Source of the DNA: Alphaproteobacteria bacterium | Lineage (GTDB): Bacteria; Pseudomonadota; Alphaproteobacteria; UBA828 | Direction: 5' to 3' | Length of the DNA: 64,000 bases | NCBI GenBank assembly: GCA_965220745.1 | Contig: CBDCQT010000011.1 | Coordinates: 64,001 to 128,000, forward strand | Shown here: piece after piece, positions 1-64,000 of the stretch | Numbering within the stretch: the first letter of the stretch is position 1 | Layout: each line of letters begins with the position of its first letter | Position numbers and translations under genes: made by a program | Notes under the pieces: model-generated | What the model was told of the DNA's origin: nothing | Databases searched by the model: none | The model's input: the letters and a program-made list of their open reading frames with translations, nothing else

Positions 1-3
1 ACG

Positions 4-1071
4 TTGATGGGCGCGGCCACCACGCGGCTCGGGCTGGGCGCGACCTGCTCGACCACCTACTACCAGCCGTTCCACGTCGCGCGCATGTTCTCCACACTCG
101 ACCACATGAGCGGCGGCCGTGCCGCCTGGAACGTGGTGACGTCGCTCAACGATTCCGAGGCCGCAAACTACGGCGCGGACAGGGTGATCGAGCATAACGA
201 GCGCTACGACCGTGCCGACGAGTTCATGGAGGTGGTCCTCGGCCACTGGGGTGCGTGGGACGAGGACGCCATCGTCCTCGACAAGGAGCAGGGCCTTTTC
301 GCCGACCCGGCGGGGGTGCATCGCCTCGACCACGAGGGCCGCTTCCTGCGCTCGCGCGGGCCGTTCACCGTGCCGCGCACGCCGCAGGGGCGCCCCATCG
401 TGATCCAGGCCGGCCAGAGCGGGCGCGGACGGCAGTTCGCGGCTCGCTGGGCCGACGTGATCTTCGCGATCTATCCCACCCTGGAGTTCGGCCAGAAGGC
501 CTACGCGGCGACGCGGGAGGCGGCCATCGCCGCCGGCCGTGACCCGGACTCCTGCCGCGTGGCGCCGGCGGCCTACGTCACGGTGGCCGAAACCCAGGCG
601 GAGGCGGAGGACAAGGCCGCCTTCATCGCCGGTCTCGCGCGGCCCATCGACACGCTGGCGCTGCTCTCCGAAGCGCTCAACTACGACTTCGCGACCAAGC
701 CTGCGGGCGAGCCCTTCACCGACGAGCAGATGGCCTCCATCAGTGGCCTCCAGGCGATCCGTGACCGTGTGGTGACCCTGAGCGGCAATCCGCACCCGAC
801 GGTCGAGGATTTCGTGACCTACAGCCGGCGGGGCACGGTGAACGAGATGCCTCATTTCGTGGGCACGCCAGCGGCGGTCGCCGATCAGATGGCGGAATGG
901 TTCGAGAGCGAGGCCTGCGACGGCTTCGTGCTCGCCGCGACCCACATGCCGGGCGCCTACGAGGATGTCGCCCGCCTCGTGGTGCCCGAGCTGCAGCGTC
1001 GCGGCATCTACCACGAGGACTATGCCGGACCCACGCTCCGGGAGAATCTGGGCCTGGGAAACGCGCTATGA
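4..1071 (+). CDS. LLM-class flavin-dependent monooxygenase, NtaA/DszA family (5' end lies before the window)
   Basis: Motifs TLDHMSGGRAAWNVVTS, RYDRADEF, PQGRPIVIQAGQSGRGRQFAARWAD and LVVPELQRRG...TLRENLGL; the ORF runs off the window start. Confidence 0.9.
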   Translation: MMGAATTRLGLGATCSTTYYQPFHVARMFSTLDHMSGGRAAWNVVTSLNDSEAANYGADRVIEHNERYDRADEFMEVVLGHWGAWDEDAIVLDKEQGLFADPAGVHRLDHEGRFLRSRGPFTVPRTPQGRPIVIQAGQSGRGRQFAARWADVIFAIYPTLEFGQKAYAATREAAIAAGRDPDSCRVAPAAYVTVAETQAEAEDKAAFIAGLARPIDTLALLSEALNYDFATKPAGEPFTDEQMASISGLQAIRDRVVTLSGNPHPTVEDFVTYSRRGTVNEMPHFVGTPAAVADQMAEWFESEACDGFVLAATHMPGAYEDVARLVVPELQRRGIYHEDYAGPTLRENLGLGNAL

Positions 1072-1078
1072 TCGCGCC

Positions 1079-2545
1079 ATGAGTGTCAAGGACGGTGCTG
1101 CCCATTTGCGCGCGCTCGACAAGGACCGGGCGGTCTATCTCGACGGCGAGTTGATCACGCGCGTCGCCGACCATCCGGCCTTCGCTTCTGCCTGCCGCTC
1201 TGCGGCCGCCCTCTACGACTTCCAGGCGGCCGCAGAGAACGTCGAGCGCATGACCTTCGAGACCGAGACCGGCCGCCGCGCGAACCGCGCCTGGCAGATG
1301 CCGCAGAGCTACACCGAGCTGGTCGCAAGGCGGGAGGCGCTCACCGCCTGGGCCGAGCTTCATGCAGGCTTCCTCGGCCGCTCGCCCGATCACCTCGCCT
1401 CCTCCATCGCGGGCCAGGCGATTGGGATCGAGGTCTTCGAGCGCCACGGCGCGCGCCACGCCCAGGCGCTCCGCGACTACTACGCCTACGCGCGCGACAA
1501 CGACCTTTACCTCACCTACGTCATCATCAACCCGCAGGGCGACCGCTCCAAGGCGTGGGGCGAGCAGGAAAGCGAAGAGATGACCATGCGGGTCGTCGAC
1601 GAGGACGCGGAAGGCGTGACAGTGCGGGGCGCCAAGATGCTCGGCACCGGCTCGGTCATGGCCGAGGAAATCCTGGTTGCGAACCTGCAGCCGTTGCAGC
1701 CGGGGGAGGAGCGTTTCGCCATCTCCTTCGCGCTGCCGCTCGATACCCGCGGCCTCAAGGTGCTCTCGCGCAAGAGCTACGAGGCGAGCGCCGTCAGCGC
1801 CTGGGACAATCCGCTCTCCCACCGCTTCGACGAGAACGATTCCGTCGTCTACTTCGATGACGTAAAGGTGCCGTGGGAGCGGATCTTCGTCTTAGGCGAC
1901 ACGGACATGTGCCGGGCGCAGTTCCACGACACGCCGGGGCACGTCTTCCAGAACTACCAGTCGCAGGTCCGTCTGGTGGTGAAGCTCAAATTCCTGCTGG
2001 CAGTTGCGCGCCGCATCGCCGAGACCATCGGCACCGCCAAGATGCCGCCGGTGATGGGGCAGCTCGGCGAGATGGCGGCCGAGGTCGCAGCCGTGGAAGG
2101 GCTGCTTTACGGCATGGAGAGCGCGGGCGGCATGGTGGGCGAGCACTACGTGCCCAATGCGAGTATGATGTACGCAGCCCAGGTCCAGACCCAGGCCCTC
2201 TACCCACGCCTGATCGACGGGATCCGCTCTCTCGCTGGCGGCAGCCTGATCATGCTGCCGTCGTCTGTGGCGGACCTGGACAACCCGGACATCGCGCCCC
2301 TGATCGAGCGCACCCAGGTTTCCTCGCGACCCGGCGAGGGCGCTGCCGAGCGGATGGCGTTGATGAAGCTTGCCTGGGACGCGGTGGGCTCCGAGTTCGC
2401 CGGCCGCCACACCCAGTACGAGATGTTCTACGCGGGCGCCAAGTTCGTCACCACCGCGCACTGCTTCAGGCGCTACGACTGGGCAGGCGCCGATCGCATC
2501 CTGGAGGGGCTGATGGCCGGCAACGAGGGCCCCGGCGCGCCGTGA
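1079..2545 (+). CDS. 4-hydroxyphenylacetate 3-hydroxylase (HpaB)-family FADH2-dependent monooxygenase
   Basis: Motifs VYLDGE, GRSPDH, NPQGDRS, GVTVRGAKMLGT, NPLSHRFDEND, AWDAVGSEFAGRHTQYEMFY; ATG at 1079 follows the upstream stop. Confidence 0.88.
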   Translation: MSVKDGAAHLRALDKDRAVYLDGELITRVADHPAFASACRSAAALYDFQAAAENVERMTFETETGRRANRAWQMPQSYTELVARREALTAWAELHAGFLGRSPDHLASSIAGQAIGIEVFERHGARHAQALRDYYAYARDNDLYLTYVIINPQGDRSKAWGEQESEEMTMRVVDEDAEGVTVRGAKMLGTGSVMAEEILVANLQPLQPGEERFAISFALPLDTRGLKVLSRKSYEASAVSAWDNPLSHRFDENDSVVYFDDVKVPWERIFVLGDTDMCRAQFHDTPGHVFQNYQSQVRLVVKLKFLLAVARRIAETIGTAKMPPVMGQLGEMAAEVAAVEGLLYGMESAGGMVGEHYVPNASMMYAAQVQTQALYPRLIDGIRSLAGGSLIMLPSSVADLDNPDIAPLIERTQVSSRPGEGAAERMALMKLAWDAVGSEFAGRHTQYEMFYAGAKFVTTAHCFRRYDWAGADRILEGLMAGNEGPGAP

Positions 2546-3729
2546 GGGTCGGCGTCGTCAATCTCGGCGCCATCGTCTCCGGCGACTGGCGCGAGCCCTT
2601 CGTCGAAGGCGATGCCCTCGTCGCGGCCGACGGCATCCTGGAAGCCGTCGGCCAGGTGCCGCCTGCCGCCCTCGACGCTTGCGAGATCGTGATCGACGCG
2701 GGCGGGGCGACCGCGATTCCGGGGCTGATCGATTCCCAGGTCCACGTCACCTTCGGCGACTTCACGCCGCGCCAGAACACAGTGGGCTACCTCACGAGCT
2801 ACGTCCACGGCGGCACCACCACGGCGATCTCCGCCTCGGAGGTGCATGTGCCCGGCCGGCCGAAAGACCCCGCCGGGGTCAAGGCGCTGGCGGTCGCGGC
2901 CTTCAAGTGCTTCGAGCATTACCGGCCGGGGGGCATGCGCGTGCACGGCGGCTCCATCATCCTGGAGCCCGGCCTCACCCGCGCGGATTTCGACGACGTG
3001 CACCGCGACGGCGTCTGGCTCGCCAAGGCCGGCTTCGGCGCGGTGGAGACAGCGCGGGATTACGTGGCACTGGTACGCCACGCCAGGGACGCCGGCCTGC
3101 TCACGACGCTGCACACAGGCGGCGCCTCGATCCCCGGCTCCTTCCCCATCACCGGCGCGGACCTGATTGCCATCGACCCCACGGTCTCCTTCCACATCAA
3201 CGGCGGGCCAGTCGCCATCGAGGACCGCTATTTCGAGCAAGTGGCGGCGGAGACCGGGATCGCCATGCAGGTCTGCACCGCCGGCAACCTGCGGACCACG
3301 CTGCTCTGCGCCGAGATGGCGCGCAAGCACGACGCCTTCGACCGCTTCCTGATCGCCACCGACACGCCGACCGGCAGCGGCGTCATGCCGCTCGGCATGA
3401 TCTACACCATGGTCCACATCGCCTCGCTCGCCGGCTTCGACCCGACCTGGATGATCGCCGCCTCCACCGGCAACGTGGCGGAAATCTACGGTCTCAACAG
3501 CGGCTTCCTCAGGCCGGGGCGGGATGCGGACGTGGTCATCATCGACGCCCCGCTCGGCGCCACCAAGCCCGATGCGCTCTCGACCATGAGCAATGGCGAT
3601 CCGGTCGCCATCGGCGCGGTCATCACCGACGGCATTCCCCGCTTCGTCGGCCGCAGCCGCAACACCCCGCCGACCACCCGCAAGGTCGCCGTCGCCCGCT
3701 GCGAGGTCCCGGCCTTCGATCCGGCTTAG
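2542..3729 (+). CDS. Enamidase-like amidohydrolase
   Basis: GTG overlaps the upstream TGA; PGLIDSQVH, PGRPKDPAGVKALA, HTGGASIPGS, HINGGP and SRNTPP match the enamidase subfamily as I recall it. Confidence 0.82.
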   Translation: MRVGVVNLGAIVSGDWREPFVEGDALVAADGILEAVGQVPPAALDACEIVIDAGGATAIPGLIDSQVHVTFGDFTPRQNTVGYLTSYVHGGTTTAISASEVHVPGRPKDPAGVKALAVAAFKCFEHYRPGGMRVHGGSIILEPGLTRADFDDVHRDGVWLAKAGFGAVETARDYVALVRHARDAGLLTTLHTGGASIPGSFPITGADLIAIDPTVSFHINGGPVAIEDRYFEQVAAETGIAMQVCTAGNLRTTLLCAEMARKHDAFDRFLIATDTPTGSGVMPLGMIYTMVHIASLAGFDPTWMIAASTGNVAEIYGLNSGFLRPGRDADVVIIDAPLGATKPDALSTMSNGDPVAIGAVITDGIPRFVGRSRNTPPTTRKVAVARCEVPAFDPA

Positions 3730-3828
3730 GCGCTCCAGCTACGTCTGCCCGCGTTATCGTTAGTCTTGCCGGTAGCGACGCACGATGACATGGTGGCGGA
3801 ACTCGAGTAGGCCAATTGGGGAGGTGCC

Positions 3829-4362
3829 ATGACCGAGTTTCGCCTTAACTGGGATAAGGCACTCGAAGCGATCGTCTGGTTGGCGCGCAGACAGCCAGAC
3901 ATAGATTTCTTTCACATTTCGAAAGTCCTCTATTACGCGGACAAAGCACACATTTTGCGCTACGGCCGACCGGTGACTGGCGATGTTTACATCGCCATGG
4001 CTCATGGACCGGTGCCATCCGGCGTCTACGATCTCCTGAAGATTGATCCGTTCTTGCCTGACGAACTGCTGAAAAAACTTGACGACGCGGTGGAGATCGA
4101 CCCCCCCCACGTGCTCGCACGCCGCGTGGCGAACGAAGATGTTCTCTCTGGAAGCGATATCGAGGTGCTGGAACAGGCTTGGGGGCAATACGCCAGTTTG
4201 CCATTCGGAGAGTTGAGCAAGCTGTCCCACCAGGAGCGCGCTTATGTCGAGGCAAGCCCTAACGGCGCGATGGACATAGAACTACTGGTGGATGAAGACG
4301 ACCCTGACAAAGACGATCTCATGAAGGAAATCCGGGAAAAGGCTGCATACGGAGTGTTGTAA
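3829..4362 (+). CDS. Panacea-domain (SocA/GepA/DUF4065-type) antitoxin
   Basis: KVLYYADKAHILRYGRPVTGDVYIAMAHGPVPS and LSKLSH motifs; RBS GGAGG upstream. Confidence 0.85.
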   Translation: MTEFRLNWDKALEAIVWLARRQPDIDFFHISKVLYYADKAHILRYGRPVTGDVYIAMAHGPVPSGVYDLLKIDPFLPDELLKKLDDAVEIDPPHVLARRVANEDVLSGSDIEVLEQAWGQYASLPFGELSKLSHQERAYVEASPNGAMDIELLVDEDDPDKDDLMKEIREKAAYGVL

Positions 4363-4730
4363 TGCCGCTAGCCAGCGGCGATGTATTGTACGTTTGGTGC
4401 GACCGGATTACCCCTCCACACGCCAAGTATTGCATTTGCGTGTCGCCGGAGGACCGTTGGTTCTTGTTCATCAACACCAAGCCGCCTCGAGCCAGGGAGG
4501 CTGCGGTTCTTATTCGCTCCTACGAACTCGATTGCCTGGATCATAATTCCTACGTGGACACGTCATTCGTCTACATGTTGTCGGAGGACGAAATCGCTTC
4601 CGCGCTCGCGCGCAGAAACAGGCACAAGGGGCCGCTTAGCAACATGCTGAAGCTGCGCATCAAAACGAACGTGCGCAACCATAACCTGTTACGGAAAGAG
4701 CTTCGCGACGCGATTATGTACCGGCTTTAG
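4362..4730 (+). CDS. Putative toxin, possibly PemK/MazF-like fold
   Basis: Coupled to the Panacea gene by TAATG; pattern GDVLYV..PPHAKYCICVS..FINT..LDHNSYVD..GPLS; basic, 122 aa. Confidence 0.6.
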   Translation: MPLASGDVLYVWCDRITPPHAKYCICVSPEDRWFLFINTKPPRAREAAVLIRSYELDCLDHNSYVDTSFVYMLSEDEIASALARRNRHKGPLSNMLKLRIKTNVRNHNLLRKELRDAIMYRL

Positions 4731-4817
4731 GCTGACGCAGCCGCTGCTCGGAGCGAATCCGGCGGGAGTGGGGCTCGGTAATCCGGGAAGTCGTGACCCG
4801 GAGGCGACGAGGTATAT

Positions 4818-5477
4818 TCAGTCGATCTCGTCTTCGGGAACGATCCAGGGTTCTTCAAGTGCCGCGTCGCGCCATTCAACGAAGGCCGGGAGGGTCAGCA
4901 CGGCGCGGCTGTAGGCAGCGCAGGTCGTGTCGAGGTCGACGCCGTAGGTATCCAATCGGGTGACGACTGGCGCGTACATGGCGTCCGCTGCGCAGAAGGC
5001 ACCGAACAGGAATTCGCCGCCGGCGCCGTAGCGGCTGCGGCAATCGCGCCAGATCTCGCAGATGCGGGCGATGTCGTCGTCGACGCCCGGCCCGCGGCCC
5101 TTCCCCTTGAGATTGAGGCGGCGCAGGTTCATGGGCATGTGGTTGCGGAGTGCGGTGAAGCCCGCGTGCATCTCGTTGGCAATCGCGCGTGCCGTGGCGC
5201 GCGCATCGCGGTCCTCGGGCCAGAGCCCCGCGTCCGGGAACAGCTCGTTGGCGTATTCGATGATCGCGAGGGTCTCCCAGACAGTGCGTTCGCCGTGCAA
5301 CAGCACGGGAACGCGCCCAGAGGGCGAAACGGCGGCGATGGCCTCCCTCCAGTTGTCGTCGAACAGCAAGAGCAGCTGCTCCTCGAACGGGATTCCGGCG
5401 TGGCGCAGCGTCAGCCAGGGTCGCAGCGACCAGGATGAGTAGTTCTTGTTGCCGATAATCAGGGTTAGGTCGCTCAT
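4818..5477 (-). CDS. Glutathione S-transferase family protein
   Basis: IGNKNYSSWSLRPW, SPSGRVPVL, WETLAIIEY, FGAFCAADAMYAPV. Confidence 0.92.
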   Translation of the reverse strand: MSDLTLIIGNKNYSSWSLRPWLTLRHAGIPFEEQLLLLFDDNWREAIAAVSPSGRVPVLLHGERTVWETLAIIEYANELFPDAGLWPEDRDARATARAIANEMHAGFTALRNHMPMNLRRLNLKGKGRGPGVDDDIARICEIWRDCRSRYGAGGEFLFGAFCAADAMYAPVVTRLDTYGVDLDTTCAAYSRAVLTLPAFVEWRDAALEEPWIVPEDEID

Positions 5478-5556
5478 GGCGCTACGCACCTACACTCCAG
5501 GTTTCTCAGGGCCGCGCACTATAACGCCGCGTGCTTCGCCGGCAATTACTGGTGAT

Positions 5557-5970
5557 CTAACGGGTCGCGTCGATGGTTTGGACGTGGCCGCCAGCGGCGT
5601 AGGAGAGGATGGCGAAATCGGCCGTGAGCAGCGGCGCGCCGCACTGACGGGCAGTCGCAATGATGAGGCGATCGGCAGGATCGGCACGAAACGCCCCGGG
5701 CAGCCGCACGCTGTCGGCGGCAATCGCGGGTTCGATGGGGAGAAGCTTGACGCCCGGCAGGGCGAGCACCGCCCTGATCCACGCGCCGACCTCCTGCGCG
5801 AGCCGAAGGCGGCCCCGTTCCGCCAGCAAGGCAACTTCCCACGGCGTGATGGCGGAAACGCCGATGTCGTCCGACTGATTCGCCCCGGCAATGGCGGCGC
5901 GCGCCTCGGGCCCCAGCCGACGTTCGTCTTCGATGGCCCAGAGCAGCACGTGGGTATCGAGAACGATCAC
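5557..5970 (-). CDS. vapC: PIN-domain (VapC) toxin
   Basis: LDTHVLLW, SAITPWE, DPADRLIIATA, LLTAD; overlaps the antitoxin stop. Confidence 0.9.
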   Translation of the reverse strand: MIVLDTHVLLWAIEDERRLGPEARAAIAGANQSDDIGVSAITPWEVALLAERGRLRLAQEVGAWIRAVLALPGVKLLPIEPAIAADSVRLPGAFRADPADRLIIATARQCGAPLLTADFAILSYAAGGHVQTIDATR

Positions 5971-6209
5971 CGTGCGGCGTTCCAGTCGGCGGGATCGAGG
6001 GCCGGCAGGAAGGGGTCGTCGTAGGACAACACCGATCCCTTCATGGCGCCGATGATGGATCGATTCTCGCCTTCGGGCCGCACCGGCGCGAGCACGGCGA
6101 CCGGCCGGCCGCGATTGGTGATGGTCACCGGCTCGCCGTCTTCGCCCATCTCATTGATAATACGGAGACATTTCGCCTGAAATTCAGACGCCGCAATCGT
6201 CTTGCCCAT
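5967..6209 (-). CDS. Phd/YefM-family antitoxin
   Basis: IAASEFQAKCLRII..GEPVTITNRGRPVAVL; ATG at 6209. Confidence 0.9.
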   Translation of the reverse strand: MGKTIAASEFQAKCLRIINEMGEDGEPVTITNRGRPVAVLAPVRPEGENRSIIGAMKGSVLSYDDPFLPALDPADWNAAR

Positions 6210-6229
6210 GATTTCTGCCTGAAAAAAAT

Positions 6230-6241
6230 ACACGTACGTGT
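6230..6241. promoter_or_regulatory. Palindromic operator candidate for the Phd-VapC operon
   Basis: Perfect 12-bp palindrome ACACGTACGTGT in an AT-rich tract about 20 bp upstream of the antitoxin start. Confidence 0.55.
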
Positions 6242-6300
6242 TATATATACATATTATCAAAGAACGTCAATCCGGCGAGGCCGGTCTGATCCCGAAGGGC

Positions 6301-7005
6301 TCAGTCGCCGGAATCGTCCTCGTCGGCGCCGCTCATCAGCTGGGAGAAGCGCACCGGCAGGATTTCCTCGGTCTCGAACCGACCGTCCCCGTCCTTGGTG
6401 ACGAGCAACAGGCGCTGGTCGTCCTCCAGCCCGGCCGGGATCACCATGCGCCCGCCGGGCTTGAGCTGTTGCAAGAGCGCCGGCGGGAGCAGGTCGGGCG
6501 CCGCAGTCGCAATGATGCGGTCGTAGGGCGCGTGGTCGGGCCAGCCCAGGCTGCCGTCGCCGATGCGGAACTGCACGTTGCCGTAGCCCTGCTCGTCGAG
6601 CCGGCGGCGGCCGCTCTGGGCCAGCTCCTCGATCAGCTCGACCGTGTAGACCTCGGCCGCGAGCTCCGCCAGCAGCGCCGCCTGATAGCCGAGCCCGGTG
6701 CCGATTTCGAGCACCCGGTGCTCAGCGCCAATCTCCAGCAGGTCGGTCATCAGCGCGACGATGAAGGGCTGCGAGATGGTCTTGCCGCAACCGATGGGGA
6801 GCGGTGAATCGAGGTAGGCGTAGAGCGCCATTTCCACCGGCACGAAGGCGTGGCGAGGCACCCGCCCGATCGCCTCCATGACATCGCCCGCGATAGCGTC
6901 GCGGCCGGTCTTGCCGCTGACATGGTCGGCGTGAAGCGCCACCTGTTCGACCATGGTACGGCGCAGGATCGCGAATTGGTCTTCGTTGGTATTCGCCGCC
7001 GTCAT
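6301..7005 (-). CDS. pcm: Protein-L-isoaspartate O-methyltransferase
   Basis: VPRHAFVP, AYLDSPLPIG..TISQP, VLEIGTGLGYQAA, APYDRIIATAA, LKPGGRMVIP; likely start MTAANT. Confidence 0.92.
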   Translation of the reverse strand: MTAANTNEDQFAILRRTMVEQVALHADHVSGKTGRDAIAGDVMEAIGRVPRHAFVPVEMALYAYLDSPLPIGCGKTISQPFIVALMTDLLEIGAEHRVLEIGTGLGYQAALLAELAAEVYTVELIEELAQSGRRRLDEQGYGNVQFRIGDGSLGWPDHAPYDRIIATAAPDLLPPALLQQLKPGGRMVIPAGLEDDQRLLLVTKDGDGRFETEEILPVRFSQLMSGADEDDSGD

Positions 7006-7225
7006 GGCTCGTTCCTGCGCCTCGGCGCACGCGTGCTCGCGGGCACCGCGCCCGCCCGTCGCCCCGAAGGGGCGCCACAGAGTGTCACCCCGATTGCTGC
7101 TATAAGTAACGCATCTGCGCGACAGCCGCGAGCCCACCGGTGACGATCCTCTGCCGCGACCGCCCTTGCGCGGGGAGACCGCCCCGCTCTGATGCAGCCC
7201 GCCAAGCCGGGCGTCCAGCCCGCGC

Positions 7226-8647
7226 ATGACCGGCTCGCTCGCGCTGCCGCTCTGGATTCTCGCGGTGGTCGGCGCACTCGCGCTCTGGGCCGCGCTCGAC
7301 CGGATCCTGATGCCGAGCGCGCGCTGGTTCCTGCGCCGCCGCCTCAACCGCATGATCGAGGAGGTCAACACGCGACTGGAGCTGCAGATCCCGGCATTCC
7401 AGCAGACCAAGCGCCGGGTGCTGATCGACCAGCTCGCCTACGACCCGCACGTGATGGAGGCGATCGAGGCCGAGGCCGAGGCCACCGGCACACCGCGCGA
7501 GGTGCTGAGCCGGCAGGTGGAGCGCTACGCCCGCGAGATCGTGCCTTCCTTCAACGCCTACGCCTACTTCCGCATCGGCTATCACCTCGCGCGACGGGCG
7601 GTGGAAAGCCTCTACCGCGTGCGCCTCGGCTATTCCGACGACGAGGCGCTGGCCCGCATCGAGCCCGGCGCCAGCGTCGTGTTTGTGATGAACCACCGCA
7701 GCAACATGGACTACGTGATCGTCGCCTACATGGCGGCCCATCGCTCCGCGCTCAGCTACGCCGTCGGCGAGTGGGCGCGGGTCTGGCCGCTCAGGATGCT
7801 GGTGCGCTCGCTTGGCGCCTACTTCGTGCGCCGGGGTTCGGGCAGCCGCCTCTACCGCCAGGTGCTCGCCCGCTACGTGCAGGCTGCGACCGCCGGCGGC
7901 GTGGTCCAGGCGGTCTATCCGGAAGGCGGCCTCAGCCGCGACGGCCGCCTGCGCAAGCCCAAGCTCGGGCTCATCAACTATATGGTCTCGTCCTTCGACC
8001 CGGAGGGGACGCGCGATCTGGTCTTCGTCCCCGTTGGCATCAACTACGACCGGGTACTGGAGGACCGCATGCTGGTCCGCGCACCGGGCCCCGGCGAGCC
8101 CCGGCGCAGCCGGGCACGCGTGCTCGCCACCGCGTTCCGCTTCGCCGCGCACAACGTGAGTCTGATGATCCGGCGGCGCTGGTACCGTTTCGGCTACGCC
8201 TGCGTGAACTTCGCCGCACCAATCTCCATGCGGGACTACGCCAAGGCGAACGGGCTCGACTTCCGCACGCTGGAGCTGGAGGAACGCCACCAGGCCGTCG
8301 AAAAACTCGGCGGCGAGCTATTGCAAGCGATCGCAGCAGCGATTCCGGTGCTTCCGGTGTCCCTGGTGGCGACGGTGTTCGTGCGTGCGGACGGGGCCCT
8401 TGATTTGCTGGAAATCAAGGGGCGCACCCAGGCGCTGATCGACCGGCTGGAGCGCGAGGGCGCCTACGTCCACATCCCGCGCGCCGACCGCGACTACGCT
8501 GTTACCGTGGGGCTACGCATGCTGACGCTGCGCCACTTCGTGACCGAGGCGGACGGGCTCTATCGCGCCAACGAAGGCGAGCGCGACATGCTGCGCTATT
8601 ACGCCAACGCCATCGAGCACTTCCTGCCCGACGCGCCGGACGACTGA
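7226..8647 (+). CDS. Glycerol-3-phosphate acyltransferase (PlsB-like LPLAT family)
   Basis: NHRSNMD (HX4D) motif, YPEGGLSRDG, VPVGINYD; N-terminal TM segment. Confidence 0.85.
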   Translation: MTGSLALPLWILAVVGALALWAALDRILMPSARWFLRRRLNRMIEEVNTRLELQIPAFQQTKRRVLIDQLAYDPHVMEAIEAEAEATGTPREVLSRQVERYAREIVPSFNAYAYFRIGYHLARRAVESLYRVRLGYSDDEALARIEPGASVVFVMNHRSNMDYVIVAYMAAHRSALSYAVGEWARVWPLRMLVRSLGAYFVRRGSGSRLYRQVLARYVQAATAGGVVQAVYPEGGLSRDGRLRKPKLGLINYMVSSFDPEGTRDLVFVPVGINYDRVLEDRMLVRAPGPGEPRRSRARVLATAFRFAAHNVSLMIRRRWYRFGYACVNFAAPISMRDYAKANGLDFRTLELEERHQAVEKLGGELLQAIAAAIPVLPVSLVATVFVRADGALDLLEIKGRTQALIDRLEREGAYVHIPRADRDYAVTVGLRMLTLRHFVTEADGLYRANEGERDMLRYYANAIEHFLPDAPDD

Positions 8648-8662
8648 CCGGGCGAAAGGGGA

Positions 8663-8690
8663 CGCGCCGGCGACGAGAGCCACCGGCGCG
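8663..8690. terminator. GC-rich hairpin between convergent genes
   Basis: CGCGCCGG (8663-8670) / CCGGCGCG (8683-8690); no clear U-tract. Confidence 0.35.
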
Positions 8691-8703
8691 ATGGATTACT
8701 CGG

Positions 8704-8997
8704 TTACTCCACGCCCTCGACGAAGTAGACGCTGCTGTTGGAGGCCCTGAAGCGCATCGGCAGCACCGCCTGGTACTCGGGGCAGTTGTACCACTCCTTC
8801 GCCTTTTCCATGCTCTCGAAGCGGATGATCACGATCCTGGGCGGCTTCGACATGCCGTCCATGTGGGCGACGTTGGTGGTGGCGGCGACCAGCTCGCCGC
8901 CGTAGGCCGCGACCGAGGGGCCGGCCTTCTCGGCGTACTCGTCCATGAGCGCCTGGTCGGTCACTTGCGATTCGGAAATCAGATAGGCGGCAGGCAT
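8704..8997 (-). CDS. DUF1330-family protein
   Basis: MPAAYLI..Y..AGPSVAAYGG..RIVIIRFESMEKAKEWYNCPEYQ. Confidence 0.85.
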   Translation of the reverse strand: MPAAYLISESQVTDQALMDEYAEKAGPSVAAYGGELVAATTNVAHMDGMSKPPRIVIIRFESMEKAKEWYNCPEYQAVLPMRFRASNSSVYFVEGVE

Positions 8998-9033
8998 GAA
9001 AGATCTCCTTGGGTTGTGTTGTTTCGGGGAGGA

Positions 9034-11061
9034 TTAGAGCTTGCGGGCCTGGCGGTGGCCTTCGTAGACCGCCTCGTAGGCGGTGCGGGGCGCGGTTGCG
9101 TCACCGATGGTCTCGACCGAGACCCCGCGCGCGGCGACCGCGTTATGCAGCGCGTTCTCGGAGCGTCGGCCAGTCGCCATGACGATCCAGTCGGCCTCGA
9201 TCGTCCGCTCCGCCTCTTCGTGGTGGACGTTGTAGAGCGTCACCTTGTCGCCCTCGATGCGGCGGACGAAGTGATCGACGCAAACCGTCACCCCGGTCTG
9301 GTAGAGCTTGGGCAGGATCCAGTCGAGATAGACGTCGAGGATGGTTTCCATGCCCACCATGGGCCAGCGGGTGACCAGCGTGACCTCGTCGGCTCCGCCC
9401 TCCTTGCAGGCGACGGCGGTGAGCGGCGCCACCACGTCGCAGAGATCGTCCAGCACCATCACCTTGCCGCGCGGCCGGGCCTGGCCCTGGGCCACCGTAT
9501 CCCAGCCGACGCAGTTGCCGGTCTCCCAGCCGGGGAGCCCCTCGCTGGTCCAGCCCTGGAAGCCATCGACTGCAACTGAAGACCCCGTGGCCACCACCAC
9601 GTGATCGGGCTTTACCGTCTCCAGCGCTTGGTCCAGATCCTCTTCCGTGATCGGCGCTCCGGTGACGATGCGAGTGCCGTTCTTCTCCGCCTGCGCCGCG
9701 AGCCAGCGGCCGATCTCGCCGTATTCGGCCCGGGTCGGCAGCAGCGACTGCACCCGCACGTGGCCGCCGGTCTCGCCCTCGGCCTCGTAGAGCGTCACGT
9801 TGTGGCCGCGGGCAGAGGCGACGCGCGCGTATTCCAGTCCGGCCGGGCCGCCGCCGATGACCAGCACCGACTTGGGCGCCGCCACCTTGACCAGCGTGCC
9901 CTCGCCCCACTTTCCCTCGCGGCCCACGGTGGGGTTGTAGATGCACTGCACGCGGCCGCCCCGGCTCACGCTCTTCCAGCAGAAGTTGGCGGCGACGCAG
10001 GCGCGAATGTCGTCGGTGCGGCCCTCCTGCGCCTTCTTGGCCCAGTGGGGGTCGGTGAAGAGCTGGCGGGCGAGGCAGATGGCATCGCCGTCGCCGGCTT
10101 CCAGCAGCCGCTCGGCCACGTCCGGCGTGGTGATGCGGCCCACCAGCAGCACCGGCTTGGATGAGATCTCGCGGATCTTGCGGGCGTAGCCGCGCTCCCA
10201 GCCTGCCTCGAACTCCATCGGCGTGTGGATGAAGGCGTGATGCACGCCGGCCGAGACGTTGACGTAGTCGATGTCCGCCCGCTTCTCGATCTCGGCGACG
10301 ATGTCCCGCACCTCGTCGATTTCCAAGTCGCCCGGCCAGAACGAGGTCGAGTTGATGCGGTAGCCGACGAACCTGTCGTCGCCGGCGGCAGCGCGCATCC
10401 GCTTCAATGCCTCAAGGGGAAAGCGCAGGCGGTTGTCCAGCGAGCCGCCCCAGCGGTCGGTGCGCTTGTTGTAGAGCGGCGAGATGAACTGCCAGGGCAG
10501 GTAACCGTGGCTGAGATGGAGCTCGACCCCGTCGAGCCCCGCCGCGAACGCACGGACCGCAGCGCTGCCGAAGGCCTCCAGCAGCTCCTCGATCTCATCC
10601 TCGTCGAGCTCCTTGGGCGTGGACGCGCCGGGGAACTCGCCCAAGGGCACCTGGCTTGGCGATACGGAGTACCAGGTCTCATCCGGGTCGTAGGTGGGCT
10701 CCTGCTTGAAGGTGGGGAAGCCCCGCACGCCCGAGTGCCAGAGCTGGATCGCGAGCTTGCAGCCTTCGGCGTGGACCGCGTCCGCGATTTTCGACAGCGG
10801 CTCGATCTGCCGGTCGTCGAAGAGCTGCGGCATGAGCAATGGCGCCATGAGCGAGCTCCGGTGGACATGGGTCCCGCCGATGATGATGAGGCCGACCCCT
10901 CCCTCGGCGCGCTCCCGGTAGTAATGGGTCGCCATGTCGATGAAGAGCCCGTTCCACGGGTCGGAGACCCAGCTCGGGCAGGTTGGCGGGAACACCACGC
11001 GATTCTTGATTGTGGTGTTGCGGATCTTCCATTCCGAGAAAAGCCGTGGATAGGTGGCCAT
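9034..11061 (-). CDS. NADH:flavin oxidoreductase, OYE / trimethylamine-dehydrogenase-like (FMN, Fe-S and FAD domains)
   Basis: ELHLSHGYLPWQFISPLYNKRTDRWGGSLDNRLRF, Fe-S region CVAANFC..C, VIGGGPAGLE; start MATYPRLF. Confidence 0.88.
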   Translation of the reverse strand: MATYPRLFSEWKIRNTTIKNRVVFPPTCPSWVSDPWNGLFIDMATHYYRERAEGGVGLIIIGGTHVHRSSLMAPLLMPQLFDDRQIEPLSKIADAVHAEGCKLAIQLWHSGVRGFPTFKQEPTYDPDETWYSVSPSQVPLGEFPGASTPKELDEDEIEELLEAFGSAAVRAFAAGLDGVELHLSHGYLPWQFISPLYNKRTDRWGGSLDNRLRFPLEALKRMRAAAGDDRFVGYRINSTSFWPGDLEIDEVRDIVAEIEKRADIDYVNVSAGVHHAFIHTPMEFEAGWERGYARKIREISSKPVLLVGRITTPDVAERLLEAGDGDAICLARQLFTDPHWAKKAQEGRTDDIRACVAANFCWKSVSRGGRVQCIYNPTVGREGKWGEGTLVKVAAPKSVLVIGGGPAGLEYARVASARGHNVTLYEAEGETGGHVRVQSLLPTRAEYGEIGRWLAAQAEKNGTRIVTGAPITEEDLDQALETVKPDHVVVATGSSVAVDGFQGWTSEGLPGWETGNCVGWDTVAQGQARPRGKVMVLDDLCDVVAPLTAVACKEGGADEVTLVTRWPMVGMETILDVYLDWILPKLYQTGVTVCVDHFVRRIEGDKVTLYNVHHEEAERTIEADWIVMATGRRSENALHNAVAARGVSVETIGDATAPRTAYEAVYEGHRQARKL

Positions 11062-11196
11062 GTCGCATTCCCCCCTGTCGTGGGCACCCCGCCGACCGGG
11101 TGCCCTGTGCACAAACGCCACGGTCCATTACACTCGGCTTGGCGCGGGAATGCCAGTTTCGCGGCCTCGGGCCTGCTCAAACACGGGAGGGCGGCG

Positions 11197-12612
11197 ATGT
11201 CCGACACCTATCGCGCAGTGATCCCCTACGAATCCCTCGATCCGCTGACCATAGGCTCGGCCGACGATCCGGCCATGGTCTATCGGGAAACCCTGACCCT
11301 CGACGTTCCCGAGGCCAATTTGCTGGCGGCGCTCTACCCGGACGAGCCCGCGCCCGTCGCGAACCCCACCGAGGCCTGCGCCGCCGCGCTGGAGGCGCCA
11401 CACTCGGGGCCTCGGTTCTCGGAGATGATCGGGCCGGACAAGAGCCTCGCCATCATCATCGACAACCAGTTCCGCCCGACGCCCACGTCGAAGCTGCTGC
11501 CGGCGGTGCTCGATGCCATCGAGGCCCACGGCGTCAAGGACGCGCGCGTGGTCTGCGCCAACGGCAAGGTCTTCCCCATGTCGGAACGCGACACCGAGCT
11601 CAAGCTCGGGCGGGAGAACCTCGCGCGCATGGAGCGGCTCGGCATCCCCTTCTTCCAGAACGAGCCGCGCGACCCCGAGCAGTACGTCTTCATCGGCATG
11701 ACCACGGGCGGCACGCCGGTCTGGCTGCACAAGGAGGTCGCGAAGTCTGACGTGACGCTCTCCATGGGTCAGGCGCAGTCCAACCACTGGGGCGCCGGCG
11801 GGGGCGGCAAGCTGATCCTGCCGGGCGTGGTCTCGGACGAGACCATCGAATCCAACCACTGCGCCTTCGTGATGTCACCCAAGACCCATTACGGTGCCTT
11901 GGCTGGGCCGATGCGGACCGATATTGACGAGGCGGCCACCATGTGCGGGCTCTCGGCGACGCTCAACAGCGTGCTGGATACCAGGGGCCGGCTCTGCTTC
12001 ATCAACTTCGGCGCGCACCCGGACGCGCACCGCGAGGCGATCCGCTACTTCAATGGCATCTACGCCTACGACCGCCCCGCGGGCGGGCCGGCCGACATCG
12101 CCATCTGCGGGGTCTTCGCGCCGACCGATCACCTGTTCTTCCACACCGGCTGGGGCTGCATGTCCTCCGACTTGCTGGTGAAGGACGGCGGCACGCTGAT
12201 CTATTGCAGCCCGTCCCCCGGCGTGAGCACGCATCTCGGCGACTTCCCGGGCCTCGCGCTCATGGACCTGATGAAGCCCTACATGCCACCCTCGCCCGCG
12301 AACCTGGAGCGCGTCTACCGCGACATCCACAGCCGCACCATCGAGATGTGGGCAGGTTGCATCTGGGTGCCGATCTACGAGGTCATGGTGCGCAAGCACC
12401 TCCATGTGGTGACGCTGGAGGAGAACCTGGAGATGGCGGCCGATATCGGGATCGAGGCCGGCACGTCGCTGGAGAATGCCTTCGCCGCCGCGATGGCCCG
12501 CCACGGTCCGGAGGCCAAGGTGGCGGTGCTGCCCTTCGCGCGCTACCAGCTGCCGCGCGACGCGATCCGCATGCCGGTGGAGGTCGAGCCCATGGCGCAG
12601 GCGGCGGAGTAG
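11197..12612 (+). CDS. LarA-family (nickel-pincer) racemase/epimerase homolog
   Basis: IIIDNQFRPTP, GGGGKLILPGV, ETIESNH, GPMRTDIDEAA, VKDGGTLI; RBS GGGAGG before ATG 11197. Confidence 0.75.
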   Translation: MSDTYRAVIPYESLDPLTIGSADDPAMVYRETLTLDVPEANLLAALYPDEPAPVANPTEACAAALEAPHSGPRFSEMIGPDKSLAIIIDNQFRPTPTSKLLPAVLDAIEAHGVKDARVVCANGKVFPMSERDTELKLGRENLARMERLGIPFFQNEPRDPEQYVFIGMTTGGTPVWLHKEVAKSDVTLSMGQAQSNHWGAGGGGKLILPGVVSDETIESNHCAFVMSPKTHYGALAGPMRTDIDEAATMCGLSATLNSVLDTRGRLCFINFGAHPDAHREAIRYFNGIYAYDRPAGGPADIAICGVFAPTDHLFFHTGWGCMSSDLLVKDGGTLIYCSPSPGVSTHLGDFPGLALMDLMKPYMPPSPANLERVYRDIHSRTIEMWAGCIWVPIYEVMVRKHLHVVTLEENLEMAADIGIEAGTSLENAFAAAMARHGPEAKVAVLPFARYQLPRDAIRMPVEVEPMAQAAE

Positions 12613-12623
12613 GGTTCGGCCTC

Positions 12624-12938
12624 ATGTCCTCTTTCAGCGCTTTGACCGCGCCGATCACGGGATCGACCACCGTGGTCGAGTTGCTAGAGCGCTATCCCGG
12701 TGGCGAGGCGGCCGAGTTGATGGCAAGGCTCGCCTGGCCCTGCGCCCATTGCTCGGGCGCGCTGCACGAGCCCATCAGCATGGCCGCCAAGCGCCATGCG
12801 AACCGCGCTGGCCCCGTGGTTCGCGCCTTCCAGGCGCTCGCGCACGGCGGCCCGAGCGAGGCCGAGATCGCCGAGGCCGCGGCCAAGCACGAGAAGCGCG
12901 CCGACCCGGCGGCGCTCTGGGCCCGCTACACGCGTTAG
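12624..12938 (+). CDS. Small CxxC protein, DUF1858-like
   Basis: ITGSTTVVELLERYP..CAHC..EPISMAAKRH; 11 bp after the larA-like stop. Confidence 0.6.
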   Translation: MSSFSALTAPITGSTTVVELLERYPGGEAAELMARLAWPCAHCSGALHEPISMAAKRHANRAGPVVRAFQALAHGGPSEAEIAEAAAKHEKRADPAALWARYTR

Positions 12939-13056
12939 ACCGCGCCCGGCGGGCGCCCGGCGGGCGCACGACGCTCGCATGCGCTTACTCATCACAACTA
13001 ATTCATCCAAGTTAGCTTGGTGGTCCGCTCCCTCTCCTGTACGGTCAGCAGACAGT

Positions 13057-13306
13057 GCCCCTGGAAGCACAGGTGGATAGTTGCGCCGCTTGAGACGAGC
13101 GAGGGGAGTGTCGAAAAGCGGAGGTAGGGTCGCACTGCACCGTCGCAAGACGGACTCGTTTCAGCGCTAGGAGCCGGTCGATCCCTCTAACGGCTAAGGT
13201 CCCAAGGCGCGAGGGCCTTGACGTGGGCTGTGGTGACTTGCGTCTGATGGCGGTACCCTTGACGACGCTTGGAAGACCCACGCCGGTTCAAGTCCGGTCA
13301 GGGGCA
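13057..13306 (+). ncRNA. Putative structured ncRNA with tRNA-like acceptor stem, D-loop and T-arm, and about 190 nt of extra helices
   Basis: GCCCCTG (13057-13063) pairs with CAGGGGC (13299-13305); T-arm GCCGG-TTCAAGT-CCGGT (13282-13298); D-loop-like AGGTGGATA; several internal helices including a GNRA hairpin. Confidence 0.6.
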
Positions 13307-13639
13307 TTCACCCTTTCCACGCGATGATTTTGCCCCGTTTGCGGGCGGACGGTTGATCTCCGCCGCGGCCCACCACGCATTGGGCGCGGCGATGCGGTGG
13401 TCGAAGCCGACCATCTCCACTTCGCTGCCAATCACGCGCTGTCGGCCGTCCCACACGGCTGCTGTTGCGCGTCCCAAGCGAGGCAAGCGGCCGTCTACCA
13501 CAGGGCCAAACGGGATGCAGTAAGACTTGCGGATTCCTCCAGGTTATTCTCCTGTCTGAGACCATAGTATAACGATGCCCTATACACTATATTAATAACC
13601 AGATATACTCAACTAAATTCTGAAAAAGGCAATCATTCT

Positions 13640-14350
13640 ATGCTGCGATGTAATGTGTGCGGTAACTCCACGTTTGGAAAGGGTCCTGGAGGCCGAATGA
13701 GCCGAGGCGGCCAGTTACCCGCCTGCGTGTCCTGCGGATCCCTGGAGCGGCATCGCTCGGTGCGCGCCGTCTGGCAGCCGCTGGTCGGGGCGGAGCTACA
13801 CCGCCTCAAAGCGATTCAGTTCAGTCTCGATCCGTCCGTAAACAAGGACTGGTTCGATTACTTGGAAGTCTCGATCTATGAAAAGAGAAACTCTCTTGAC
13901 TTGGAGGACATATACCGCCTGGCCGGAAGTTATGACATTGTCATATGCAATCATGTTCTGGAGCATATCGAAGATGATCGTCGCGCGTTTCGGGAAATTA
14001 TGCGCGTTCTAACGCCCTCGGGACTCTTCCAATTCACGGTGCCGCTTCCTTGTGCACGCGCCGTCACGGAGGAGTGGGGTTATCCGGACCGTCCCCACGG
14101 GCACTACCGGTTGTATGGGAGAGACGTGATCGATCGTTTCGCCGAAGCCAGGCCGGGAACGCGGTTCCTGTGCGTTCCATGCGTCGATCCCGTTACCGGA
14201 GAACCGGATTTCGTGTACTTCGCATTTCCCAAAGAGCGCCGGCTGAATGGGATTCACCGGGTGCTCGGCCAGGCGTTCCCGTCGCTGACGGTGGACGGGC
14301 ACGGTGGTTCGAGCGCTTCGGCCGGGGTCCGTCAAGTCGCAAGTCGCTGA
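13640..14350 (+). CDS. Class I SAM-dependent methyltransferase with N-terminal Cys pairs
   Basis: CNVC...CVSCGSLERHR; YDIVICNHVLEHIEDDRRAFREIMRVLTPSG; HYRLYG. Confidence 0.82.
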   Translation: MLRCNVCGNSTFGKGPGGRMSRGGQLPACVSCGSLERHRSVRAVWQPLVGAELHRLKAIQFSLDPSVNKDWFDYLEVSIYEKRNSLDLEDIYRLAGSYDIVICNHVLEHIEDDRRAFREIMRVLTPSGLFQFTVPLPCARAVTEEWGYPDRPHGHYRLYGRDVIDRFAEARPGTRFLCVPCVDPVTGEPDFVYFAFPKERRLNGIHRVLGQAFPSLTVDGHGGSSASAGVRQVASR

Positions 14351-14369
14351 GCGCGTGCAAAGCAGGTCC

Positions 14370-15200
14370 ATGGGGCGGATCGCCCCGGCGCCGCGGGATC
14401 GTATCGAAGCGCCGTCTCAGGCGGCTCTGGCGTTGCTTGATCTCACCCAAGGCGCGCGAGCGCATCACCTCTGGTACCTGCTCGCCTGGCAGGACATCCG
14501 TCGGCTCTACCGGCGATCCGTCCTCGGACCGTTCTGGCTTACCGTTAGCATGGGTGCGCTAGTGGGCGTGCTGGGAACGCTCTACGGCATGCTGTTCGAG
14601 GTGGAGAGCGCGGACTACGTGCCCTTCCTCGCGCTCGGCTTCATCGTCTGGACGCTGATCTCCGGCGTCATCACCGACGGCTGCAAGGCCTTCATCACGG
14701 CGGAAGGCATCATCAAGCACGTGGGCTTGCCGCTCTCGATCCACGTGTATCGGCTGCTTTGGCGTCACCTCATGATCCTCTTTCACAATGCCGCGGTGTT
14801 CGTCGTCGTGGCCGCGGTCTTTGCCGTCTGGCCGGGCTGGGTGGGCCTTCTCGCCCTGCCCGGCCTCCTGCTGCTCTGCCTGAACGGCATCTGGGCGGGC
14901 CTGCTGCTGGGCATCGTCTCGGCCCGCTTCCGAGACGTGCCGCCGATCGTGACGAGCGTTGTGCGGATCTGCTTCTTCGTGACCCCGATCATCTGGACGC
15001 CAGAGCTCTTGCCGGCGCGCACCCTGGTGCTGGACGCCAACCCCTTCTTCCACCTGGTGGAGGTCGTGCGGGCGCCGCTGCTGGGTCAGATGCCGGGGCT
15101 GGCTTCCTGGATCGCGGTGCTGGTCATGACGGCCGCAGGCTGGCTCGTGACCTTCGCGCTCTTCCGCCGTTACCGGCGGCGGATCGCCTACTGGGTCTGA
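14370..15200 (+). CDS. wzm: Polysaccharide ABC exporter permease
   Basis: DIRRLYRRSVLGPFW, RFRDVPPIV, FFVTPIIW, NPFFHLVEVVRAPLLG. Confidence 0.9.
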   Translation: MGRIAPAPRDRIEAPSQAALALLDLTQGARAHHLWYLLAWQDIRRLYRRSVLGPFWLTVSMGALVGVLGTLYGMLFEVESADYVPFLALGFIVWTLISGVITDGCKAFITAEGIIKHVGLPLSIHVYRLLWRHLMILFHNAAVFVVVAAVFAVWPGWVGLLALPGLLLLCLNGIWAGLLLGIVSARFRDVPPIVTSVVRICFFVTPIIWTPELLPARTLVLDANPFFHLVEVVRAPLLGQMPGLASWIAVLVMTAAGWLVTFALFRRYRRRIAYWV

Positions 15201-15205
15201 GCGCC

Positions 15206-15952
15206 GTGGTCAGCCTCCGAATCGAAGCGGTCACAGTCGACTTTCCCGTCTACAGCGCCGGCGCGCGGTCTCTGAAGAAACGCTTGCTTCATCGCGGCAC
15301 CGGCGGGCGCATCGTACATGGTGCCGCCAATCGGATGCGCGTGCGCGCTCTTGAGGATGTGAGTCTCGCCTTGAAGCGAGGCGATCGGATCGGTCTTGTC
15401 GGCTCCAACGGCGCGGGCAAGACGACGCTGCTACGCGTGCTCGCCGGCGCATACGAGCCTACGCAGGGTCGCATCGAGCGACGCGGACGGACTGCATCGC
15501 TGCTCAACGTCTCCCTCGGCATCGATTCCGAAGCGACAGGCTACGAGAACATCATGACCCGGGGGCTCCTCCTGGGCCTTCGGCCGGATCAAGTCCGCGT
15601 GCGCGTGGATGAGATCGCGGCATTTACCGAGCTCGGCGAGTATCTCGCGATGCCGGTGCACACCTATTCGGCGGGCATGCGGCTGCGGCTCGCCTTTGCG
15701 GTGTGCACCAGTTTCGATCCCGAAATCCTGCTGATGGACGAGTGGTTGGGCATCGGCGACCGCGCGTTCGTTGAAAAGGCGAAACACCGGCTCGAACGGT
15801 TCGTGGAACGTGCGGGCATATTGGTGCTCGCCTCGCAGAATACCTCCCTGCTCCAGCGGATCTGTTCCAGAGGCGTTTTGCTCGATCAGGGAAGGGTCAC
15901 GTGTTTCGGGTCGATCGATGAAGTGCTGCACATGTATTGGGAGACTGCCTGA
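15206..15952 (+). CDS. wzt: Polysaccharide ABC exporter ATPase
   Basis: Walker A GSNGAGKTT, YSAGMRLRLAF, ILLMDE; GTG start at 15206; no C-terminal extension. Confidence 0.9.
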   Translation: MVSLRIEAVTVDFPVYSAGARSLKKRLLHRGTGGRIVHGAANRMRVRALEDVSLALKRGDRIGLVGSNGAGKTTLLRVLAGAYEPTQGRIERRGRTASLLNVSLGIDSEATGYENIMTRGLLLGLRPDQVRVRVDEIAAFTELGEYLAMPVHTYSAGMRLRLAFAVCTSFDPEILLMDEWLGIGDRAFVEKAKHRLERFVERAGILVLASQNTSLLQRICSRGVLLDQGRVTCFGSIDEVLHMYWETA

Positions 15953-16090
15953 TTGTAATGTTCTGAATTACCACTATTAATCGGCACATATGATGCAATA
16001 TCCCCAGCTTAATATCTATTGACGATGCACTCCAATATCGTACACTATCCGCGCCATATAATGTTTCTACAGCCCTCGGAATAACATGCC

Positions 16091-19000
16091 GTGAGTCCCC
16101 CCAGAAACGTTGAACACACCCTGGATGAGACTGGCTCCAGGTCCGCACTTCTTGCATTCGAAACGCATCGATCCAGAGTCGGCGCCATTAGCGCTGCGGG
16201 GTCAGGAGGGCGGAACGAGGGACAGGTGACGTGCGATGGCCATGAGGAGACGGTCCATGCCCTTCGAGCGACAATCGAGTCTCACGAAGCCACCATCGAG
16301 GCTCGAGAGGCGACTATAAGAGCCCGTGATGCCACCATTCAGGACCTTCTGAGTTCCACCAGCTGGAAAGCCACTGCTCCGCTTCGCTCCGTGTCCCGAA
16401 CCTTCAGATGGTATCGGCGCGTATTCCGCGGAGCCCCCAGACACCTATATCGGCAGGGCAAGGGGCGATTCTCGCGTGTCACAAGTTCCATGCGTTTCGC
16501 TCTCGCAGAATCACCCGCAAGAGTTCAGGCGAAGCGAAGCACCCGGCCGATTGAAATCTCGAACTCTGTTTCGGAGATTATTCGCGAAAGCAGAATACAA
16601 CATGTCAAAGGAACATCCCTAAATACTCAACGACGATCTGACAGAGAAGCCCTCAAGATAACGGTCATTGCGTGGGACTTGGCACACAATCCCTTGGGAC
16701 GCGCGTACCTGCTAGCCGATGTTTTGCGACACGAATACGACGTCGAGCTTATTGGGGCGACCTTCCCCGACTTCGGCAACGACATTTGGAAACCGCTACG
16801 CGGTTGTAGTCGCGTCAAGATCAAGCACGTACCGGGCGCCTATTTCCCAGAATATTTCAGGACCATCAAAGCGATGGTCGAACACATTGAGGGAGACGTC
16901 CTTTATGTGTCCAAGCCTAGGCTTCCCAGTTTGGAGTTGGCGATTCTAGCCAAGCTTGAGAGAAATAGGCCAATTATTCTTGACATAGACGACCATGAGC
17001 TCAGCTTCTTCGGTGCTCGGGAGCCCCTAAGTCTAGAGGAGTTGAGAGCCGAGCGAGGCATTCTGGATGTCGACGTGCCTTTTGGCGAGGCCTGGACCCG
17101 CCACTGTGAAACGCTGATTCCACACGTTGACCAAATCACCGTGTCAAATGAGACGCTCAAGGGAAGGTACGGCGGCATCGTTCTGCCCCATGTCCGAGAC
17201 GAGTGCGAATTCGACCCGACCATATATCCTCGCGAGAAAATTCGGTGCGAGCTTGGCTTTGTACCGGAAGACAGAGTCATTCTGTTTGCGGGAACCCCAC
17301 GCAAGCACAAAGGGCTCTTGCGGCTCATCGCCGCGCTGAGAGAGCTGGATCGACCGAAGTACAAGCTCCTGGTTGTCGGTTCACCGGCTGATGGCGCCGT
17401 GACCAGACTGCTGCGGCGTGTCGACCCGAGCCGCGCAACGCTGGTTCCGGACGTACCGTACTCGGATCTACCCGGCTATCTCTGCGCCGCCGACCTCGTT
17501 CCTCTGCTGCAAGACGAGGCTGAACCTACGTCGGCATTTCAAATGCCCGCCAAATTCACCGATGCACTCGCCATGGGCATCCCCATCGTCGCGAGCGATG
17601 TGCCGCCCTTGGTCGATGCCGCGAACGACGGCTTGGTGGAATTACTGGGAAACGCAACGCCGGCGCAAAAGATCGACGAAATCTTGTCCAACTACGCAGT
17701 TCATAAGAAGCGAGCGAATGAGAACCGTGAGAATTTTCTTGGCAAATTCAGCTACGCGAGCAATTTGCCTAAGATAAAGCAAGTGGTGGAACGGCATGCC
17801 GACCACCCTAAGCCTGTCCCGGATGCCTTCCATGATCTCGTCGAGTATCAGGAGAGTATATATTCCCAGACGGGAAGGACGTACAGAAACGCACCTAAAG
17901 TCATCTTACCCAGCAAAGTCACGAATACTCCTTCCGTTGCTACCGCAGCATTGACGCAGCGCAAGACTGAGAGGGCGCGACTGCGCGCGCAGCGATCGTA
18001 CGTCGACGACAAATTGGATGTGGTCTTCTTTTGGAAGCAAAACGACAGCGGGATTTACGGCAGGCGTCAGGACATGTTCGTCAAGTACCTGGCGCGCGAC
18101 CCAAGGGTCAGCCGCATCTTCCACTTCGACGCTCCGATGAATTTCTTTCGCTCCGCGGGCCTGGCAGCCAGAGCGGATTCGATGGGGCGGTGCAGCCATT
18201 CACGACTGGTAGGACGCCAGACGCTGAACAGGAGGCTCGGGCTCGCCAACAGGGGCAAGGTCAGATTCGACACCTTCATCCACGTCTCAAACCGTCGCGG
18301 TCCGAGGGTGTTCAAGCATATTTTTCCGAGGAAAGACGACTATCTCGAATTCCTAGACCGTGTCTCCAGGCGTCATAAGATCGGGCAACGGCGGACCATT
18401 CTCTGGGTGTGTCCCGTTAACTTTCATTTCTTGAGCATAGAGGATCGGTTGCAGGCAGACCTCGTGGTCGCCGATGTCATCGACGACGAGCGAAAATGGC
18501 CTGTGAGCGAAGCGTATAGAGATAAGCTGAGCCGCAACTATGAAGAGGTGTTGGGGCTTAGCGATCTCGTCATAACCAACTGTGAGAGTGTTTCCCAGAG
18601 TATGAGCGCCCTATCCGACAGCATCCATCTGCTGCCGAATGCTGTGGAGCTCCTGGAAGAAGAGGCGAGACACTGGCCTAAGCCGCGCGAGCTCAAGCGT
18701 CTCTCGGGTCCGGTGATCGGATACGTCGGCAACTTGGATATCGCGCGCATCGACCTGGACCTGCTCAGGAACGTGGTGAGTGAACGCCCTAGTTGGAATT
18801 TCATTTTTATCGGCTCCATGCATAAGGGTGATGAGATCAGAGAGTTGGAAATATACGGCAATGTTCATTTCTTGGGGGTCCGGGTCTACGAGCAAGCGCT
18901 GCGCTATATTCGGCATTTCGATGTAGCCATTATACCGCATTTGGATAACGAACTGACGAGAAGTATGAATCCCATTAAGTTGTACGTTTATTTTTCTCTG

Positions 19001-19228
19001 CTGGTGCCTGTTGTGTCGACAGAGATACAGAATATCGGAGATTTCAACGAGTTCGTTCGCGTGGCTCGCTCGCCGCAAGAGTTCGTGCGCACAATCGACG
19101 AATGTCTCTACAAGGACCCTCTCGCGACCGATCTGCCGCGTCTTCGAGAGCTACTGAAGGAGAATTCATGGCCTGAGCGTGTAAAGTACGTGCTTGAGTT
19201 GATCGAGCAGGAATTCGCAGTGTGCTAG
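16091..19228 (+). CDS. Multi-domain glycosyltransferase (two GT-B/GT4-like modules) with N-terminal coiled coil
   Basis: Two GT-B signatures (MPAKFTDALAMGIPIVAS; NPIKLYVYFSLLVPVVS); heptad repeats followed by SSTSWKATAPLR; exact start uncertain. Confidence 0.82.
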   Translation: MSPPRNVEHTLDETGSRSALLAFETHRSRVGAISAAGSGGRNEGQVTCDGHEETVHALRATIESHEATIEAREATIRARDATIQDLLSSTSWKATAPLRSVSRTFRWYRRVFRGAPRHLYRQGKGRFSRVTSSMRFALAESPARVQAKRSTRPIEISNSVSEIIRESRIQHVKGTSLNTQRRSDREALKITVIAWDLAHNPLGRAYLLADVLRHEYDVELIGATFPDFGNDIWKPLRGCSRVKIKHVPGAYFPEYFRTIKAMVEHIEGDVLYVSKPRLPSLELAILAKLERNRPIILDIDDHELSFFGAREPLSLEELRAERGILDVDVPFGEAWTRHCETLIPHVDQITVSNETLKGRYGGIVLPHVRDECEFDPTIYPREKIRCELGFVPEDRVILFAGTPRKHKGLLRLIAALRELDRPKYKLLVVGSPADGAVTRLLRRVDPSRATLVPDVPYSDLPGYLCAADLVPLLQDEAEPTSAFQMPAKFTDALAMGIPIVASDVPPLVDAANDGLVELLGNATPAQKIDEILSNYAVHKKRANENRENFLGKFSYASNLPKIKQVVERHADHPKPVPDAFHDLVEYQESIYSQTGRTYRNAPKVILPSKVTNTPSVATAALTQRKTERARLRAQRSYVDDKLDVVFFWKQNDSGIYGRRQDMFVKYLARDPRVSRIFHFDAPMNFFRSAGLAARADSMGRCSHSRLVGRQTLNRRLGLANRGKVRFDTFIHVSNRRGPRVFKHIFPRKDDYLEFLDRVSRRHKIGQRRTILWVCPVNFHFLSIEDRLQADLVVADVIDDERKWPVSEAYRDKLSRNYEEVLGLSDLVITNCESVSQSMSALSDSIHLLPNAVELLEEEARHWPKPRELKRLSGPVIGYVGNLDIARIDLDLLRNVVSERPSWNFIFIGSMHKGDEIRELEIYGNVHFLGVRVYEQALRYIRHFDVAIIPHLDNELTRSMNPIKLYVYFSLLVPVVSTEIQNIGDFNEFVRVARSPQEFVRTIDECLYKDPLATDLPRLRELLKENSWPERVKYVLELIEQEFAVC
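16268..16342 (+). repeat. Degenerate 21-nt tandem repeat encoding heptads
   Basis: Encodes ATIESHE-ATIEARE-ATIRARD-ATIQ. Confidence 0.65.
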
Positions 19229-19247
19229 AAGTTTGGAGTGCATAGCA

Positions 19248-19802
19248 GTGAACATCGCCAATGTATCGTTGTCTGAAGTAAAGATCATGAGCCTAAAGAA
19301 GAGCGAAGATAGTCGAGGTTTTCTGTCGGAGGTATATACCAGAAGAACGTTTGAAGCAGAAGGGGACGAAATCGAGTTCGTGCAAGACAACCATTCGTTT
19401 TCCGCCAAGAAGGGAACGGTGCGAGGATTGCACTTTCAGACGCCACCGGTTGCTCAGCATAAGCTAGTCCGTGTTGTGCGGGGATCGGTGTTCGATGTCG
19501 TGGTTGATTTGCGACGGTCGTCATTCAGCTATGGCCGGCATGTGAGTGTTGTTCTTTCGGCTGCAGCATGGAACCAAGTTTTTATTCCCATCGGCTTTGC
19601 CCACGGGTTCATGACGTTGGAAGAGGACACCGAGGTTGTCTACAAGGTAAGCGATTACTATTCGCCGGATCACGACAAGGGCCTTCTGTGGAACGATCCG
19701 GCCCTGGGTATTCAATGGCCAGTTCCCGCGAAGGAAGCCTTGCTCTCCGAAAGGGACCAGGCACACCCAAGACTAGCAGAACTGGAGAGCCCGTTCGCAT
19801 AG
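19248..19802 (+). CDS. rmlC: dTDP-4-dehydrorhamnose 3,5-epimerase
   Basis: DSRGFLSE, FVQDNHSFS, GTVRGLHFQ, GFAHGF, WNDPALGIQWP. Confidence 0.95.
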   Translation: MNIANVSLSEVKIMSLKKSEDSRGFLSEVYTRRTFEAEGDEIEFVQDNHSFSAKKGTVRGLHFQTPPVAQHKLVRVVRGSVFDVVVDLRRSSFSYGRHVSVVLSAAAWNQVFIPIGFAHGFMTLEEDTEVVYKVSDYYSPDHDKGLLWNDPALGIQWPVPAKEALLSERDQAHPRLAELESPFA

Positions 19803-19844
19803 CGCGAATGGACGCTAACCAAGTGCGGCGGAATTGGAGGAAGC

Positions 19845-20906
19845 GTGGAACGAATACTGGTCACCGGCGGGGCGGGATTCATCGGCTCCTGCATGGTGCG
19901 GCGGTTGGTGGAAGCCGGCAAGGAGGTCGTGACACTGGACCTGCTGACCTATGCGGGTCACGCCGAGACCATCGGTGCGCCGCTGGATGCGCCGAACCAC
20001 CGCTTGGAACACGCCGATATCCGCGACCGGCGCGCGGTACGTCGGATCTTTGCCGTGGCGCGGCCGCATGCGGTGATCCATCTCGCCGCTGAATCCCATG
20101 TCGACCGCTCGATCGACAGTCCCATGGACTTCGTCACCACCAACGTGCTGGGGACGGTGACACTGCTTGAGGCCGCGACCGATTACTGGAGCGGTCTGGA
20201 CGGCGCGGCGCGACAACGCTTCCGCTTTCTGCACGTGTCGACCGATGAGGTCTACGGCTCGCTGGGCGCCGAGGGCGCGTTCACCGAGACGACGCCGTAC
20301 CTGCCGAACTCGCCCTACGCGGCGAGCAAGGCGGCCTCCGACCACTTCGCGAGAGCATGGCACCGGACCTTCGGCCTGCCGGTGTTGATCAGTCACTGCT
20401 CCAACAATTACGGCCCCTATCAGTTGCCGGAGAAGTTAGTCCCCGTCGTCATCCTCGCCGCTCTGGAGGGAAGACCGATCCCCATCTACGGCGACGGTGC
20501 GAACGTTCGCGACTGGCTCTTCGTCGAAGACCATGCGCGCGCCCTGGAGCGGATTTTGGAGAATGGAACGCCCGGCGATCTCTACAACATCGGCGCGGAT
20601 GCGGAGATGTCCAACTTGGATATCGTGCGGGCGATCTGTGCTCGGTTGGACGCGCAGATGCCCAAGAGTCCCCATCGTTCTCACGCCGATCTCATCGAAT
20701 TCGTCGCGGATCGCCCAGGACACGACCGCCGCTACGCCATCGATTCCAGTCGCGTTCGCCGGGAATTGGGATGGCAGCCCACCGTCGATCTGCACGAAGG
20801 CTTGGATCTCACCGTGCGCTGGTATGTGGAAAACCGCTGGTGGTGGCAAGGGATCCGCGACGGGGGCTTCGAAGACTGCCGTCGTCAGGGATTGCGGTTC
20901 GGGTGA
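19845..20906 (+). CDS. rmlB: dTDP-glucose 4,6-dehydratase
   Basis: TGGAGFIGS, HLAAESHVDRSI, HVSTDEVYG, SPYAASKA, DRPGHDRRY. Confidence 0.96.
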   Translation: MERILVTGGAGFIGSCMVRRLVEAGKEVVTLDLLTYAGHAETIGAPLDAPNHRLEHADIRDRRAVRRIFAVARPHAVIHLAAESHVDRSIDSPMDFVTTNVLGTVTLLEAATDYWSGLDGAARQRFRFLHVSTDEVYGSLGAEGAFTETTPYLPNSPYAASKAASDHFARAWHRTFGLPVLISHCSNNYGPYQLPEKLVPVVILAALEGRPIPIYGDGANVRDWLFVEDHARALERILENGTPGDLYNIGADAEMSNLDIVRAICARLDAQMPKSPHRSHADLIEFVADRPGHDRRYAIDSSRVRRELGWQPTVDLHEGLDLTVRWYVENRWWWQGIRDGGFEDCRRQGLRFG

Positions 20907-20915
20907 CCTGAAACG

Positions 20916-21802
20916 ATGCGTTCGAGAGTGCTGCTGCTCGGGCCCTATGGTCAGCTCGGGCACGACGTTCGTCACGTGCACGCGCAACTGGGGAGCCCTT
21001 CGACCTGGTTCCTATCCCGCGCGAGACGCTGGATCTGGCCGCAGCGGGGTCGATCGATCGTCTCCTCGGCAGTCTGCGCTTCGACGCTCTGGTCAATTGT
21101 GCGGCGTACACCCCGGTGGACCTGGCCGAGGTCGACGCCACTGGCGCGTTCGCGATCAATACGCACGCGGTGCAAGCGTTGGCGCGGGTCTGCGCGGCCA
21201 AGCGAGCGCGGCTTCTGCATATCAGCTCCGATTACGTGTTCGGTGGCGACGCGGCGTGGCAGCGCCCGCTCCGGGAGGACGATCCCGCCGCGCCGGTCAA
21301 CGTCTACGGCGCCTCCAAGGCAATGGGGGAGAGGCGCGCGCGCCTCGAAGCCGACAATGTCGTCATCCTGCGCACTGCTTCCCTGTTCGGGGTGGCCGGA
21401 GCGGGAGGCAAGGGTGACAACGTCGTGGAGACCATGATTCGTACCGCCCAAGAGAAGGAAACTCTCCGCGTCGTTGACGACCAGAGGATGTCCCCGACCG
21501 CGACTGAAGACGTCGCCCGCGTCGCGGTGCGGATGTTGAAGGACGGTTGCGCGCCCGGAACCTATCACGTCGTCAACGCCGGTTCGGCGACCTGGTACGA
21601 GTTCGCTCGCGAGATCGTCCGCCGTGCGGGTGTGGCAGTGGATGTCACGCCCTGCACCTCCGAGGAATACCCGGTGCGTGCGCTTCGTCCGCGCTACAGC
21701 GTGCTCGACGGCGCCAAGGTCTCGGCCGCGTTCGGCGCCATGCCGGCCTGGCAGGAGGCGTTGGAACGCTACCTACGCACGACGCAGCGGTTGGTGCGGT
21801 AG
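20916..21802 (+). pseudogene. rmlD: dTDP-4-dehydrorhamnose reductase, frameshifted near 20990-20993
   Basis: The N-terminal GPYGQLG is in one frame; [37 protein letters not shown] is in another; one extra G in the GGGG run joins them. Could be a sequencing error. Confidence 0.8.
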
Positions 21803-21870
21803 GCGCGCGGGGCCGAGATAGGAACCGCCGTGGGATGCGAGAAACCGAAATCGTGGCGATAGGAAACAGG

Positions 21871-22785
21871 ATGAAAGGCATCGTCCTCGCCGGGGGCGAC
21901 GGCACGCGGCTCTTCCCGATCACCAGTGTGATCAGCAAGCAGCTCCTGCCCGTCTATGACAAGCCGATGATCTACTACCCCCTCAGCGTCCTGATGCTGG
22001 CCGGAATCCGAGACATCCTGGTGATCACGACGCCGCAGCAAAGCCGGAACTTCCGCGATCTTCTGGACGACGGCAGTCGGTGGGGCGTTGCGCTGCGTCA
22101 TGCCGTGCAGCCGAGCCCCGACGGGCTCGCTCAAGCCTTCCTCATCGGCAAGGCGTTCATCGGGGCCGATACCTGCGCCCTCGCGCTTGGCGACAACATC
22201 TTCTACGGCCACGGATTGGAGAGGATGCTCCGCCGCGCCGCCTACCGGCAAAACGGCGCTACGGTTTTCGCGTACCCGGTTCACGATCCGGAGCGTTACG
22301 GCGTCGTCGCCTTCGACGCGAGCGGCCGCGCGACCGCCATCGACGAGAAGCCCGAGCGCCCGCTCTCCCATTGGGCAGTGACAGGGCTGTACTTTTACGA
22401 CAACGACGTCATCCGCATCGCCGAAGAGATCGAACCGAGCGCCCGCGGCGAGCTGGAGATCACCGACGTCAACCGGCGCTATCTCGATCGCGGCGACTTG
22501 CGGGTCGAGCAGTTGGGCCAGGGGTTCACCTGGTTCGACACCGGGACGCACGACAGCCTGGTGGAGGCGTCGAGCTTCGTCCACACCATCGGGAAGCGCC
22601 AGAACCAGAGCATCGGCGTTCCGGAGGAGATCGCGTACCTGAACGGCTGGATCGACCACACGGAGCTCGCCGCGCTCGGCCATCGTCTGCGCCGGAGCAG
22701 CTACGGCCAACACCTGTTGCGGCTTGCGGGCGAGCTCGACGGGAGCGATGCCGCTGTCCCAGAGCCGTACTCCAACGCTCGATGA
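21871..22785 (+). CDS. rmlA: Glucose-1-phosphate thymidylyltransferase
   Basis: [48 protein letters not shown]. Confidence 0.96.
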
Positions 22786-23777
22786 CGGACCGGAGCCGAA
22801 CTCCGCAAGGGGCTGCCGCTCTCGGTCATGACGATCCGCCCGGCGAGGTCAGCGTCATCATGGTCTCATACAGGACCGGGCCCGTGCTCGCGCCTGCCGT
22901 CGATGCGGTGCTTGCGCCCGATCAAGAGGGCGTCGGCGAACTCATCCTCGTCAACAACGGCAATTCGCCGGGGGTGACGACGGCTCTCGCCCGCCGGATG
23001 GCGACGGAGCCGCGCCTTCGCCTCATCAGCGGTCATGGCAACGTGGGCTACGCGCGCGGCTGCAACCTCGGCGCGCGAGAGGCGCGGGGACGCCACCTGC
23101 TGCTACTGAACCCAGACTGCTGCCTCCGGCCCGGCGCGGTTCCGGCGCTGCTGACGGAAGCTGCCTCGCTCGGCGAAGAGTGGATGCTGGGCTGGCGTGT
23201 GCGCAATCCCGACGGCACCGACCAGCGCGGGTCGCGGCGGGCGTTGCTCACCCCGCTCACCGCGCTGGTCGAAGCGTTCCGGCTCGACAGGCTCTCTCCC
23301 ACGCTGTTTCAGCGACATCGGCTTAGCCAACACGAAACCGCGCTTCCCGAGGGTACGGCCCGCGTGCCTGCCATCAGCGGCGCCTGCATGATGCTGCCGG
23401 GCACCACCTATCGCGCTGCCGGCGGCCTGGACGAGGGCTACTTTCTGCACGTCGAAGATCTCGACCTCTGCCTGCGCCTGCACCGGGCCGGGATCCCTAT
23501 CTACTTCGCACCCCACGTGGAGGCGGTCCATCACGCGAGCACCAGCCGCGCGCACCCGCTTCTGATCGAGTGGTACAAGACCCGCGGCTTTCTCCGCTAC
23601 TTCGGGCTGCACTACGGCAGGCTCCGTTGGCTACCCGTGCTGGCGCCGCTGGCGGCCGCGATCTTCGGCCGTTTGGGTCTCCGGGCCATGTTGACGCTTT
23701 GCCGTCCTGCCGGGCGGCGCGCTGAAAGTCGTCGTCCGCCTCGCTTATTCCGCCAAGCGCCCCGGACCGGGGTCTGA
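22782..23777 (+). CDS. GT2 glycosyltransferase (rhamnosyltransferase-like)
   Basis: [47 protein letters not shown]; ATGA overlap with rmlA. Confidence 0.88.
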
Positions 23778-23854
23778 AGGGCCGCGGTCGTGGTAAGAAC
23801 TCCGGGCTAAGGGATTGACTGATCGATCGGTGCCCGGAAGCGCGGGGGAGTGCG

Positions 23855-24583
23855 ATGAACGACCGGATCGTCCTGATTACCAACGTGGAGCATTTCGTGG
23901 GCCGGCCGGTCGCCGCCGAGCTCGCCGCCCTAGGGGCGACGGTGGTCTGCCACGACCAGAGCTTCGCGGATGCTGCCGCAGCGGATGAATTCGAGGCGGC
24001 CAATCCCGCGCTTGCCGTCGTCCGGGCGCAAGCGCCGGCGGAGATCGTTGCGGCCGCGACCGAGGCCTGCGGGCGGATCGACGTGGTCGTCTGCAACGAC
24101 GCCGGCGCGGCGGTCCGCGCGCCCATCGAGCAGGCACGCCCTGACGACTTGCGATCCGCGCTCGAGGAGATGGTGGTCTTTCCCTTCGAGATGGCGAGCG
24201 CCGTCGTGCCGCAGATGAAGGCGCGCAAGCGGGGCAAGATCCTGTTCATCACCTCGGCGACGCCGCTCAGGGGGCTGCCGAACTACTCGATGTACGTGAC
24301 CGCGCGCGGTGCCACCAACGCGCTCACCGTATCGCTCGCGCAGGAACTCGGCCGCGACAACATCCAGGTCAACGCGATCGCGCCCAACTACGTCGAGAGC
24401 CCGACCTACTTCCCGCCCGAGCTGGTCGAGGATCCCGAAACCTTGACCAAAATGACCCGAAACATCCCCCTGAAACGCCTCGGAAAGCCCGAGGAAGTCG
24501 CGGCTCTGGTGGCCTTCTACGCCTCGGACAAGAGCGACTTCATCACGGGCCACGTCATGCCCTTCGCCGGCGGCTGGGCTTGA
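23855..24583 (+). CDS. Halohydrin dehalogenase (SDR fold)
   Basis: T-x4-F-x-G motif (TNVEHFVG) replaces the NAD-binding glycine motif; S-x12-Y-x3-R triad (ITSATPLRGLPNYSMYVTAR); CHDQSF; APNY. Confidence 0.88.
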   Translation: MNDRIVLITNVEHFVGRPVAAELAALGATVVCHDQSFADAAAADEFEAANPALAVVRAQAPAEIVAAATEACGRIDVVVCNDAGAAVRAPIEQARPDDLRSALEEMVVFPFEMASAVVPQMKARKRGKILFITSATPLRGLPNYSMYVTARGATNALTVSLAQELGRDNIQVNAIAPNYVESPTYFPPELVEDPETLTKMTRNIPLKRLGKPEEVAALVAFYASDKSDFITGHVMPFAGGWA

Positions 24584-24797
24584 GGTTTCCGCGTGCCCTC
24601 GGCGGCGAACGGGCGTTGACCGCCTCGGCCCATGCTATGTTGAAGACGCACCGGACGAGGAGGAGGCGCGTTTCGAGATTCGCGATCCCCTAACGCCTCG
24701 TTGGCCGCCCTCGTTGGATGCAGCCCAGGAGCCGGCACAATCCAATGTCAGCGGCGGGCCACCGAACGGGCGCAAGCCACGAGCGAGGGCATGCACC

Positions 24798-26024
24798 ATG
24801 AGCGACTACACCGTGAAGACGTTGCCCGATGTCGCGCTGACCGATCACTTGCGCTCGGTTCTCGACCGGCTCGACGCGTCGACCGCCGACATCGAAACCT
24901 GCATCACACTGCCGAGAGAGGTCTACACCTCGGAGGCCTGGTTCGAATTCGAAAGGCGCGCCGTGTGGGATCCCGAGTGGGTGTGTCTGGGCCACATCGG
25001 ACAAATACCGGAGGTTGGCGATTACTTCTCAATCACCATCAACGACGACCCCTTGCTAGTGTTGCGGGACGAGACGGGCGAGGTCCGCGTCATGACGGCG
25101 GTGTGCCAGCACCGCGGCCACATCCTCGGCGAGCACGCCGGAAACGCGAAGGTATTCACCTGTCCCCATCACGGCTGGTCCTACGATCTCAGCGGCGCTC
25201 TGATCAGTGCACCAATGATGGACGCGCACGCCTCGCTGGATGAACTGCGCCGGACCAGCTGCCTGCCGACACTGCGCTCGGACATCTGGAACGGTTTCGT
25301 CTTCATCAACATGGACGGCAATGCGCCGCCATTGAATTCGCGGCTCAGGCGGCTGTCGGAGGAGATCGCCAACCACCATCTTGGCGATATGGGAGCCACA
25401 CCGACGTGCGACTTCTCCGGCTATCCGTGGAACTGGAAGTCCATGCAGGAGAATGCGGTCGAACCGCATCACACGTGGTTCGTGCACAAGGGGCCGCACG
25501 ACTTCGCGCCGTCACGGCTGGCAACGTTCGTCGAATGGGACGACGACGATGACGGGGCGGTCTATCACCCCACGGGATTTCTTTATAGGGACGGCGGCTT
25601 CACCGCCGGGTTTCAATCTCTGTTTCCGATCATCGAAACGCTGACCGACAACGAGCGTCAGCGGGTGATGTTCGCGAGCATCATGCCCAACCTCTTCATC
25701 GGCACGGTGCCCGACGGCTGCCTCTACTACATGATCTTGCCTGACGGGGCCAACAGCCTGACCCTGCGGGTGGGATACCTGTTTCCGCATTCGACCCTGG
25801 CCTTGGACAACTTCGACGTGACCTTCAAGGCCGTCGTCGACGGCATCGTCATCTATAACGACCAGGATACCGAGGCCAACACCGCGGTTCACAAGGGTTT
25901 GCGGTCGCGTTTCGCCAATCGCGGGCGCTATGCGCCATTGGAAGGGACCCTGCCGCAGATCAACCGCTGGCTGGTCAAGCGCTACAAGGCATATGCGGCG
26001 CGACTGGACGCGGGATCGGCCTGA
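24798..26024 (+). CDS. Rieske non-heme iron oxygenase alpha subunit
   Basis: CQHRG...CPHHGWSY Rieske ligands; NWKSMQENAVEPHHTWFVH mononuclear Fe site; NDQD. Confidence 0.9.
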   Translation: MSDYTVKTLPDVALTDHLRSVLDRLDASTADIETCITLPREVYTSEAWFEFERRAVWDPEWVCLGHIGQIPEVGDYFSITINDDPLLVLRDETGEVRVMTAVCQHRGHILGEHAGNAKVFTCPHHGWSYDLSGALISAPMMDAHASLDELRRTSCLPTLRSDIWNGFVFINMDGNAPPLNSRLRRLSEEIANHHLGDMGATPTCDFSGYPWNWKSMQENAVEPHHTWFVHKGPHDFAPSRLATFVEWDDDDDGAVYHPTGFLYRDGGFTAGFQSLFPIIETLTDNERQRVMFASIMPNLFIGTVPDGCLYYMILPDGANSLTLRVGYLFPHSTLALDNFDVTFKAVVDGIVIYNDQDTEANTAVHKGLRSRFANRGRYAPLEGTLPQINRWLVKRYKAYAARLDAGSA

Positions 26025-26034
26025 CGCAGTCCCC

Positions 26035-26691
26035 CTACGCCTGAATATCCTTGGCGCGGTTTTCCAGTGCCGCGATGGCGTCGGCGGCGGTCACGGCCCG
26101 GCCGGCGTTGGTCAGCGCCCGCATGAGCGTGAGCGCCGCGTCATGGCCCTGTGCGCTGGTGCCGGCCACGCAGTCCTCCAGCACGTACACCCTGTAATCG
26201 CGCTGATAGGCGTCGCCCGTCGTCCACAGCACGCAGACATCGCTGCAGACGCCGGCGATCAGGAGCGTGTCGATACCCAGGCGACGCAGGTTCATGTCGA
26301 GCTCGGTGCCGACAAAGATGCTGAAGCGCCGCTTGAGGACGCGGATGTCGCCAGGCTCGGGCGCCAGTTCGTCGACGATCTCGAAGCCCTTCGTGCCTTC
26401 GATGCAAGGCGGTTCGGGCGCCTCTCCCGGCGCGGCGCGGGGATGCTTGCCTGTGACCCAGCCGCTCCGCCCGTCCCAGAGGAGGCGCCCGCCGTCGAGC
26501 CCGTCGGCGCGGTGCACTTCCTGGCTGAACACGACTGGCACCTGCGCGTGCCGGGCCGCGGCGATCACCCGGCCGATCCGGGTCACCATGCGCTCCGCCC
26601 CGATGGCATAGGAGCCGACATCGTCGTCGACGAAGTCGTTCTGCATATCGACCACGGCGAGCGCTGGTTGTCCGATCTCCAGTCCGTCCAT
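26035..26691 (-). CDS. Cysteine hydrolase (isochorismatase family)
   Basis: VVDMQNDF, KRRFSIF, GVCSDVCV: Asp-Lys-Cys triad. Confidence 0.9.
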   Translation of the reverse strand: MDGLEIGQPALAVVDMQNDFVDDDVGSYAIGAERMVTRIGRVIAAARHAQVPVVFSQEVHRADGLDGGRLLWDGRSGWVTGKHPRAAPGEAPEPPCIEGTKGFEIVDELAPEPGDIRVLKRRFSIFVGTELDMNLRRLGIDTLLIAGVCSDVCVLWTTGDAYQRDYRVYVLEDCVAGTSAQGHDAALTLMRALTNAGRAVTAADAIAALENRAKDIQA

Positions 26692-26935
26692 TCGTGCGTC
26701 CTCCGATCCTTTCAGCCCCGTTGGTCCGGCGGGGCAGCGCTTGTCTATTGTAGCTCACAAGTAATTTGTGCCTTCGTTGCGGGCCACCGCACCGGCCGGT
26801 AGAGTGCCGTTTCAGCCGCAAGACGCGATCAGAAGCAGTTGGCGTAACGTCCGTCACTTATTGGAGGCGGATGTTCGCAAACAAACACTCTTGCGGAATT
26901 GGGGTTCGGCTTTCGCGACGATGGGAGGCGGAGCA

Positions 26936-28285
26936 ATGGCCATCGGCAACTCTGTCAAGGAGACCGAGCGCTATCTCAATGTGATCGAGCGCTTCAATCC
27001 GGAAATCAATGCGGTCCTCACCAAGACCCCGGAAATGGCGCTCGAAATGGCCCACAAGGCCGACAAGGCGGCCGATGAAGGCGAGTGGCTCGGGCTCCTG
27101 CACGGCGTGCCGATGCTGGTCAAAGACTGCCTCAACGTCGCTGGCACCCGGACCACGTTCGGCTCCGGAATGTATCGGGACAACATCGCCAACTCGGATT
27201 CCGAAGTCGTCCGACGGATCCGGAATTCGGGCCCGGTGTTTCTCGGCAAGACCAATCTGCCCGAGTTCTGCTACGGCGCGACGACCCACAACGTTCACTA
27301 CGGCAACTGCCTGAATCCCTGGGATACGACGCGGATACCCGGCGGTTCGAGCGGAGGCACCGCGGCGGCACTGGCATCTGGCATGTGCCGCATTGCGTTC
27401 GGATCCGACACCGGCGGCTCGGTCCGGGGGCCGTCCGCCCTCTGCGGCATCTCGGGCATTCGTCCGACCGTCGGCCGCATCCCCAACACCAACGCTCTGG
27501 CGCTCACGATCCACGCCGACACGATCGGCATGATGGCGCGGACCGTGCCGGACGTCGCGCGAGGCTTTGCCACGATCGCCGGTCACGACCCAGAAGACTC
27601 ACTGAGCGAAGACGTGCCCCTCGAAAACTTTTTGCCGACGCTGCGGGACGGCATTGAGAACACCAGGGTCGGGATCCCCACCTCCTTCTACTTCGAGAAT
27701 TGCCAACCGGACGTCGTTGCGCGCGTCATGGAGGCCTCGAAAGTCATCGAAGCCTGCGGAGCCAAGCTGGTGGATATCGACATCGAGGGCGCCGAAGAGG
27801 CGCGGGTCGCCGCGGGCCCCACCATATTGGCGATCGACATGGCGGACATGCACCGCGACGGCCTGAAGAACTACCCGGAGGAATACGGCGATGAGGTCTT
27901 GAGGCGCCTGCGCGCCGGCGAGCCGTTCAAGGGAACAGATTACGCAAACGCGCTGAGAATTCTGATCCGGTGGAAGCATCAGTTCAAACGCATCTTCCAA
28001 GAGGTTGACATGCTGCTGACGCCGACGACGCCGATCGTTGCGCCGAAGTGGACGGACGCGGAGGACCTGCAGAAATCGACCCACTCCATTCTGCGCAACT
28101 GTTTTGGCTTCAGTTACGCGGGCGTGCCCTGCCTCAGCGTTCCCGTCGGTCTCGATTCTCAAGGCATGCCGGTCGGCATGCAGCTAGCGGCGAAATGGTT
28201 CCAGGAGCCGCTGCTGTTCCGCGCTGGCGCCGCTTACCAGGAGCGCACCGAGTTTCACAAATTGAGGCCTAAGCTTTCGGCCTAG
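26936..28285 (+). CDS. Amidase-signature family amidase
   Basis: LHGVPMLVKD, GKTNLPEF, PGGSSGG, GSDTGGSVRGP. Confidence 0.92.
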   Translation: MAIGNSVKETERYLNVIERFNPEINAVLTKTPEMALEMAHKADKAADEGEWLGLLHGVPMLVKDCLNVAGTRTTFGSGMYRDNIANSDSEVVRRIRNSGPVFLGKTNLPEFCYGATTHNVHYGNCLNPWDTTRIPGGSSGGTAAALASGMCRIAFGSDTGGSVRGPSALCGISGIRPTVGRIPNTNALALTIHADTIGMMARTVPDVARGFATIAGHDPEDSLSEDVPLENFLPTLRDGIENTRVGIPTSFYFENCQPDVVARVMEASKVIEACGAKLVDIDIEGAEEARVAAGPTILAIDMADMHRDGLKNYPEEYGDEVLRRLRAGEPFKGTDYANALRILIRWKHQFKRIFQEVDMLLTPTTPIVAPKWTDAEDLQKSTHSILRNCFGFSYAGVPCLSVPVGLDSQGMPVGMQLAAKWFQEPLLFRAGAAYQERTEFHKLRPKLSA

Positions 28286-28312
28286 AGCGCGTCCGTTGCA
28301 GATGGACGCGGG

Positions 28313-29227
28313 CTAAAGCCCCGCTTCCCCACCCACCGTCTTGTTCGATCCAAACGGCACGCGCCTGCGAAAGTCCGCAGCCATCTCCGCGTGAGTGACC
28401 ATCCTGGCACCCTGATGCCTCAGAATATGGTCGACGAGGCGCTCCAGCGCCAACATGACGTGGGGCTTCGACGCGGCGTCGGGATGCATCCCTAATGGGT
28501 ACACGGCGTAGTCGTGATTGCGGTAAATCCAGTCGAAGAAGTCGATCCAGATTTGGCCGATCTGTTGACCCGTGACCCAACCGTGGCTGTTGGGCGCGGT
28601 CTTCACGAACATTGTGGGCGGGGCATCGTCCAGGTGCCAGCTGAGGGGAATTTCGACGATGTCGACTTCCTTCCCCGGCACCCACGGCTTCATCCAGTCC
28701 GCGGCATCTCTCGTATAGTCGATCTTCGTCCAGCTATCTCCCGTCCTCAAGTAGTACGGAAAGCAGTCCTCCTCCATCATGCTGTACTCGTGTGAAAAGC
28801 CGCGCTCGAGCAGCAAATCCACGGTGATGGAGGAGAATTCGGCCCACGGTGTCGCATAGCCTCTTGGCCTTTGGCCGGTCAACGCCTGGCAGAGCTCGAT
28901 ACTCTTGTCGAGAACATCCCTCTCCTGCTGGGCACTCATCGCGATCGGGTTCTCGTGGGAATAGCCGTGGACGCCGATTTCGTGGCCGTCCTTCGCGATC
29001 ATTTCGGCCGCTTTGGGGAAGCTCTCCATTGAGTGCCCGGTAATGTGCCAGGTCGTCGTGATGTCGTAGCGGCGGAAGAATTCCAGCAGGCGGGGGACGC
29101 CGCGCTTCGCCGCGAAGACGCCGCGAGAAATATCGCAGGGTGAATCGGCGCCGCCGAACGAGCCGAGCCAGAGGGACACGGCGTCGAAGTGCGGATTGAA
29201 GCAAACCTGGATGTCCTTTTCTGCCAT
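28313..29227 (-). CDS. Polysaccharide deacetylase (CE4; PuuE / H. pylori PgdA-like), copy 2
   Basis: DAVSLWLGSFGGADSPCDISRG, HEIGVHGYSHENP, WHLDD, HPD. Confidence 0.88.
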   Translation of the reverse strand: MAEKDIQVCFNPHFDAVSLWLGSFGGADSPCDISRGVFAAKRGVPRLLEFFRRYDITTTWHITGHSMESFPKAAEMIAKDGHEIGVHGYSHENPIAMSAQQERDVLDKSIELCQALTGQRPRGYATPWAEFSSITVDLLLERGFSHEYSMMEEDCFPYYLRTGDSWTKIDYTRDAADWMKPWVPGKEVDIVEIPLSWHLDDAPPTMFVKTAPNSHGWVTGQQIGQIWIDFFDWIYRNHDYAVYPLGMHPDAASKPHVMLALERLVDHILRHQGARMVTHAEMAADFRRRVPFGSNKTVGGEAGL

Positions 29228-29309
29228 CTTGCTGTCCTCCCGAAGCACCCCACGGATTGAACCGGCCGGCCAGCGCCACGCGGATCACGATTCTGGTGAG
29301 CACTCCATG

Positions 29310-30224
29310 CTACAGCCCGGCTTCCCCGCCGACCGTGTTGCTTGATCCGAACGGCACGCGCTTGCGAAAGTCCGCAGCCATCTCCGCGTGGGTGACCATC
29401 CTGACGCCCTGATGTCTCAGGATGTGGTCGACCAGCCGCTCCATCGCCAACATGACGTGAGGCTTGGCCGCGGCGTCGGGATGGAGCGCCAGGGGATAAA
29501 TCGCGTAGTCGTGGTTGCGGTAAATCCAGTCGAAGTAGTCGAGCCAGATCTGGCCGATCTCCTGCCCCGTGATCCAGCCGTGGCTGTTGGGCGCGGTCTT
29601 CACGAACATCGTGGGCGGTGCATCGTCCAGATGCCAACTGAGGGGAATTTCGACAATGTCGACTTCCTTCCCCGGCACCCAGGGCTTCATCCAGTCCGCG
29701 GCATCTCTCGTATAGTCGATCTTGGTCCAGCTATCTCCGGTCCGCAGGTAATACGGAAAACAGTCTTCCTCCATCATGCTGAACTCGTGTGAAAAGCCGC
29801 ATTCCAGCAGCAAGTCCACGGTGATGGGGGTGAATTCCGCCCACGGTGTCGCATAGCCCCTTGGCCTTTCGCCGGTCAACGCCTGGCAAAGCTCGATGCT
29901 CTTTTCGAGAACGTCCCTCTCCTGCTGGGGGCTCATGGCGAGCGGGTTTTCATGGGAGTAGCCGTGCACGCCGATCTCGTGGCCGTCCTTCGCGATCATC
30001 TCGGCTGCTTTCGGGAAGCTCTCGATCGAGTGCCCGGTGATGTGCCAAGTCGTCGTGATGCCGTAGCGCCGGAAGAAGTCCAGCAGACGGGGGACACCGC
30101 GCTTCGCCGCAAAGACGCCGCGCGAAATGTCGCAGGGCGAATCAGCGCCGCCGAACGAGCCAAGCCAAAGGGATACGGCGTCGAAGTGGGGGTTGAAGCA
30201 AACCTGGATGTCTTTTTCTGCCAT
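29310..30224 (-). CDS. Polysaccharide deacetylase (CE4; PuuE / H. pylori PgdA-like), copy 1
   Basis: Same motifs and length (304 aa) as copy 2; 24 aa differences by manual count. Confidence 0.88.
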   Translation of the reverse strand: MAEKDIQVCFNPHFDAVSLWLGSFGGADSPCDISRGVFAAKRGVPRLLDFFRRYGITTTWHITGHSIESFPKAAEMIAKDGHEIGVHGYSHENPLAMSPQQERDVLEKSIELCQALTGERPRGYATPWAEFTPITVDLLLECGFSHEFSMMEEDCFPYYLRTGDSWTKIDYTRDAADWMKPWVPGKEVDIVEIPLSWHLDDAPPTMFVKTAPNSHGWITGQEIGQIWLDYFDWIYRNHDYAIYPLALHPDAAAKPHVMLAMERLVDHILRHQGVRMVTHAEMAADFRKRVPFGSSNTVGGEAGL

Positions 30225-30245
30225 CTTTCAGTTCTCCTTTGGCGA

Positions 30246-31271
30246 TCATTCGCCGGCCGCTGTCTGCCCGTCGTCGCCGGCGCGCCGGGTACGCCAGATG
30301 CGTCGGCGCACGTTGAGTCCGCCGGTTCTGCTCAGCTGGGCGAGCGACACGGCAATGATGAGTGCGCCGCCGTAAAAGAAGCTCTGCACAAACGTGGGCA
30401 GTCCGAGGATGGCGAGCCCCGTTATGCCGGTGACGAGAAAGTACACGGAGAGGAAGGCGCCCCACGGATTGAACTGACCGGGCATGATCGTGGTGGAGCC
30501 GAGAAAGGCCGCCGCAAAGGCCGGCAGCAGCATCGTGAGCGCCGACGTGGGATCGACGCCCCCGGCCGCGCCCGCGTACATGATGCCCGCAACGGCGGCC
30601 AACACGCTGCAAGACACGAACGACAGCGTCCGAACCCGCCCGACCGCAATGCCATTGAGTTTGGAGACTTCTCTCGATTTACCCACAAACAAATGCTGGC
30701 GCCCAATGGGCGTAAATTCGAAGACGAGCCAGACAACCAAACAAATTCCGACCGCAATGTAGAAGCTGAACGGAAGGCCGCCGATGTCGCGATTTGTTAT
30801 CAGGACCACCAGCCAGTCGGACAAACCGGTATAGGAGTTCGAATTACTGATCCATAAGACAATGCCGGCTAATATGGTCCCCATGCCCAGCGTCATGATG
30901 AAGCTGTCGATGCCGACGAGGATGCAGAAGAAAGCGTTGACCAGTCCCACCGTGATTGCCATGCCAATGGCAATCCCGATCGCCGGCCCGATATCCATGC
31001 CGTACCTGATGTTAAGAACACCGACGATATTGCTCGACAGTGTCATCACGGCGGCCACCGACAGGTCATAGTCGCCGCCCCTGAGCGTGACCACCGTCGC
31101 GATGGTGAGCACAACAATCGGCGCCGCAGAAGCCAGAATCGAGGTCATCGTTCTCGGAACGAGGAACGCGTTGGGGGCCATCGCACCGAAAAATATGATG
31201 ATCGCGATGAAGCACAGCGGCACGGAGAGCCGCCGCAGGAGTTGACCGTAATCGAGACGCGTCAGCTCCAC
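30246..31271 (-). CDS. Monosaccharide-type ABC importer permease (RbsC-like)
   Basis: GGDYDLSVAA, IDSFIMTLGM, TPIGRQHLFVG, FAAAFLGST; multiple TM helices. Confidence 0.9.
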   Translation of the reverse strand: MELTRLDYGQLLRRLSVPLCFIAIIIFFGAMAPNAFLVPRTMTSILASAAPIVVLTIATVVTLRGGDYDLSVAAVMTLSSNIVGVLNIRYGMDIGPAIGIAIGMAITVGLVNAFFCILVGIDSFIMTLGMGTILAGIVLWISNSNSYTGLSDWLVVLITNRDIGGLPFSFYIAVGICLVVWLVFEFTPIGRQHLFVGKSREVSKLNGIAVGRVRTLSFVSCSVLAAVAGIMYAGAAGGVDPTSALTMLLPAFAAAFLGSTTIMPGQFNPWGAFLSVYFLVTGITGLAILGLPTFVQSFFYGGALIIAVSLAQLSRTGGLNVRRRIWRTRRAGDDGQTAAGE

Positions 31272-31311
31272 AGTCGCACCATCGGACGCAGGGTGGCTTG
31301 GCCTGCCACGC

Positions 31312-32904
31312 TCAAACCCTCGCTTCGACCGGCCGGTTCATCGAGGCCAGGCGCGAGCCCCATTCATAGCAGGCCTCGCCGATGGAGCGCTTGTTGACTT
31401 CTGCTCCGCTCAGCTCGGCCTGTATGAAGCCTCCACCGAAGACGAGTACCCGGTCGCAGATTTCGGCCAACTGTTCCCAATCCGAGCTCGCAATGAGGAC
31501 GGTGCCGCCTGCCCTCGCGAACTGGTCGAGCAGTTCCAGAATGTCCTCGTGGGCCGCGATGTCGACCGCCTGCGTCGGCTCATCGAGCAGGAGCACGCGC
31601 TTCCCCGCCGCGAGCCACTTTGCGACCAGCACCTTCTGGCGGTTGCCGCCGCTCAGCGTCTTGAGCAAGGCGTTCATAGCCGGCGTGATGATGCCGTACC
31701 GAGCAACCGTGTCCCGGGCCGCCGCGCCGAGCTTCGGCCGCGAGACCCACGGATTGAGGCCTGCGCGCGGCTTGAGAAGCTGGACCGTGAGATTGTCCGT
31801 TACCGAGAGCTCGAGCGCCACGCCGGCCTTGTCTCGCTCGAGGGGCACCAGGCCCACCCCCATCCTGACCGCGTTCTCGGGGCTATGGCGCTTGAGATTG
31901 GCACTTTCGCCTTCGACGCTGATCTCGCCGGATGCGTTCTCCTTGAGCCCGAAGAGCGCTTGATTGACATCGGCGTAGCCAGAGCCGACGAGCCCGGCGA
32001 AGCCCACGATTTCGCCCGCCCTCGCCTCGAACGAAACGCCATCGAGCCCGGACGCGCTCAGATCGGTCGCGCTCAGGCGAGGCTCCCCGGCCGAACGTGC
32101 TTCTCTCGGTCCGGCCTTGTCGAGACTGTGCCCTACGATCATCCGTACGATCTCGGAGGGCTCCGTCGACGCCGTCTCGACCCTCCCGGCCACTTCGCCG
32201 TCGCGCAGGACCGTCGCGACGGTCGTGACCTCCATGATCTCGTCCAGGTCGTGGGAGACGAGCATCAGCGCGTGGCCGGCCTCGGCAAGCGAGGCGAAGG
32301 TGCGGTAGAGATCGCGCTTCTCGTCCAGACTCATGGCCGCGGTCGGCTCATCGAGAATGAGCACGCGGCGGCCATCGGAATCGACGCGGCGGCCACCGGA
32401 GTCGGAACCGGATACCTCCCTGATCGCCCTGGCAATGGCGACCAACGCACGGTCTCCCAAACTGAGGGTCGAGACCGGATCTTCCGGTCGGCTGTTGATC
32501 GAATAGCGCTCCAGGACTTCTCTGGTCGCGCGAGCCATCTGCTTCCGCGACTGCTTCCGCCTTCCCGAAGCGATCTCGGAGACGAAGAGGTTCTCCAGAA
32601 TCGATATTTCGGGGATGAGGGCCTTGTCCTGATGAACGAAGCTCAGACCAAGGCCACGCGCTTCCCCCGGCTTGAGCGGGAAGGAGAGCGGCGAACCCCA
32701 CAGCGTTGCGGCCGCACCGGAGTCCGGCTCGTGGTAGCCCGACAGTATCTTGATGAGAGTGGACTTGCCCGACCCGTTCGCGCCGAGCAAGCCGTGAATT
32801 TGGCCGGGGATGAGGTCTAAACCAACGTCCTTCAGAACCGTGTTGTTCCCAAAGGTCTTGGATAGACTCTCAATCCCCAGCGCGACTTCAGAAGCCGACG
32901 TCAC
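31312..32904 (-). CDS. Monosaccharide-type ABC importer ATPase (two NBDs)
   Basis: GANGSGKST, ILDEPTA, LSGGNRQKV, LLDEPTQAVD. Confidence 0.92.
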   Translation of the reverse strand: MTSASEVALGIESLSKTFGNNTVLKDVGLDLIPGQIHGLLGANGSGKSTLIKILSGYHEPDSGAAATLWGSPLSFPLKPGEARGLGLSFVHQDKALIPEISILENLFVSEIASGRRKQSRKQMARATREVLERYSINSRPEDPVSTLSLGDRALVAIARAIREVSGSDSGGRRVDSDGRRVLILDEPTAAMSLDEKRDLYRTFASLAEAGHALMLVSHDLDEIMEVTTVATVLRDGEVAGRVETASTEPSEIVRMIVGHSLDKAGPREARSAGEPRLSATDLSASGLDGVSFEARAGEIVGFAGLVGSGYADVNQALFGLKENASGEISVEGESANLKRHSPENAVRMGVGLVPLERDKAGVALELSVTDNLTVQLLKPRAGLNPWVSRPKLGAAARDTVARYGIITPAMNALLKTLSGGNRQKVLVAKWLAAGKRVLLLDEPTQAVDIAAHEDILELLDQFARAGGTVLIASSDWEQLAEICDRVLVFGGGFIQAELSGAEVNKRSIGEACYEWGSRLASMNRPVEARV

Positions 32905-32945
32905 GACCGATGTTCGCGGTCGAGCGGCCCACTAAAGCCCGAGGC

Positions 32946-34094
32946 CTATTCCTCGAGTCCCCAAAGCTTGAAGAATCCTTGCCTGACCTTGTCGCCATAG
33001 CCGACCGAGTAGGCTGCAGGGGTGCCGGCTTCGGCCACGTTCGACGAATCCCAGATACGCATCGGTATCTTCCGATCGACCGGGGGATTCTCTTCGCCGA
33101 GCAGGAGCCGAGCGGCCAGGTCAAGGAGCGACAGCCCGATGTGTTCGTTGCTCTCGCCCACATCCATCAGCACGTAGTCGCCCTTGGCAATTTCATCGAG
33201 GACCGATGGCGTGCCCGCATAGGTGACGACGTGAACCGTGCCGGGATCCGCCAGTTGCCTGAGCACCGGCACGATGTAAGGCGTTTCCGGGTCATAGAGC
33301 GGCAGGATGTAGTTGAGCTCCGGATCGGCCAGCATCGCGCCCCGCACCGCGGCGGGCACCGTGGTGGCCCATTGCGCTACGGTCGCGTTCGCAATCGAAA
33401 CTTCACAATTCGGACAGTACTTTTCCAGCCCGTCCACGATTGCCTTAGTCTGAACCGGCGAACCCGTGATTTCATCCGACTTGATGATCAGCACATGCGC
33501 GTTGCCCTCGGAGTGCAACGCGGTGTACGCCGCTTGCAGGAGGCCGCAAATCTCGTAAGGCGCCCCCACCGTCGCCTCGACATTGGCCGAGATACCCTGC
33601 GTGAGCCCGGACGCATGGGAATCCATCACCTTGATACCGGCGGCCTTGGCTTCCGCGAGTTGCGGACCCAGGAGCCGCGGATCCGAGCCTCCTGTCAGGT
33701 CGATGACCGCAGCGCCATCGGTGATGGCTTGCGCAATCCCCCGCTGATGTTCGGCCAGCGATCCCTGATTCTGCCAGTCCTTGAACTGGAAGCCGATGAT
33801 CGGCTCCAGCTTGCGAATGCTGGAGTAGATACCCTCGGTAAACGGATTGGCACTGGTCACCGAGATGCCATAGATCAACTTGCCGCCGAGCGCCGCCTTG
33901 ATGTCGATCGGGTCTCCCGGTGCCACGAAGTCCGGCTCGCCCCGGTAACTGGCGATCAACTCTTCGAGTTCGGCTCTGAGTTCCGGCGTCAGGCTGGATT
34001 CTTCCGCCGTGCCATTCGACGAAAACCCAACCAACGCCACGGATGCCGCGAGCAGACCGACGGCGGCTATCCTCTTTGGTTTAAGAAAGTTCAT
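32946..34094 (-). CDS. ABC importer periplasmic substrate-binding protein (type I, sugar-like)
   Basis: Signal peptide MNFLKPKRIAAVGLLAAS; NPFT..GI; first gene of the ABC operon, RBS GGGAGG. Confidence 0.82.
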   Translation of the reverse strand: MNFLKPKRIAAVGLLAASVALVGFSSNGTAEESSLTPELRAELEELIASYRGEPDFVAPGDPIDIKAALGGKLIYGISVTSANPFTEGIYSSIRKLEPIIGFQFKDWQNQGSLAEHQRGIAQAITDGAAVIDLTGGSDPRLLGPQLAEAKAAGIKVMDSHASGLTQGISANVEATVGAPYEICGLLQAAYTALHSEGNAHVLIIKSDEITGSPVQTKAIVDGLEKYCPNCEVSIANATVAQWATTVPAAVRGAMLADPELNYILPLYDPETPYIVPVLRQLADPGTVHVVTYAGTPSVLDEIAKGDYVLMDVGESNEHIGLSLLDLAARLLLGEENPPVDRKIPMRIWDSSNVAEAGTPAAYSVGYGDKVRQGFFKLWGLEE

Positions 34095-34436
34095 TGTTAG
34101 CCTCCCCATGAATTTCTAGTTAGTTTTTTGCGGCAATGAGAATTAGTTCCCACGCCTTTGCCGCGACCCGAGCCTACAATTCCCACGGGATGACAAGTTG
34201 CCATTCTCAAGCGCGCATCGCATTCGATGCAGATCAGCGGCACACTACTAGGCTTAGCAGATGGGGTGGAGGCCCACAAGACGAAAGGCTGGGGGACGCC
34301 GGGGAGCGAACAGGCGATGAGCCCTCATGGCAAATCGCAAATGGGCGCATCAGTGAGGCAAGGCTTACTCCTCCGGCCGTACCGAGAGCTTTCCAACCCT
34401 GGGACAGCGCGCCCGCTGCCGCAGCCGATCTTGGCG

Positions 34437-35546
34437 TCAGACCTCCGTCCGCACGGCGTCCGCCGCGAGCGGCGCGAGACGCGCCGGACTGAAAGGCGCG
34501 AGGTCCACGCGGCTGCTTGCTCCATCGGCGATCAGCTCAGCCACCGCCTCGCCGGTGGCCGGGGCGTTCAGCATCCCCCACACGCTGTGCGCGGTCGCCA
34601 CATAAGCGCCCTCAATACCGGGGACGGCGCCGATGAGCGGCAAGCCGTCCTCGACGACGGGGCGATAGCAGGCCTGCTCCGCCAGCACCTCCGCATCGCC
34701 TAGCGCGGGCGCAACCTGCGTCGTCATGGCGCGGAGACGGGCCGCACCGCCTTCCTCCGGCGCCACGGCGGCGGGGTCCACCGGCAACGGCGCCTCGCTG
34801 GAGAGGCCGCAGACATAGGTCGTGCCGTCGGGCCGGGGATAGACCTCCGGCGAGGCGAAATCGCCCGTGGCCGTCTCGAGCTCCACGAAGAGCGCGTGGG
34901 GCACCGGCTCGGGCGTGTAACGGAAGATCACGCTGTGACCCTTCAGGCCGTAGACCGCCGGCAGCGGCAACCAGCGGCTCGCCAGCACCGACCACGGGCC
35001 CATGGCGATGACGACCGCATCGCCCGCGACCTCCTGTCCATCCACCACGACACCGCGCACGCCGCCGCCCTCGCCGAACACGAGGCCACTGACCGAGCCC
35101 ATGAGCAGGCGCGCGCCCGCTCCAATCGCCGCGCGCATCATGGCCTTGGTGAAGTCCGCCGGGTTGACCTGGGCCGTGGTTTCGCTGGTGCCGAGCCGGC
35201 GGTGGACGGCCGAATCCTGCGCCAGCCAGCCGGGCCCGTCGAGCCGCCGGAAGGAGGCAACGTCCCGGCGCGCGCTGGCAACCACTCCGAGCGTGTCGAG
35301 CCTGCGGTAGCCCCACTCGTCGTCGATCGTCTCGGCAAGCTCGGCGTGCAAGGCGAAGCTGCGCCGCGCCAGAGGCCCGACCGGCGAGCCGTCGCACCAG
35401 TCGAGCGCCAGAAACCCGCCCGACTTGCCCGAGGCCGCGTTGGCGATGCCGGTGCGCTCGATCACTACGGCTTCGATGCCGCGCTGGCCGAGGAAATAGG
35501 CGATCGACGTGCCGATCACGCCGCCGCCGCAAATCAACACGCGCAT
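34437..35546 (-). CDS. FAD-dependent oxidoreductase, DAO / glycine oxidase family
   Basis: ICGGGVIG, ASGKSGGFL, QACYRP..DGLPLIG, HSVWGMLNAPATG. Confidence 0.88.
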   Translation of the reverse strand: MRVLICGGGVIGTSIAYFLGQRGIEAVVIERTGIANAASGKSGGFLALDWCDGSPVGPLARRSFALHAELAETIDDEWGYRRLDTLGVVASARRDVASFRRLDGPGWLAQDSAVHRRLGTSETTAQVNPADFTKAMMRAAIGAGARLLMGSVSGLVFGEGGGVRGVVVDGQEVAGDAVVIAMGPWSVLASRWLPLPAVYGLKGHSVIFRYTPEPVPHALFVELETATGDFASPEVYPRPDGTTYVCGLSSEAPLPVDPAAVAPEEGGAARLRAMTTQVAPALGDAEVLAEQACYRPVVEDGLPLIGAVPGIEGAYVATAHSVWGMLNAPATGEAVAELIADGASSRVDLAPFSPARLAPLAADAVRTEV

Positions 35547-35704
35547 CAGCACCCCGCGACGGCCGGCCATCGCCACCAACTAGACATTACGACTTCCTCA
35601 TTGGGCCCGAAGCATCGAACCCTGCGCCGGCCCTGCTGCGGTTGCAACAGCCAACTCGTCCGCTACAGTCGGCGCCCTTTTGATCCACAGATGGACGGAC
35701 ACTC

Positions 35705-36088
35705 ATGCTCAACCGCGAGGAACTGATCGCCCTCGTCGAGGACGCCTACTTCTCCAACGTCGACAACAAGAAACTGGAGCCTGCGGTTGCGTGCTTCGCG
35801 GAAGATGCCGAGCTCCGCATCCAGTCGGCGCACGTGAGCCATGTCGGGCACGATCAGATCAGGCGCATGTTCAGCGACTTCATGGCCGCGACCAAGATCA
35901 TCTACCACGGCGACTTCAGCCATGTCGTTGACGTGGAGAACCAGTGGATTGCCTCGCAGTTCGTCGCCCGCAACGACTACGACGACGGCTGCCACGTGGA
36001 GATGCGCAACTGCAACTTCTTCCAGATCGAAGACGACCGCTTCAAGCGCGTGACCATCTACATGACCGACGAGAACCCGCTGGTCTGA
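35705..36088 (+). CDS. SnoaL/NTF2-like protein
   Basis: LVEDAYF..D..FAEDA..GHDQIRRMF..CNFFQIEDDRFKRVTIY. Confidence 0.8.
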   Translation: MLNREELIALVEDAYFSNVDNKKLEPAVACFAEDAELRIQSAHVSHVGHDQIRRMFSDFMAATKIIYHGDFSHVVDVENQWIASQFVARNDYDDGCHVEMRNCNFFQIEDDRFKRVTIYMTDENPLV

Positions 36089-36165
36089 TCGCGCTTCAGT
36101 CCCCCTTCCTTGCGACGTCCCGCGCTATTCGCCAGACTCGCGGCCTGCACAGGTGAGGAACAGGC

Positions 36166-37176
36166 ATGAGCGACCGCCCGCAGATCGACCCGCCCTACCT
36201 GCTCTTCCTCGGCGACGCGCGCGACGCGCTCGCCGCCAAGACCGCGCGCGGGGTGTTCGTCTTTCGGCCGGAATGGTGCCTCGGCCAGCTCAGACTGCCG
36301 GGCTGCAAACCCCGCCTCGACCTGCCCGAGATGACGGTCGAGGACGCCGCCGCCAAGGGCGCGAAGTGCCTCATCGTCGGCGTCGCCAATGCGGGCGGCG
36401 TGGTCTCAGACAGCTGGACCGCCACCCTCGTGGCAGCACTCGAAGCGGGTCTCGACGTGGCGAGCGGTCTTCATGTGCGGCTCAGCGACCTGCCGGCAGT
36501 GCGCGATGCGGCCGAGGCCAACGGCCGGCATCTCTTCGACGTGCGCCATCCGTCGCAGGAGTTCAAGGTGGGAACGGGTGTCCGCAGAGCCGGCAAGCGC
36601 CTGCTTACGGTGGGCACCGACGCCTCGGTCGGCAAGATGTACGCCACGCTCGCGCTGGAAGCCGAATGGCGCCGGCGCGGTGTCCCCTGCACCTTCCGCG
36701 CGACCGGGCAGACCGGCATCTTCGTCGCCGGCCGCGGGGTCTCCGTCGATGCGGTGGTGGCCGACTTCATCTCCGGCGCCACCGAGTGGCTCACCCCCGA
36801 GAACGACCCGAATCACTGGGACCTCGTCGAGGGACAGGGCTCGCTCCACCACCCCTCCTACGCGGGCGTGACGCTTGGCCTGATCCACGGCGCCCAGCCG
36901 GATGCCATCGTGGTCTGCCACGAGCCGACACGGACCAACATGCGGGGCCTGCCGGATTGGCCGCTGCCTGAGCTCGACGCCAGCATCGAGGCCAACCTGC
37001 AGGCGGCGCGGCTCACCAATCCCGACGTCGTCTGCGCGGGTATCTGCGTCAACACCGAGGCGCTCGGAGAGGCAGAGGCGGAGGCGCTGCTGGAGGAGCT
37101 GGGAGCGGCCCACGGCCTGCCCTGCGTCGACCCGATCCGCACCGGCGTGGGCCCGATCGCCGACCGCGTGATCTAG
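36166..37176 (+). CDS. dgcN: DUF1611 / D-glutamate N-acetyltransferase
   Basis: PYLLFLGD, AAKTARG, ASGLH, VGTDASVGKM, FRATGQTGI, VEGQGSLHHPSY. Confidence 0.85.
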   Translation: MSDRPQIDPPYLLFLGDARDALAAKTARGVFVFRPEWCLGQLRLPGCKPRLDLPEMTVEDAAAKGAKCLIVGVANAGGVVSDSWTATLVAALEAGLDVASGLHVRLSDLPAVRDAAEANGRHLFDVRHPSQEFKVGTGVRRAGKRLLTVGTDASVGKMYATLALEAEWRRRGVPCTFRATGQTGIFVAGRGVSVDAVVADFISGATEWLTPENDPNHWDLVEGQGSLHHPSYAGVTLGLIHGAQPDAIVVCHEPTRTNMRGLPDWPLPELDASIEANLQAARLTNPDVVCAGICVNTEALGEAEAEALLEELGAAHGLPCVDPIRTGVGPIADRVI

Positions 37177-37188
37177 GAGCCGACGCCG

Positions 37189-38172
37189 GTGAGCCGGCGC
37201 CTCGCCGTGCGCCTCGAATCGTGGCCGCTCGCGAGTGCCTTCCGCATCTCCCGTGGCGCAAAGACCGAAGCCCACGTCGTCGTCGCCGAGATCGCCGACG
37301 GCTCACACACCGGTCGGGGCGAGGCGGTCCCCTACCCCCGATACAACGAGACGCCCGAGGGAACGCGCGCCGAGATCGAAGGCGTGCGAAACGCCGTGGA
37401 AGGCGGTCTCGCCCGCGAAGGTCTGCTGGAGACGCTGCCGCCGGGCGCTGCCCGCAATGCGCTGGACTGCGCGCTCTGGGACCTGGAGGCGAAGCAGGCG
37501 GGCCGCCCGGCCTGGGCGCTGGCGGGCCTGGAGGCGCCGCAGCCTTGCATCACCGCCGTGACGCTCAGCCTCGATACGCCGGAGAAGATGGGCGCGGCTG
37601 CCGCCCACCACGCCGCGCTCCCCCTGCTCAAGCTCAAGGTCACCGGCAAGGGCGACCTCGCGCGCATCGAGGCTGTCCGTGCGAACGCGCCGGGCGCCCG
37701 TCTGATCGTGGATGCGAACGAGGGCTGGACCGTGCCGATGCTGGAGGAGTTCCTGCCGGCTTTCGCCGACCTCGGGGTCGAGATGGTGGAGCAGCCGCTG
37801 CCGGCGGCGGACGACGGCGCGCTCGAAGGCCGGCAATTCGCGATCCCGCTCTGCGCCGATGAGAGCTGCCACACGCGGGAGGACCTGACGCGGCTCGCAG
37901 GCCGCTACCCGATGGTCAACATCAAGCTGGACAAGACCGGGGGGCTCACGGAGGCGCTGACGCTCGCGATGGAGGCGCGGGCCATGGGGTTCGATATCAT
38001 GGTGGGCAGCATGGTCGGCACCTCGCTCGGCATGGCGCCGGCGGCGCTGCTCGCGGGCTTTGCCGACTACGTCGACCTCGACGGCCCGCTGCTGCTGGCC
38101 CGCGACCGCTCGCCGGGACTGAGCTACGACGGCGCGGTCATGGCGCCACCTAAGCCTGCACTTTGGGGGTAG
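37189..38172 (+). CDS. dgcA: N-acetyl-D-Glu racemase / L-Ala-D/L-Glu epimerase (enolase superfamily)
   Basis: FRISRG, KLK, DANEGW, EQP, ADES, NIKLDKTGG, DLDGPLLL; adjacent to dgcN. Confidence 0.85.
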   Translation: MSRRLAVRLESWPLASAFRISRGAKTEAHVVVAEIADGSHTGRGEAVPYPRYNETPEGTRAEIEGVRNAVEGGLAREGLLETLPPGAARNALDCALWDLEAKQAGRPAWALAGLEAPQPCITAVTLSLDTPEKMGAAAAHHAALPLLKLKVTGKGDLARIEAVRANAPGARLIVDANEGWTVPMLEEFLPAFADLGVEMVEQPLPAADDGALEGRQFAIPLCADESCHTREDLTRLAGRYPMVNIKLDKTGGLTEALTLAMEARAMGFDIMVGSMVGTSLGMAPAALLAGFADYVDLDGPLLLARDRSPGLSYDGAVMAPPKPALWG

Positions 38173-38184
38173 CTCGCCTAAAAT

Positions 38185-38211
38185 TCTTTACCGATTGATC
38201 TATAGTAAAGA
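38185..38211. promoter_or_regulatory. Inverted-repeat operator candidate upstream of AbrB-VapC
   Basis: TCTTTAC (38185-38191) / GTAAAGA (38205-38211) in an AT-rich promoter region. Confidence 0.5.
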
Positions 38212-38259
38212 TTGAAATATGGTTTGTCTGAATTGGCCGCGCAAAAATAGGACGACCTC

Positions 38260-38487
38260 ATGCCGCGCGTGAGCGCGAAGCGTCAGATTACGCTCCCCAT
38301 CGATCAGTGCAGAGAAGTAGGCATCGGGCCGGGGGACGAGTACCGCAGCTTCGTTGCCGATGGCCGCATCACCATCGTGCGGAAGACCGCTGGCGCGGCT
38401 AAGGGTTTCTTGCGCCATGTAGCCGGCGATCCCGCCGTCAGCGACGAGGAATCCCTGCAGGACGCGCTTGACGAGCCAAAATCTTGA
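38260..38487 (+). CDS. AbrB/MazE/SpoVT-type antitoxin
   Basis: VSAKRQITLP..VGIGPGD; overlaps the PIN gene. Confidence 0.85.
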   Translation: MPRVSAKRQITLPIDQCREVGIGPGDEYRSFVADGRITIVRKTAGAAKGFLRHVAGDPAVSDEESLQDALDEPKS

Positions 38488-38918
38488 TCGCTGTCGACAC
38501 CAATGTCTTGCTCCGCTATCTGCTGCACGACGATGAGGCCCAGGCGGCGCGGGCGAACGCTGTTTTCGATGCTGCCGAAACCGTTCTGATCACGGACGTC
38601 GTACTTGTGGAAGCCGTCTGGACGCTCGCCGGCCGCAAGTATCGGCTGGCCAAGGCCGAACTGGCGGCGGTCCTCGAACGGCTGTTCAGCGAGCCGAATA
38701 TCCGTTTCGAGGACGATCAGACCGTATGGCGCGCCTTGCAGGCATACCGCAACACCGCACCGGCGGACGAGGCCGGGTCGGGGAAGGGCGCCGGCTTCGC
38801 CGATGCGTTGATCGTGTTCAAGGCGCTGCGCACCGCATCGGACTCCGCCGAGACATTGAACGGCGTCTACACCTTCGATGCGGCCATGGGGCAGCTACCG
38901 CACACTGTATCGCTTTAG
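38484..38918 (+). CDS. vapC: PIN-domain (VapC) toxin
   Basis: AVDTNVLLRYL, VLVEAVWTL, FADALI, YTFD. Confidence 0.88.
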   Translation: MIAVDTNVLLRYLLHDDEAQAARANAVFDAAETVLITDVVLVEAVWTLAGRKYRLAKAELAAVLERLFSEPNIRFEDDQTVWRALQAYRNTAPADEAGSGKGAGFADALIVFKALRTASDSAETLNGVYTFDAAMGQLPHTVSL

Positions 38919-39028
38919 CCCCCAACTCTTATCGGGGCTGTAGCCTTGTTTCCACGCACCCGATCTGAAATTCTGGCGGGGCAATTGGAAAGGCCCGGCC
39001 AGCACCGGGCCGGCACAGTGAGGGGGCG

Positions 39029-39682
39029 ATGGGCCGCCTGTTGGACCTAGGGGAGCGGGTGGAGCTCGTCTCCATGGACCCGCACTTCCATGACATCAGC
39101 ATCTCCCTCTACCGCGAGACCGGAGAAGGCGGCGCCTCGGGCTATCTCGCGCACAGCTACAGCGGGAAGGAAGGCACCACCGAGCGGTTGGCGTTCGTGA
39201 TGCGGGCGATGGCTGTGATGGGCGGCATGGTGCCGGCGCCGGGCCAGCCGGGGCGCCTCGCATTCGCGTGCGGCGAAGAACACCGGGCGGCGGTGAAGCG
39301 GCTCTTCCTCGAAGCCTGCAAGAAGGCGCCAGGTTCCGAGGTCGCGGCGCTGCCCATGAGCATCTACGACAAGAAGAACGACTTCACCATCGACGCCACT
39401 GCCACAGGCAGCGGGGGCTACCGGCTTGCCGTCGCAGGCGGTGAGGGCGATGACAAAGTGGCGCGGCGCGTGGACGGCGTGACCAGGGGGCTGATCAAGC
39501 TCGCCGAGATGGAGCCCGGTGCCGAGCTGGGCGAGGCCCGCTTCGCCTGCGGCACGACCCATGACGAGCTGGTGGGCCTCCTGCTCGGCCGGGCGCTCAA
39601 CGTCCGCGCCGCCATGCGCGAGGCGGAGGCTGCGGCGGCGCGGGGCGTCCTCGCCGCGCCGAGCGCACAACAACAGACCTGA
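39029..39682 (+). CDS. Hypothetical protein with duplicated FACGxxH motif, first gene of the corrinoid operon
   Basis: RBS GAGGGG; host-like codon usage; 18 bp before the MtaA-like gene. Confidence 0.75.
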   Translation: MGRLLDLGERVELVSMDPHFHDISISLYRETGEGGASGYLAHSYSGKEGTTERLAFVMRAMAVMGGMVPAPGQPGRLAFACGEEHRAAVKRLFLEACKKAPGSEVAALPMSIYDKKNDFTIDATATGSGGYRLAVAGGEGDDKVARRVDGVTRGLIKLAEMEPGAELGEARFACGTTHDELVGLLLGRALNVRAAMREAEAAAARGVLAAPSAQQQT

Positions 39683-39700
39683 GGGTCGGGAGCGAGAGCG

Positions 39701-40744
39701 ATGACGGCAGTACCCTCGATGACCAGCCGCGAGCGGGTGCTCGCGGCGCTCCGGCGTGAGCCGGTGGATCGCACGCCCGTGTGCAACCCCACCTCGGTCG
39801 CGACGGTGGAGCTGATGGACTTGGTGGACGCCAACTTTCCGTTCGCGAACCGCGACCCGGAGCTGATGGCGCGGCTCGCCGCCACCAGCTACACCGAGCT
39901 CGGCTTCGACAGCATCATGCCGGTCTTCTCGATCATCCAGGAATCGTCGGCGCTCGGCTGCAAGATGCAGTGGGAGCAGAAGGACAATTGGCCGACCGTG
40001 CGCATGCGCGAGCCGATCTGGGAGGACGTCGACGACATCCGCATACCCAACGACTTCCTCCTGCACCCCGACATGGCGTGCGTAATCGAGGGGATCCGCA
40101 TGCTGCGCCGCGAGTTCGGCGACGAGGTCGCGATCATCGGCAAGACCATGGGGCCGTGGACCCTCGGCTATCACTGCTTCGGGGTGGAGCCCTTCCTGCT
40201 CATGTCCCTCGACGATCCGGGCAAGACCAAGCTCGCGCTCGACCGTATGAAGGAGGCGACGATCGTCTTCGGGCTGGCACAGATCGAAGCAGGCGCGGAT
40301 GCGCTCACCGTCCCCGATCACGCCACCGGCGATCTGGTGAGCGCCGACTACTACAAGCGCTTCCTCAGGGACCTTCACATCGAGTTCGTGGAGCGCCTTC
40401 CGGTGCCGCTTATCCTCCACATCTGCGGGCGCACCGTGGACCGCATGGGCTATATCGCAGAGACCGGGATCGCCGCCTTCCACTTCGATTCCAAGAACGC
40501 ACCGTCCGAGTCCATGGCGGCGATGGACGACAGGGTGTCGCTGGTCGGCAACATCAACAACCCCGAGACGCTGTTCGCCAAGGGGCCGGAGGACGTGCGC
40601 AAGGAGGTCTACGCCAATCTCGACGCCGGCGTGCAGGGGGTCGGGCCGGAATGCGCCATCCCGCTCCAGACCTCGGTCGAGAACCTGCGCGAGATTCCGC
40701 TGGCGGTGCGCGACTGGCATGCCGAGCATGGCAGCCCGCTCTAA
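39701..40744 (+). CDS. MtaA/CmuA-family methylcobamide methyltransferase (URO-D fold)
   Basis: MTSRERVLAAL..VDRTPV, GPWTL, QIEAGAD, Zn motif LHICG plus PECAI, LVGNIN. Confidence 0.85.
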   Translation: MTAVPSMTSRERVLAALRREPVDRTPVCNPTSVATVELMDLVDANFPFANRDPELMARLAATSYTELGFDSIMPVFSIIQESSALGCKMQWEQKDNWPTVRMREPIWEDVDDIRIPNDFLLHPDMACVIEGIRMLRREFGDEVAIIGKTMGPWTLGYHCFGVEPFLLMSLDDPGKTKLALDRMKEATIVFGLAQIEAGADALTVPDHATGDLVSADYYKRFLRDLHIEFVERLPVPLILHICGRTVDRMGYIAETGIAAFHFDSKNAPSESMAAMDDRVSLVGNINNPETLFAKGPEDVRKEVYANLDAGVQGVGPECAIPLQTSVENLREIPLAVRDWHAEHGSPL

Positions 40745-40784
40745 GGCCTTGTGACACCCTGTCCGTTTCACCACTGAGTCCCCG

Positions 40785-41534
40785 ATGGCCGAGCTTGCCG
40801 ACATCGCCAACGCGGTGATCCGCGACGAGATCGAGGAGTTTCTCGAGCGCCCGGACGAGATCGAGCGCAACGTCGCGCTGTTCGCGCGCGTGCGGCCCGA
40901 GATGCAGGACATCGCTGCCGCGTTGATCGAGGGCGACAATCACACGGTGGACGCGCTCACCGCCAAGGCCCTGGAGGAGGGCACCGAGGCGCTGGAGATC
41001 ATGGACGACGGTTTGATCGCTGGCATGGGCATCGTCGGCATCAAGTTCCGCGAGAATTTCATCTTTGTGCCCGAGGTGCTGGCCTGCGCGCGGGCCATGA
41101 AGGCCGGCATGGCCCATATCGAGCCGATCCTGTCGGCCTCGGGCGTCGAGCCCATCGGCACCGTGATCATGGGCACGGTCAAGGGCGACCTCCACGACAT
41201 TGGCAAGAACCTCTGCATCATGATGCTTTCCGGCGCGGGCTTCGACGTGGTCGACCTTGGCGTGGACACGTCGGAAGACGAGTTTATTGCCGCGCTCGAG
41301 GAACACGGGGCGCCGATTATGGGCATGTCCGCGCTGCTGACGACGACGATGCCGAACATGGGCAAGACCATCGAGGCGCTGATCGACGCCGACATCCGCG
41401 ACGACGTGATGGTAATGGTGGGGGGCGCGCCGGTGACCCAGGAGTTCGCCGACGACATGGGCGCCGACGGCTATGGCAAGGACGCGCTCTCCTGCGTGGC
41501 GCTCGCCAAGAAGCTGATGGAAGAGCGCGGTTAG
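40785..41534 (+). CDS. Corrinoid (B12-binding) protein
   Basis: Cap domain GLIAGMGIVG..FVPEVL; B12 motif GTVKGDLHDIGKN, DLGVD, SALLTTTM, VGGAPVT. Confidence 0.93.
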   Translation: MAELADIANAVIRDEIEEFLERPDEIERNVALFARVRPEMQDIAAALIEGDNHTVDALTAKALEEGTEALEIMDDGLIAGMGIVGIKFRENFIFVPEVLACARAMKAGMAHIEPILSASGVEPIGTVIMGTVKGDLHDIGKNLCIMMLSGAGFDVVDLGVDTSEDEFIAALEEHGAPIMGMSALLTTTMPNMGKTIEALIDADIRDDVMVMVGGAPVTQEFADDMGADGYGKDALSCVALAKKLMEERG

Positions 41535-41542
41535 GCCGGCCG

Positions 41543-43537
41543 TTGCCGAAGATCAGCCAAGAGGACTATCAGCAGCGACTGGATCGGCTCACCGAGATCT
41601 TCGCGGATATCGTGAGCCATGCCGACGAGCAGGCGACGCACCGCTGCCCCTACCGCGACGCCCGCGACCGCTGCACGGCGGCGTTCTCGTGCGGCAACCA
41701 GATTCCCGCCGTCGAGAAGGGCGCGCCTGCAACCTGCGGCCACGACGGCACCTTCGACTACAGCCTAGCGTGGGAAACGGATCCGGCCACCCGCGAACGC
41801 GCGAAGACGAAGCTCAGCGCGATCAAGCGAGCCGCCGCCGCGCGGCGGGAGGGTGAGACGCTACCGACGGGGCCCGGCACCGTCTCCCACGACGGCAAGA
41901 CTCAGCCGCTCGCCATAGGCATGACGCTCTTCGACTGCGCCGACGAGCTTGCGGTCGAGGTGCCGACCTCATGCCAGCGCAATGGCCGCTGCCACGAATG
42001 CGTGGTGGAGGTGAGCGCGGGCGAGGCCGCGCTCTGCGCCCGCACCGAGGCGGAGAGCTTCCTGCGCGCGCCTTACCGCCTCGCCTGCCAGGCGATGGTC
42101 GAGCGCGACGATATCGACGTAGCCTTCGCGCCGCTCCGCCGCCGACCGCGCATCCTGGTGCGTGCCCATTCCGACACGGCCGGCGCGCCCGAGACCATCG
42201 ATCCTCTCGTCGCCCGGCGGGGCGACGAGGTGCTCTACGACGGCGAGGTGGTGGACCGCTACCGGGGACACGTGCTCGGGCTCGCGGTCGATCTCGGCAC
42301 CACCACTGTGGTGCTTGACTTCGTCGACCTAGAGACCGGAAAGAGCGTGCACAGCGCCGCCTTCGAGAACCCGCAGGCCTTCGGCGGCAGCGACGTGATG
42401 CACCGCATCTCCTACGACCGCGACGACAAGGCAGGCGAGCTGCAGAAGGCCGCAGCGTCGGCCATCAACCGCGTTATCGTCGATGGCTGCGCTAGGCTCG
42501 GCACCAACCGCCAGGCGATCTACGAGATCGTGGTCGCCGCCAACTCCACCATGCGCGACATCCTGTTCAAGCTGGACGTCCAGGGGATCGGCCAGAAGCC
42601 CTATAAGTCATCCATAGAGCACGCCTTCCTGGCCGGCGAGCGCGCGAATACGGCGCTCAGCGCCCGCGCGCTTCGGTTGGGCCTGCGCGCCAACCGCGCG
42701 GCCCGCGTCTACGGCCTGCCGCTGATCGCGAGCCATGTGGGGGGCGATTCTGCAGCCGCTCTCGTGGCGCTGGAAGAAGGCTTCGCCGACGCCGATACCG
42801 CGATGTTGGTGGACATGGGCACCAACACCGAGGTCGTGCTCAAGCACCGGGGCCGGATGCTCGCCGCCTCGTGCCCGGCGGGGCCGGCGTTCGAGGGCGG
42901 GCTGGTGCGCTACGGAATGCCGGCCTGCGACGGTGCGATCGAGGCGGTCCGCCTCGGCGAAGACGGCGAGGCCGCCTACGAGACCATCGGCGGCAAGAAG
43001 CCGGTGGGGCTCTGTGGCTCTGGCCTGATCGATTTGCTGGCGGAACTTCGCCGGACCGACGTGCTCACCGCCAAGGGCGTCTTCACCGCGGACCGCAAGC
43101 AGAGGGAGATGACCGTGGTGCCCGAGCAGGGGATCACCTTCTCCAAGGAGGACGCCAGCAATCTCGGTCAGGCCAAGGCCGCCAACTACTGCGGTCAGTA
43201 CATCGTCATGCGCGCGCTGGGTGTCGATCCCGCCGATGTCGAGAGCCTCTATCTCGCGGGCGGCTTCGCCAACTACGTGAACGTGCGCAATGCCCAGTCC
43301 ATCGGCCTGCTGGCGCCGGTGCCGGAGGAACGCGTCGTCAAGGCCGGCAACGCGGCGGCGCGCGGCGCCCGGGCGATCCTGCTCTCGGCCACCCGGCGGC
43401 GCGCGCTAGAGCGCGAGGTCCAGGCCATCGAGCATATCGAGCTGGAAACCACGCCCGACTTCTTCGACCTCTTCGTGGACGGCTGCCAGTTCAAGCCGAT
43501 GCCAACACACCTCGTGCCGGAAGGAACCGCCGCATGA
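41543..43537 (+). CDS. Corrinoid reductive activator (RamA/RACo type; [2Fe-2S] plus ASKHA ATPase)
   Basis: CQRNGRCHEC..RLACQ; DLGTTT, NPQAFGGSDVMHRI, VGGD, DMGTNTE, GPAFEG, GLCGSG, YLAGGF. Confidence 0.9.
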   Translation: MPKISQEDYQQRLDRLTEIFADIVSHADEQATHRCPYRDARDRCTAAFSCGNQIPAVEKGAPATCGHDGTFDYSLAWETDPATRERAKTKLSAIKRAAAARREGETLPTGPGTVSHDGKTQPLAIGMTLFDCADELAVEVPTSCQRNGRCHECVVEVSAGEAALCARTEAESFLRAPYRLACQAMVERDDIDVAFAPLRRRPRILVRAHSDTAGAPETIDPLVARRGDEVLYDGEVVDRYRGHVLGLAVDLGTTTVVLDFVDLETGKSVHSAAFENPQAFGGSDVMHRISYDRDDKAGELQKAAASAINRVIVDGCARLGTNRQAIYEIVVAANSTMRDILFKLDVQGIGQKPYKSSIEHAFLAGERANTALSARALRLGLRANRAARVYGLPLIASHVGGDSAAALVALEEGFADADTAMLVDMGTNTEVVLKHRGRMLAASCPAGPAFEGGLVRYGMPACDGAIEAVRLGEDGEAAYETIGGKKPVGLCGSGLIDLLAELRRTDVLTAKGVFTADRKQREMTVVPEQGITFSKEDASNLGQAKAANYCGQYIVMRALGVDPADVESLYLAGGFANYVNVRNAQSIGLLAPVPEERVVKAGNAAARGARAILLSATRRRALEREVQAIEHIELETTPDFFDLFVDGCQFKPMPTHLVPEGTAA

Positions 43538-44562
43538 CCACCCCGCCGCTCATCGTCATCGGCGAGAACATCCATTGCACCCGCGTCGCGCTCCGCAAGG
43601 GCAAGCGCATTGCCGAACGCGACGGTGCCGAAGTGATCCTTTACGAGAGCGCAGAGGGCGAAGAACGCGCGCTACCGGTCACCGCGGAGGCGAAGCGGAC
43701 CAAGGACTACGAAGAGGGGCGGGTCAAGCACGTTCAGGTCGCGATCGAGACCGCGATGGAGACGGCCGCGGGCGATCCGGCCGAGGGCCTGCGCTATATC
43801 GAGGCGCAGGTCCGCCATCAGGAGCGCGCGGGCGCGGCTTTTCTGGACCTCAACGTGGACGAGATCGCGCCCAAGCTCGCCGTGCAGACCGGCGCCATGG
43901 CCTGGCTCGCCGCCACGGTGCAAGGGCTCACGGACCTCCCGCTTTCCGTCGACTCCTCAAGCGTGGACGTGATTCGCGCCGGGCTCGAGGCGATCGCGCC
44001 GGCAAAGGTACGCCCGATGCTCAACTCCGCCTCCCTGGAGCGGCTGGACGCGCTCGACCTCGCCCGCGAGCACGACTGCCGCGTGGTGGTGACCGCCGCC
44101 GGCGAGAAGGGGATGCCTGACGGCGCGGACGAGCGTGTGGCGAACGCCTCCCGCATGGTGGAGGCAGCCCTGGAGCGGGGCTTCGCCGTCGGCGATCTCT
44201 ACATCGACCCGCTAGTCTTCCCGATCTCCGTCGACTCCCGCTTCGGCAACCACTGCTTCGACGCGATCCGCGCCCTGCGCGCGCGCTTCGGCGACGAGGT
44301 CCACATCACCGGCGGCATGAGCAACGTTTCGTTCGGGCTGCCGGCCCGCAAGATCCTCAACGACATGTTCGTCCTGCTCGCAATGGAGGCCGGCGCCGAC
44401 GGCGGAATCATGGACCCGGTGGCGAGCCCGCCCGAGGCGATCCTCGCCATCGACCGCACGGACCCGAACTACAAGCTCGCCGAGGACGTGTTGATGGGGC
44501 GGGACGAGCACTGCATGGAATATATCCGCGCCTGGCGAAAGAGCAGGCGCAAGGCCAAGTGA
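43534..44562 (+). CDS. Pterin-binding methyltetrahydrofolate:corrinoid methyltransferase (MetH folate domain / AcsE-like)
   Basis: VIGENIH, LDLNVD, PLSVDSS, MLNSAS, IDPLVFPI, GGMSNVSFGLPAR; ATGA overlap. Confidence 0.85.
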   Translation: MTTPPLIVIGENIHCTRVALRKGKRIAERDGAEVILYESAEGEERALPVTAEAKRTKDYEEGRVKHVQVAIETAMETAAGDPAEGLRYIEAQVRHQERAGAAFLDLNVDEIAPKLAVQTGAMAWLAATVQGLTDLPLSVDSSSVDVIRAGLEAIAPAKVRPMLNSASLERLDALDLAREHDCRVVVTAAGEKGMPDGADERVANASRMVEAALERGFAVGDLYIDPLVFPISVDSRFGNHCFDAIRALRARFGDEVHITGGMSNVSFGLPARKILNDMFVLLAMEAGADGGIMDPVASPPEAILAIDRTDPNYKLAEDVLMGRDEHCMEYIRAWRKSRRKAK

Positions 44563-44587
44563 AGAGCCGAGTGAAGAAGAGACCCCT

Positions 44588-44989
44588 ATGACCGAGACCG
44601 AACGGCCGCCGCAAATCGAGCCCGCGCTCCGCACGCTGGCCATGCCCGCCGACGCCAACCCCAACGGCGACATCTTCGGCGGCTGGGTGCTGGCGCAGAT
44701 GGACCTGGCCGGCGGCGTCGTGGCGGCGCGGCGCGCGGGCGGGCGCATGGTCACGGTGGCGGTGGAGGCCATGCGCTTCCACGCGCCGATCGCCGTCGGC
44801 GACCTCGTGACCTGCTACGCCCGGGTGACGAAGACCGGAACGACCTCAATCACCGTCGACATCGAGACCTGGGCACGCCGGCGGCGCGGCGCCGTGGAGG
44901 TGAGGGTGACCGAGGGCACCTTCATCTATGTCGCCATCGACGACGACGGCCGTCCCCGCCCTCTCCCCGACCAGGCCCCAGAGGGCTGA
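44588..44989 (+). CDS. Acyl-CoA thioesterase (YciA-like hotdog fold)
   Basis: AMPADANPNGDIFGGWVLAQMDLAG, YVAIDDDGRPR. Confidence 0.92.
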   Translation: MTETERPPQIEPALRTLAMPADANPNGDIFGGWVLAQMDLAGGVVAARRAGGRMVTVAVEAMRFHAPIAVGDLVTCYARVTKTGTTSITVDIETWARRRRGAVEVRVTEGTFIYVAIDDDGRPRPLPDQAPEG

Positions 44990-44992
44990 CGG

Positions 44993-46522
44993 CTAGGAGC
45001 GGGCGCTGACGGTGGGGTCGTTGGCTGGATCAAGGCCGCGGATGATGGTGCAGGGCATCGGCGCGGCGCGGAGCACCTTGCACGCCCGGCTGGCGTCGTT
45101 CTTGTAGAGCCCGAGAAAGCGCGCCCGATAGAGCGTGCCGCGTCCATCTGCGAGAGGCACCAGGGTCGCCGTCGCATCGCTGAGGAGCGGGGCGCGCACC
45201 GATGCTCGGCGCATGGCGATCTCCGCCGCGGTGATTGACTCGTAGGCACCCACTTGGATGGCCCAGGGGCCGCCTGCCGCCGGTGCTGCTGCGAACGTCT
45301 TTGCCGGAGACGGCGCTGGGGTCGCGACCGCCGGCTGCGTGGCCTCAAGCGCGGCGACCTCGGGCGTCGCGGCACCGGGCTTCAACGGCGGGGGCTGGGG
45401 AGGCGGCGGGCCCGTAGCGACCTTGATCGGTGTCTCCGGTGCGCGCGGGGCCGGCGGCGGCTCCTCGGCGATCTTAATTGGCTCGGGCGGCGGCGCCGCG
45501 TCACCTTCGACCAGCTCGGGCGGCTCGGCGGCGGCAACCATGATGGCCGCTGGCTTGAAGCGCGGCGCCGGCGCGGCGAGGCCGGAGCCTCCCGGTGGGC
45601 GCGGAATGCCCGCGTAACGCACGCGGCCGCGCTTGGCGTCGTTCTCGGCGATCCGCGTGAAGCCGAGGTCGAGGAGGTTGGACATGTGGGCATTGCGCGA
45701 GCGCGCCGTCTTACCACCGAAGACCACGGCGATGACCCGCCGGCCGTCCCGCTCCGCCGAGGCCACGAGGTTGAAGCCCGAGGCGCGAATATAGCCGGTC
45801 TTGATGCCGTCCATGCCGCGATAGCGGCCGAGCAGCCGGTTCGGCGAGCGATGCTCGCGCCCGCGATAGCGGAAGCGCTTGTCGTCGAAATAGTGGTAGC
45901 GGTCCGGGAAGTCGCGCATGAGCGCCTGGGCGAGGCGGGCCATGTCTCGTGCCGTGCTGCGCTGCTTCCGGTTCGGCAGGCCCGACGCATTGCGGAAGGT
46001 GGTTCGGGACATGCCGAGCGCCTTGGCCTTCCTGGTCATCTTCCTGCCGAACTCGACCTCCGTGCCGCCCAGCGCCTCGGCGACCACCACGGCGATATCG
46101 TTCGCCGACTTGACGACCAGCGCCTTGATCGCGTCCTCGACACGGATCGTCGAGCCGGCCCGCAGCCCGAGCTTGGAGGGCGACTGCCCCGCCGCCCGCT
46201 TCGAGACCTTCAGCTTCGAATCGAGGCTGAGCTTCCCGTTGTCGACCGCCTCGAAGAGCAGATAGAGGGTCATCATTTTAGTCAGCGAGGCTGGGTACCG
46301 CCTTATGTCGGCGTTGCGTGAGCGCAGAACCTCGCCGGTCTCAGCGTCGATGACGATGGAGGCGTAGCGCGCGTGCGCTTCTTCGGCGGCAAAGACCTGC
46401 GATATGACGAGAATGCAAAGCGCGAGTGCGAGACTGAGGACGATCGAGCCCGGACGCAAAATTCTTCTTCTTCGCCGTGTTCCCACGCCCGCCCCGCCGC
46501 CGACAGCGAATCGACTGAACAT
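44993..46522 (-). CDS. D-alanyl-D-alanine carboxypeptidase (S11) with Pro-rich linker and SPOR domain
   Basis: PASLTK (SxxK), SAN (SxN), KTG; C-terminal WAIQVGAY..YRARF; start uncertain. Confidence 0.9.
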   Translation of the reverse strand: MFSRFAVGGGAGVGTRRRRRILRPGSIVLSLALALCILVISQVFAAEEAHARYASIVIDAETGEVLRSRNADIRRYPASLTKMMTLYLLFEAVDNGKLSLDSKLKVSKRAAGQSPSKLGLRAGSTIRVEDAIKALVVKSANDIAVVVAEALGGTEVEFGRKMTRKAKALGMSRTTFRNASGLPNRKQRSTARDMARLAQALMRDFPDRYHYFDDKRFRYRGREHRSPNRLLGRYRGMDGIKTGYIRASGFNLVASAERDGRRVIAVVFGGKTARSRNAHMSNLLDLGFTRIAENDAKRGRVRYAGIPRPPGGSGLAAPAPRFKPAAIMVAAAEPPELVEGDAAPPPEPIKIAEEPPPAPRAPETPIKVATGPPPPQPPPLKPGAATPEVAALEATQPAVATPAPSPAKTFAAAPAAGGPWAIQVGAYESITAAEIAMRRASVRAPLLSDATATLVPLADGRGTLYRARFLGLYKNDASRACKVLRAAPMPCTIIRGLDPANDPTVSARS

Positions 46523-46644
46523 CCTTTATGGGTTGTCGCTAGCACGTCCGTCAAGCACGAGCTGTGGGAAAAGGTCTGGAAGTGCTTGATTCAGTGCAAT
46601 CTCTGCCTGGCCTGGACGCCTGCGTATGCTGTGGACAACGCGGA

Positions 46645-48039
46645 CTAGAAGTCGGGCGGTGCGACCCCGCTCGCCCGCAGCTGAGCCGCGAGATCTCGCT
46701 TCATGCACTCCAGCGCTGCGGCGTCCTCCGCCTCGCAACGCGCCACCAGCATGGGCTGGGTATTCGATGCGCGCAGCAGCCACCAGCCGTCCGGGCTCTC
46801 GGCCCTCACGCCATCGATGGCGGTGAACGTCGCGCCCGCAGCCGCGAGCCGGTTTCCAATTTCGTCGGCGACCCGGAACTTGCGCTCGTCCGGACAGGGG
46901 AAGCGGACCTCGGGCGTGCTCACCGGTTGCGGCAGTTCGGCCCGCAAGGCTGCGAGTGAGCGCCCCTCGCCAGCGACCAGCTTGAGCAGGCGTAGAGCGG
47001 CGTAGAGCGCGTCGTCGAAGCCGTAATAGCGGTCTGCGAAGAAGATGTGGCCGCTCATCTCGCCTGCGAGCGGCGCGCCGCATTCGGCCATCTTCGCCTT
47101 GATCGGCGCGTGGCCCGTGCGCCACATCAGCGGCGTGCCGCCCAGGCGGGCGATCTCGTTGAAGAGGATCCGGCTCGCCTTGACGTCGCCGATGACGGTC
47201 GAGCCGGGCCATTCGCGCAGCACCTCGCGCGCGAGCAGGGCCACCAGTTGATCGCCCCAGAGGATCGCGCCGGCCCCGTCCACGACCCCGATGCGATCGC
47301 CGTCGCCGTCGAAGGCGATGCCGAGATCGCAGCGCTCGACCCGGACCGTCTCGATCAGCTGCGCCAGGTTCTCTGGCACCGTGGGGTCCGGGTGGTGGAC
47401 GGGGAAGGTCCCGTCGACCGCATCGTTCAACAAGATATGGCGGCCCGGAAGGCCGCTCACCAGCGCGCCGAGCACCGCGCCGGCGGCGCCGTTACCGGCA
47501 TCCCACGCGACGGCGAATGGCTGTTCAACGGCCTCGGCGAGGAGACGCGCAACATAGGCGTCGCGAATGTCGTCATCCTCCGTCGCCCTGCCGGCACCCT
47601 CGGCAAACCTGCCATCCTGCAAGATGAGCGCCAGCGCCTCGATGTCGGCGCCATGAAACGGCCCGCCGCCCAGCACCATCTTCACGCCGTTGTAGGCCGG
47701 CGGGTTGTGCGAGCCCGTAATCATTATCCCGCCGTCGCACCGCCGGTCGTGGACGGCGAAATAGAGCATCGGCGTCGGGCCCGCGCCGATGCGAAGCACG
47801 TCGGCGCCGGTAGCGCTCAACCCCTCGACGAGATGGGCTTCCAGCTCCGGCGAGCTCAGCCGGCCATCGCGCCCCACGCAAATCTTCGGTGGCCGATCGA
47901 TGGTTGCACGTCGTCGCGCGATAGTGGCGAAACCCCGGCCGATGGCTGCCATGTCGGCCCCACTCAGCGTGTCTCCGACGATGCCCCTGATGTCGTAGGC
48001 GCCGAGGATCGCCGGATCGAGCGTATGCCCCGCGCTCAT
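46645..48039 (-). CDS. Phosphomannomutase/phosphoglucomutase
   Basis: YDIRG, ITGSHNP, FDGDGDR, GEMSGH, RASNTQ. Confidence 0.94.
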   Translation of the reverse strand: MSAGHTLDPAILGAYDIRGIVGDTLSGADMAAIGRGFATIARRRATIDRPPKICVGRDGRLSSPELEAHLVEGLSATGADVLRIGAGPTPMLYFAVHDRRCDGGIMITGSHNPPAYNGVKMVLGGGPFHGADIEALALILQDGRFAEGAGRATEDDDIRDAYVARLLAEAVEQPFAVAWDAGNGAAGAVLGALVSGLPGRHILLNDAVDGTFPVHHPDPTVPENLAQLIETVRVERCDLGIAFDGDGDRIGVVDGAGAILWGDQLVALLAREVLREWPGSTVIGDVKASRILFNEIARLGGTPLMWRTGHAPIKAKMAECGAPLAGEMSGHIFFADRYYGFDDALYAALRLLKLVAGEGRSLAALRAELPQPVSTPEVRFPCPDERKFRVADEIGNRLAAAGATFTAIDGVRAESPDGWWLLRASNTQPMLVARCEAEDAAALECMKRDLAAQLRASGVAPPDF

Positions 48040-49352
48040 GGAGAGACCGCAGGCCGGCCGATGCTCACGTAGCGAAGGCCGGCGGACGCCATCTCGGCCG
48101 GCTCGTAGATGTTGCGGAGATCGACCACCAGCGGGGTCCGCAACAGGCTTCGCGCGCGCTCCAGGTCGAGCGCCCTGAACTCGTTCCACTCCGTGAGGAT
48201 GACCAGCGCCTCCGCGCCCGCCATGGCCTCGTAGGAGTCGTTGCACCACACGACGCCGTCGAGCAGGGCGCGCGCCTCCGCCATGCCGGCGGGATCGAAA
48301 GCGCGGATCTTGGCTCCCCGCTCCATGAGACCCGGCAAAATCACGAGACTCGGGCTCTCCCGCACGTCGTCGGTGTTGGGCTTGAAGGTGACGCCGAGCA
48401 CGGCAACGGTCTTGCCCGCGACGGAGCCGCCGCAGGCCTGCACGATCTTGTCCACCATCGCCGCCTTGCGCGCGGCGTTCTGCCGCAGAACGGCCTCGAC
48501 GATGGTGCTGGGCGCGCCGGCTTCCTTGGCGATGCGGGCGAAAGCCGCCGCATCCTTGGGGAAGCAGGAACCGCCGAAGCCGGGGCCGGCGTGCAGGAAG
48601 TACCTCCCGATGCGGTTGTCGAGGCCGATCCCCTTGGCCACGTCCTGCACGTCCGCGCCGAGCCGCTCGCAGAGGTCGGCGATCTCGTTGATGAATGTAA
48701 TCTTGGTCGCGAGGAAGCAGTTGGCGGCGTACTTGATGAGCTCCGCCGTCTCCAGCGTGGTGAAGAGCACCGGCGTCTCGATCAGGAAGAGCGGCCTGTA
48801 GAGCGCCCGCATGACCGCTTGCGCTCGGTCGGACTCGACCCCGACGACGACCCGGTCGGGGCGCATGAAGTCGTCGATCGCCGAGCCCTCGCGCAGGAAC
48901 TCAGGGTTCGAGACCACATCGAACGAAGCACCTGGGCGGTGTTCCCGAATGATGCGCGCGATCTCCCGCCCGGTGCCGACGGGCACGGTCGATTTTGTCG
49001 CGACGACGGTGTAGCCCGCGAGGGCGTCCGCAACTTGGCGGGCCGCCTCGAACACGAACGAGAGGTCGGCGTGGCCGTCGCCCCGCCGGCTAGGCGTGCC
49101 GACCGCCAGCATCACCACGTCAGCCGCCGATACGGCATCCGCAATATCTTCGGTGAAGGAAAGCCGCCCGGAGGCGACATTAACGGCAAGCAGCGCCTCC
49201 AGCCCTGGCTCGTAGATCGGCACGCGCCCCGCACGCAGCGCCGCAATCCTTTCCGGCTCGGCATCGACGCAGGTGACGGAGAAGCCGAATTCCGAGAAAC
49301 AGGTGGCTGACACCAAGCCGACGTAACCGGCCCCGATCATCGCAACGCGCAT
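48036..49352 (-). CDS. ugd: UDP-glucose 6-dehydrogenase
   Basis: GAGYVG, KSTVPVGT, SNPEFLREG, GFGGSCFPKD, FKPNTDDVRES. Confidence 0.95.
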   Translation of the reverse strand: MRVAMIGAGYVGLVSATCFSEFGFSVTCVDAEPERIAALRAGRVPIYEPGLEALLAVNVASGRLSFTEDIADAVSAADVVMLAVGTPSRRGDGHADLSFVFEAARQVADALAGYTVVATKSTVPVGTGREIARIIREHRPGASFDVVSNPEFLREGSAIDDFMRPDRVVVGVESDRAQAVMRALYRPLFLIETPVLFTTLETAELIKYAANCFLATKITFINEIADLCERLGADVQDVAKGIGLDNRIGRYFLHAGPGFGGSCFPKDAAAFARIAKEAGAPSTIVEAVLRQNAARKAAMVDKIVQACGGSVAGKTVAVLGVTFKPNTDDVRESPSLVILPGLMERGAKIRAFDPAGMAEARALLDGVVWCNDSYEAMAGAEALVILTEWNEFRALDLERARSLLRTPLVVDLRNIYEPAEMASAGLRYVSIGRPAVSP

Positions 49353-49392
49353 GGCGATGCTCCCCGAAAACGATCCCGCGCGAAGGGCCGCC

Positions 49393-50268
49393 CTACGAGG
49401 AGGGCGTCACCTCTCGCAGGAAGGACAACAGCTCCTGCCTCAGCTCGGGCCGTTCCATGGCGCAGACGATGGTCGCCTGAATGGCCCCCGTCGGGCTGCC
49501 GCAATCGAAGCGACGGCCGTTGAAACGGACGCCGTGAAACCGCTCCTCCCGCGCCATCACAGCCATGGCGTCGGTCAGCTGAATCTCACCGCCTGCACCC
49601 GGCGTCTGCGCGGCAAGCCGCGCGAAGATGCCCGGTTGCAGAATGTAGCGGCCGATGAGCGCGAGCCGCGACGGCGCGCGCGGGGGGTCGGGCTTTTCCA
49701 CCATACCCGCAAGCGGGAGGGCTCCGTCTTCGTCTTCGCCCGCGACCTCGACGATCCCGTACCGGCCGGTCTCGCTCTGCGGCACCTCGGCAAGCGCCAC
49801 GACGCTGCCACCGGTCCGGCCGTGGACCCCGACGAGCTCGGCAAGACACGGCAGGTCGCCGAGGAGCAACTCGTCGGGCAGCAGCACCGCAAACGGCTCG
49901 TCGCCTACCAGATCGCGCGCGCAGAGGACCGCGTGACCCAGGCCCAGAGGCTCCTCCTGGCGCGCGAACGCAACGCCGCCAGGCGCGAGCACGGCACACG
50001 CGGTCACCGCCAGCGCAGCATCGTCCCCGCGCGCAGCGAGGTGCGCGTCGAGCGCCTCGTCACGCTCGAAATGGTCCCTGATCGTCGCCTCGCCCCGGCC
50101 CGTGACGAAGATAAATTCTTCAATCCCCGCAGCCCGTGCCTCCTCGACCGCGTACTGGATGAGCGGCTTGTCGACCACCGGAAGCAACACCTTGGGCACC
50201 GCCTTGCTCGCAGGCAGGAAGCGCGTGCCCATGCCGGCGACGGGGAGCACAGCCTTCCTAACCCGCAT
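49393..50268 (-). CDS. galU: UTP--glucose-1-phosphate uridylyltransferase
   Basis: KAVLPVAGMGTRFLPASKAVPK, PLGLGHAV, VEKP, GEIQLTDA. Confidence 0.94.
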   Translation of the reverse strand: MRVRKAVLPVAGMGTRFLPASKAVPKVLLPVVDKPLIQYAVEEARAAGIEEFIFVTGRGEATIRDHFERDEALDAHLAARGDDAALAVTACAVLAPGGVAFARQEEPLGLGHAVLCARDLVGDEPFAVLLPDELLLGDLPCLAELVGVHGRTGGSVVALAEVPQSETGRYGIVEVAGEDEDGALPLAGMVEKPDPPRAPSRLALIGRYILQPGIFARLAAQTPGAGGEIQLTDAMAVMAREERFHGVRFNGRRFDCGSPTGAIQATIVCAMERPELRQELLSFLREVTPSS

Positions 50269-50361
50269 TCCTCACCACGCTGACCTAGGTCGGTGGAGGC
50301 GGAGGTGTGCCACGGCGGCCGCGGCGCGGCAAGCACGGCGGCACTCGCGGCGTCGCGCGCC

Positions 50362-51108
50362 TCAGCCGCTGAGCAGCAGCTCCTTCGCCTGGTTGATCTT
50401 TGCCGCGAGGTAGTTGGAGCCGCCGTGATCGGGGTGGAGCTTGCGCATGAGCGTGCGGTGCGCCTCCTTGATCTCCTCCGCCCCGGCCCCAGGTTGGAGG
50501 CCGAGGATCTCGTAGGCCTCCTCGCGGGTCATCGGCGTGCGGGCGCCAGCGGCTCGCTTGCGCCCCCAGCCCTGCCCCGTGCCGGCACTGGCGCTCTGCT
50601 CCTGCTCCGCCCGCGCCTCGGCGCGCTCGCGCCAATCGGCACCGAGAATCCGGTCCATGTAGGCTTCCAGCAGCCGTCGGCCCTCGTCGTCCCGCAAGCT
50701 GCACTCTTGGAACAACTCGAGAAGCTGCGGCTCCGAAAGCTCGTCGAGGCGGGCCCCGGCATAACGGCCCTGAAGCACCGTGCCCTCCATCTCGCCGCTG
50801 TCATGGTCCAGGATCATGCGGAGATAGGGGGTCTCGACATCCGATTTCTGGCCGGCCGTGGGATGGGGGTTCATCCGGCCCGCAGCAAAGCGGCTCATGA
50901 GCCAGGGCAGCCCGGTGATCGCGAGCGGCAGGAAGGCGAGATTGGCCTTGCCGGTCACGGCGAGGAAGATCGTGGCCGCCGCGCCGGCGGCGATGAAGCC
51001 CCACTTGACCCACTTCGCGAGGCTCGTGGGATTCGCCGTGGCGAACCAGCGGCTGAGAAACACGACCAGCACCAGGAGCGCGATCCCGAGGAGGACGTAG
51101 GTGATCAT
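50362..51108 (-). CDS. Membrane-anchored J-domain protein
   Basis: N-terminal TM helices; C-terminal [30 protein letters not shown]. Confidence 0.88.
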
Positions 51109-51159
51109 CGAAGGGAGCGGTCTAGCTGGCCGGGCGACGGAAGCGCAGGAGGGGCAGGC

Positions 51160-51870
51160 TCATTTGATCTGATGAGCGATCTGCAACACCGCCTCGCCGC
51201 GCTGGCGGCTGTAGTCCTTGAGCGCCTTGCGCCCGCCGGCAGCGTAGACCGCGACCGCGCCCAGGAGTTCCTTGAGCTGGCGCGCGCTCGACGCATCGAA
51301 GCGCAGATAGGCGCCGTTGGTGAGCCGCGCGATCTGGCGAAAGGCCAATGATGCCGACGGGTCCGGCCCCTCGTGGAACATGAAGGCGGGAACCCCGCGC
51401 AAGCCCAGCTCGCCAGCGATGGCGCAGAGCTCGTCCACGTTCTCTTCCATGGCGTCGCCGACGAAGACCAGCGCATGGACCTTCTGGACCTGAGTCTCGT
51501 CCAGGGCGTGGCGCAGCACCTTGCGTATCTGGGTATGGCCGCCCAGGCAGCGGACGGCGGTCATGACGCGCACCAGCGCCCGCGAATCCCGCACCCACTT
51601 GCTCGCCTTGCACTCGCCGAAGCCGCGATAGTAGACGAGCTGCACCGAGAGCCCACCGAGCGAGGCCGTGGCGTCGAACATCTCCCCCTGGATCTGGCAG
51701 GCGCGATCCCAGGTCGGCTCCCGGCTCGCGGTCGCGTCCATCGCAAACATCAGGCGCCCGGTTTCTCCCTGCTTGACCGGCGCGGGGGTCGCCGCGACCC
51801 GGCGCAGGAAGGCATCGACGTCAGCGCCGTCGTTTCGGCCCTTCGTCGGCAGCTTTCGGTCACGGGTCAT
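51160..51870 (-). CDS. VWA-domain protein
   Basis: MIDAS-like FAMDATASR; GGHTQI; VFVGDAMEE; IARLTNGAY. Confidence 0.85.
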   Translation of the reverse strand: MTRDRKLPTKGRNDGADVDAFLRRVAATPAPVKQGETGRLMFAMDATASREPTWDRACQIQGEMFDATASLGGLSVQLVYYRGFGECKASKWVRDSRALVRVMTAVRCLGGHTQIRKVLRHALDETQVQKVHALVFVGDAMEENVDELCAIAGELGLRGVPAFMFHEGPDPSASLAFRQIARLTNGAYLRFDASSARQLKELLGAVAVYAAGGRKALKDYSRQRGEAVLQIAHQIK

Positions 51871-51885
51871 CGCAGGCTCCCCCTC

Positions 51886-52833
51886 CTATATGGGGGCGAC
51901 CGGCAGCCGCGCCAGGCGCTCGGTCAGCATAGCGAAGAAGCCGTCGGCGTCGACCCGCTGCAGCACGTGGGCGTTGGCGGCAGCGCCGGTGCGGCCGTGC
52001 AGATCGCACACGGTCCGCCCGAAGCAGTGGCCGTCGCCCAACTCCACATCGACCCGCATGTCGCGGCCCTCGAAGAGATTTGGCGCCAGAAGATAGGCGA
52101 TCACGCAGGGATCGTGCATGGGGGCACCATGATGATACGCCTCGATGTTCTTCGCTCCATAGAGGTCGAGCATGCCGCAGACCGCAGCCGCCGGCGCCGT
52201 GCCCAGCGCGCGGACTGCCTCCAGCCTGGGCGGCGTCGCGATTGCCTGATGGGTGACGTCGAGCCCGATCATGGTGAGCGGCACGCCGGCCTCGAACACG
52301 ACGTGCGCCGCGTGGGGGTCGGCGTGGATATTGAACTCGGCCGCCGGCGTGACGTTGCCGAGCCCAATCGCGCCCCCCATGGTCACGATTTCGCGCACCT
52401 TCGCCCGCATCGCGGGGTTCTTGACGATGGCGAGCGCGACATTGGTGAGGGGCCCAAGCGTCGCCAGCGTGATGGGCTCCTGCGCCGCCGTCAGCGTCTC
52501 GACCAGGAAATCCACCGCATGAGCCGCCTCGGCGGGGCGGCTCGGCTCCGGCAGGTCTGCGCCGTCGATCCCCGTCGGCCCATGGATGTACTCGGCGGTC
52601 TCGGGTTCGCGCACCATGGGCCTTGAGCACCCGGCATAGACCGGCACCTCGGGTCGGCCGGCGAGGTCCCTGATTCGGCGCGCGTTGCTCTCGGTCCGGG
52701 CGAGCGGCACGTTGCCCGCGACGGCGGTGATGCCGAGCAGGTCGAACTCCTCGGGGGACGCGAAGGCGAGCAGCAGGGCGACGGCGTCGTCCTGGCCCGG
52801 ATCGCAGTCGATGATCAGCGGTCGCGCGCTCAT
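51886..52833 (-). CDS. Nucleoside hydrolase (IUNH/Rih family)
   Basis: IIDCDPGQDDA, GPLTN, AEFNIHADP, GLDVT, MHDP. Confidence 0.94.
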   Translation of the reverse strand: MSARPLIIDCDPGQDDAVALLLAFASPEEFDLLGITAVAGNVPLARTESNARRIRDLAGRPEVPVYAGCSRPMVREPETAEYIHGPTGIDGADLPEPSRPAEAAHAVDFLVETLTAAQEPITLATLGPLTNVALAIVKNPAMRAKVREIVTMGGAIGLGNVTPAAEFNIHADPHAAHVVFEAGVPLTMIGLDVTHQAIATPPRLEAVRALGTAPAAAVCGMLDLYGAKNIEAYHHGAPMHDPCVIAYLLAPNLFEGRDMRVDVELGDGHCFGRTVCDLHGRTGAAANAHVLQRVDADGFFAMLTERLARLPVAPI

Positions 52834-52963
52834 GGCAGCCCGGAATCATACCTAGCGTCGCGAGCGGCGGATAGTGCCTGCGAAGGAGAGTGTGCGCTGG
52901 TCTCCGCGTGGCCGCGCAAAATCCATCCACGCAGCGGCGATCGGGATGGCGGTTCCGACGTGG

Positions 52964-54265
52964 CTAATCCCGGGGATCGCGCTGGTAGCGAGCAGCAGCG
53001 CCGGCGTCGTCGGCGCTGGAGGGTCCGTCGCCGCCTTCACTCCCGCGATCCGGCGCAGTACCGCCGGCGCGCTGCGGATCGGCTGTATCGCGTGGACCCA
53101 AATCGAACCGATGCCCCTGGGAGTGGCGACTACCGGTGTCGGCGCCACTCCACCAAGTATCGGCCGCCTCGCGCACAGCGCCCCAATCCAGCTCGAAGCC
53201 CAGTCCCGGACCGTCGAGAACAGGAAGCCTGCCGTCCTGTAACGTGAGGTCGGGGCGGCTGACGATGTCCCAGGCCAGAAAATTGTTCATGTACTGGTTG
53301 CCGTCGTCCAGGTTGGGAGTCATCGCCGCCGCGTGGATCGCCGCCACGGTGGTTATCCCCGTCTCGTGCAGTCCGTGGATACAAACGTCGACGTTGGCCG
53401 CCTCGGCGACGTGGGCCACCTTGCAGAAGCGCAGCAAGCCCCCGGTCTCGTGCAGGCCGACGACGATCAAATCGGCAGCGCGCAGGCGGCAGACGTCGAA
53501 GGCGTCGCCCAGCGCGATGACACCCTGGTCCGCCGCGATCGAGATCGGGCTCGCAGCCCGGACCCGTGCCAGGGCCTCGACGCTCTCCGCATCGATAGGC
53601 TGCTCCACGATTTCGATGTCAAACCGGGACAGCCTTCGCATCATGCGAGAGGCCCGGACGGGGTGCCAACGCCCGCTCGGGTCGAGGCGTAGGCGTTTGT
53701 CGGGTCCGATGGCGGCCCGGACCCGAGCGACGACCTCAGTGTCCAGATCGTCGCCCCGTCCGGCCTCGACGAAGATCACTTCGTGGCCCGAGGCCGCGAG
53801 TCGCGCCGCCTCGCCGGCAATTTCCTCGGCGGTTTCCCCTTGCGGGAAACCGAAGTAGCGCACCTCGTCGCGAACCGCGCCGCCCAGCAGAGCGTAAACG
53901 GGGCGGTTCACAGCCTTGCCCATGGCGTCCCACAGCGCCATCTCCAGCCCCGCGAGCGCCTTGCCCGCGAACTTGGAGGCCCTGCAAGACTCCTCACGCC
54001 CGAACAGAGCGTTGTAGGCCTCGTCAATCAGGCGGGCGTTCTCGAAAGGACTACGACCGACGCAAAAGTCCGCCGCGAGCGAGATATGGGCGCGGATCGC
54101 CTCGACCGATGGCGTAGCAATCGACTCGCCATAGCCGATCACGCCCTCGTCGGTGTGGACCTCGACCAGGATTACCTCCGCGCCGTGGGTGACGCCCTGG
54201 GACCAGTGAAAGGGTTGCTCGTAGGGGATCCAGAGCGGTGTCGTGACAACCTCGCTAATCTTCAT
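52964..54265 (-). CDS. Mandelate racemase / muconate lactonizing enzyme family protein
   Basis: AGLEMALWDAMGK..PVYALLGG; metal ligands RLD, EQP, AAD; GPGLGFELD. Confidence 0.85.
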   Translation of the reverse strand: MKISEVVTTPLWIPYEQPFHWSQGVTHGAEVILVEVHTDEGVIGYGESIATPSVEAIRAHISLAADFCVGRSPFENARLIDEAYNALFGREESCRASKFAGKALAGLEMALWDAMGKAVNRPVYALLGGAVRDEVRYFGFPQGETAEEIAGEAARLAASGHEVIFVEAGRGDDLDTEVVARVRAAIGPDKRLRLDPSGRWHPVRASRMMRRLSRFDIEIVEQPIDAESVEALARVRAASPISIAADQGVIALGDAFDVCRLRAADLIVVGLHETGGLLRFCKVAHVAEAANVDVCIHGLHETGITTVAAIHAAAMTPNLDDGNQYMNNFLAWDIVSRPDLTLQDGRLPVLDGPGLGFELDWGAVREAADTWWSGADTGSRHSQGHRFDLGPRDTADPQRAGGTAPDRGSEGGDGPSSADDAGAAARYQRDPRD

Positions 54266-54880
54266 GCCCTCTCCTCCGGCGCTCGGCGCCTTCGGTCGCC
54301 CCAAATCGATTTAGCGGGCTACGCACCGCGTTCGATCCTCGCAAATGGGGGAGTGGACGCACACCGTCCAAATGGTGGGCTTGAGAAGTCACGGGTGAGG
54401 TCCCTGATGGCCAGGACTCCCCGTGTTGCTTCAGTTTGATTGTTCCGAACCTGGTGTGGTCGAGCATCGCATCGTCCAACCACGCCTGGATGCGATCGAA
54501 CGGGTCTCTTTCGCTCGTGATGAGCTTGCGACCCTCGTTGTCCCGGTTGCTCCTCGGGCGAAGATCCTCGCTCCATGGATTCCGGCAAGGACCGTACCTT
54601 TGAGGGACTCAAGCGTCAGTTCTGGCCATCCTCACCAGACCTCCGTGGCAACGGGGGCCGCTAGGCGAGCAGCATTTGCCGAAGAGACGAGCCCCATCGG
54701 GTGGTCTATTTCGAATACTAGTTAACCGGCCCTAATAATGCCATATCTGAGATGACTATATGATCGATATAGAAATCGATATGTCTGTAGCGGCAGTTAA
54801 AGCGCCTTCTGGCGGGCGCGTGAGCGGCCTTATTGGCGGTGGCGTCGGCCGGGCGCCGGCACGATGTGCTATCGTGGGCC

Positions 54881-56074
54881 ATGACCCGCTCCGGCGCCCG
54901 CGACGTGGCGCTCCTCGCCATCTGCCAGGCGCTCTTCCTCACCTCGATGTCCGCGGTGGTTGCTGCGGCCGCCCTGATCGGGCACCAGCTCGCCGATACC
55001 AAGGTGCTGGCGACGCTCCCCATCGGCATCCAGTTCGTGATGACGATGGTGGCGACGGTGCCCGCATCGCTCCTCATGAAGCGCATCGGGCGGCGCGACG
55101 GCTTCACCGTGGGCGCCTCCATCGGGCTTGCCGGCGCGCTCCTGGGCCTCTGGGCGATCATGGAGGCGAGCTTCACGCTCTTCTGTGTCGGCCTCGCGCT
55201 GATCGGCGCAGCCAACGGCTTCGCCCAGTACTACCGCTTCGCCGCCGCGGACGCAGCGAGCGAGGCCTTCAGGAGCCGAGCGATCTCGCTGGTGCTGGCG
55301 GGCGGCGTGATCGCCTCCATAGGCCCCCTGCTCGCCGACTGGTCCAAGGACCTCTTCGCGCCGATCGCGTTCGCGGGCGTGTTCGCCACCATGGCCGCGC
55401 TTTACGTGGCCACGCTCGTGGTCCTTCGTTTCATCACCATTCCGCCGCCGGACGAGGAGGAGCGCAGCACTTCGGGCCGACCTCTGCTCACGATCATGCG
55501 CCAGCCGGCATTCATCATCGCCGTGCTCGGCTCCCTGGTCGGCTACGCGATGATGTCGCTGCTGATGACCGCAACCCCGCTCGCCATGAAGTACTGCGGC
55601 TTCGGCTTCTCCGACTCGGCGCAGACGATCCAGTGGCACGTGCTCGGCATGTTCGCGCCCGCCTTCGTCACCGGCCATCTGATCAAGCGCTTCGGCACGA
55701 AGACGATCATGGCCTGCGGCGCGCTGCTGATCGGGCTCTGCGCCGCGTCCAACCTCCATGGCGTCACGCTGCTCAACTTCCATGTCGCCCTGGTCCTGCT
55801 GGGCGTCGGCTGGAATTTCCTCTTCACCGGCGGCACGACGCTCATAACCGAGATTCACAGCCCGGCGGAGAAGGCGAAGACGCAAGCGGCCCACGACTTC
55901 ACCGTCTTCACCGGCGTTGCGGCGGCGGCGCTGCTCTCCGGTGCGCTGCACGAGGCCGTGGGCTGGCAGACGATGAACTACGCCGTGCTGCCGTTCCTCG
56001 CCGCGGTGCTGATCGGGCTCGTCTGGCTCGGGCTCAGCGGGCGAAGGGCCACCGCTTCGTCGGCAGCCGAATAG
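54881..56074 (+). CDS. MFS transporter
   Basis: About 12 hydrophobic segments; MKRIGRRDGF; YRFAAAD; QWHVLGMFAP. Confidence 0.9.
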   Translation: MTRSGARDVALLAICQALFLTSMSAVVAAAALIGHQLADTKVLATLPIGIQFVMTMVATVPASLLMKRIGRRDGFTVGASIGLAGALLGLWAIMEASFTLFCVGLALIGAANGFAQYYRFAAADAASEAFRSRAISLVLAGGVIASIGPLLADWSKDLFAPIAFAGVFATMAALYVATLVVLRFITIPPPDEEERSTSGRPLLTIMRQPAFIIAVLGSLVGYAMMSLLMTATPLAMKYCGFGFSDSAQTIQWHVLGMFAPAFVTGHLIKRFGTKTIMACGALLIGLCAASNLHGVTLLNFHVALVLLGVGWNFLFTGGTTLITEIHSPAEKAKTQAAHDFTVFTGVAAAALLSGALHEAVGWQTMNYAVLPFLAAVLIGLVWLGLSGRRATASSAAE

Positions 56075-56122
56075 CGGCGGAAACCGGCGACTGGTTGAAA
56101 AATATTGTTTCTGTTCAAATAG

Positions 56123-56401
56123 TTACACGGAATTGGCTTCGTTTTGTAAATTCTCGTTCCCACCGCCGATCCGGGGCAGGAAGCAGACCTCGCTCTCGGG
56201 CGCGACCGCTGCGAACAGGTCGTCCTGGTGGATGTGACCGTCCACCGCAACGGCCATGCCCTCCTCCAGCTCGCGCCCGATGCCCGCATAGCGGGCCTCG
56301 AGCGCGCGGATCACGCCGCGAATATCGGTCGCCTCGACCTCCAGCTCGGTCACCCCGCCCGTGTAGCGGGCGAGGCTTGAGGGCAAAACGACCCGCGCCA
56401 A
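56123..56401 (-). CDS. MoaD/ThiS-family ubiquitin-like sulfur carrier with a tail after the Gly-Gly motif
   Basis: LPSSLARYTGG..LEARYAGI..VAVDG..EVCFLPRIGGG followed by 11 extra residues. Confidence 0.8.
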   Translation of the reverse strand: MARVVLPSSLARYTGGVTELEVEATDIRGVIRALEARYAGIGRELEEGMAVAVDGHIHQDDLFAAVAPESEVCFLPRIGGGNENLQNEANSV

Positions 56402-56405
56402 CGGG

Positions 56406-58709
56406 TCAGGCGCCGCCGTTGGCCCCGCCGTTGTCGAGCGCCTCCAGCAGGCGCGGCGGCGACATCGGCAGGTCGGTCATGCGCACGCCGGTCGCGTTCT
56501 CGATCGCGTTGGCCACCGCCGCCATCGGCGGCACGATCGGGGTCTCGCCGACGCCGCGCACCCCATAGGGGTGGTTCGGGTTCGGCACCTCGACGATGAC
56601 CGCGTCGATCATCGGCAGGTCCGAGGCCACCGGCATGCGGTAATCGAGGAAGCCCGGATTTTCGAGCCGGCCGTCCTTGTCGTAGATGTACTCCTCGTTG
56701 AGCGCCCAGCCGATGCCCTGGGCGGCGCCGCCCTGAATCTGGCCCTCGACGTAGCTCGGATGGACCGCCTTGCCTGCGTCCTGCACCGCGGTATAGCGCA
56801 GTACGGTGACGCGTCCGGTCTCACGGTCGACCTCCACGTCGCACACGTGGGTGCCGAAGCCGGGGCCGGCGCCTTGCGCGTTGATGGAGGCGGTCGCCGC
56901 GATCGGGCCGCCGGTCTTGCCGGCCTGGGCCGCGATCTCAGCCATGCTCATAGGCTCGAAATCACCGGCATTGCTGCCCGAGGGCTTGGCGTAGCCGTCC
57001 TCCCACTCGACCGCCTCGACCGGGATGTCCCAGATTTTAGCGGCACGCTCGCGCAACTGCTCGACGACCTTGCCCGCCGCATCGATTGCCGCCATGCCGG
57101 TGGCGAAGGTGACGCGGCTGCCACCGGTGAGGAAGGTATAGCCGATGGTGTCGGTATCGGCGACCAGTGGGCGCACCCTTTCCGGCGGAATGCCGAGCGC
57201 TTCGGCCGCCTGAAGCTGAATGGAGGCGCGCGAGCCGCCGATGTCGGGGTTGCCCTCGATCACCGTCGCCGTGCCGTCCTCATTGACGTTGATGGTGGCG
57301 CAGGATTCGCCGCCGATGTTGAACCAGAAGCCGGTGGCGATGCCGCGACCCTGGTTGGGGCCGAGCGGGATGCTGTAGTGCTCGCTGCTGCGCGCGGCCT
57401 CCAGGGTCTCGATGCAGCCGACAGGGCCGAACTTGGGCCCGTAGAGCGCGCGAGTGCCTTCCCTGGCCGCGTTCATGAGGCGGAACTCCGCCGGGTCGAT
57501 GTCGAGCTTCTTCGCGATCTCGTCGACCACTCCCTCGGCGGCGAACTCGGAGATCGGCGCCCCCGGCGCGCGGTAGGCGGCCACCTTCGGCCGGTTCACC
57601 ACCACGTCGTAGCCCTCGACCTCGGCGTTCTCGATATCGTAGGGCGCGAAGACGCACATGCAGCCAGGCTGGATCGGCGAGCCGGGGAAGGCGCCCGCCT
57701 GATAGGCGAGCCACGCCTTGGCGGCGGTGATCTTGCCGTCCTTAGTGGCGCCCATCTTGATCGTCATGGCGCCGCCCGAGGTCGGACCGCTGGCGCGGAA
57801 CACCTCCTCGCGCGACATCACGATCTTGACCGGCCGGCCGGCAAGCTGCGACAGCCTGAGTGCGACTGGCTCCAGATAGACCACGGTCTTGCCGCCGAAG
57901 CCGCCACCGATCTCCGACGGCGTCACACGAATGTTGCCGATGTCGATGCCGAGCAGGTTGGCGCAGTAGGCGCGGACGGTGAACTGCCCCTGGGTGCAGC
58001 ACCAGACCTCGCACTGGCCGTCCTCGCCGGCGCTGGCGACCACCGCGTGGGGCTCGATGTAGCCCTGATGCACCGGCTTGGTGGTGAAGGTGCGTTCCAC
58101 GACGATGTCAGCCTCGGCGAATCCCTTATCTAGATCGCCGCTCTGGAAGTGCACCTTCTTGAAGACGTTCGACGGCGTCTCCGGCGTGGGCTCGACGCCC
58201 TGAGTGAACATGTCGTCATGCAGCACGGGCGCGTCCGGCTTCATCGCGTCGCGCACGTCGATCACGTGCGGCAGCACCTCGTAGTCCACCTCGATCAGGT
58301 CCAGCGCCTGCTTGGCGATGGCCGCCGTGGTCGCCGCCACCGCCGCAACGGCGTGGCCGTCGTAGAGCGCCTTCTCCCGCGCCATCACGTTCTGCGACAT
58401 GTCGCGGTAGTTGACCTGCACCTCGCCCGCCGGCACCCACTGGGAGGGCACCTCGGGCATCTCGTCGCGGGTGACGACGGCCTTCACGCCCGGCAGCGCG
58501 CGGGCCTTGGACGCATCGATGGAGCGGATGCGCGCGTGCGCGTGGGGGCTGCGCAGCACCCGGCCCACCAGCATGCCCGGCAGCGAGAGGTCCGCGCCGA
58601 ACTTGGCCCGGCCGGTCACCTTGTCCACGCCATCGGGGCGCCACGGCCGCGTGCCGACGTACTTGAGCGAGCCGTTGCCGTTACCGATCTCCTGCTTGGC
58701 GGTTGCCAT
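56406..58709 (-). CDS. Xanthine dehydrogenase family molybdopterin-binding large subunit
   Basis: KVTGRAKF, LRSPHAHARI, GGGFGGK, AYRAPG, EGQIQGG, RGVGE. Confidence 0.93.
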   Translation of the reverse strand: MATAKQEIGNGNGSLKYVGTRPWRPDGVDKVTGRAKFGADLSLPGMLVGRVLRSPHAHARIRSIDASKARALPGVKAVVTRDEMPEVPSQWVPAGEVQVNYRDMSQNVMAREKALYDGHAVAAVAATTAAIAKQALDLIEVDYEVLPHVIDVRDAMKPDAPVLHDDMFTQGVEPTPETPSNVFKKVHFQSGDLDKGFAEADIVVERTFTTKPVHQGYIEPHAVVASAGEDGQCEVWCCTQGQFTVRAYCANLLGIDIGNIRVTPSEIGGGFGGKTVVYLEPVALRLSQLAGRPVKIVMSREEVFRASGPTSGGAMTIKMGATKDGKITAAKAWLAYQAGAFPGSPIQPGCMCVFAPYDIENAEVEGYDVVVNRPKVAAYRAPGAPISEFAAEGVVDEIAKKLDIDPAEFRLMNAAREGTRALYGPKFGPVGCIETLEAARSSEHYSIPLGPNQGRGIATGFWFNIGGESCATINVNEDGTATVIEGNPDIGGSRASIQLQAAEALGIPPERVRPLVADTDTIGYTFLTGGSRVTFATGMAAIDAAGKVVEQLRERAAKIWDIPVEAVEWEDGYAKPSGSNAGDFEPMSMAEIAAQAGKTGGPIAATASINAQGAGPGFGTHVCDVEVDRETGRVTVLRYTAVQDAGKAVHPSYVEGQIQGGAAQGIGWALNEEYIYDKDGRLENPGFLDYRMPVASDLPMIDAVIVEVPNPNHPYGVRGVGETPIVPPMAAVANAIENATGVRMTDLPMSPPRLLEALDNGGANGGA

Positions 58710-58712
58710 GAG

Positions 58713-59189
58713 CTATTCTCCCCTCAGCTCCGCCGCCGTCGTCATCACGGCGCGGATGATCTTGTCGTAGCCGGTACAGCGGCAGAGATTGCCCGCCAGC
58801 CAGTAGCGGGCTTCCGTCTCGGTCGGGTCCGGGTTCTCCTCGAGCAGTGCCTTGGCAGCGACCAGGAAGCCCGGCGTGCAGATGCCGCATTGCAGCGCGG
58901 CGTCCTCCAGAAACTGGCGCTGCAGCGGATGCAGCGTGTCGCCATCGGCCATGCCCTCGATGGTGCCGATCTCGCGCCCCTCGGCCTCGGTGCCGAGCAT
59001 CAGGCACGCGCAGACCAGGGTGCCATCCACGGTCACGCTGCAGGCGCCGCAGTCGCCGGTGGCGCAGCCTTCCTTGGTGCCGGTGAGCTCCAACTCGTCG
59101 CGCAGCACGTCAAGCAGGGTCTGCTCGCCAGAGCAGAGGAACTCCGTCGGCTCGCCGTTGACGCTGGTGGTTACGTGATACTTGGCCAT
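58713..59189 (-). CDS. [2Fe-2S] small subunit (CoxS/XdhC type)
   Basis: GTKEGCATGDCGACSV, QCGICTPG, GNLCRCTGY. Confidence 0.94.
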   Translation of the reverse strand: MAKYHVTTSVNGEPTEFLCSGEQTLLDVLRDELELTGTKEGCATGDCGACSVTVDGTLVCACLMLGTEAEGREIGTIEGMADGDTLHPLQRQFLEDAALQCGICTPGFLVAAKALLEENPDPTETEARYWLAGNLCRCTGYDKIIRAVMTTAAELRGE

Positions 59190-60061
59190 CAACCGTTGCT
59201 CCTCGCTCGCTCCAGGGCGATGAGCGCGGCGCGTCTCGCCAGCACTCCCGCCACCTTGACCCGGTATTCGATGGTCCCGCGCTTGTCGTCGATGGGATTG
59301 CAGGCGGCGCTCGCGGCGGCCGCAAGGTTGGCAAGCGCGTCGTCGTCGACCTTCGTGCCGATCAGCGCCTTGGCGCCGTCTTCGACCAGCAGCGGCGTGG
59401 GCGCGACCGCACCGAGGCCGAGCCGCGCGTGGGTGCAGACGCCTGCCTCGTCGAGCGTGAGCGCGACGCCGGCGCCGACCACGGCGATGTCCATCTCGGT
59501 GCGCGGAATGAAGCGCAGGTAGGCATCGCCCGAACGCGGCGGCGGCTTCGGCATGACGAAGGAAACCACGATTTCGCCCGGACCGAGGCAGAGTTGGCCG
59601 GGCCCCGTGATCACGTCCTCCACCAGTACCGAGCGGGCGCCGTTCGGGCCCGCGACCTCGCAGACTGCACCGGCCGCGATCAGCGCCGGCACGCTATCGG
59701 CAGCGGGCGAGCCGTTGCAGAGGTTGCCGCCAAGCGAGGCGCGCCCTTGAATTTGGGTCGAGCCGATCAGCTCCAACGCCTCCACCACGCCCGGCCACGC
59801 GGCCTTCACGGTCTCGTTCTTGCCGAGAGTCGCGCCGGAGACCGCAGCGCCGACGCGGATGTCATCGCCGTTCACCGTCACGTCCATGAGCGCCGGGATA
59901 CGCTTCAAATCGACGATGAGGCCGGGCCGGACGAAATCGGTGCGCAGCTGAACCAGGAGGTCGGTGCCACCGGCGAGCGGCATGGCCTCGCCGTCGGCAT
60001 CGGCGAGGAGCCGGACGGCATCCTCGACCGTCTCGGGCGCCTCAAATCGTAGACTGCTCAT
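59189..60061 (-). CDS. FAD-binding medium subunit (CoxM type)
   Basis: LAGGTDL, ASLGGNLCNGSPAADS, PIDDKRGTIEYR. Confidence 0.93.
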   Translation of the reverse strand: MSSLRFEAPETVEDAVRLLADADGEAMPLAGGTDLLVQLRTDFVRPGLIVDLKRIPALMDVTVNGDDIRVGAAVSGATLGKNETVKAAWPGVVEALELIGSTQIQGRASLGGNLCNGSPAADSVPALIAAGAVCEVAGPNGARSVLVEDVITGPGQLCLGPGEIVVSFVMPKPPPRSGDAYLRFIPRTEMDIAVVGAGVALTLDEAGVCTHARLGLGAVAPTPLLVEDGAKALIGTKVDDDALANLAAAASAACNPIDDKRGTIEYRVKVAGVLARRAALIALERARSNG

Positions 60062-60255
60062 GTGCGGGGGGTTCCTCCTGTTGCCGCGGCACCTAGTGGG
60101 CGCCCTCTTTTACCCGAAAAGGCGCGGCGGTTCACAGGGGCAAAATGGCGGCCATGGCCGGCCTGCGCCTTGCGGCCGGCGGCCCCCGCCGTCTACCCTT
60201 GCCCGAAGGACGCATGACCAAGGACGGGCACCTGGGAGAGTGGGAGCCCAGCCGC

Positions 60256-62400
<2,145 letters not shown>

Positions 62401-62507
62401 CGCGCGGCGGCATTTGATCCGCCCCCGCTTCGTGCTTATGTGACACGCGCACCTAACGCGCTCTGAGCCCTGCCGGCGGCGGGGCCAACGATCAGACCCA
62501 CGGCCCC

Positions 62508-64000
62508 ATGGTTGCTCTCGATCGCGAGGCCCGCGTGCGGGAAGCGGGGGAACGCTCGCACCTGCACACCATCCGCACGCTGCTGCCCTATCTCTGGCCG
62601 CGCGGCTCGCTGGAGATGCGGGGCCGCGTGCTGCTGGCGATCCTGCTCCTCATCGGCGCCAAGGTGGCGAACGTCTATGTGCCGATCCTCTACAAGGACG
62701 CGGTCGACATCCTCTCGGGCGAAACGGCGGCGGTCATCGTCGTGCCGGTGGCGATTCTGCTGGCCTACGGCGCGCTCCGGGTGCTCACCGTCGCCTTCGG
62801 CGAGCTCAGGGATGCGGTCTTCGCCAAGGTTGGCGAGCGGGCGATCCGCACCGTGGCACTTCAGGTCTTCAACCATCTCCACGAGCTCTCGCTCCGCTTC
62901 CATATCGAGCGCCGCACCGGCGGCCTGAGCCGCGCCATCGAGCGCGGCGTCAAGGGGATCGAGTTCCTGCTCACCTTCATGCTGTTCAACATCCTGCCGA
63001 CCCTGGTGGAGGTCACCATGGTCTGCGGCATCCTCTGGGTCCTCTACGGCGTCACTTACGCTGCGATCACCTTCGTCACCATCGGTTCCTTTATCGCCTT
63101 CACCCTCACGGTCACCGAGTGGCGGCTGAAGTACCGCCGGCGCATGAACGAGAAGGACAGCGAGGCCAACACCAAGGCGATCGACAGCCTGCTCAACTAC
63201 GAGACGGTCAAGTACTTCGGCAACGAGATGCACGAGGCGCGGCGCTTCGACATCTCCCGCCGGCAATACGAACGAGCGGCGGTGCAGAGCAAGACCAGCC
63301 TCTCGCTGCTCAACATCGGCCAGGGAATTATCGTCGCGACCGGGCTCACCGGCATCACGATCATGGCCGGCTACGAGGTCGCCGCCGGCACCATGACCAT
63401 CGGCGACTTCGTGCTGGTCAACACCTACCTGCTCCAACTCTATATCCCGCTCAATTTTCTAGGCTTCGTCTATCGCGAGATCAAGCAGTCGCTCACCGAC
63501 ATGGAGGCGATGTTCAGCATCCTCTCGGTGGAGCGCGAGATCGAGGACGCGCCGGACGCGCCGCCGCTCGACGTCACCGCCGGTGCCATCGAGTTCGAGG
63601 ACGTGCGCTTCCGCTACGAGGAGCGGCGCGGCATCCTCGAGGGCATTACCTTCAAGGTGCCGCCCGGCACCACCACGGCCATCGTCGGCGCGAGCGGGGC
63701 CGGCAAGTCGACCATCTCGCGCATCCTCTTCCGCTTCTACGATATCGAGGCCGGCAGCGTCAGGATCGACGGGCAGGACGTGCGCGACGTGAGTCAGGAG
63801 AGCCTGCGCACGGCGATCGGCATCGTTCCGCAGGACACGGTGCTCTTCAACGACACGATCTACTACAACATCGCCTACGGCCGGCCCGACGCGAGCCCGG
63901 AAGAGGTGGAGGAGGCGGCGCGGCTCGCCCATATCCACGACTTCATCGCAAGCCTCCCCGACGGCTATGACAGCATGGTGGGCGAGCGCGGCCTCAAGCT
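62508..64000 (+). CDS. ATM1/HMT-type ABC exporter, fused TMD-NBD (cut by the window end; absent from the ORF track because it has no stop)
   Basis: Frame from ATG 62508: TLLPYLWP, RRTGGLSRAIERG, DSLLNYETVKYF, GASGAGKST, VPQDTVLFNDTI, GERGLK. Confidence 0.92.
   Translation, partial: MVALDREARVREAGERSHLHTIRTLLPYLWPRGSLEMRGRVLLAILLLIGAKVANVYVPILYKDAVDILSGETAAVIVVPVAILLAYGALRVLTVAFGELRDAVFAKVGERAIRTVALQVFNHLHELSLRFHIERRTGGLSRAIERGVKGIEFLLTFMLFNILPTLVEVTMVCGILWVLYGVTYAAITFVTIGSFIAFTLTVTEWRLKYRRRMNEKDSEANTKAIDSLLNYETVKYFGNEMHEARRFDISRRQYERAAVQSKTSLSLLNIGQGIIVATGLTGITIMAGYEVAAGTMTIGDFVLVNTYLLQLYIPLNFLGFVYREIKQSLTDMEAMFSILSVEREIEDAPDAPPLDVTAGAIEFEDVRFRYEERRGILEGITFKVPPGTTTAIVGASGAGKSTISRILFRFYDIEAGSVRIDGQDVRDVSQESLRTAIGIVPQDTVLFNDTIYYNIAYGRPDASPEEVEEAARLAHIHDFIASLPDGYDSMVGERGLK

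Follow-up and report, generated by a model that had tools for sequence, protein, structure and literature searches.

The gene cluster g1–g5, located on a 64,000-nucleotide stretch of DNA (hereafter the window), is somewhat likely to encode a corrinoid methyl-transfer system in an aerobic host, comprising a substrate methyltransferase (MT I), a corrinoid protein, a second methyltransferase (MT II) and an activating enzyme, in which a methyl group would pass from a donor X-CH3 to cobalt and then to tetrahydrofolate (THF) or homocysteine. No published description of the g1–g5 system was found. It would be a B12-dependent methyl-transfer set of aerobes, with two parts (g1 and the c9 module of g4) of no known family. 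According to the ORFs read from the sequence, the five genes were co-oriented on the + strand over 39029..44562 (Table 1). The intergenic gaps were 18 bp (g1/g2), 40 bp (g2/g3) and 8 bp (between the g3 stop and the TTG start of g4), and g4 and g5 were joined by an ATGA overlap; the g3/g4 gap and the overlap were read directly off the sequence. This layout agreed with the original prediction, and its domain set was borne out by the Pfam and NCBIfam matches, which supported the substrate-to-corrinoid-to-THF architecture of an MtaA/CmuA-family zinc enzyme, a corrinoid protein, a RACo activase and a pterin methyltransferase. The GC3 values were 0.88–0.92 for the operon genes, with the exception of the over-extended g5 ORF. 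The window also coded for a Rieske oxygenase, an HpaB-type hydroxylase, a luciferase-like monooxygenase and a CoxLMS-like enzyme; hence, the host was counted as aerobic. Its apparent alphaproteobacterial origin fitted the eight nearest full-length loci (L001–L008), the g2 of which was 90–99% identical.

Table 1. Features of the g1–g5 cluster and its downstream neighbour (positions in the window).
Feature	Coordinates	Strand	Basis
g1: protein without known family, 217 aa	39029..39682	+	no Pfam/NCBIfam match
g2: MtaA/CmuA-family (UroD-superfamily) zinc methyltransferase, 347 aa	39701..40744	+	PF01208, TIGR01463
g3: stand-alone corrinoid protein, 249 aa	40785..41534	+	PF02607 + PF02310
c9 module: N-terminal ~115 aa of g4	41543..41887	+	four invariant cysteines
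g4: c9 + RACo-type activase, 664 aa, TTG start	41543..43537	+	Fer2, Raco_middle, RACo_C_ter
g5: pterin-binding methyltransferase, 342 aa	43534..44562	+	PF00809
YciA-like acyl-CoA thioesterase	44588..44989	+	4HBT 2.2e-20

The g2 product matched the URO-D family (PF01208, 2e-64) and the mtaA_cmuA model TIGR01463 (246.7 bits, above the cut-off of 235.4), and it fell under the MtaA equivalog cut-off (221.8 < 400) and the MtbA cut-off (188.1 < 600). Archaeal MtaA (PDB 4AY7) was matched over the full length (181 bits, E 3.2e-52), and besides MtaA, all 18 other matches in the PDB sequence search at E ≤ 0.001 were uroporphyrinogen decarboxylases. The original prediction had considered that g2 might be a true uroporphyrinogen decarboxylase; this identity was rejected because the hemE model reached 64.4 bits, below its cut-off of 302.95. 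The identity to CmuA of M. extorquens CM4 was 25% with 42 bits, in contrast to the 181 bits for MtaA, and g2 was rejected as a close CmuA relative. Hence, the earlier notion of a split CmuA-like system failed as a statement of orthology, and it held insofar as three database proteins fused g2 to g3. The zinc ligands of the H-x-C...C motif were H240, C242 and C318, which were kept in 39 of 39 aligned orthologues; the same sequences contained 134 invariant columns, and the median pairwise identity of g2 was ~78% over 65 ORFs across phyla. According to the available text of PMC10418091, S-methyltransferases of the UroD superfamily bind zinc through His-Cys-Cys, and O-demethylases replace the cysteines; the invariant triad of g2 thus speaks for sulfur or selenium chemistry. 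CmuA likewise retained H-x-C...C in the alignment with g2, so the triad cannot distinguish thiol from halide substrates. We propose that g2 is the substrate:cob(I)amide methyltransferase (MT I). MtaA, its closest characterised relative, acts on the acceptor side (methylcobamide to thiol), which speaks against a donor-side reading.

The g1 product, which had been treated as a bystander, was a co-conserved core component of the system. It had no Pfam or NCBIfam match, and the ESM Atlas gave no usable match. Its AF2 model was well defined (pLDDT 90.8, pTM 0.87), and the Foldseek search of this model against the PDB returned 0 matches at E ≤ 0.001 (best E 0.14). The sequence consisted of two tandem copies of a ~90-aa module (hhalign 97.4%, E 9.6e-12), each bearing F-x-C-G-x-x-H (C81/H85 and C174/H178), and the C-terminal tail R-G-x-L-x-A-P-S-A-Q was conserved among 37 sequences. 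The modelled fold is thus tandem-duplicated and unmatched among the solved structures. The profile search yielded 315 representative clusters, nearly all of which were stand-alone proteins of ~200–220 aa or fragments. The complex of g1 and g2 was modelled in three runs with scores of 0.56, 0.84 and 0.87 (median 0.84), versus 0.00 for the best of 3 controls. A score of 0.84 was reached by 116/157 solved complexes and 2/215 mismatched pairs, counts that are only approximate when own alignments are used. The runs had at least 38% of their contacts in common, and the partner pLDDT was at least 84. The modelled interface joined H207, C242–G243 and C318–A319 of g2 with the tail residues 203–214 of g1. 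Hence, g1 is predicted to be seated on the zinc face of g2, and we infer that it is the partner of g2 in methyl transfer. Docking of the corrinoid protein on this face is expected by analogy with MtaA. Because the modelled g1 covers the zinc-ligand face, it could act as an inhibitor or a lid, or could even serve as a substrate protein, instead of being a catalytic helper.

The remaining genes provide a candidate carrier, activase and second methyltransferase. The g3 product combined a B12-binding_2 cap (PF02607) with a B12-binding Rossmann domain (PF02310), its best PDB match was 1Y80 (6.3e-60), and its median pairwise identity was ~75% across phyla; it is proposed as the methyl carrier. The g4 product contained Fer2 (118–186), Raco_middle (245–410) and RACo_C_ter (419–656) domains and matched RACo (PDB 3ZYY, 1.4e-66). 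Its N-terminal c9 module had been overlooked and was revealed by a free-standing ORF in L031 (52% identity over 86 aa) and by an alignment of 20 sequences, in which C35, C44, C50 and C65 were invariant (C-x8-C-x5-C-x14-C). In most other loci, c9 had its own ORF of ~110 aa, which lay after g3 and before the RACo gene. No Pfam match of c9 exceeded its cut-off, and its AF2 model was moderate (pLDDT 75.8, pTM 0.36); c9 is probably a metal or Fe-S binding adaptor. Judged by its domains, g4 is c9 fused to a putative RACo-type ATP-dependent reductive activase with [2Fe-2S] ferredoxin, middle and ASKHA domains. The g5 product matched Pterin_bind (PF00809, 3.5e-21) and PRK07535 (204 bits, under the cut-off of 259), and its best PDB matches were 4O0Q/4O1E/4O1F (2.3e-30), followed by MeTr structures. 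The entry 4O0Q, titled 'dihydropteroate synthase', is presumably the MT II of the Desulfitobacterium hafniense O-demethylase. Hence, g5 is proposed as a pterin-binding methylcorrinoid:tetrahydrofolate methyltransferase (MT II).

The survey covered 69 related loci from at least eight phyla. Every one came from an uncultured bacterium, and the source habitats were sea water, sponges, lakes and soils. The system, described earlier from one apparent alphaproteobacterium, is widespread in uncultured aerobes, and the like gene order in so many phyla indicates that the arrangement is not due to chance. Gene presence was counted in the 57 loci with enough flank, and the acceptor gene was sought within 10 kb. 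The invariant core was g1-g2-g3 plus c9: g1 was present in 54 loci (L044, L050 and L051 had none nearby) and, across the surveyed loci, nearly always adjoined g2 in the same orientation, g3 was present in 56, and c9 in 49, including 8 without the RACo core, which itself occurred in 41. The acceptor gene varied: g5 alone occurred in 32 loci (33 with g5 in total), a PF02574 homocysteine S-methyltransferase alone in 10, both in 1 and neither in 14. The PF02574 gene either followed g4 immediately or separated g2 from g3. L040 and L016 carried MTHFR-like genes within the cluster or next to it.

These counts argue that g2 acts on the donor side, since g1, g3 and c9 stay with g2 while the acceptor gene changes. 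In MetH chemistry, a homocysteine module can only accept a methyl group from CH3-Co; hence, g2 is the sole candidate for loading cobalt in the loci with PF02574 alone. The direction, which had been left open, is thereby inclined by comparative genomics toward donor to cobalt to THF or homocysteine. A parallel is offered by the MtgB/MtgC/MtgD/MtgE hub, which was shown genetically in the aerobe Ruegeria pomeroyi according to the available part of PMC12478193. In the proposed mechanism, g2 with its partner g1 would move the methyl group of a small donor onto Co(I) of g3, and g5 would hand it from CH3-Co(III) to THF; in other lineages, the homocysteine S-methyltransferase would pass it to homocysteine, giving methionine directly. 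The g4 product (RACo and c9) would spend ATP and an electron to return oxidised Co(II) to Co(I). In the loci with PF02574 alone, methyl groups could come from a hidden pterin module, which counts against this reading; the 14 of 57 loci lacking an acceptor within 10 kb indicate that acceptor modules can sit elsewhere.

The reverse direction is unlikely but credible. Methyl-THF would load the corrinoid via g5, g2 would methylate a thiol or selenol as MtaA does coenzyme M, and g1 would present or gate the acceptor, giving a biosynthetic or detoxifying S-methylase. It is in line with the acceptor-side role of MtaA, the modelled position of the g1 tail at the zinc site, the thiol activation by His-Cys-Cys sites (available text of PMC10418091) and the bidirectional pterin methyltransferases reported for Ruegeria (available text of PMC12478193). 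However, in the 10 loci whose only other methyltransferase is a homocysteine acceptor, this scheme would leave two acceptors without a donor, unless a pterin module is located elsewhere, and no conserved bacterial thiol-cofactor pathway or product-handling gene was found beside the cluster in the surveyed loci.

The substrate and direction were both deduced from gene context; for the substrate, the original prediction had guessed at a methyl halide or methylated thiol. Given a donor-side direction, a methyl-sulfur compound (methanethiol, DMS, methylmercaptopropionate or a methylthio-hydroxy/oxo acid) is the foremost candidate, the chances for and against it being about equal, and a methyl halide follows as a doubtful one. 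In 10 loci from three phyla, the cluster was linked with a D-2-hydroxyacid dehydrogenase orthologue group; a gaseous substrate leaves this group unexplained. A cmu-independent aerobic methyl-halide dehalogenase, in which a closed pocket of g2 and g1 would admit CH3Cl, CH3Br or CH3I to Co(I)-g3 and g5 would make methyl-THF, is distinctly unlikely. The architecture matches the function of CmuA plus CmuB, the g2–g3 fusions exist, g3 was 32% identical to the CmuA corrinoid domain, and the habitats of the loci are compatible. Furthermore, the available texts report that the UroD superfamily gave rise to haloalkane methyltransferases more than once (PMC13222342) and that soil CH3Cl sinks occur without cmuA (PMC9080209). 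Against this, g2 is distant from CmuA, the dehydrogenase has no role for a halide leaving group, the folD/purU set of pCMU01 was not found beside the cluster, and CdmB is zinc-independent as described in part of PMC13222342, whereas the g2 triad is invariant.

It is very improbable that g2 replaces the homocysteine-binding module of a housekeeping split methionine synthase running from methyl-THF via cobalt to homocysteine. Both g3 and g5 matched MetH models, and aerobic Alphaproteobacteria are known to use a split MetH together with a RamA/RACo-like activase (available parts of PMC5764234 and PMC12478193). The window contained no homocysteine S-methyltransferase-like sequence (tblastn, E ≤ 1e-3), which confirmed the earlier remark that the operon lacks such a domain. 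However, 11 loci hold PF02574 together with g2 (one also with g5), so g2 is no substitute for it; moreover, neither the extremely high conservation seen in g2 nor a dedicated partner such as g1 belongs to that system, which uses PF02574 and has no UroD-family part in the available descriptions (PMC5764234; PMC12478193), and the described split synthase named in the original prediction is thus a different system. An Odm/Mtv/Mto-type O-demethylase acting on methoxylated aromatics shares the four-component logic and presumably includes the best solved relative of g5 (4O0Q), but it is hardly probable, given the His-Cys-Cys site of g2 that O-demethylases have lost (available text of PMC10418091), the exclusively decarboxylase non-MtaA PDB matches of g2 and the absence of conserved aromatic catabolic genes beside the cluster in the surveyed loci.

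The preferred donor-side system was compared with the closest known ones. As with MtaA/MtbA/MtsA, the methanogen CoM methyltransferases, g2 is homologous over its full length with zinc ligands at equal positions, and a separate corrinoid protein and an ATP-dependent activase are present; unlike them, g2 occurs in an aerobic bacterium with a folate-linked partner methyltransferase and an obligate-looking extra subunit (g1), and unlike MtaA, its role is probably donor-side. CmuA/CmuB of Methylorubrum extorquens CM4 (pCMU01) also feed methyl groups to THF through MtaA-like and corrinoid domains in an aerobic alphaproteobacterium; H-x-C and C align with g2, and the three fused relatives reproduce the CmuA architecture. 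In contrast, g2 and g3 are separate in the window, g1, c9 and RACo are not beside cmuA, and folD/purU are. The Mtg hub with RamA of Ruegeria and Phaeobacter, compared by the available descriptions (PMC12478193; PMC5764234), likewise belongs to aerobes and has a single stand-alone corrinoid carrier served by interchangeable methyltransferase modules, a pterin module, a PF02574 homocysteine module and a RamA/RACo-like activase. Its donor enzyme is MtgB (MttB family, pfam06253) instead of an MtaA-family protein with g1, its accessory is DUF1638 instead of c9, and its genes are scattered instead of clustered. Among 46 further ORFs of the window scanned with Pfam (27 + 19), no MttB/MtgB or MtaB family was detected. 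Methyl-sulfur or methyl-selenium chemistry was also proposed for the Type 1 mlp clusters (Kountz and Balskus preprint, PMC10418091), which, in the available text, contain two or three distinct Mlps, lack a THF methyltransferase and were found only in obligate anaerobes; the present cluster has one MtaA-like gene, a folate/homocysteine acceptor, g1, c9 and aerobic hosts. Cdm (CdmBCA) and Odm/Mtv/Mto of anaerobes share the UroD-superfamily MT I, corrinoid protein, pterin-type MT II and activating enzyme, and CdmB is placed near the O-demethylases and without zinc (available part of PMC13222342), whereas g2 belongs to the MtaA branch with its invariant triad and aerobic hosts.

The YciA-like thioesterase gene was co-oriented and 25 bp downstream of g5 (PRK10694 150.7 bits, under the cut-off of 162). 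It directly followed g5 in L001–L004 and L064, all close relatives (g2 93–99% identical), and lay ~3.6 kb away in L006. The thioesterase is probably a neighbour outside the methyl-transfer system.

The corrinoid methyl-transfer cluster is real and its general assignment was right: g2, g3, g4 and g5 are a bacterial set of MT I (substrate:corrinoid methyltransferase), corrinoid protein, activating enzyme and MT II (methylcorrinoid:tetrahydrofolate methyltransferase). The new elements are two unclassified components, the wiring to two acceptors, the wide spread and the strong conservation. No description of the cluster, of the g1 protein or of the four-cysteine module c9 was found in a literature search with most subscription journals outside its reach; the search turned up mlp clusters, the Cdm system, the Mtg hub and cmu-independent chloromethane sinks. 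The five co-oriented genes of the original prediction and their spacing were confirmed from ORF coordinates and from junctions read directly in the sequence, with gaps of 18, 40 and 8 bp between successive genes from g1 to g4 and an ATGA overlap between g4 and g5. The reading frames were backed by codon-position GC, and the predicted domain calls for all five proteins held in the Pfam and NCBIfam scans.

Positions of the operon genes, flanking genes and linked dehydrogenases, with occurrence among 57 related loci
Feature	Sequence	Position	Strand	Product	Loci
g1, protein without known family	window	39029-39682	+	217 aa	54/57
g2, MtaA/CmuA-family methyltransferase	window	39701-40744	+	347 aa	
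g3, corrinoid protein	window	40785-41534	+	249 aa	56/57
g4, RACo-type activase	window	41543-43537	+	664 aa, TTG start	
g5, pterin-binding methyltransferase	window	43534-44562	+	342 aa	33/57
c9 module					49/57
RACo core					41/57
PF02574 homocysteine S-methyltransferase					11/57
Small ORF, upstream of operon	window	38260-38487			
PIN/VapC gene, upstream of operon	window	38484-38918			
D-2-hydroxyacid dehydrogenase	L024	8330-9274			
D-2-hydroxyacid dehydrogenase	L026	8260-9213			
D-2-hydroxyacid dehydrogenase	L043	6712-7713			
D-2-hydroxyacid dehydrogenase	L052	11689-12783			
D-2-hydroxyacid dehydrogenase	L054	11800-12783			
D-2-hydroxyacid dehydrogenase	L056	14306-15253			
D-2-hydroxyacid dehydrogenase	others				

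The identity of g2 was evaluated via NCBIfam scores, PDB matches and a direct comparison with CmuA. The MtaA/CmuA family model TIGR01463 was passed (246.7 bits, cut-off 235.4), and URO-D (PF01208) was matched at 2e-64 over profile positions 1-345 of 346. Methanosarcina MtaA (4AY7) was matched over its full length at 3.2e-52. The expected H-x-C...C zinc motif was confirmed as H240, C242 and C318. These residues are invariant in the alignment of 39 of 39 orthologues and align with the H-x-C and C of MtaA 4AY7 and of CmuA, from which zinc binding is predicted. The equivalog cut-offs for MtaA (NF040654, 221.8 against 400) and MtbA (NF041608, 188.1 against 600) were not reached. Because g2 falls under both cut-offs and is only 25% identical to the CmuA of Methylorubrum extorquens CM4 (42.4 bits, taken from pCMU01, with the H-x-C and C aligned), it is placed by sequence comparison as a separate branch of the family, on the side of MtaA, and not as a split CmuA. 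The split CmuA-like system of the original prediction was thus not borne out in the sense of orthology. In CmuA the methyltransferase and corrinoid domains share one polypeptide; here they are encoded by two genes, g2 and g3, with 40 bp between them. Of the 25 plasmid records that g2 matched at E <= 1e-5, none was pCMU01. Three database proteins of 619-634 aa (P0271, P0272 and P0273, 78-80% identical to g2), found among longer proteins, fuse g2 with g3, so that a CmuA-like architecture arises within the g2 family too; all three come from short contigs and may be assembly or read-through artefacts. The UroD, B12 cap and B12-binding domains of P0271 were confirmed. Uroporphyrinogen decarboxylase, the grouping that the original prediction had named as contrary to its reading, was ruled out because the hemE equivalog score lay far under its cut-off (64.4 against 302.95 bits) and the URO-D chains of the PDB were matched at 2.7e-16 or weaker, much less strongly than MtaA. 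PMC10418091 describes type 1 mlp clusters as containing at least Mlp2 and Mlp3, two different MtaA-like genes, without a THF methyltransferase; by this description the present operon, with one MtaA-like gene and a pterin-dependent THF methyltransferase, is set apart from them.

The remaining members of the set were assigned in the same manner. The g3 protein has a B12 cap and a B12-binding domain, and its best solved relative is the Moorella cobalamin-binding protein 1Y80 (6.3e-60). In g4, Fer2, Raco_middle and RACo_C_ter all exceeded the Pfam cut-offs, and the best PDB match was RACo 3ZYY (1.4e-66); the NCBIfam scores for AcsV (281.8, cut-off 800) and RamA (105.8, cut-off 500) were under theirs. 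Hence, judged by its domains, g4 carries the RACo/RamA-type set of [2Fe-2S] ferredoxin, middle and ASKHA ATPase domains. A pterin-binding TIM barrel was recognised in g5 by Pterin_bind (PF00809, 76.4 bits, cut-off 25.5), and PRK07535 was matched at 204 bits, under the cut-off of 259. The best PDB matches of g5 were 4O0Q, 4O1E and 4O1F at 2.3e-30, followed by MeTr structures; 4O0Q is the methyl-THF-forming MT II of the Desulfitobacterium O-demethylase. The c9 module is fused to the N-terminus of g4 in the window, and in most other loci it forms an ORF of its own, about 110 aa long, placed after g3 and before the RACo gene, with 52% identity over 86 aa between the fused form and the free ORF of locus L031. 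Its four cysteines are invariant in the alignment, no Pfam family was matched, and the structure model was of moderate quality (pLDDT 75.8, pTM 0.36). Because c9 is retained in eight of the 57 loci that have no RACo core, it appears to be part of the core more than of the activase. An identification of c9 with the PF13769 domain was dropped, as no similarity was found to the PF13769-bearing proteins of loci L071 and L067.

Thousands of database homologues of g2 were retrieved, and the best 120 were all 79-94% identical. The few named ones are attributed to Alphaproteobacteria, Acidobacteria, Bryobacteraceae and Poribacteria. The genome scan gave 69 loci, all from metagenome-assembled or single-cell genomes, with titles naming Alphaproteobacteria, Bryobacterales, Vicinamibacterales, Acidimicrobiia, Gemmatimonas, Poribacteria, Latescibacterota, Planctomycetes and Chloroflexota. 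Uncultured bacteria of at least eight phyla, from the sea, sponges, lakes and soils, carry the cluster, and the titles of the eight closest full-length loci, with g2 90-99% identical, name Alphaproteobacteria. No cultured carrier was found among the 69 loci or in the plasmid collection, in which the best match of g2 was 26-27% identical and all matches were hemE or other UroD-family proteins. Synteny was evaluated via tblastn of the window proteins against all loci, unbiased ORF clustering and a final count over the 57 loci in which g2 is flanked by 1 kb or more on the upstream side and 5 kb or more on the downstream side. Acceptor genes were distributed over these 57 loci as g5 alone (32), PF02574 alone (10), both (1, L023) and neither (14). 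The median pairwise identity was 78% for g2, 75% for g3, 60% for g4, 57% for g5 and 47% for g1. The g2 and g3 proteins are far more conserved than their operon partners, which points to exceptional constraint on their sequences rather than only recent transfer.

Several loci departed from the common arrangement. The most distant g2 relative (51% identity, L069 7310-8314, a Chloroflexia MAG) is interrupted by two in-frame stop codons, and the matches to g3, g4 and g5 in this locus are in fragments; the copy may be decaying. In an Acidimicrobiia MAG (L049), a second, divergent corrinoid set lies on the - strand at 1001-5063, 5 kb upstream of the main cluster, with g3-like (48%), g5-like (32%) and g4-like (29%) proteins; no g1 lies nearby in this locus. 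The Poribacteria locus L010 (10001-12579) has g1 and g2, with no g3, c9, g4 or g5 within 10 kb; its g2 is followed by a 319-aa ORF of no family and then by Rieske and cytochrome b genes. In L044 and L050, which are without g1, g2 is preceded by a GlcD-like FAD oxidase and g3 is followed by a PhyH dioxygenase.

The direction of methyl transfer was explored according to the acceptor genes. In the 11 loci with PF02574 alongside g2, this gene lies directly after g4 or between g2 and g3, and it encodes proteins similar to the MetH, YitJ and alphaproteobacterial 'BHMT'-type homocysteine modules. In MetH chemistry, the homocysteine module can only take the methyl group from methyl-cobalt. In the ten clusters with PF02574 and no pterin module, g2 alone is left as the protein to load the cobalt. 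A constant g2–g3 pair combined with exchangeable acceptors is what is expected of a donor-specific MT I and its cognate carrier. Moreover, this arrangement mirrors the MtgB/MtgC/MtgD/MtgE hub, which PMC12478193 reports as shown by genetics in aerobic Ruegeria pomeroyi, and the split MetH with a RamA-like activase in Phaeobacter (PMC5764234). In the proposed mechanism, g2 would act on the donor side and load the methyl group onto the cobalt of g3, and folate or homocysteine would be the acceptor. This direction is held to be the probable one, if by a modest measure. The reverse, with g2 on the acceptor side, is considered unlikely; both judgements were set at these levels because 14 loci have no nearby acceptor and such modules can be encoded elsewhere. 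A split cobalamin-dependent methionine synthase (Price 2018; MtgCDE of Mausz 2025) was also weighed. Separate corrinoid, pterin and RamA/RACo-like proteins are present as g3, g5 and g4, and no PF02574-like sequence was found in the 64-kb window, so the operon does not form such an enzyme within the window. A gene for an MTHFR + DUF5981 (MetF/MetV-like) protein lies between the RACo gene and g5 in L040 (13674-15221), and an MTHFR-like gene with a family III CoA-transferase lies directly upstream of g1 in L016 (6917-9197); the MTHFR-like genes are consistent with a folate outlet.

An analogous cluster occurs in a cultured aerobic soil bacterium, on plasmid 1 of Gemmatirosa kalamazoonensis (L071, 6796-12983). 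It comprises a UroD-family gene, a corrinoid protein with a C-terminal PF13769-like domain, RACo, a 403-aa protein of no assigned function and PF02574. It was rejected as a member of the family because its UroD gene has no H-x-C and matches g2 weakly (28.9 bits over 144 aa). As an analogue, it suggests that donor-to-corrinoid-to-homocysteine systems are more general in aerobes.

The g1 protein matched no family in Pfam or NCBIfam and had no usable match in the ESM Atlas. An assignment to DUF1638, an accessory of split MetH, was rejected since no Pfam match was obtained. Searching with a g1 profile (37 sequences) brought up 315 representative clusters; almost all of them are fragments or proteins that stand alone at about 200-220 aa. 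The longer matches gave no informative fusion: P0199 joins a g1 fragment to the start of a UroD domain and is probably a read-through of neighbouring genes, and P0175, P0151, P0251 and P0121 have no extra Pfam domain. The AlphaFold2 model of g1 was confident (pLDDT 90.8, pTM 0.87), and a Foldseek search of the PDB with it gave 0 matches at E <= 0.001, the best being 0.14. The two halves of g1 are a tandem duplication (profile-profile comparison, 97.4%, E 9.6e-12), each with an F-x-C-G-x-x-H motif (C81/H85 and C174/H178) present in at least 90% of the 37 sequences. The last ten residues form the conserved tail R-G-x-L-x-A-P-S-A-Q. S212 of this tail is G in 2 of 37 sequences (L058 and L061) and T in the divergent tail of L067; the tail is unlikely to be the methylated substrate because its residues are not strictly invariant.

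Complex prediction for g2 and g1 gave scores of 0.56, 0.84 and 0.87 (median 0.84), and the best of three controls gave 0.00. Of 157 solved complexes, 116 attained this mark, as did 2 of 215 mismatched pairs; these counts apply only roughly to own alignments. The runs had at least 38% of contacts in common, with a partner pLDDT of at least 84. These models support binding of g1 to g2. The modelled interface joins H207, C242-G243 and C318-A319 of g2 with residues 203-214 of g1; if the complex model is right, g1 would lie over the zinc face of the g2 barrel. By analogy with MtaA, the corrinoid is expected to dock on the same face. Because g1 is modelled where the corrinoid would dock, it may be a lid, gate, specificity subunit or inhibitor. 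Whatever the substrate, g1 can be tested as a new partner of an enzyme fold that is well studied.

The nature of the methyl donor was considered from the zinc triad and the linked genes. According to the preprint of Kountz and Balskus (PMC10418091), His-Cys-Cys marks S-methyltransferases of the UroD superfamily, and O-demethylases lose the cysteines. Because the triad is invariant in 39 of 39 orthologues, alignment favours a methyl-sulfur (or methyl-selenium) compound as the g2 donor and disfavours methoxy-aromatics. Methyl halides are conceivable donors as well, since CmuA has the same H-x-C...C motif; PMC13222342 states that UroD-type enzymes were turned to haloalkanes more than once, with CdmB having no zinc. 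One orthologue group of D-2-hydroxyacid dehydrogenase lies in or beside the cluster in 10 loci of Alphaproteobacteria, Vicinamibacterales and Acidimicrobiia, with 49-67% identity between lineages. In Acidimicrobiia, this gene lies between g3 and an inverted g1. The linked dehydrogenase gives a hint of a co-product of the 2-hydroxy or 2-oxo acid kind, or of assimilation of the serine-cycle type. A second dehydrogenase group was observed in L020, L021 and L068.

Corrinoid methyltransferase systems are textbook chemistry of methanogens and acetogens. Their role in aerobic bacteria is only beginning to emerge, with CmuAB and the MtgBCDE hub of Ruegeria. Here, a catalytic pair about 75-78% identical across phyla can be wired to folate or directly to homocysteine, and the switch of acceptor module is a clean natural experiment on how such systems are built. 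Should a methyl-sulfur compound or a methyl halide prove to be the donor, the cluster would name an enzyme for a flux now without one; an example is the aerobic chloromethane degradation without cmu genes reported in PMC9080209. On a broader and rather doubtful reading, g1, g2, g3 and c9 would be a self-contained methyl-harvesting module of uncultured aerobes in the sea, sponges, lakes and soil, taking the methyl group from an abundant compound, either volatile or sulfur-containing, and passing it to methionine or folate. The candidate donors would be methanethiol, DMS, methylmercaptopropionate and CH3Cl or CH3Br, and the g1 tail would reach the catalytic zinc and close or gate the active site for Co(I) chemistry in oxygen-exposed cells. 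If so, the module would supply the missing enzyme for cmu-independent aerobic methyl-halide consumption or for aerobic demethylation of methylated sulfur compounds, and g1 would be a new kind of subunit.

The surroundings of the operon were also examined. No Rfam match was obtained in the whole window (gathering thresholds) or in 38100-39200 (E <= 1), and hence no cobalamin riboswitch was recognised. No tRNA genes were found in the window, and promoter and terminator sites in 38100-45200 were no more numerous than in shuffled sequence. The small ORF and the overlapping PIN/VapC gene just 5' of the operon, likely a toxin-antitoxin pair, and the YciA-like thioesterase downstream are common only to the closest relatives (L001-L003 for the upstream pair), and all three probably stand outside the methyl-transfer system. 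Another gene with a PIN domain is located at 5557-5970. On the - strand, a CoxL/M/S-like molybdenum hydroxylase set (56406-60061) adjoins a B12-dependent methylmalonyl-CoA mutase (60145-62400), so the host has at least one other B12 enzyme. Oxygen-dependent enzymes are also encoded in the window, and together with the mutase they are consistent with an aerobic, B12-using host. Finally, the GC content drops to 0.54-0.56 at 16001-20000, compared with about 0.67, where a 1045-aa group-1 glycosyltransferase is encoded; dTDP-rhamnose genes (epimerase, dehydratase, reductase and nucleotidyltransferase) follow to about 22800, and the region is a probable surface-polysaccharide island.
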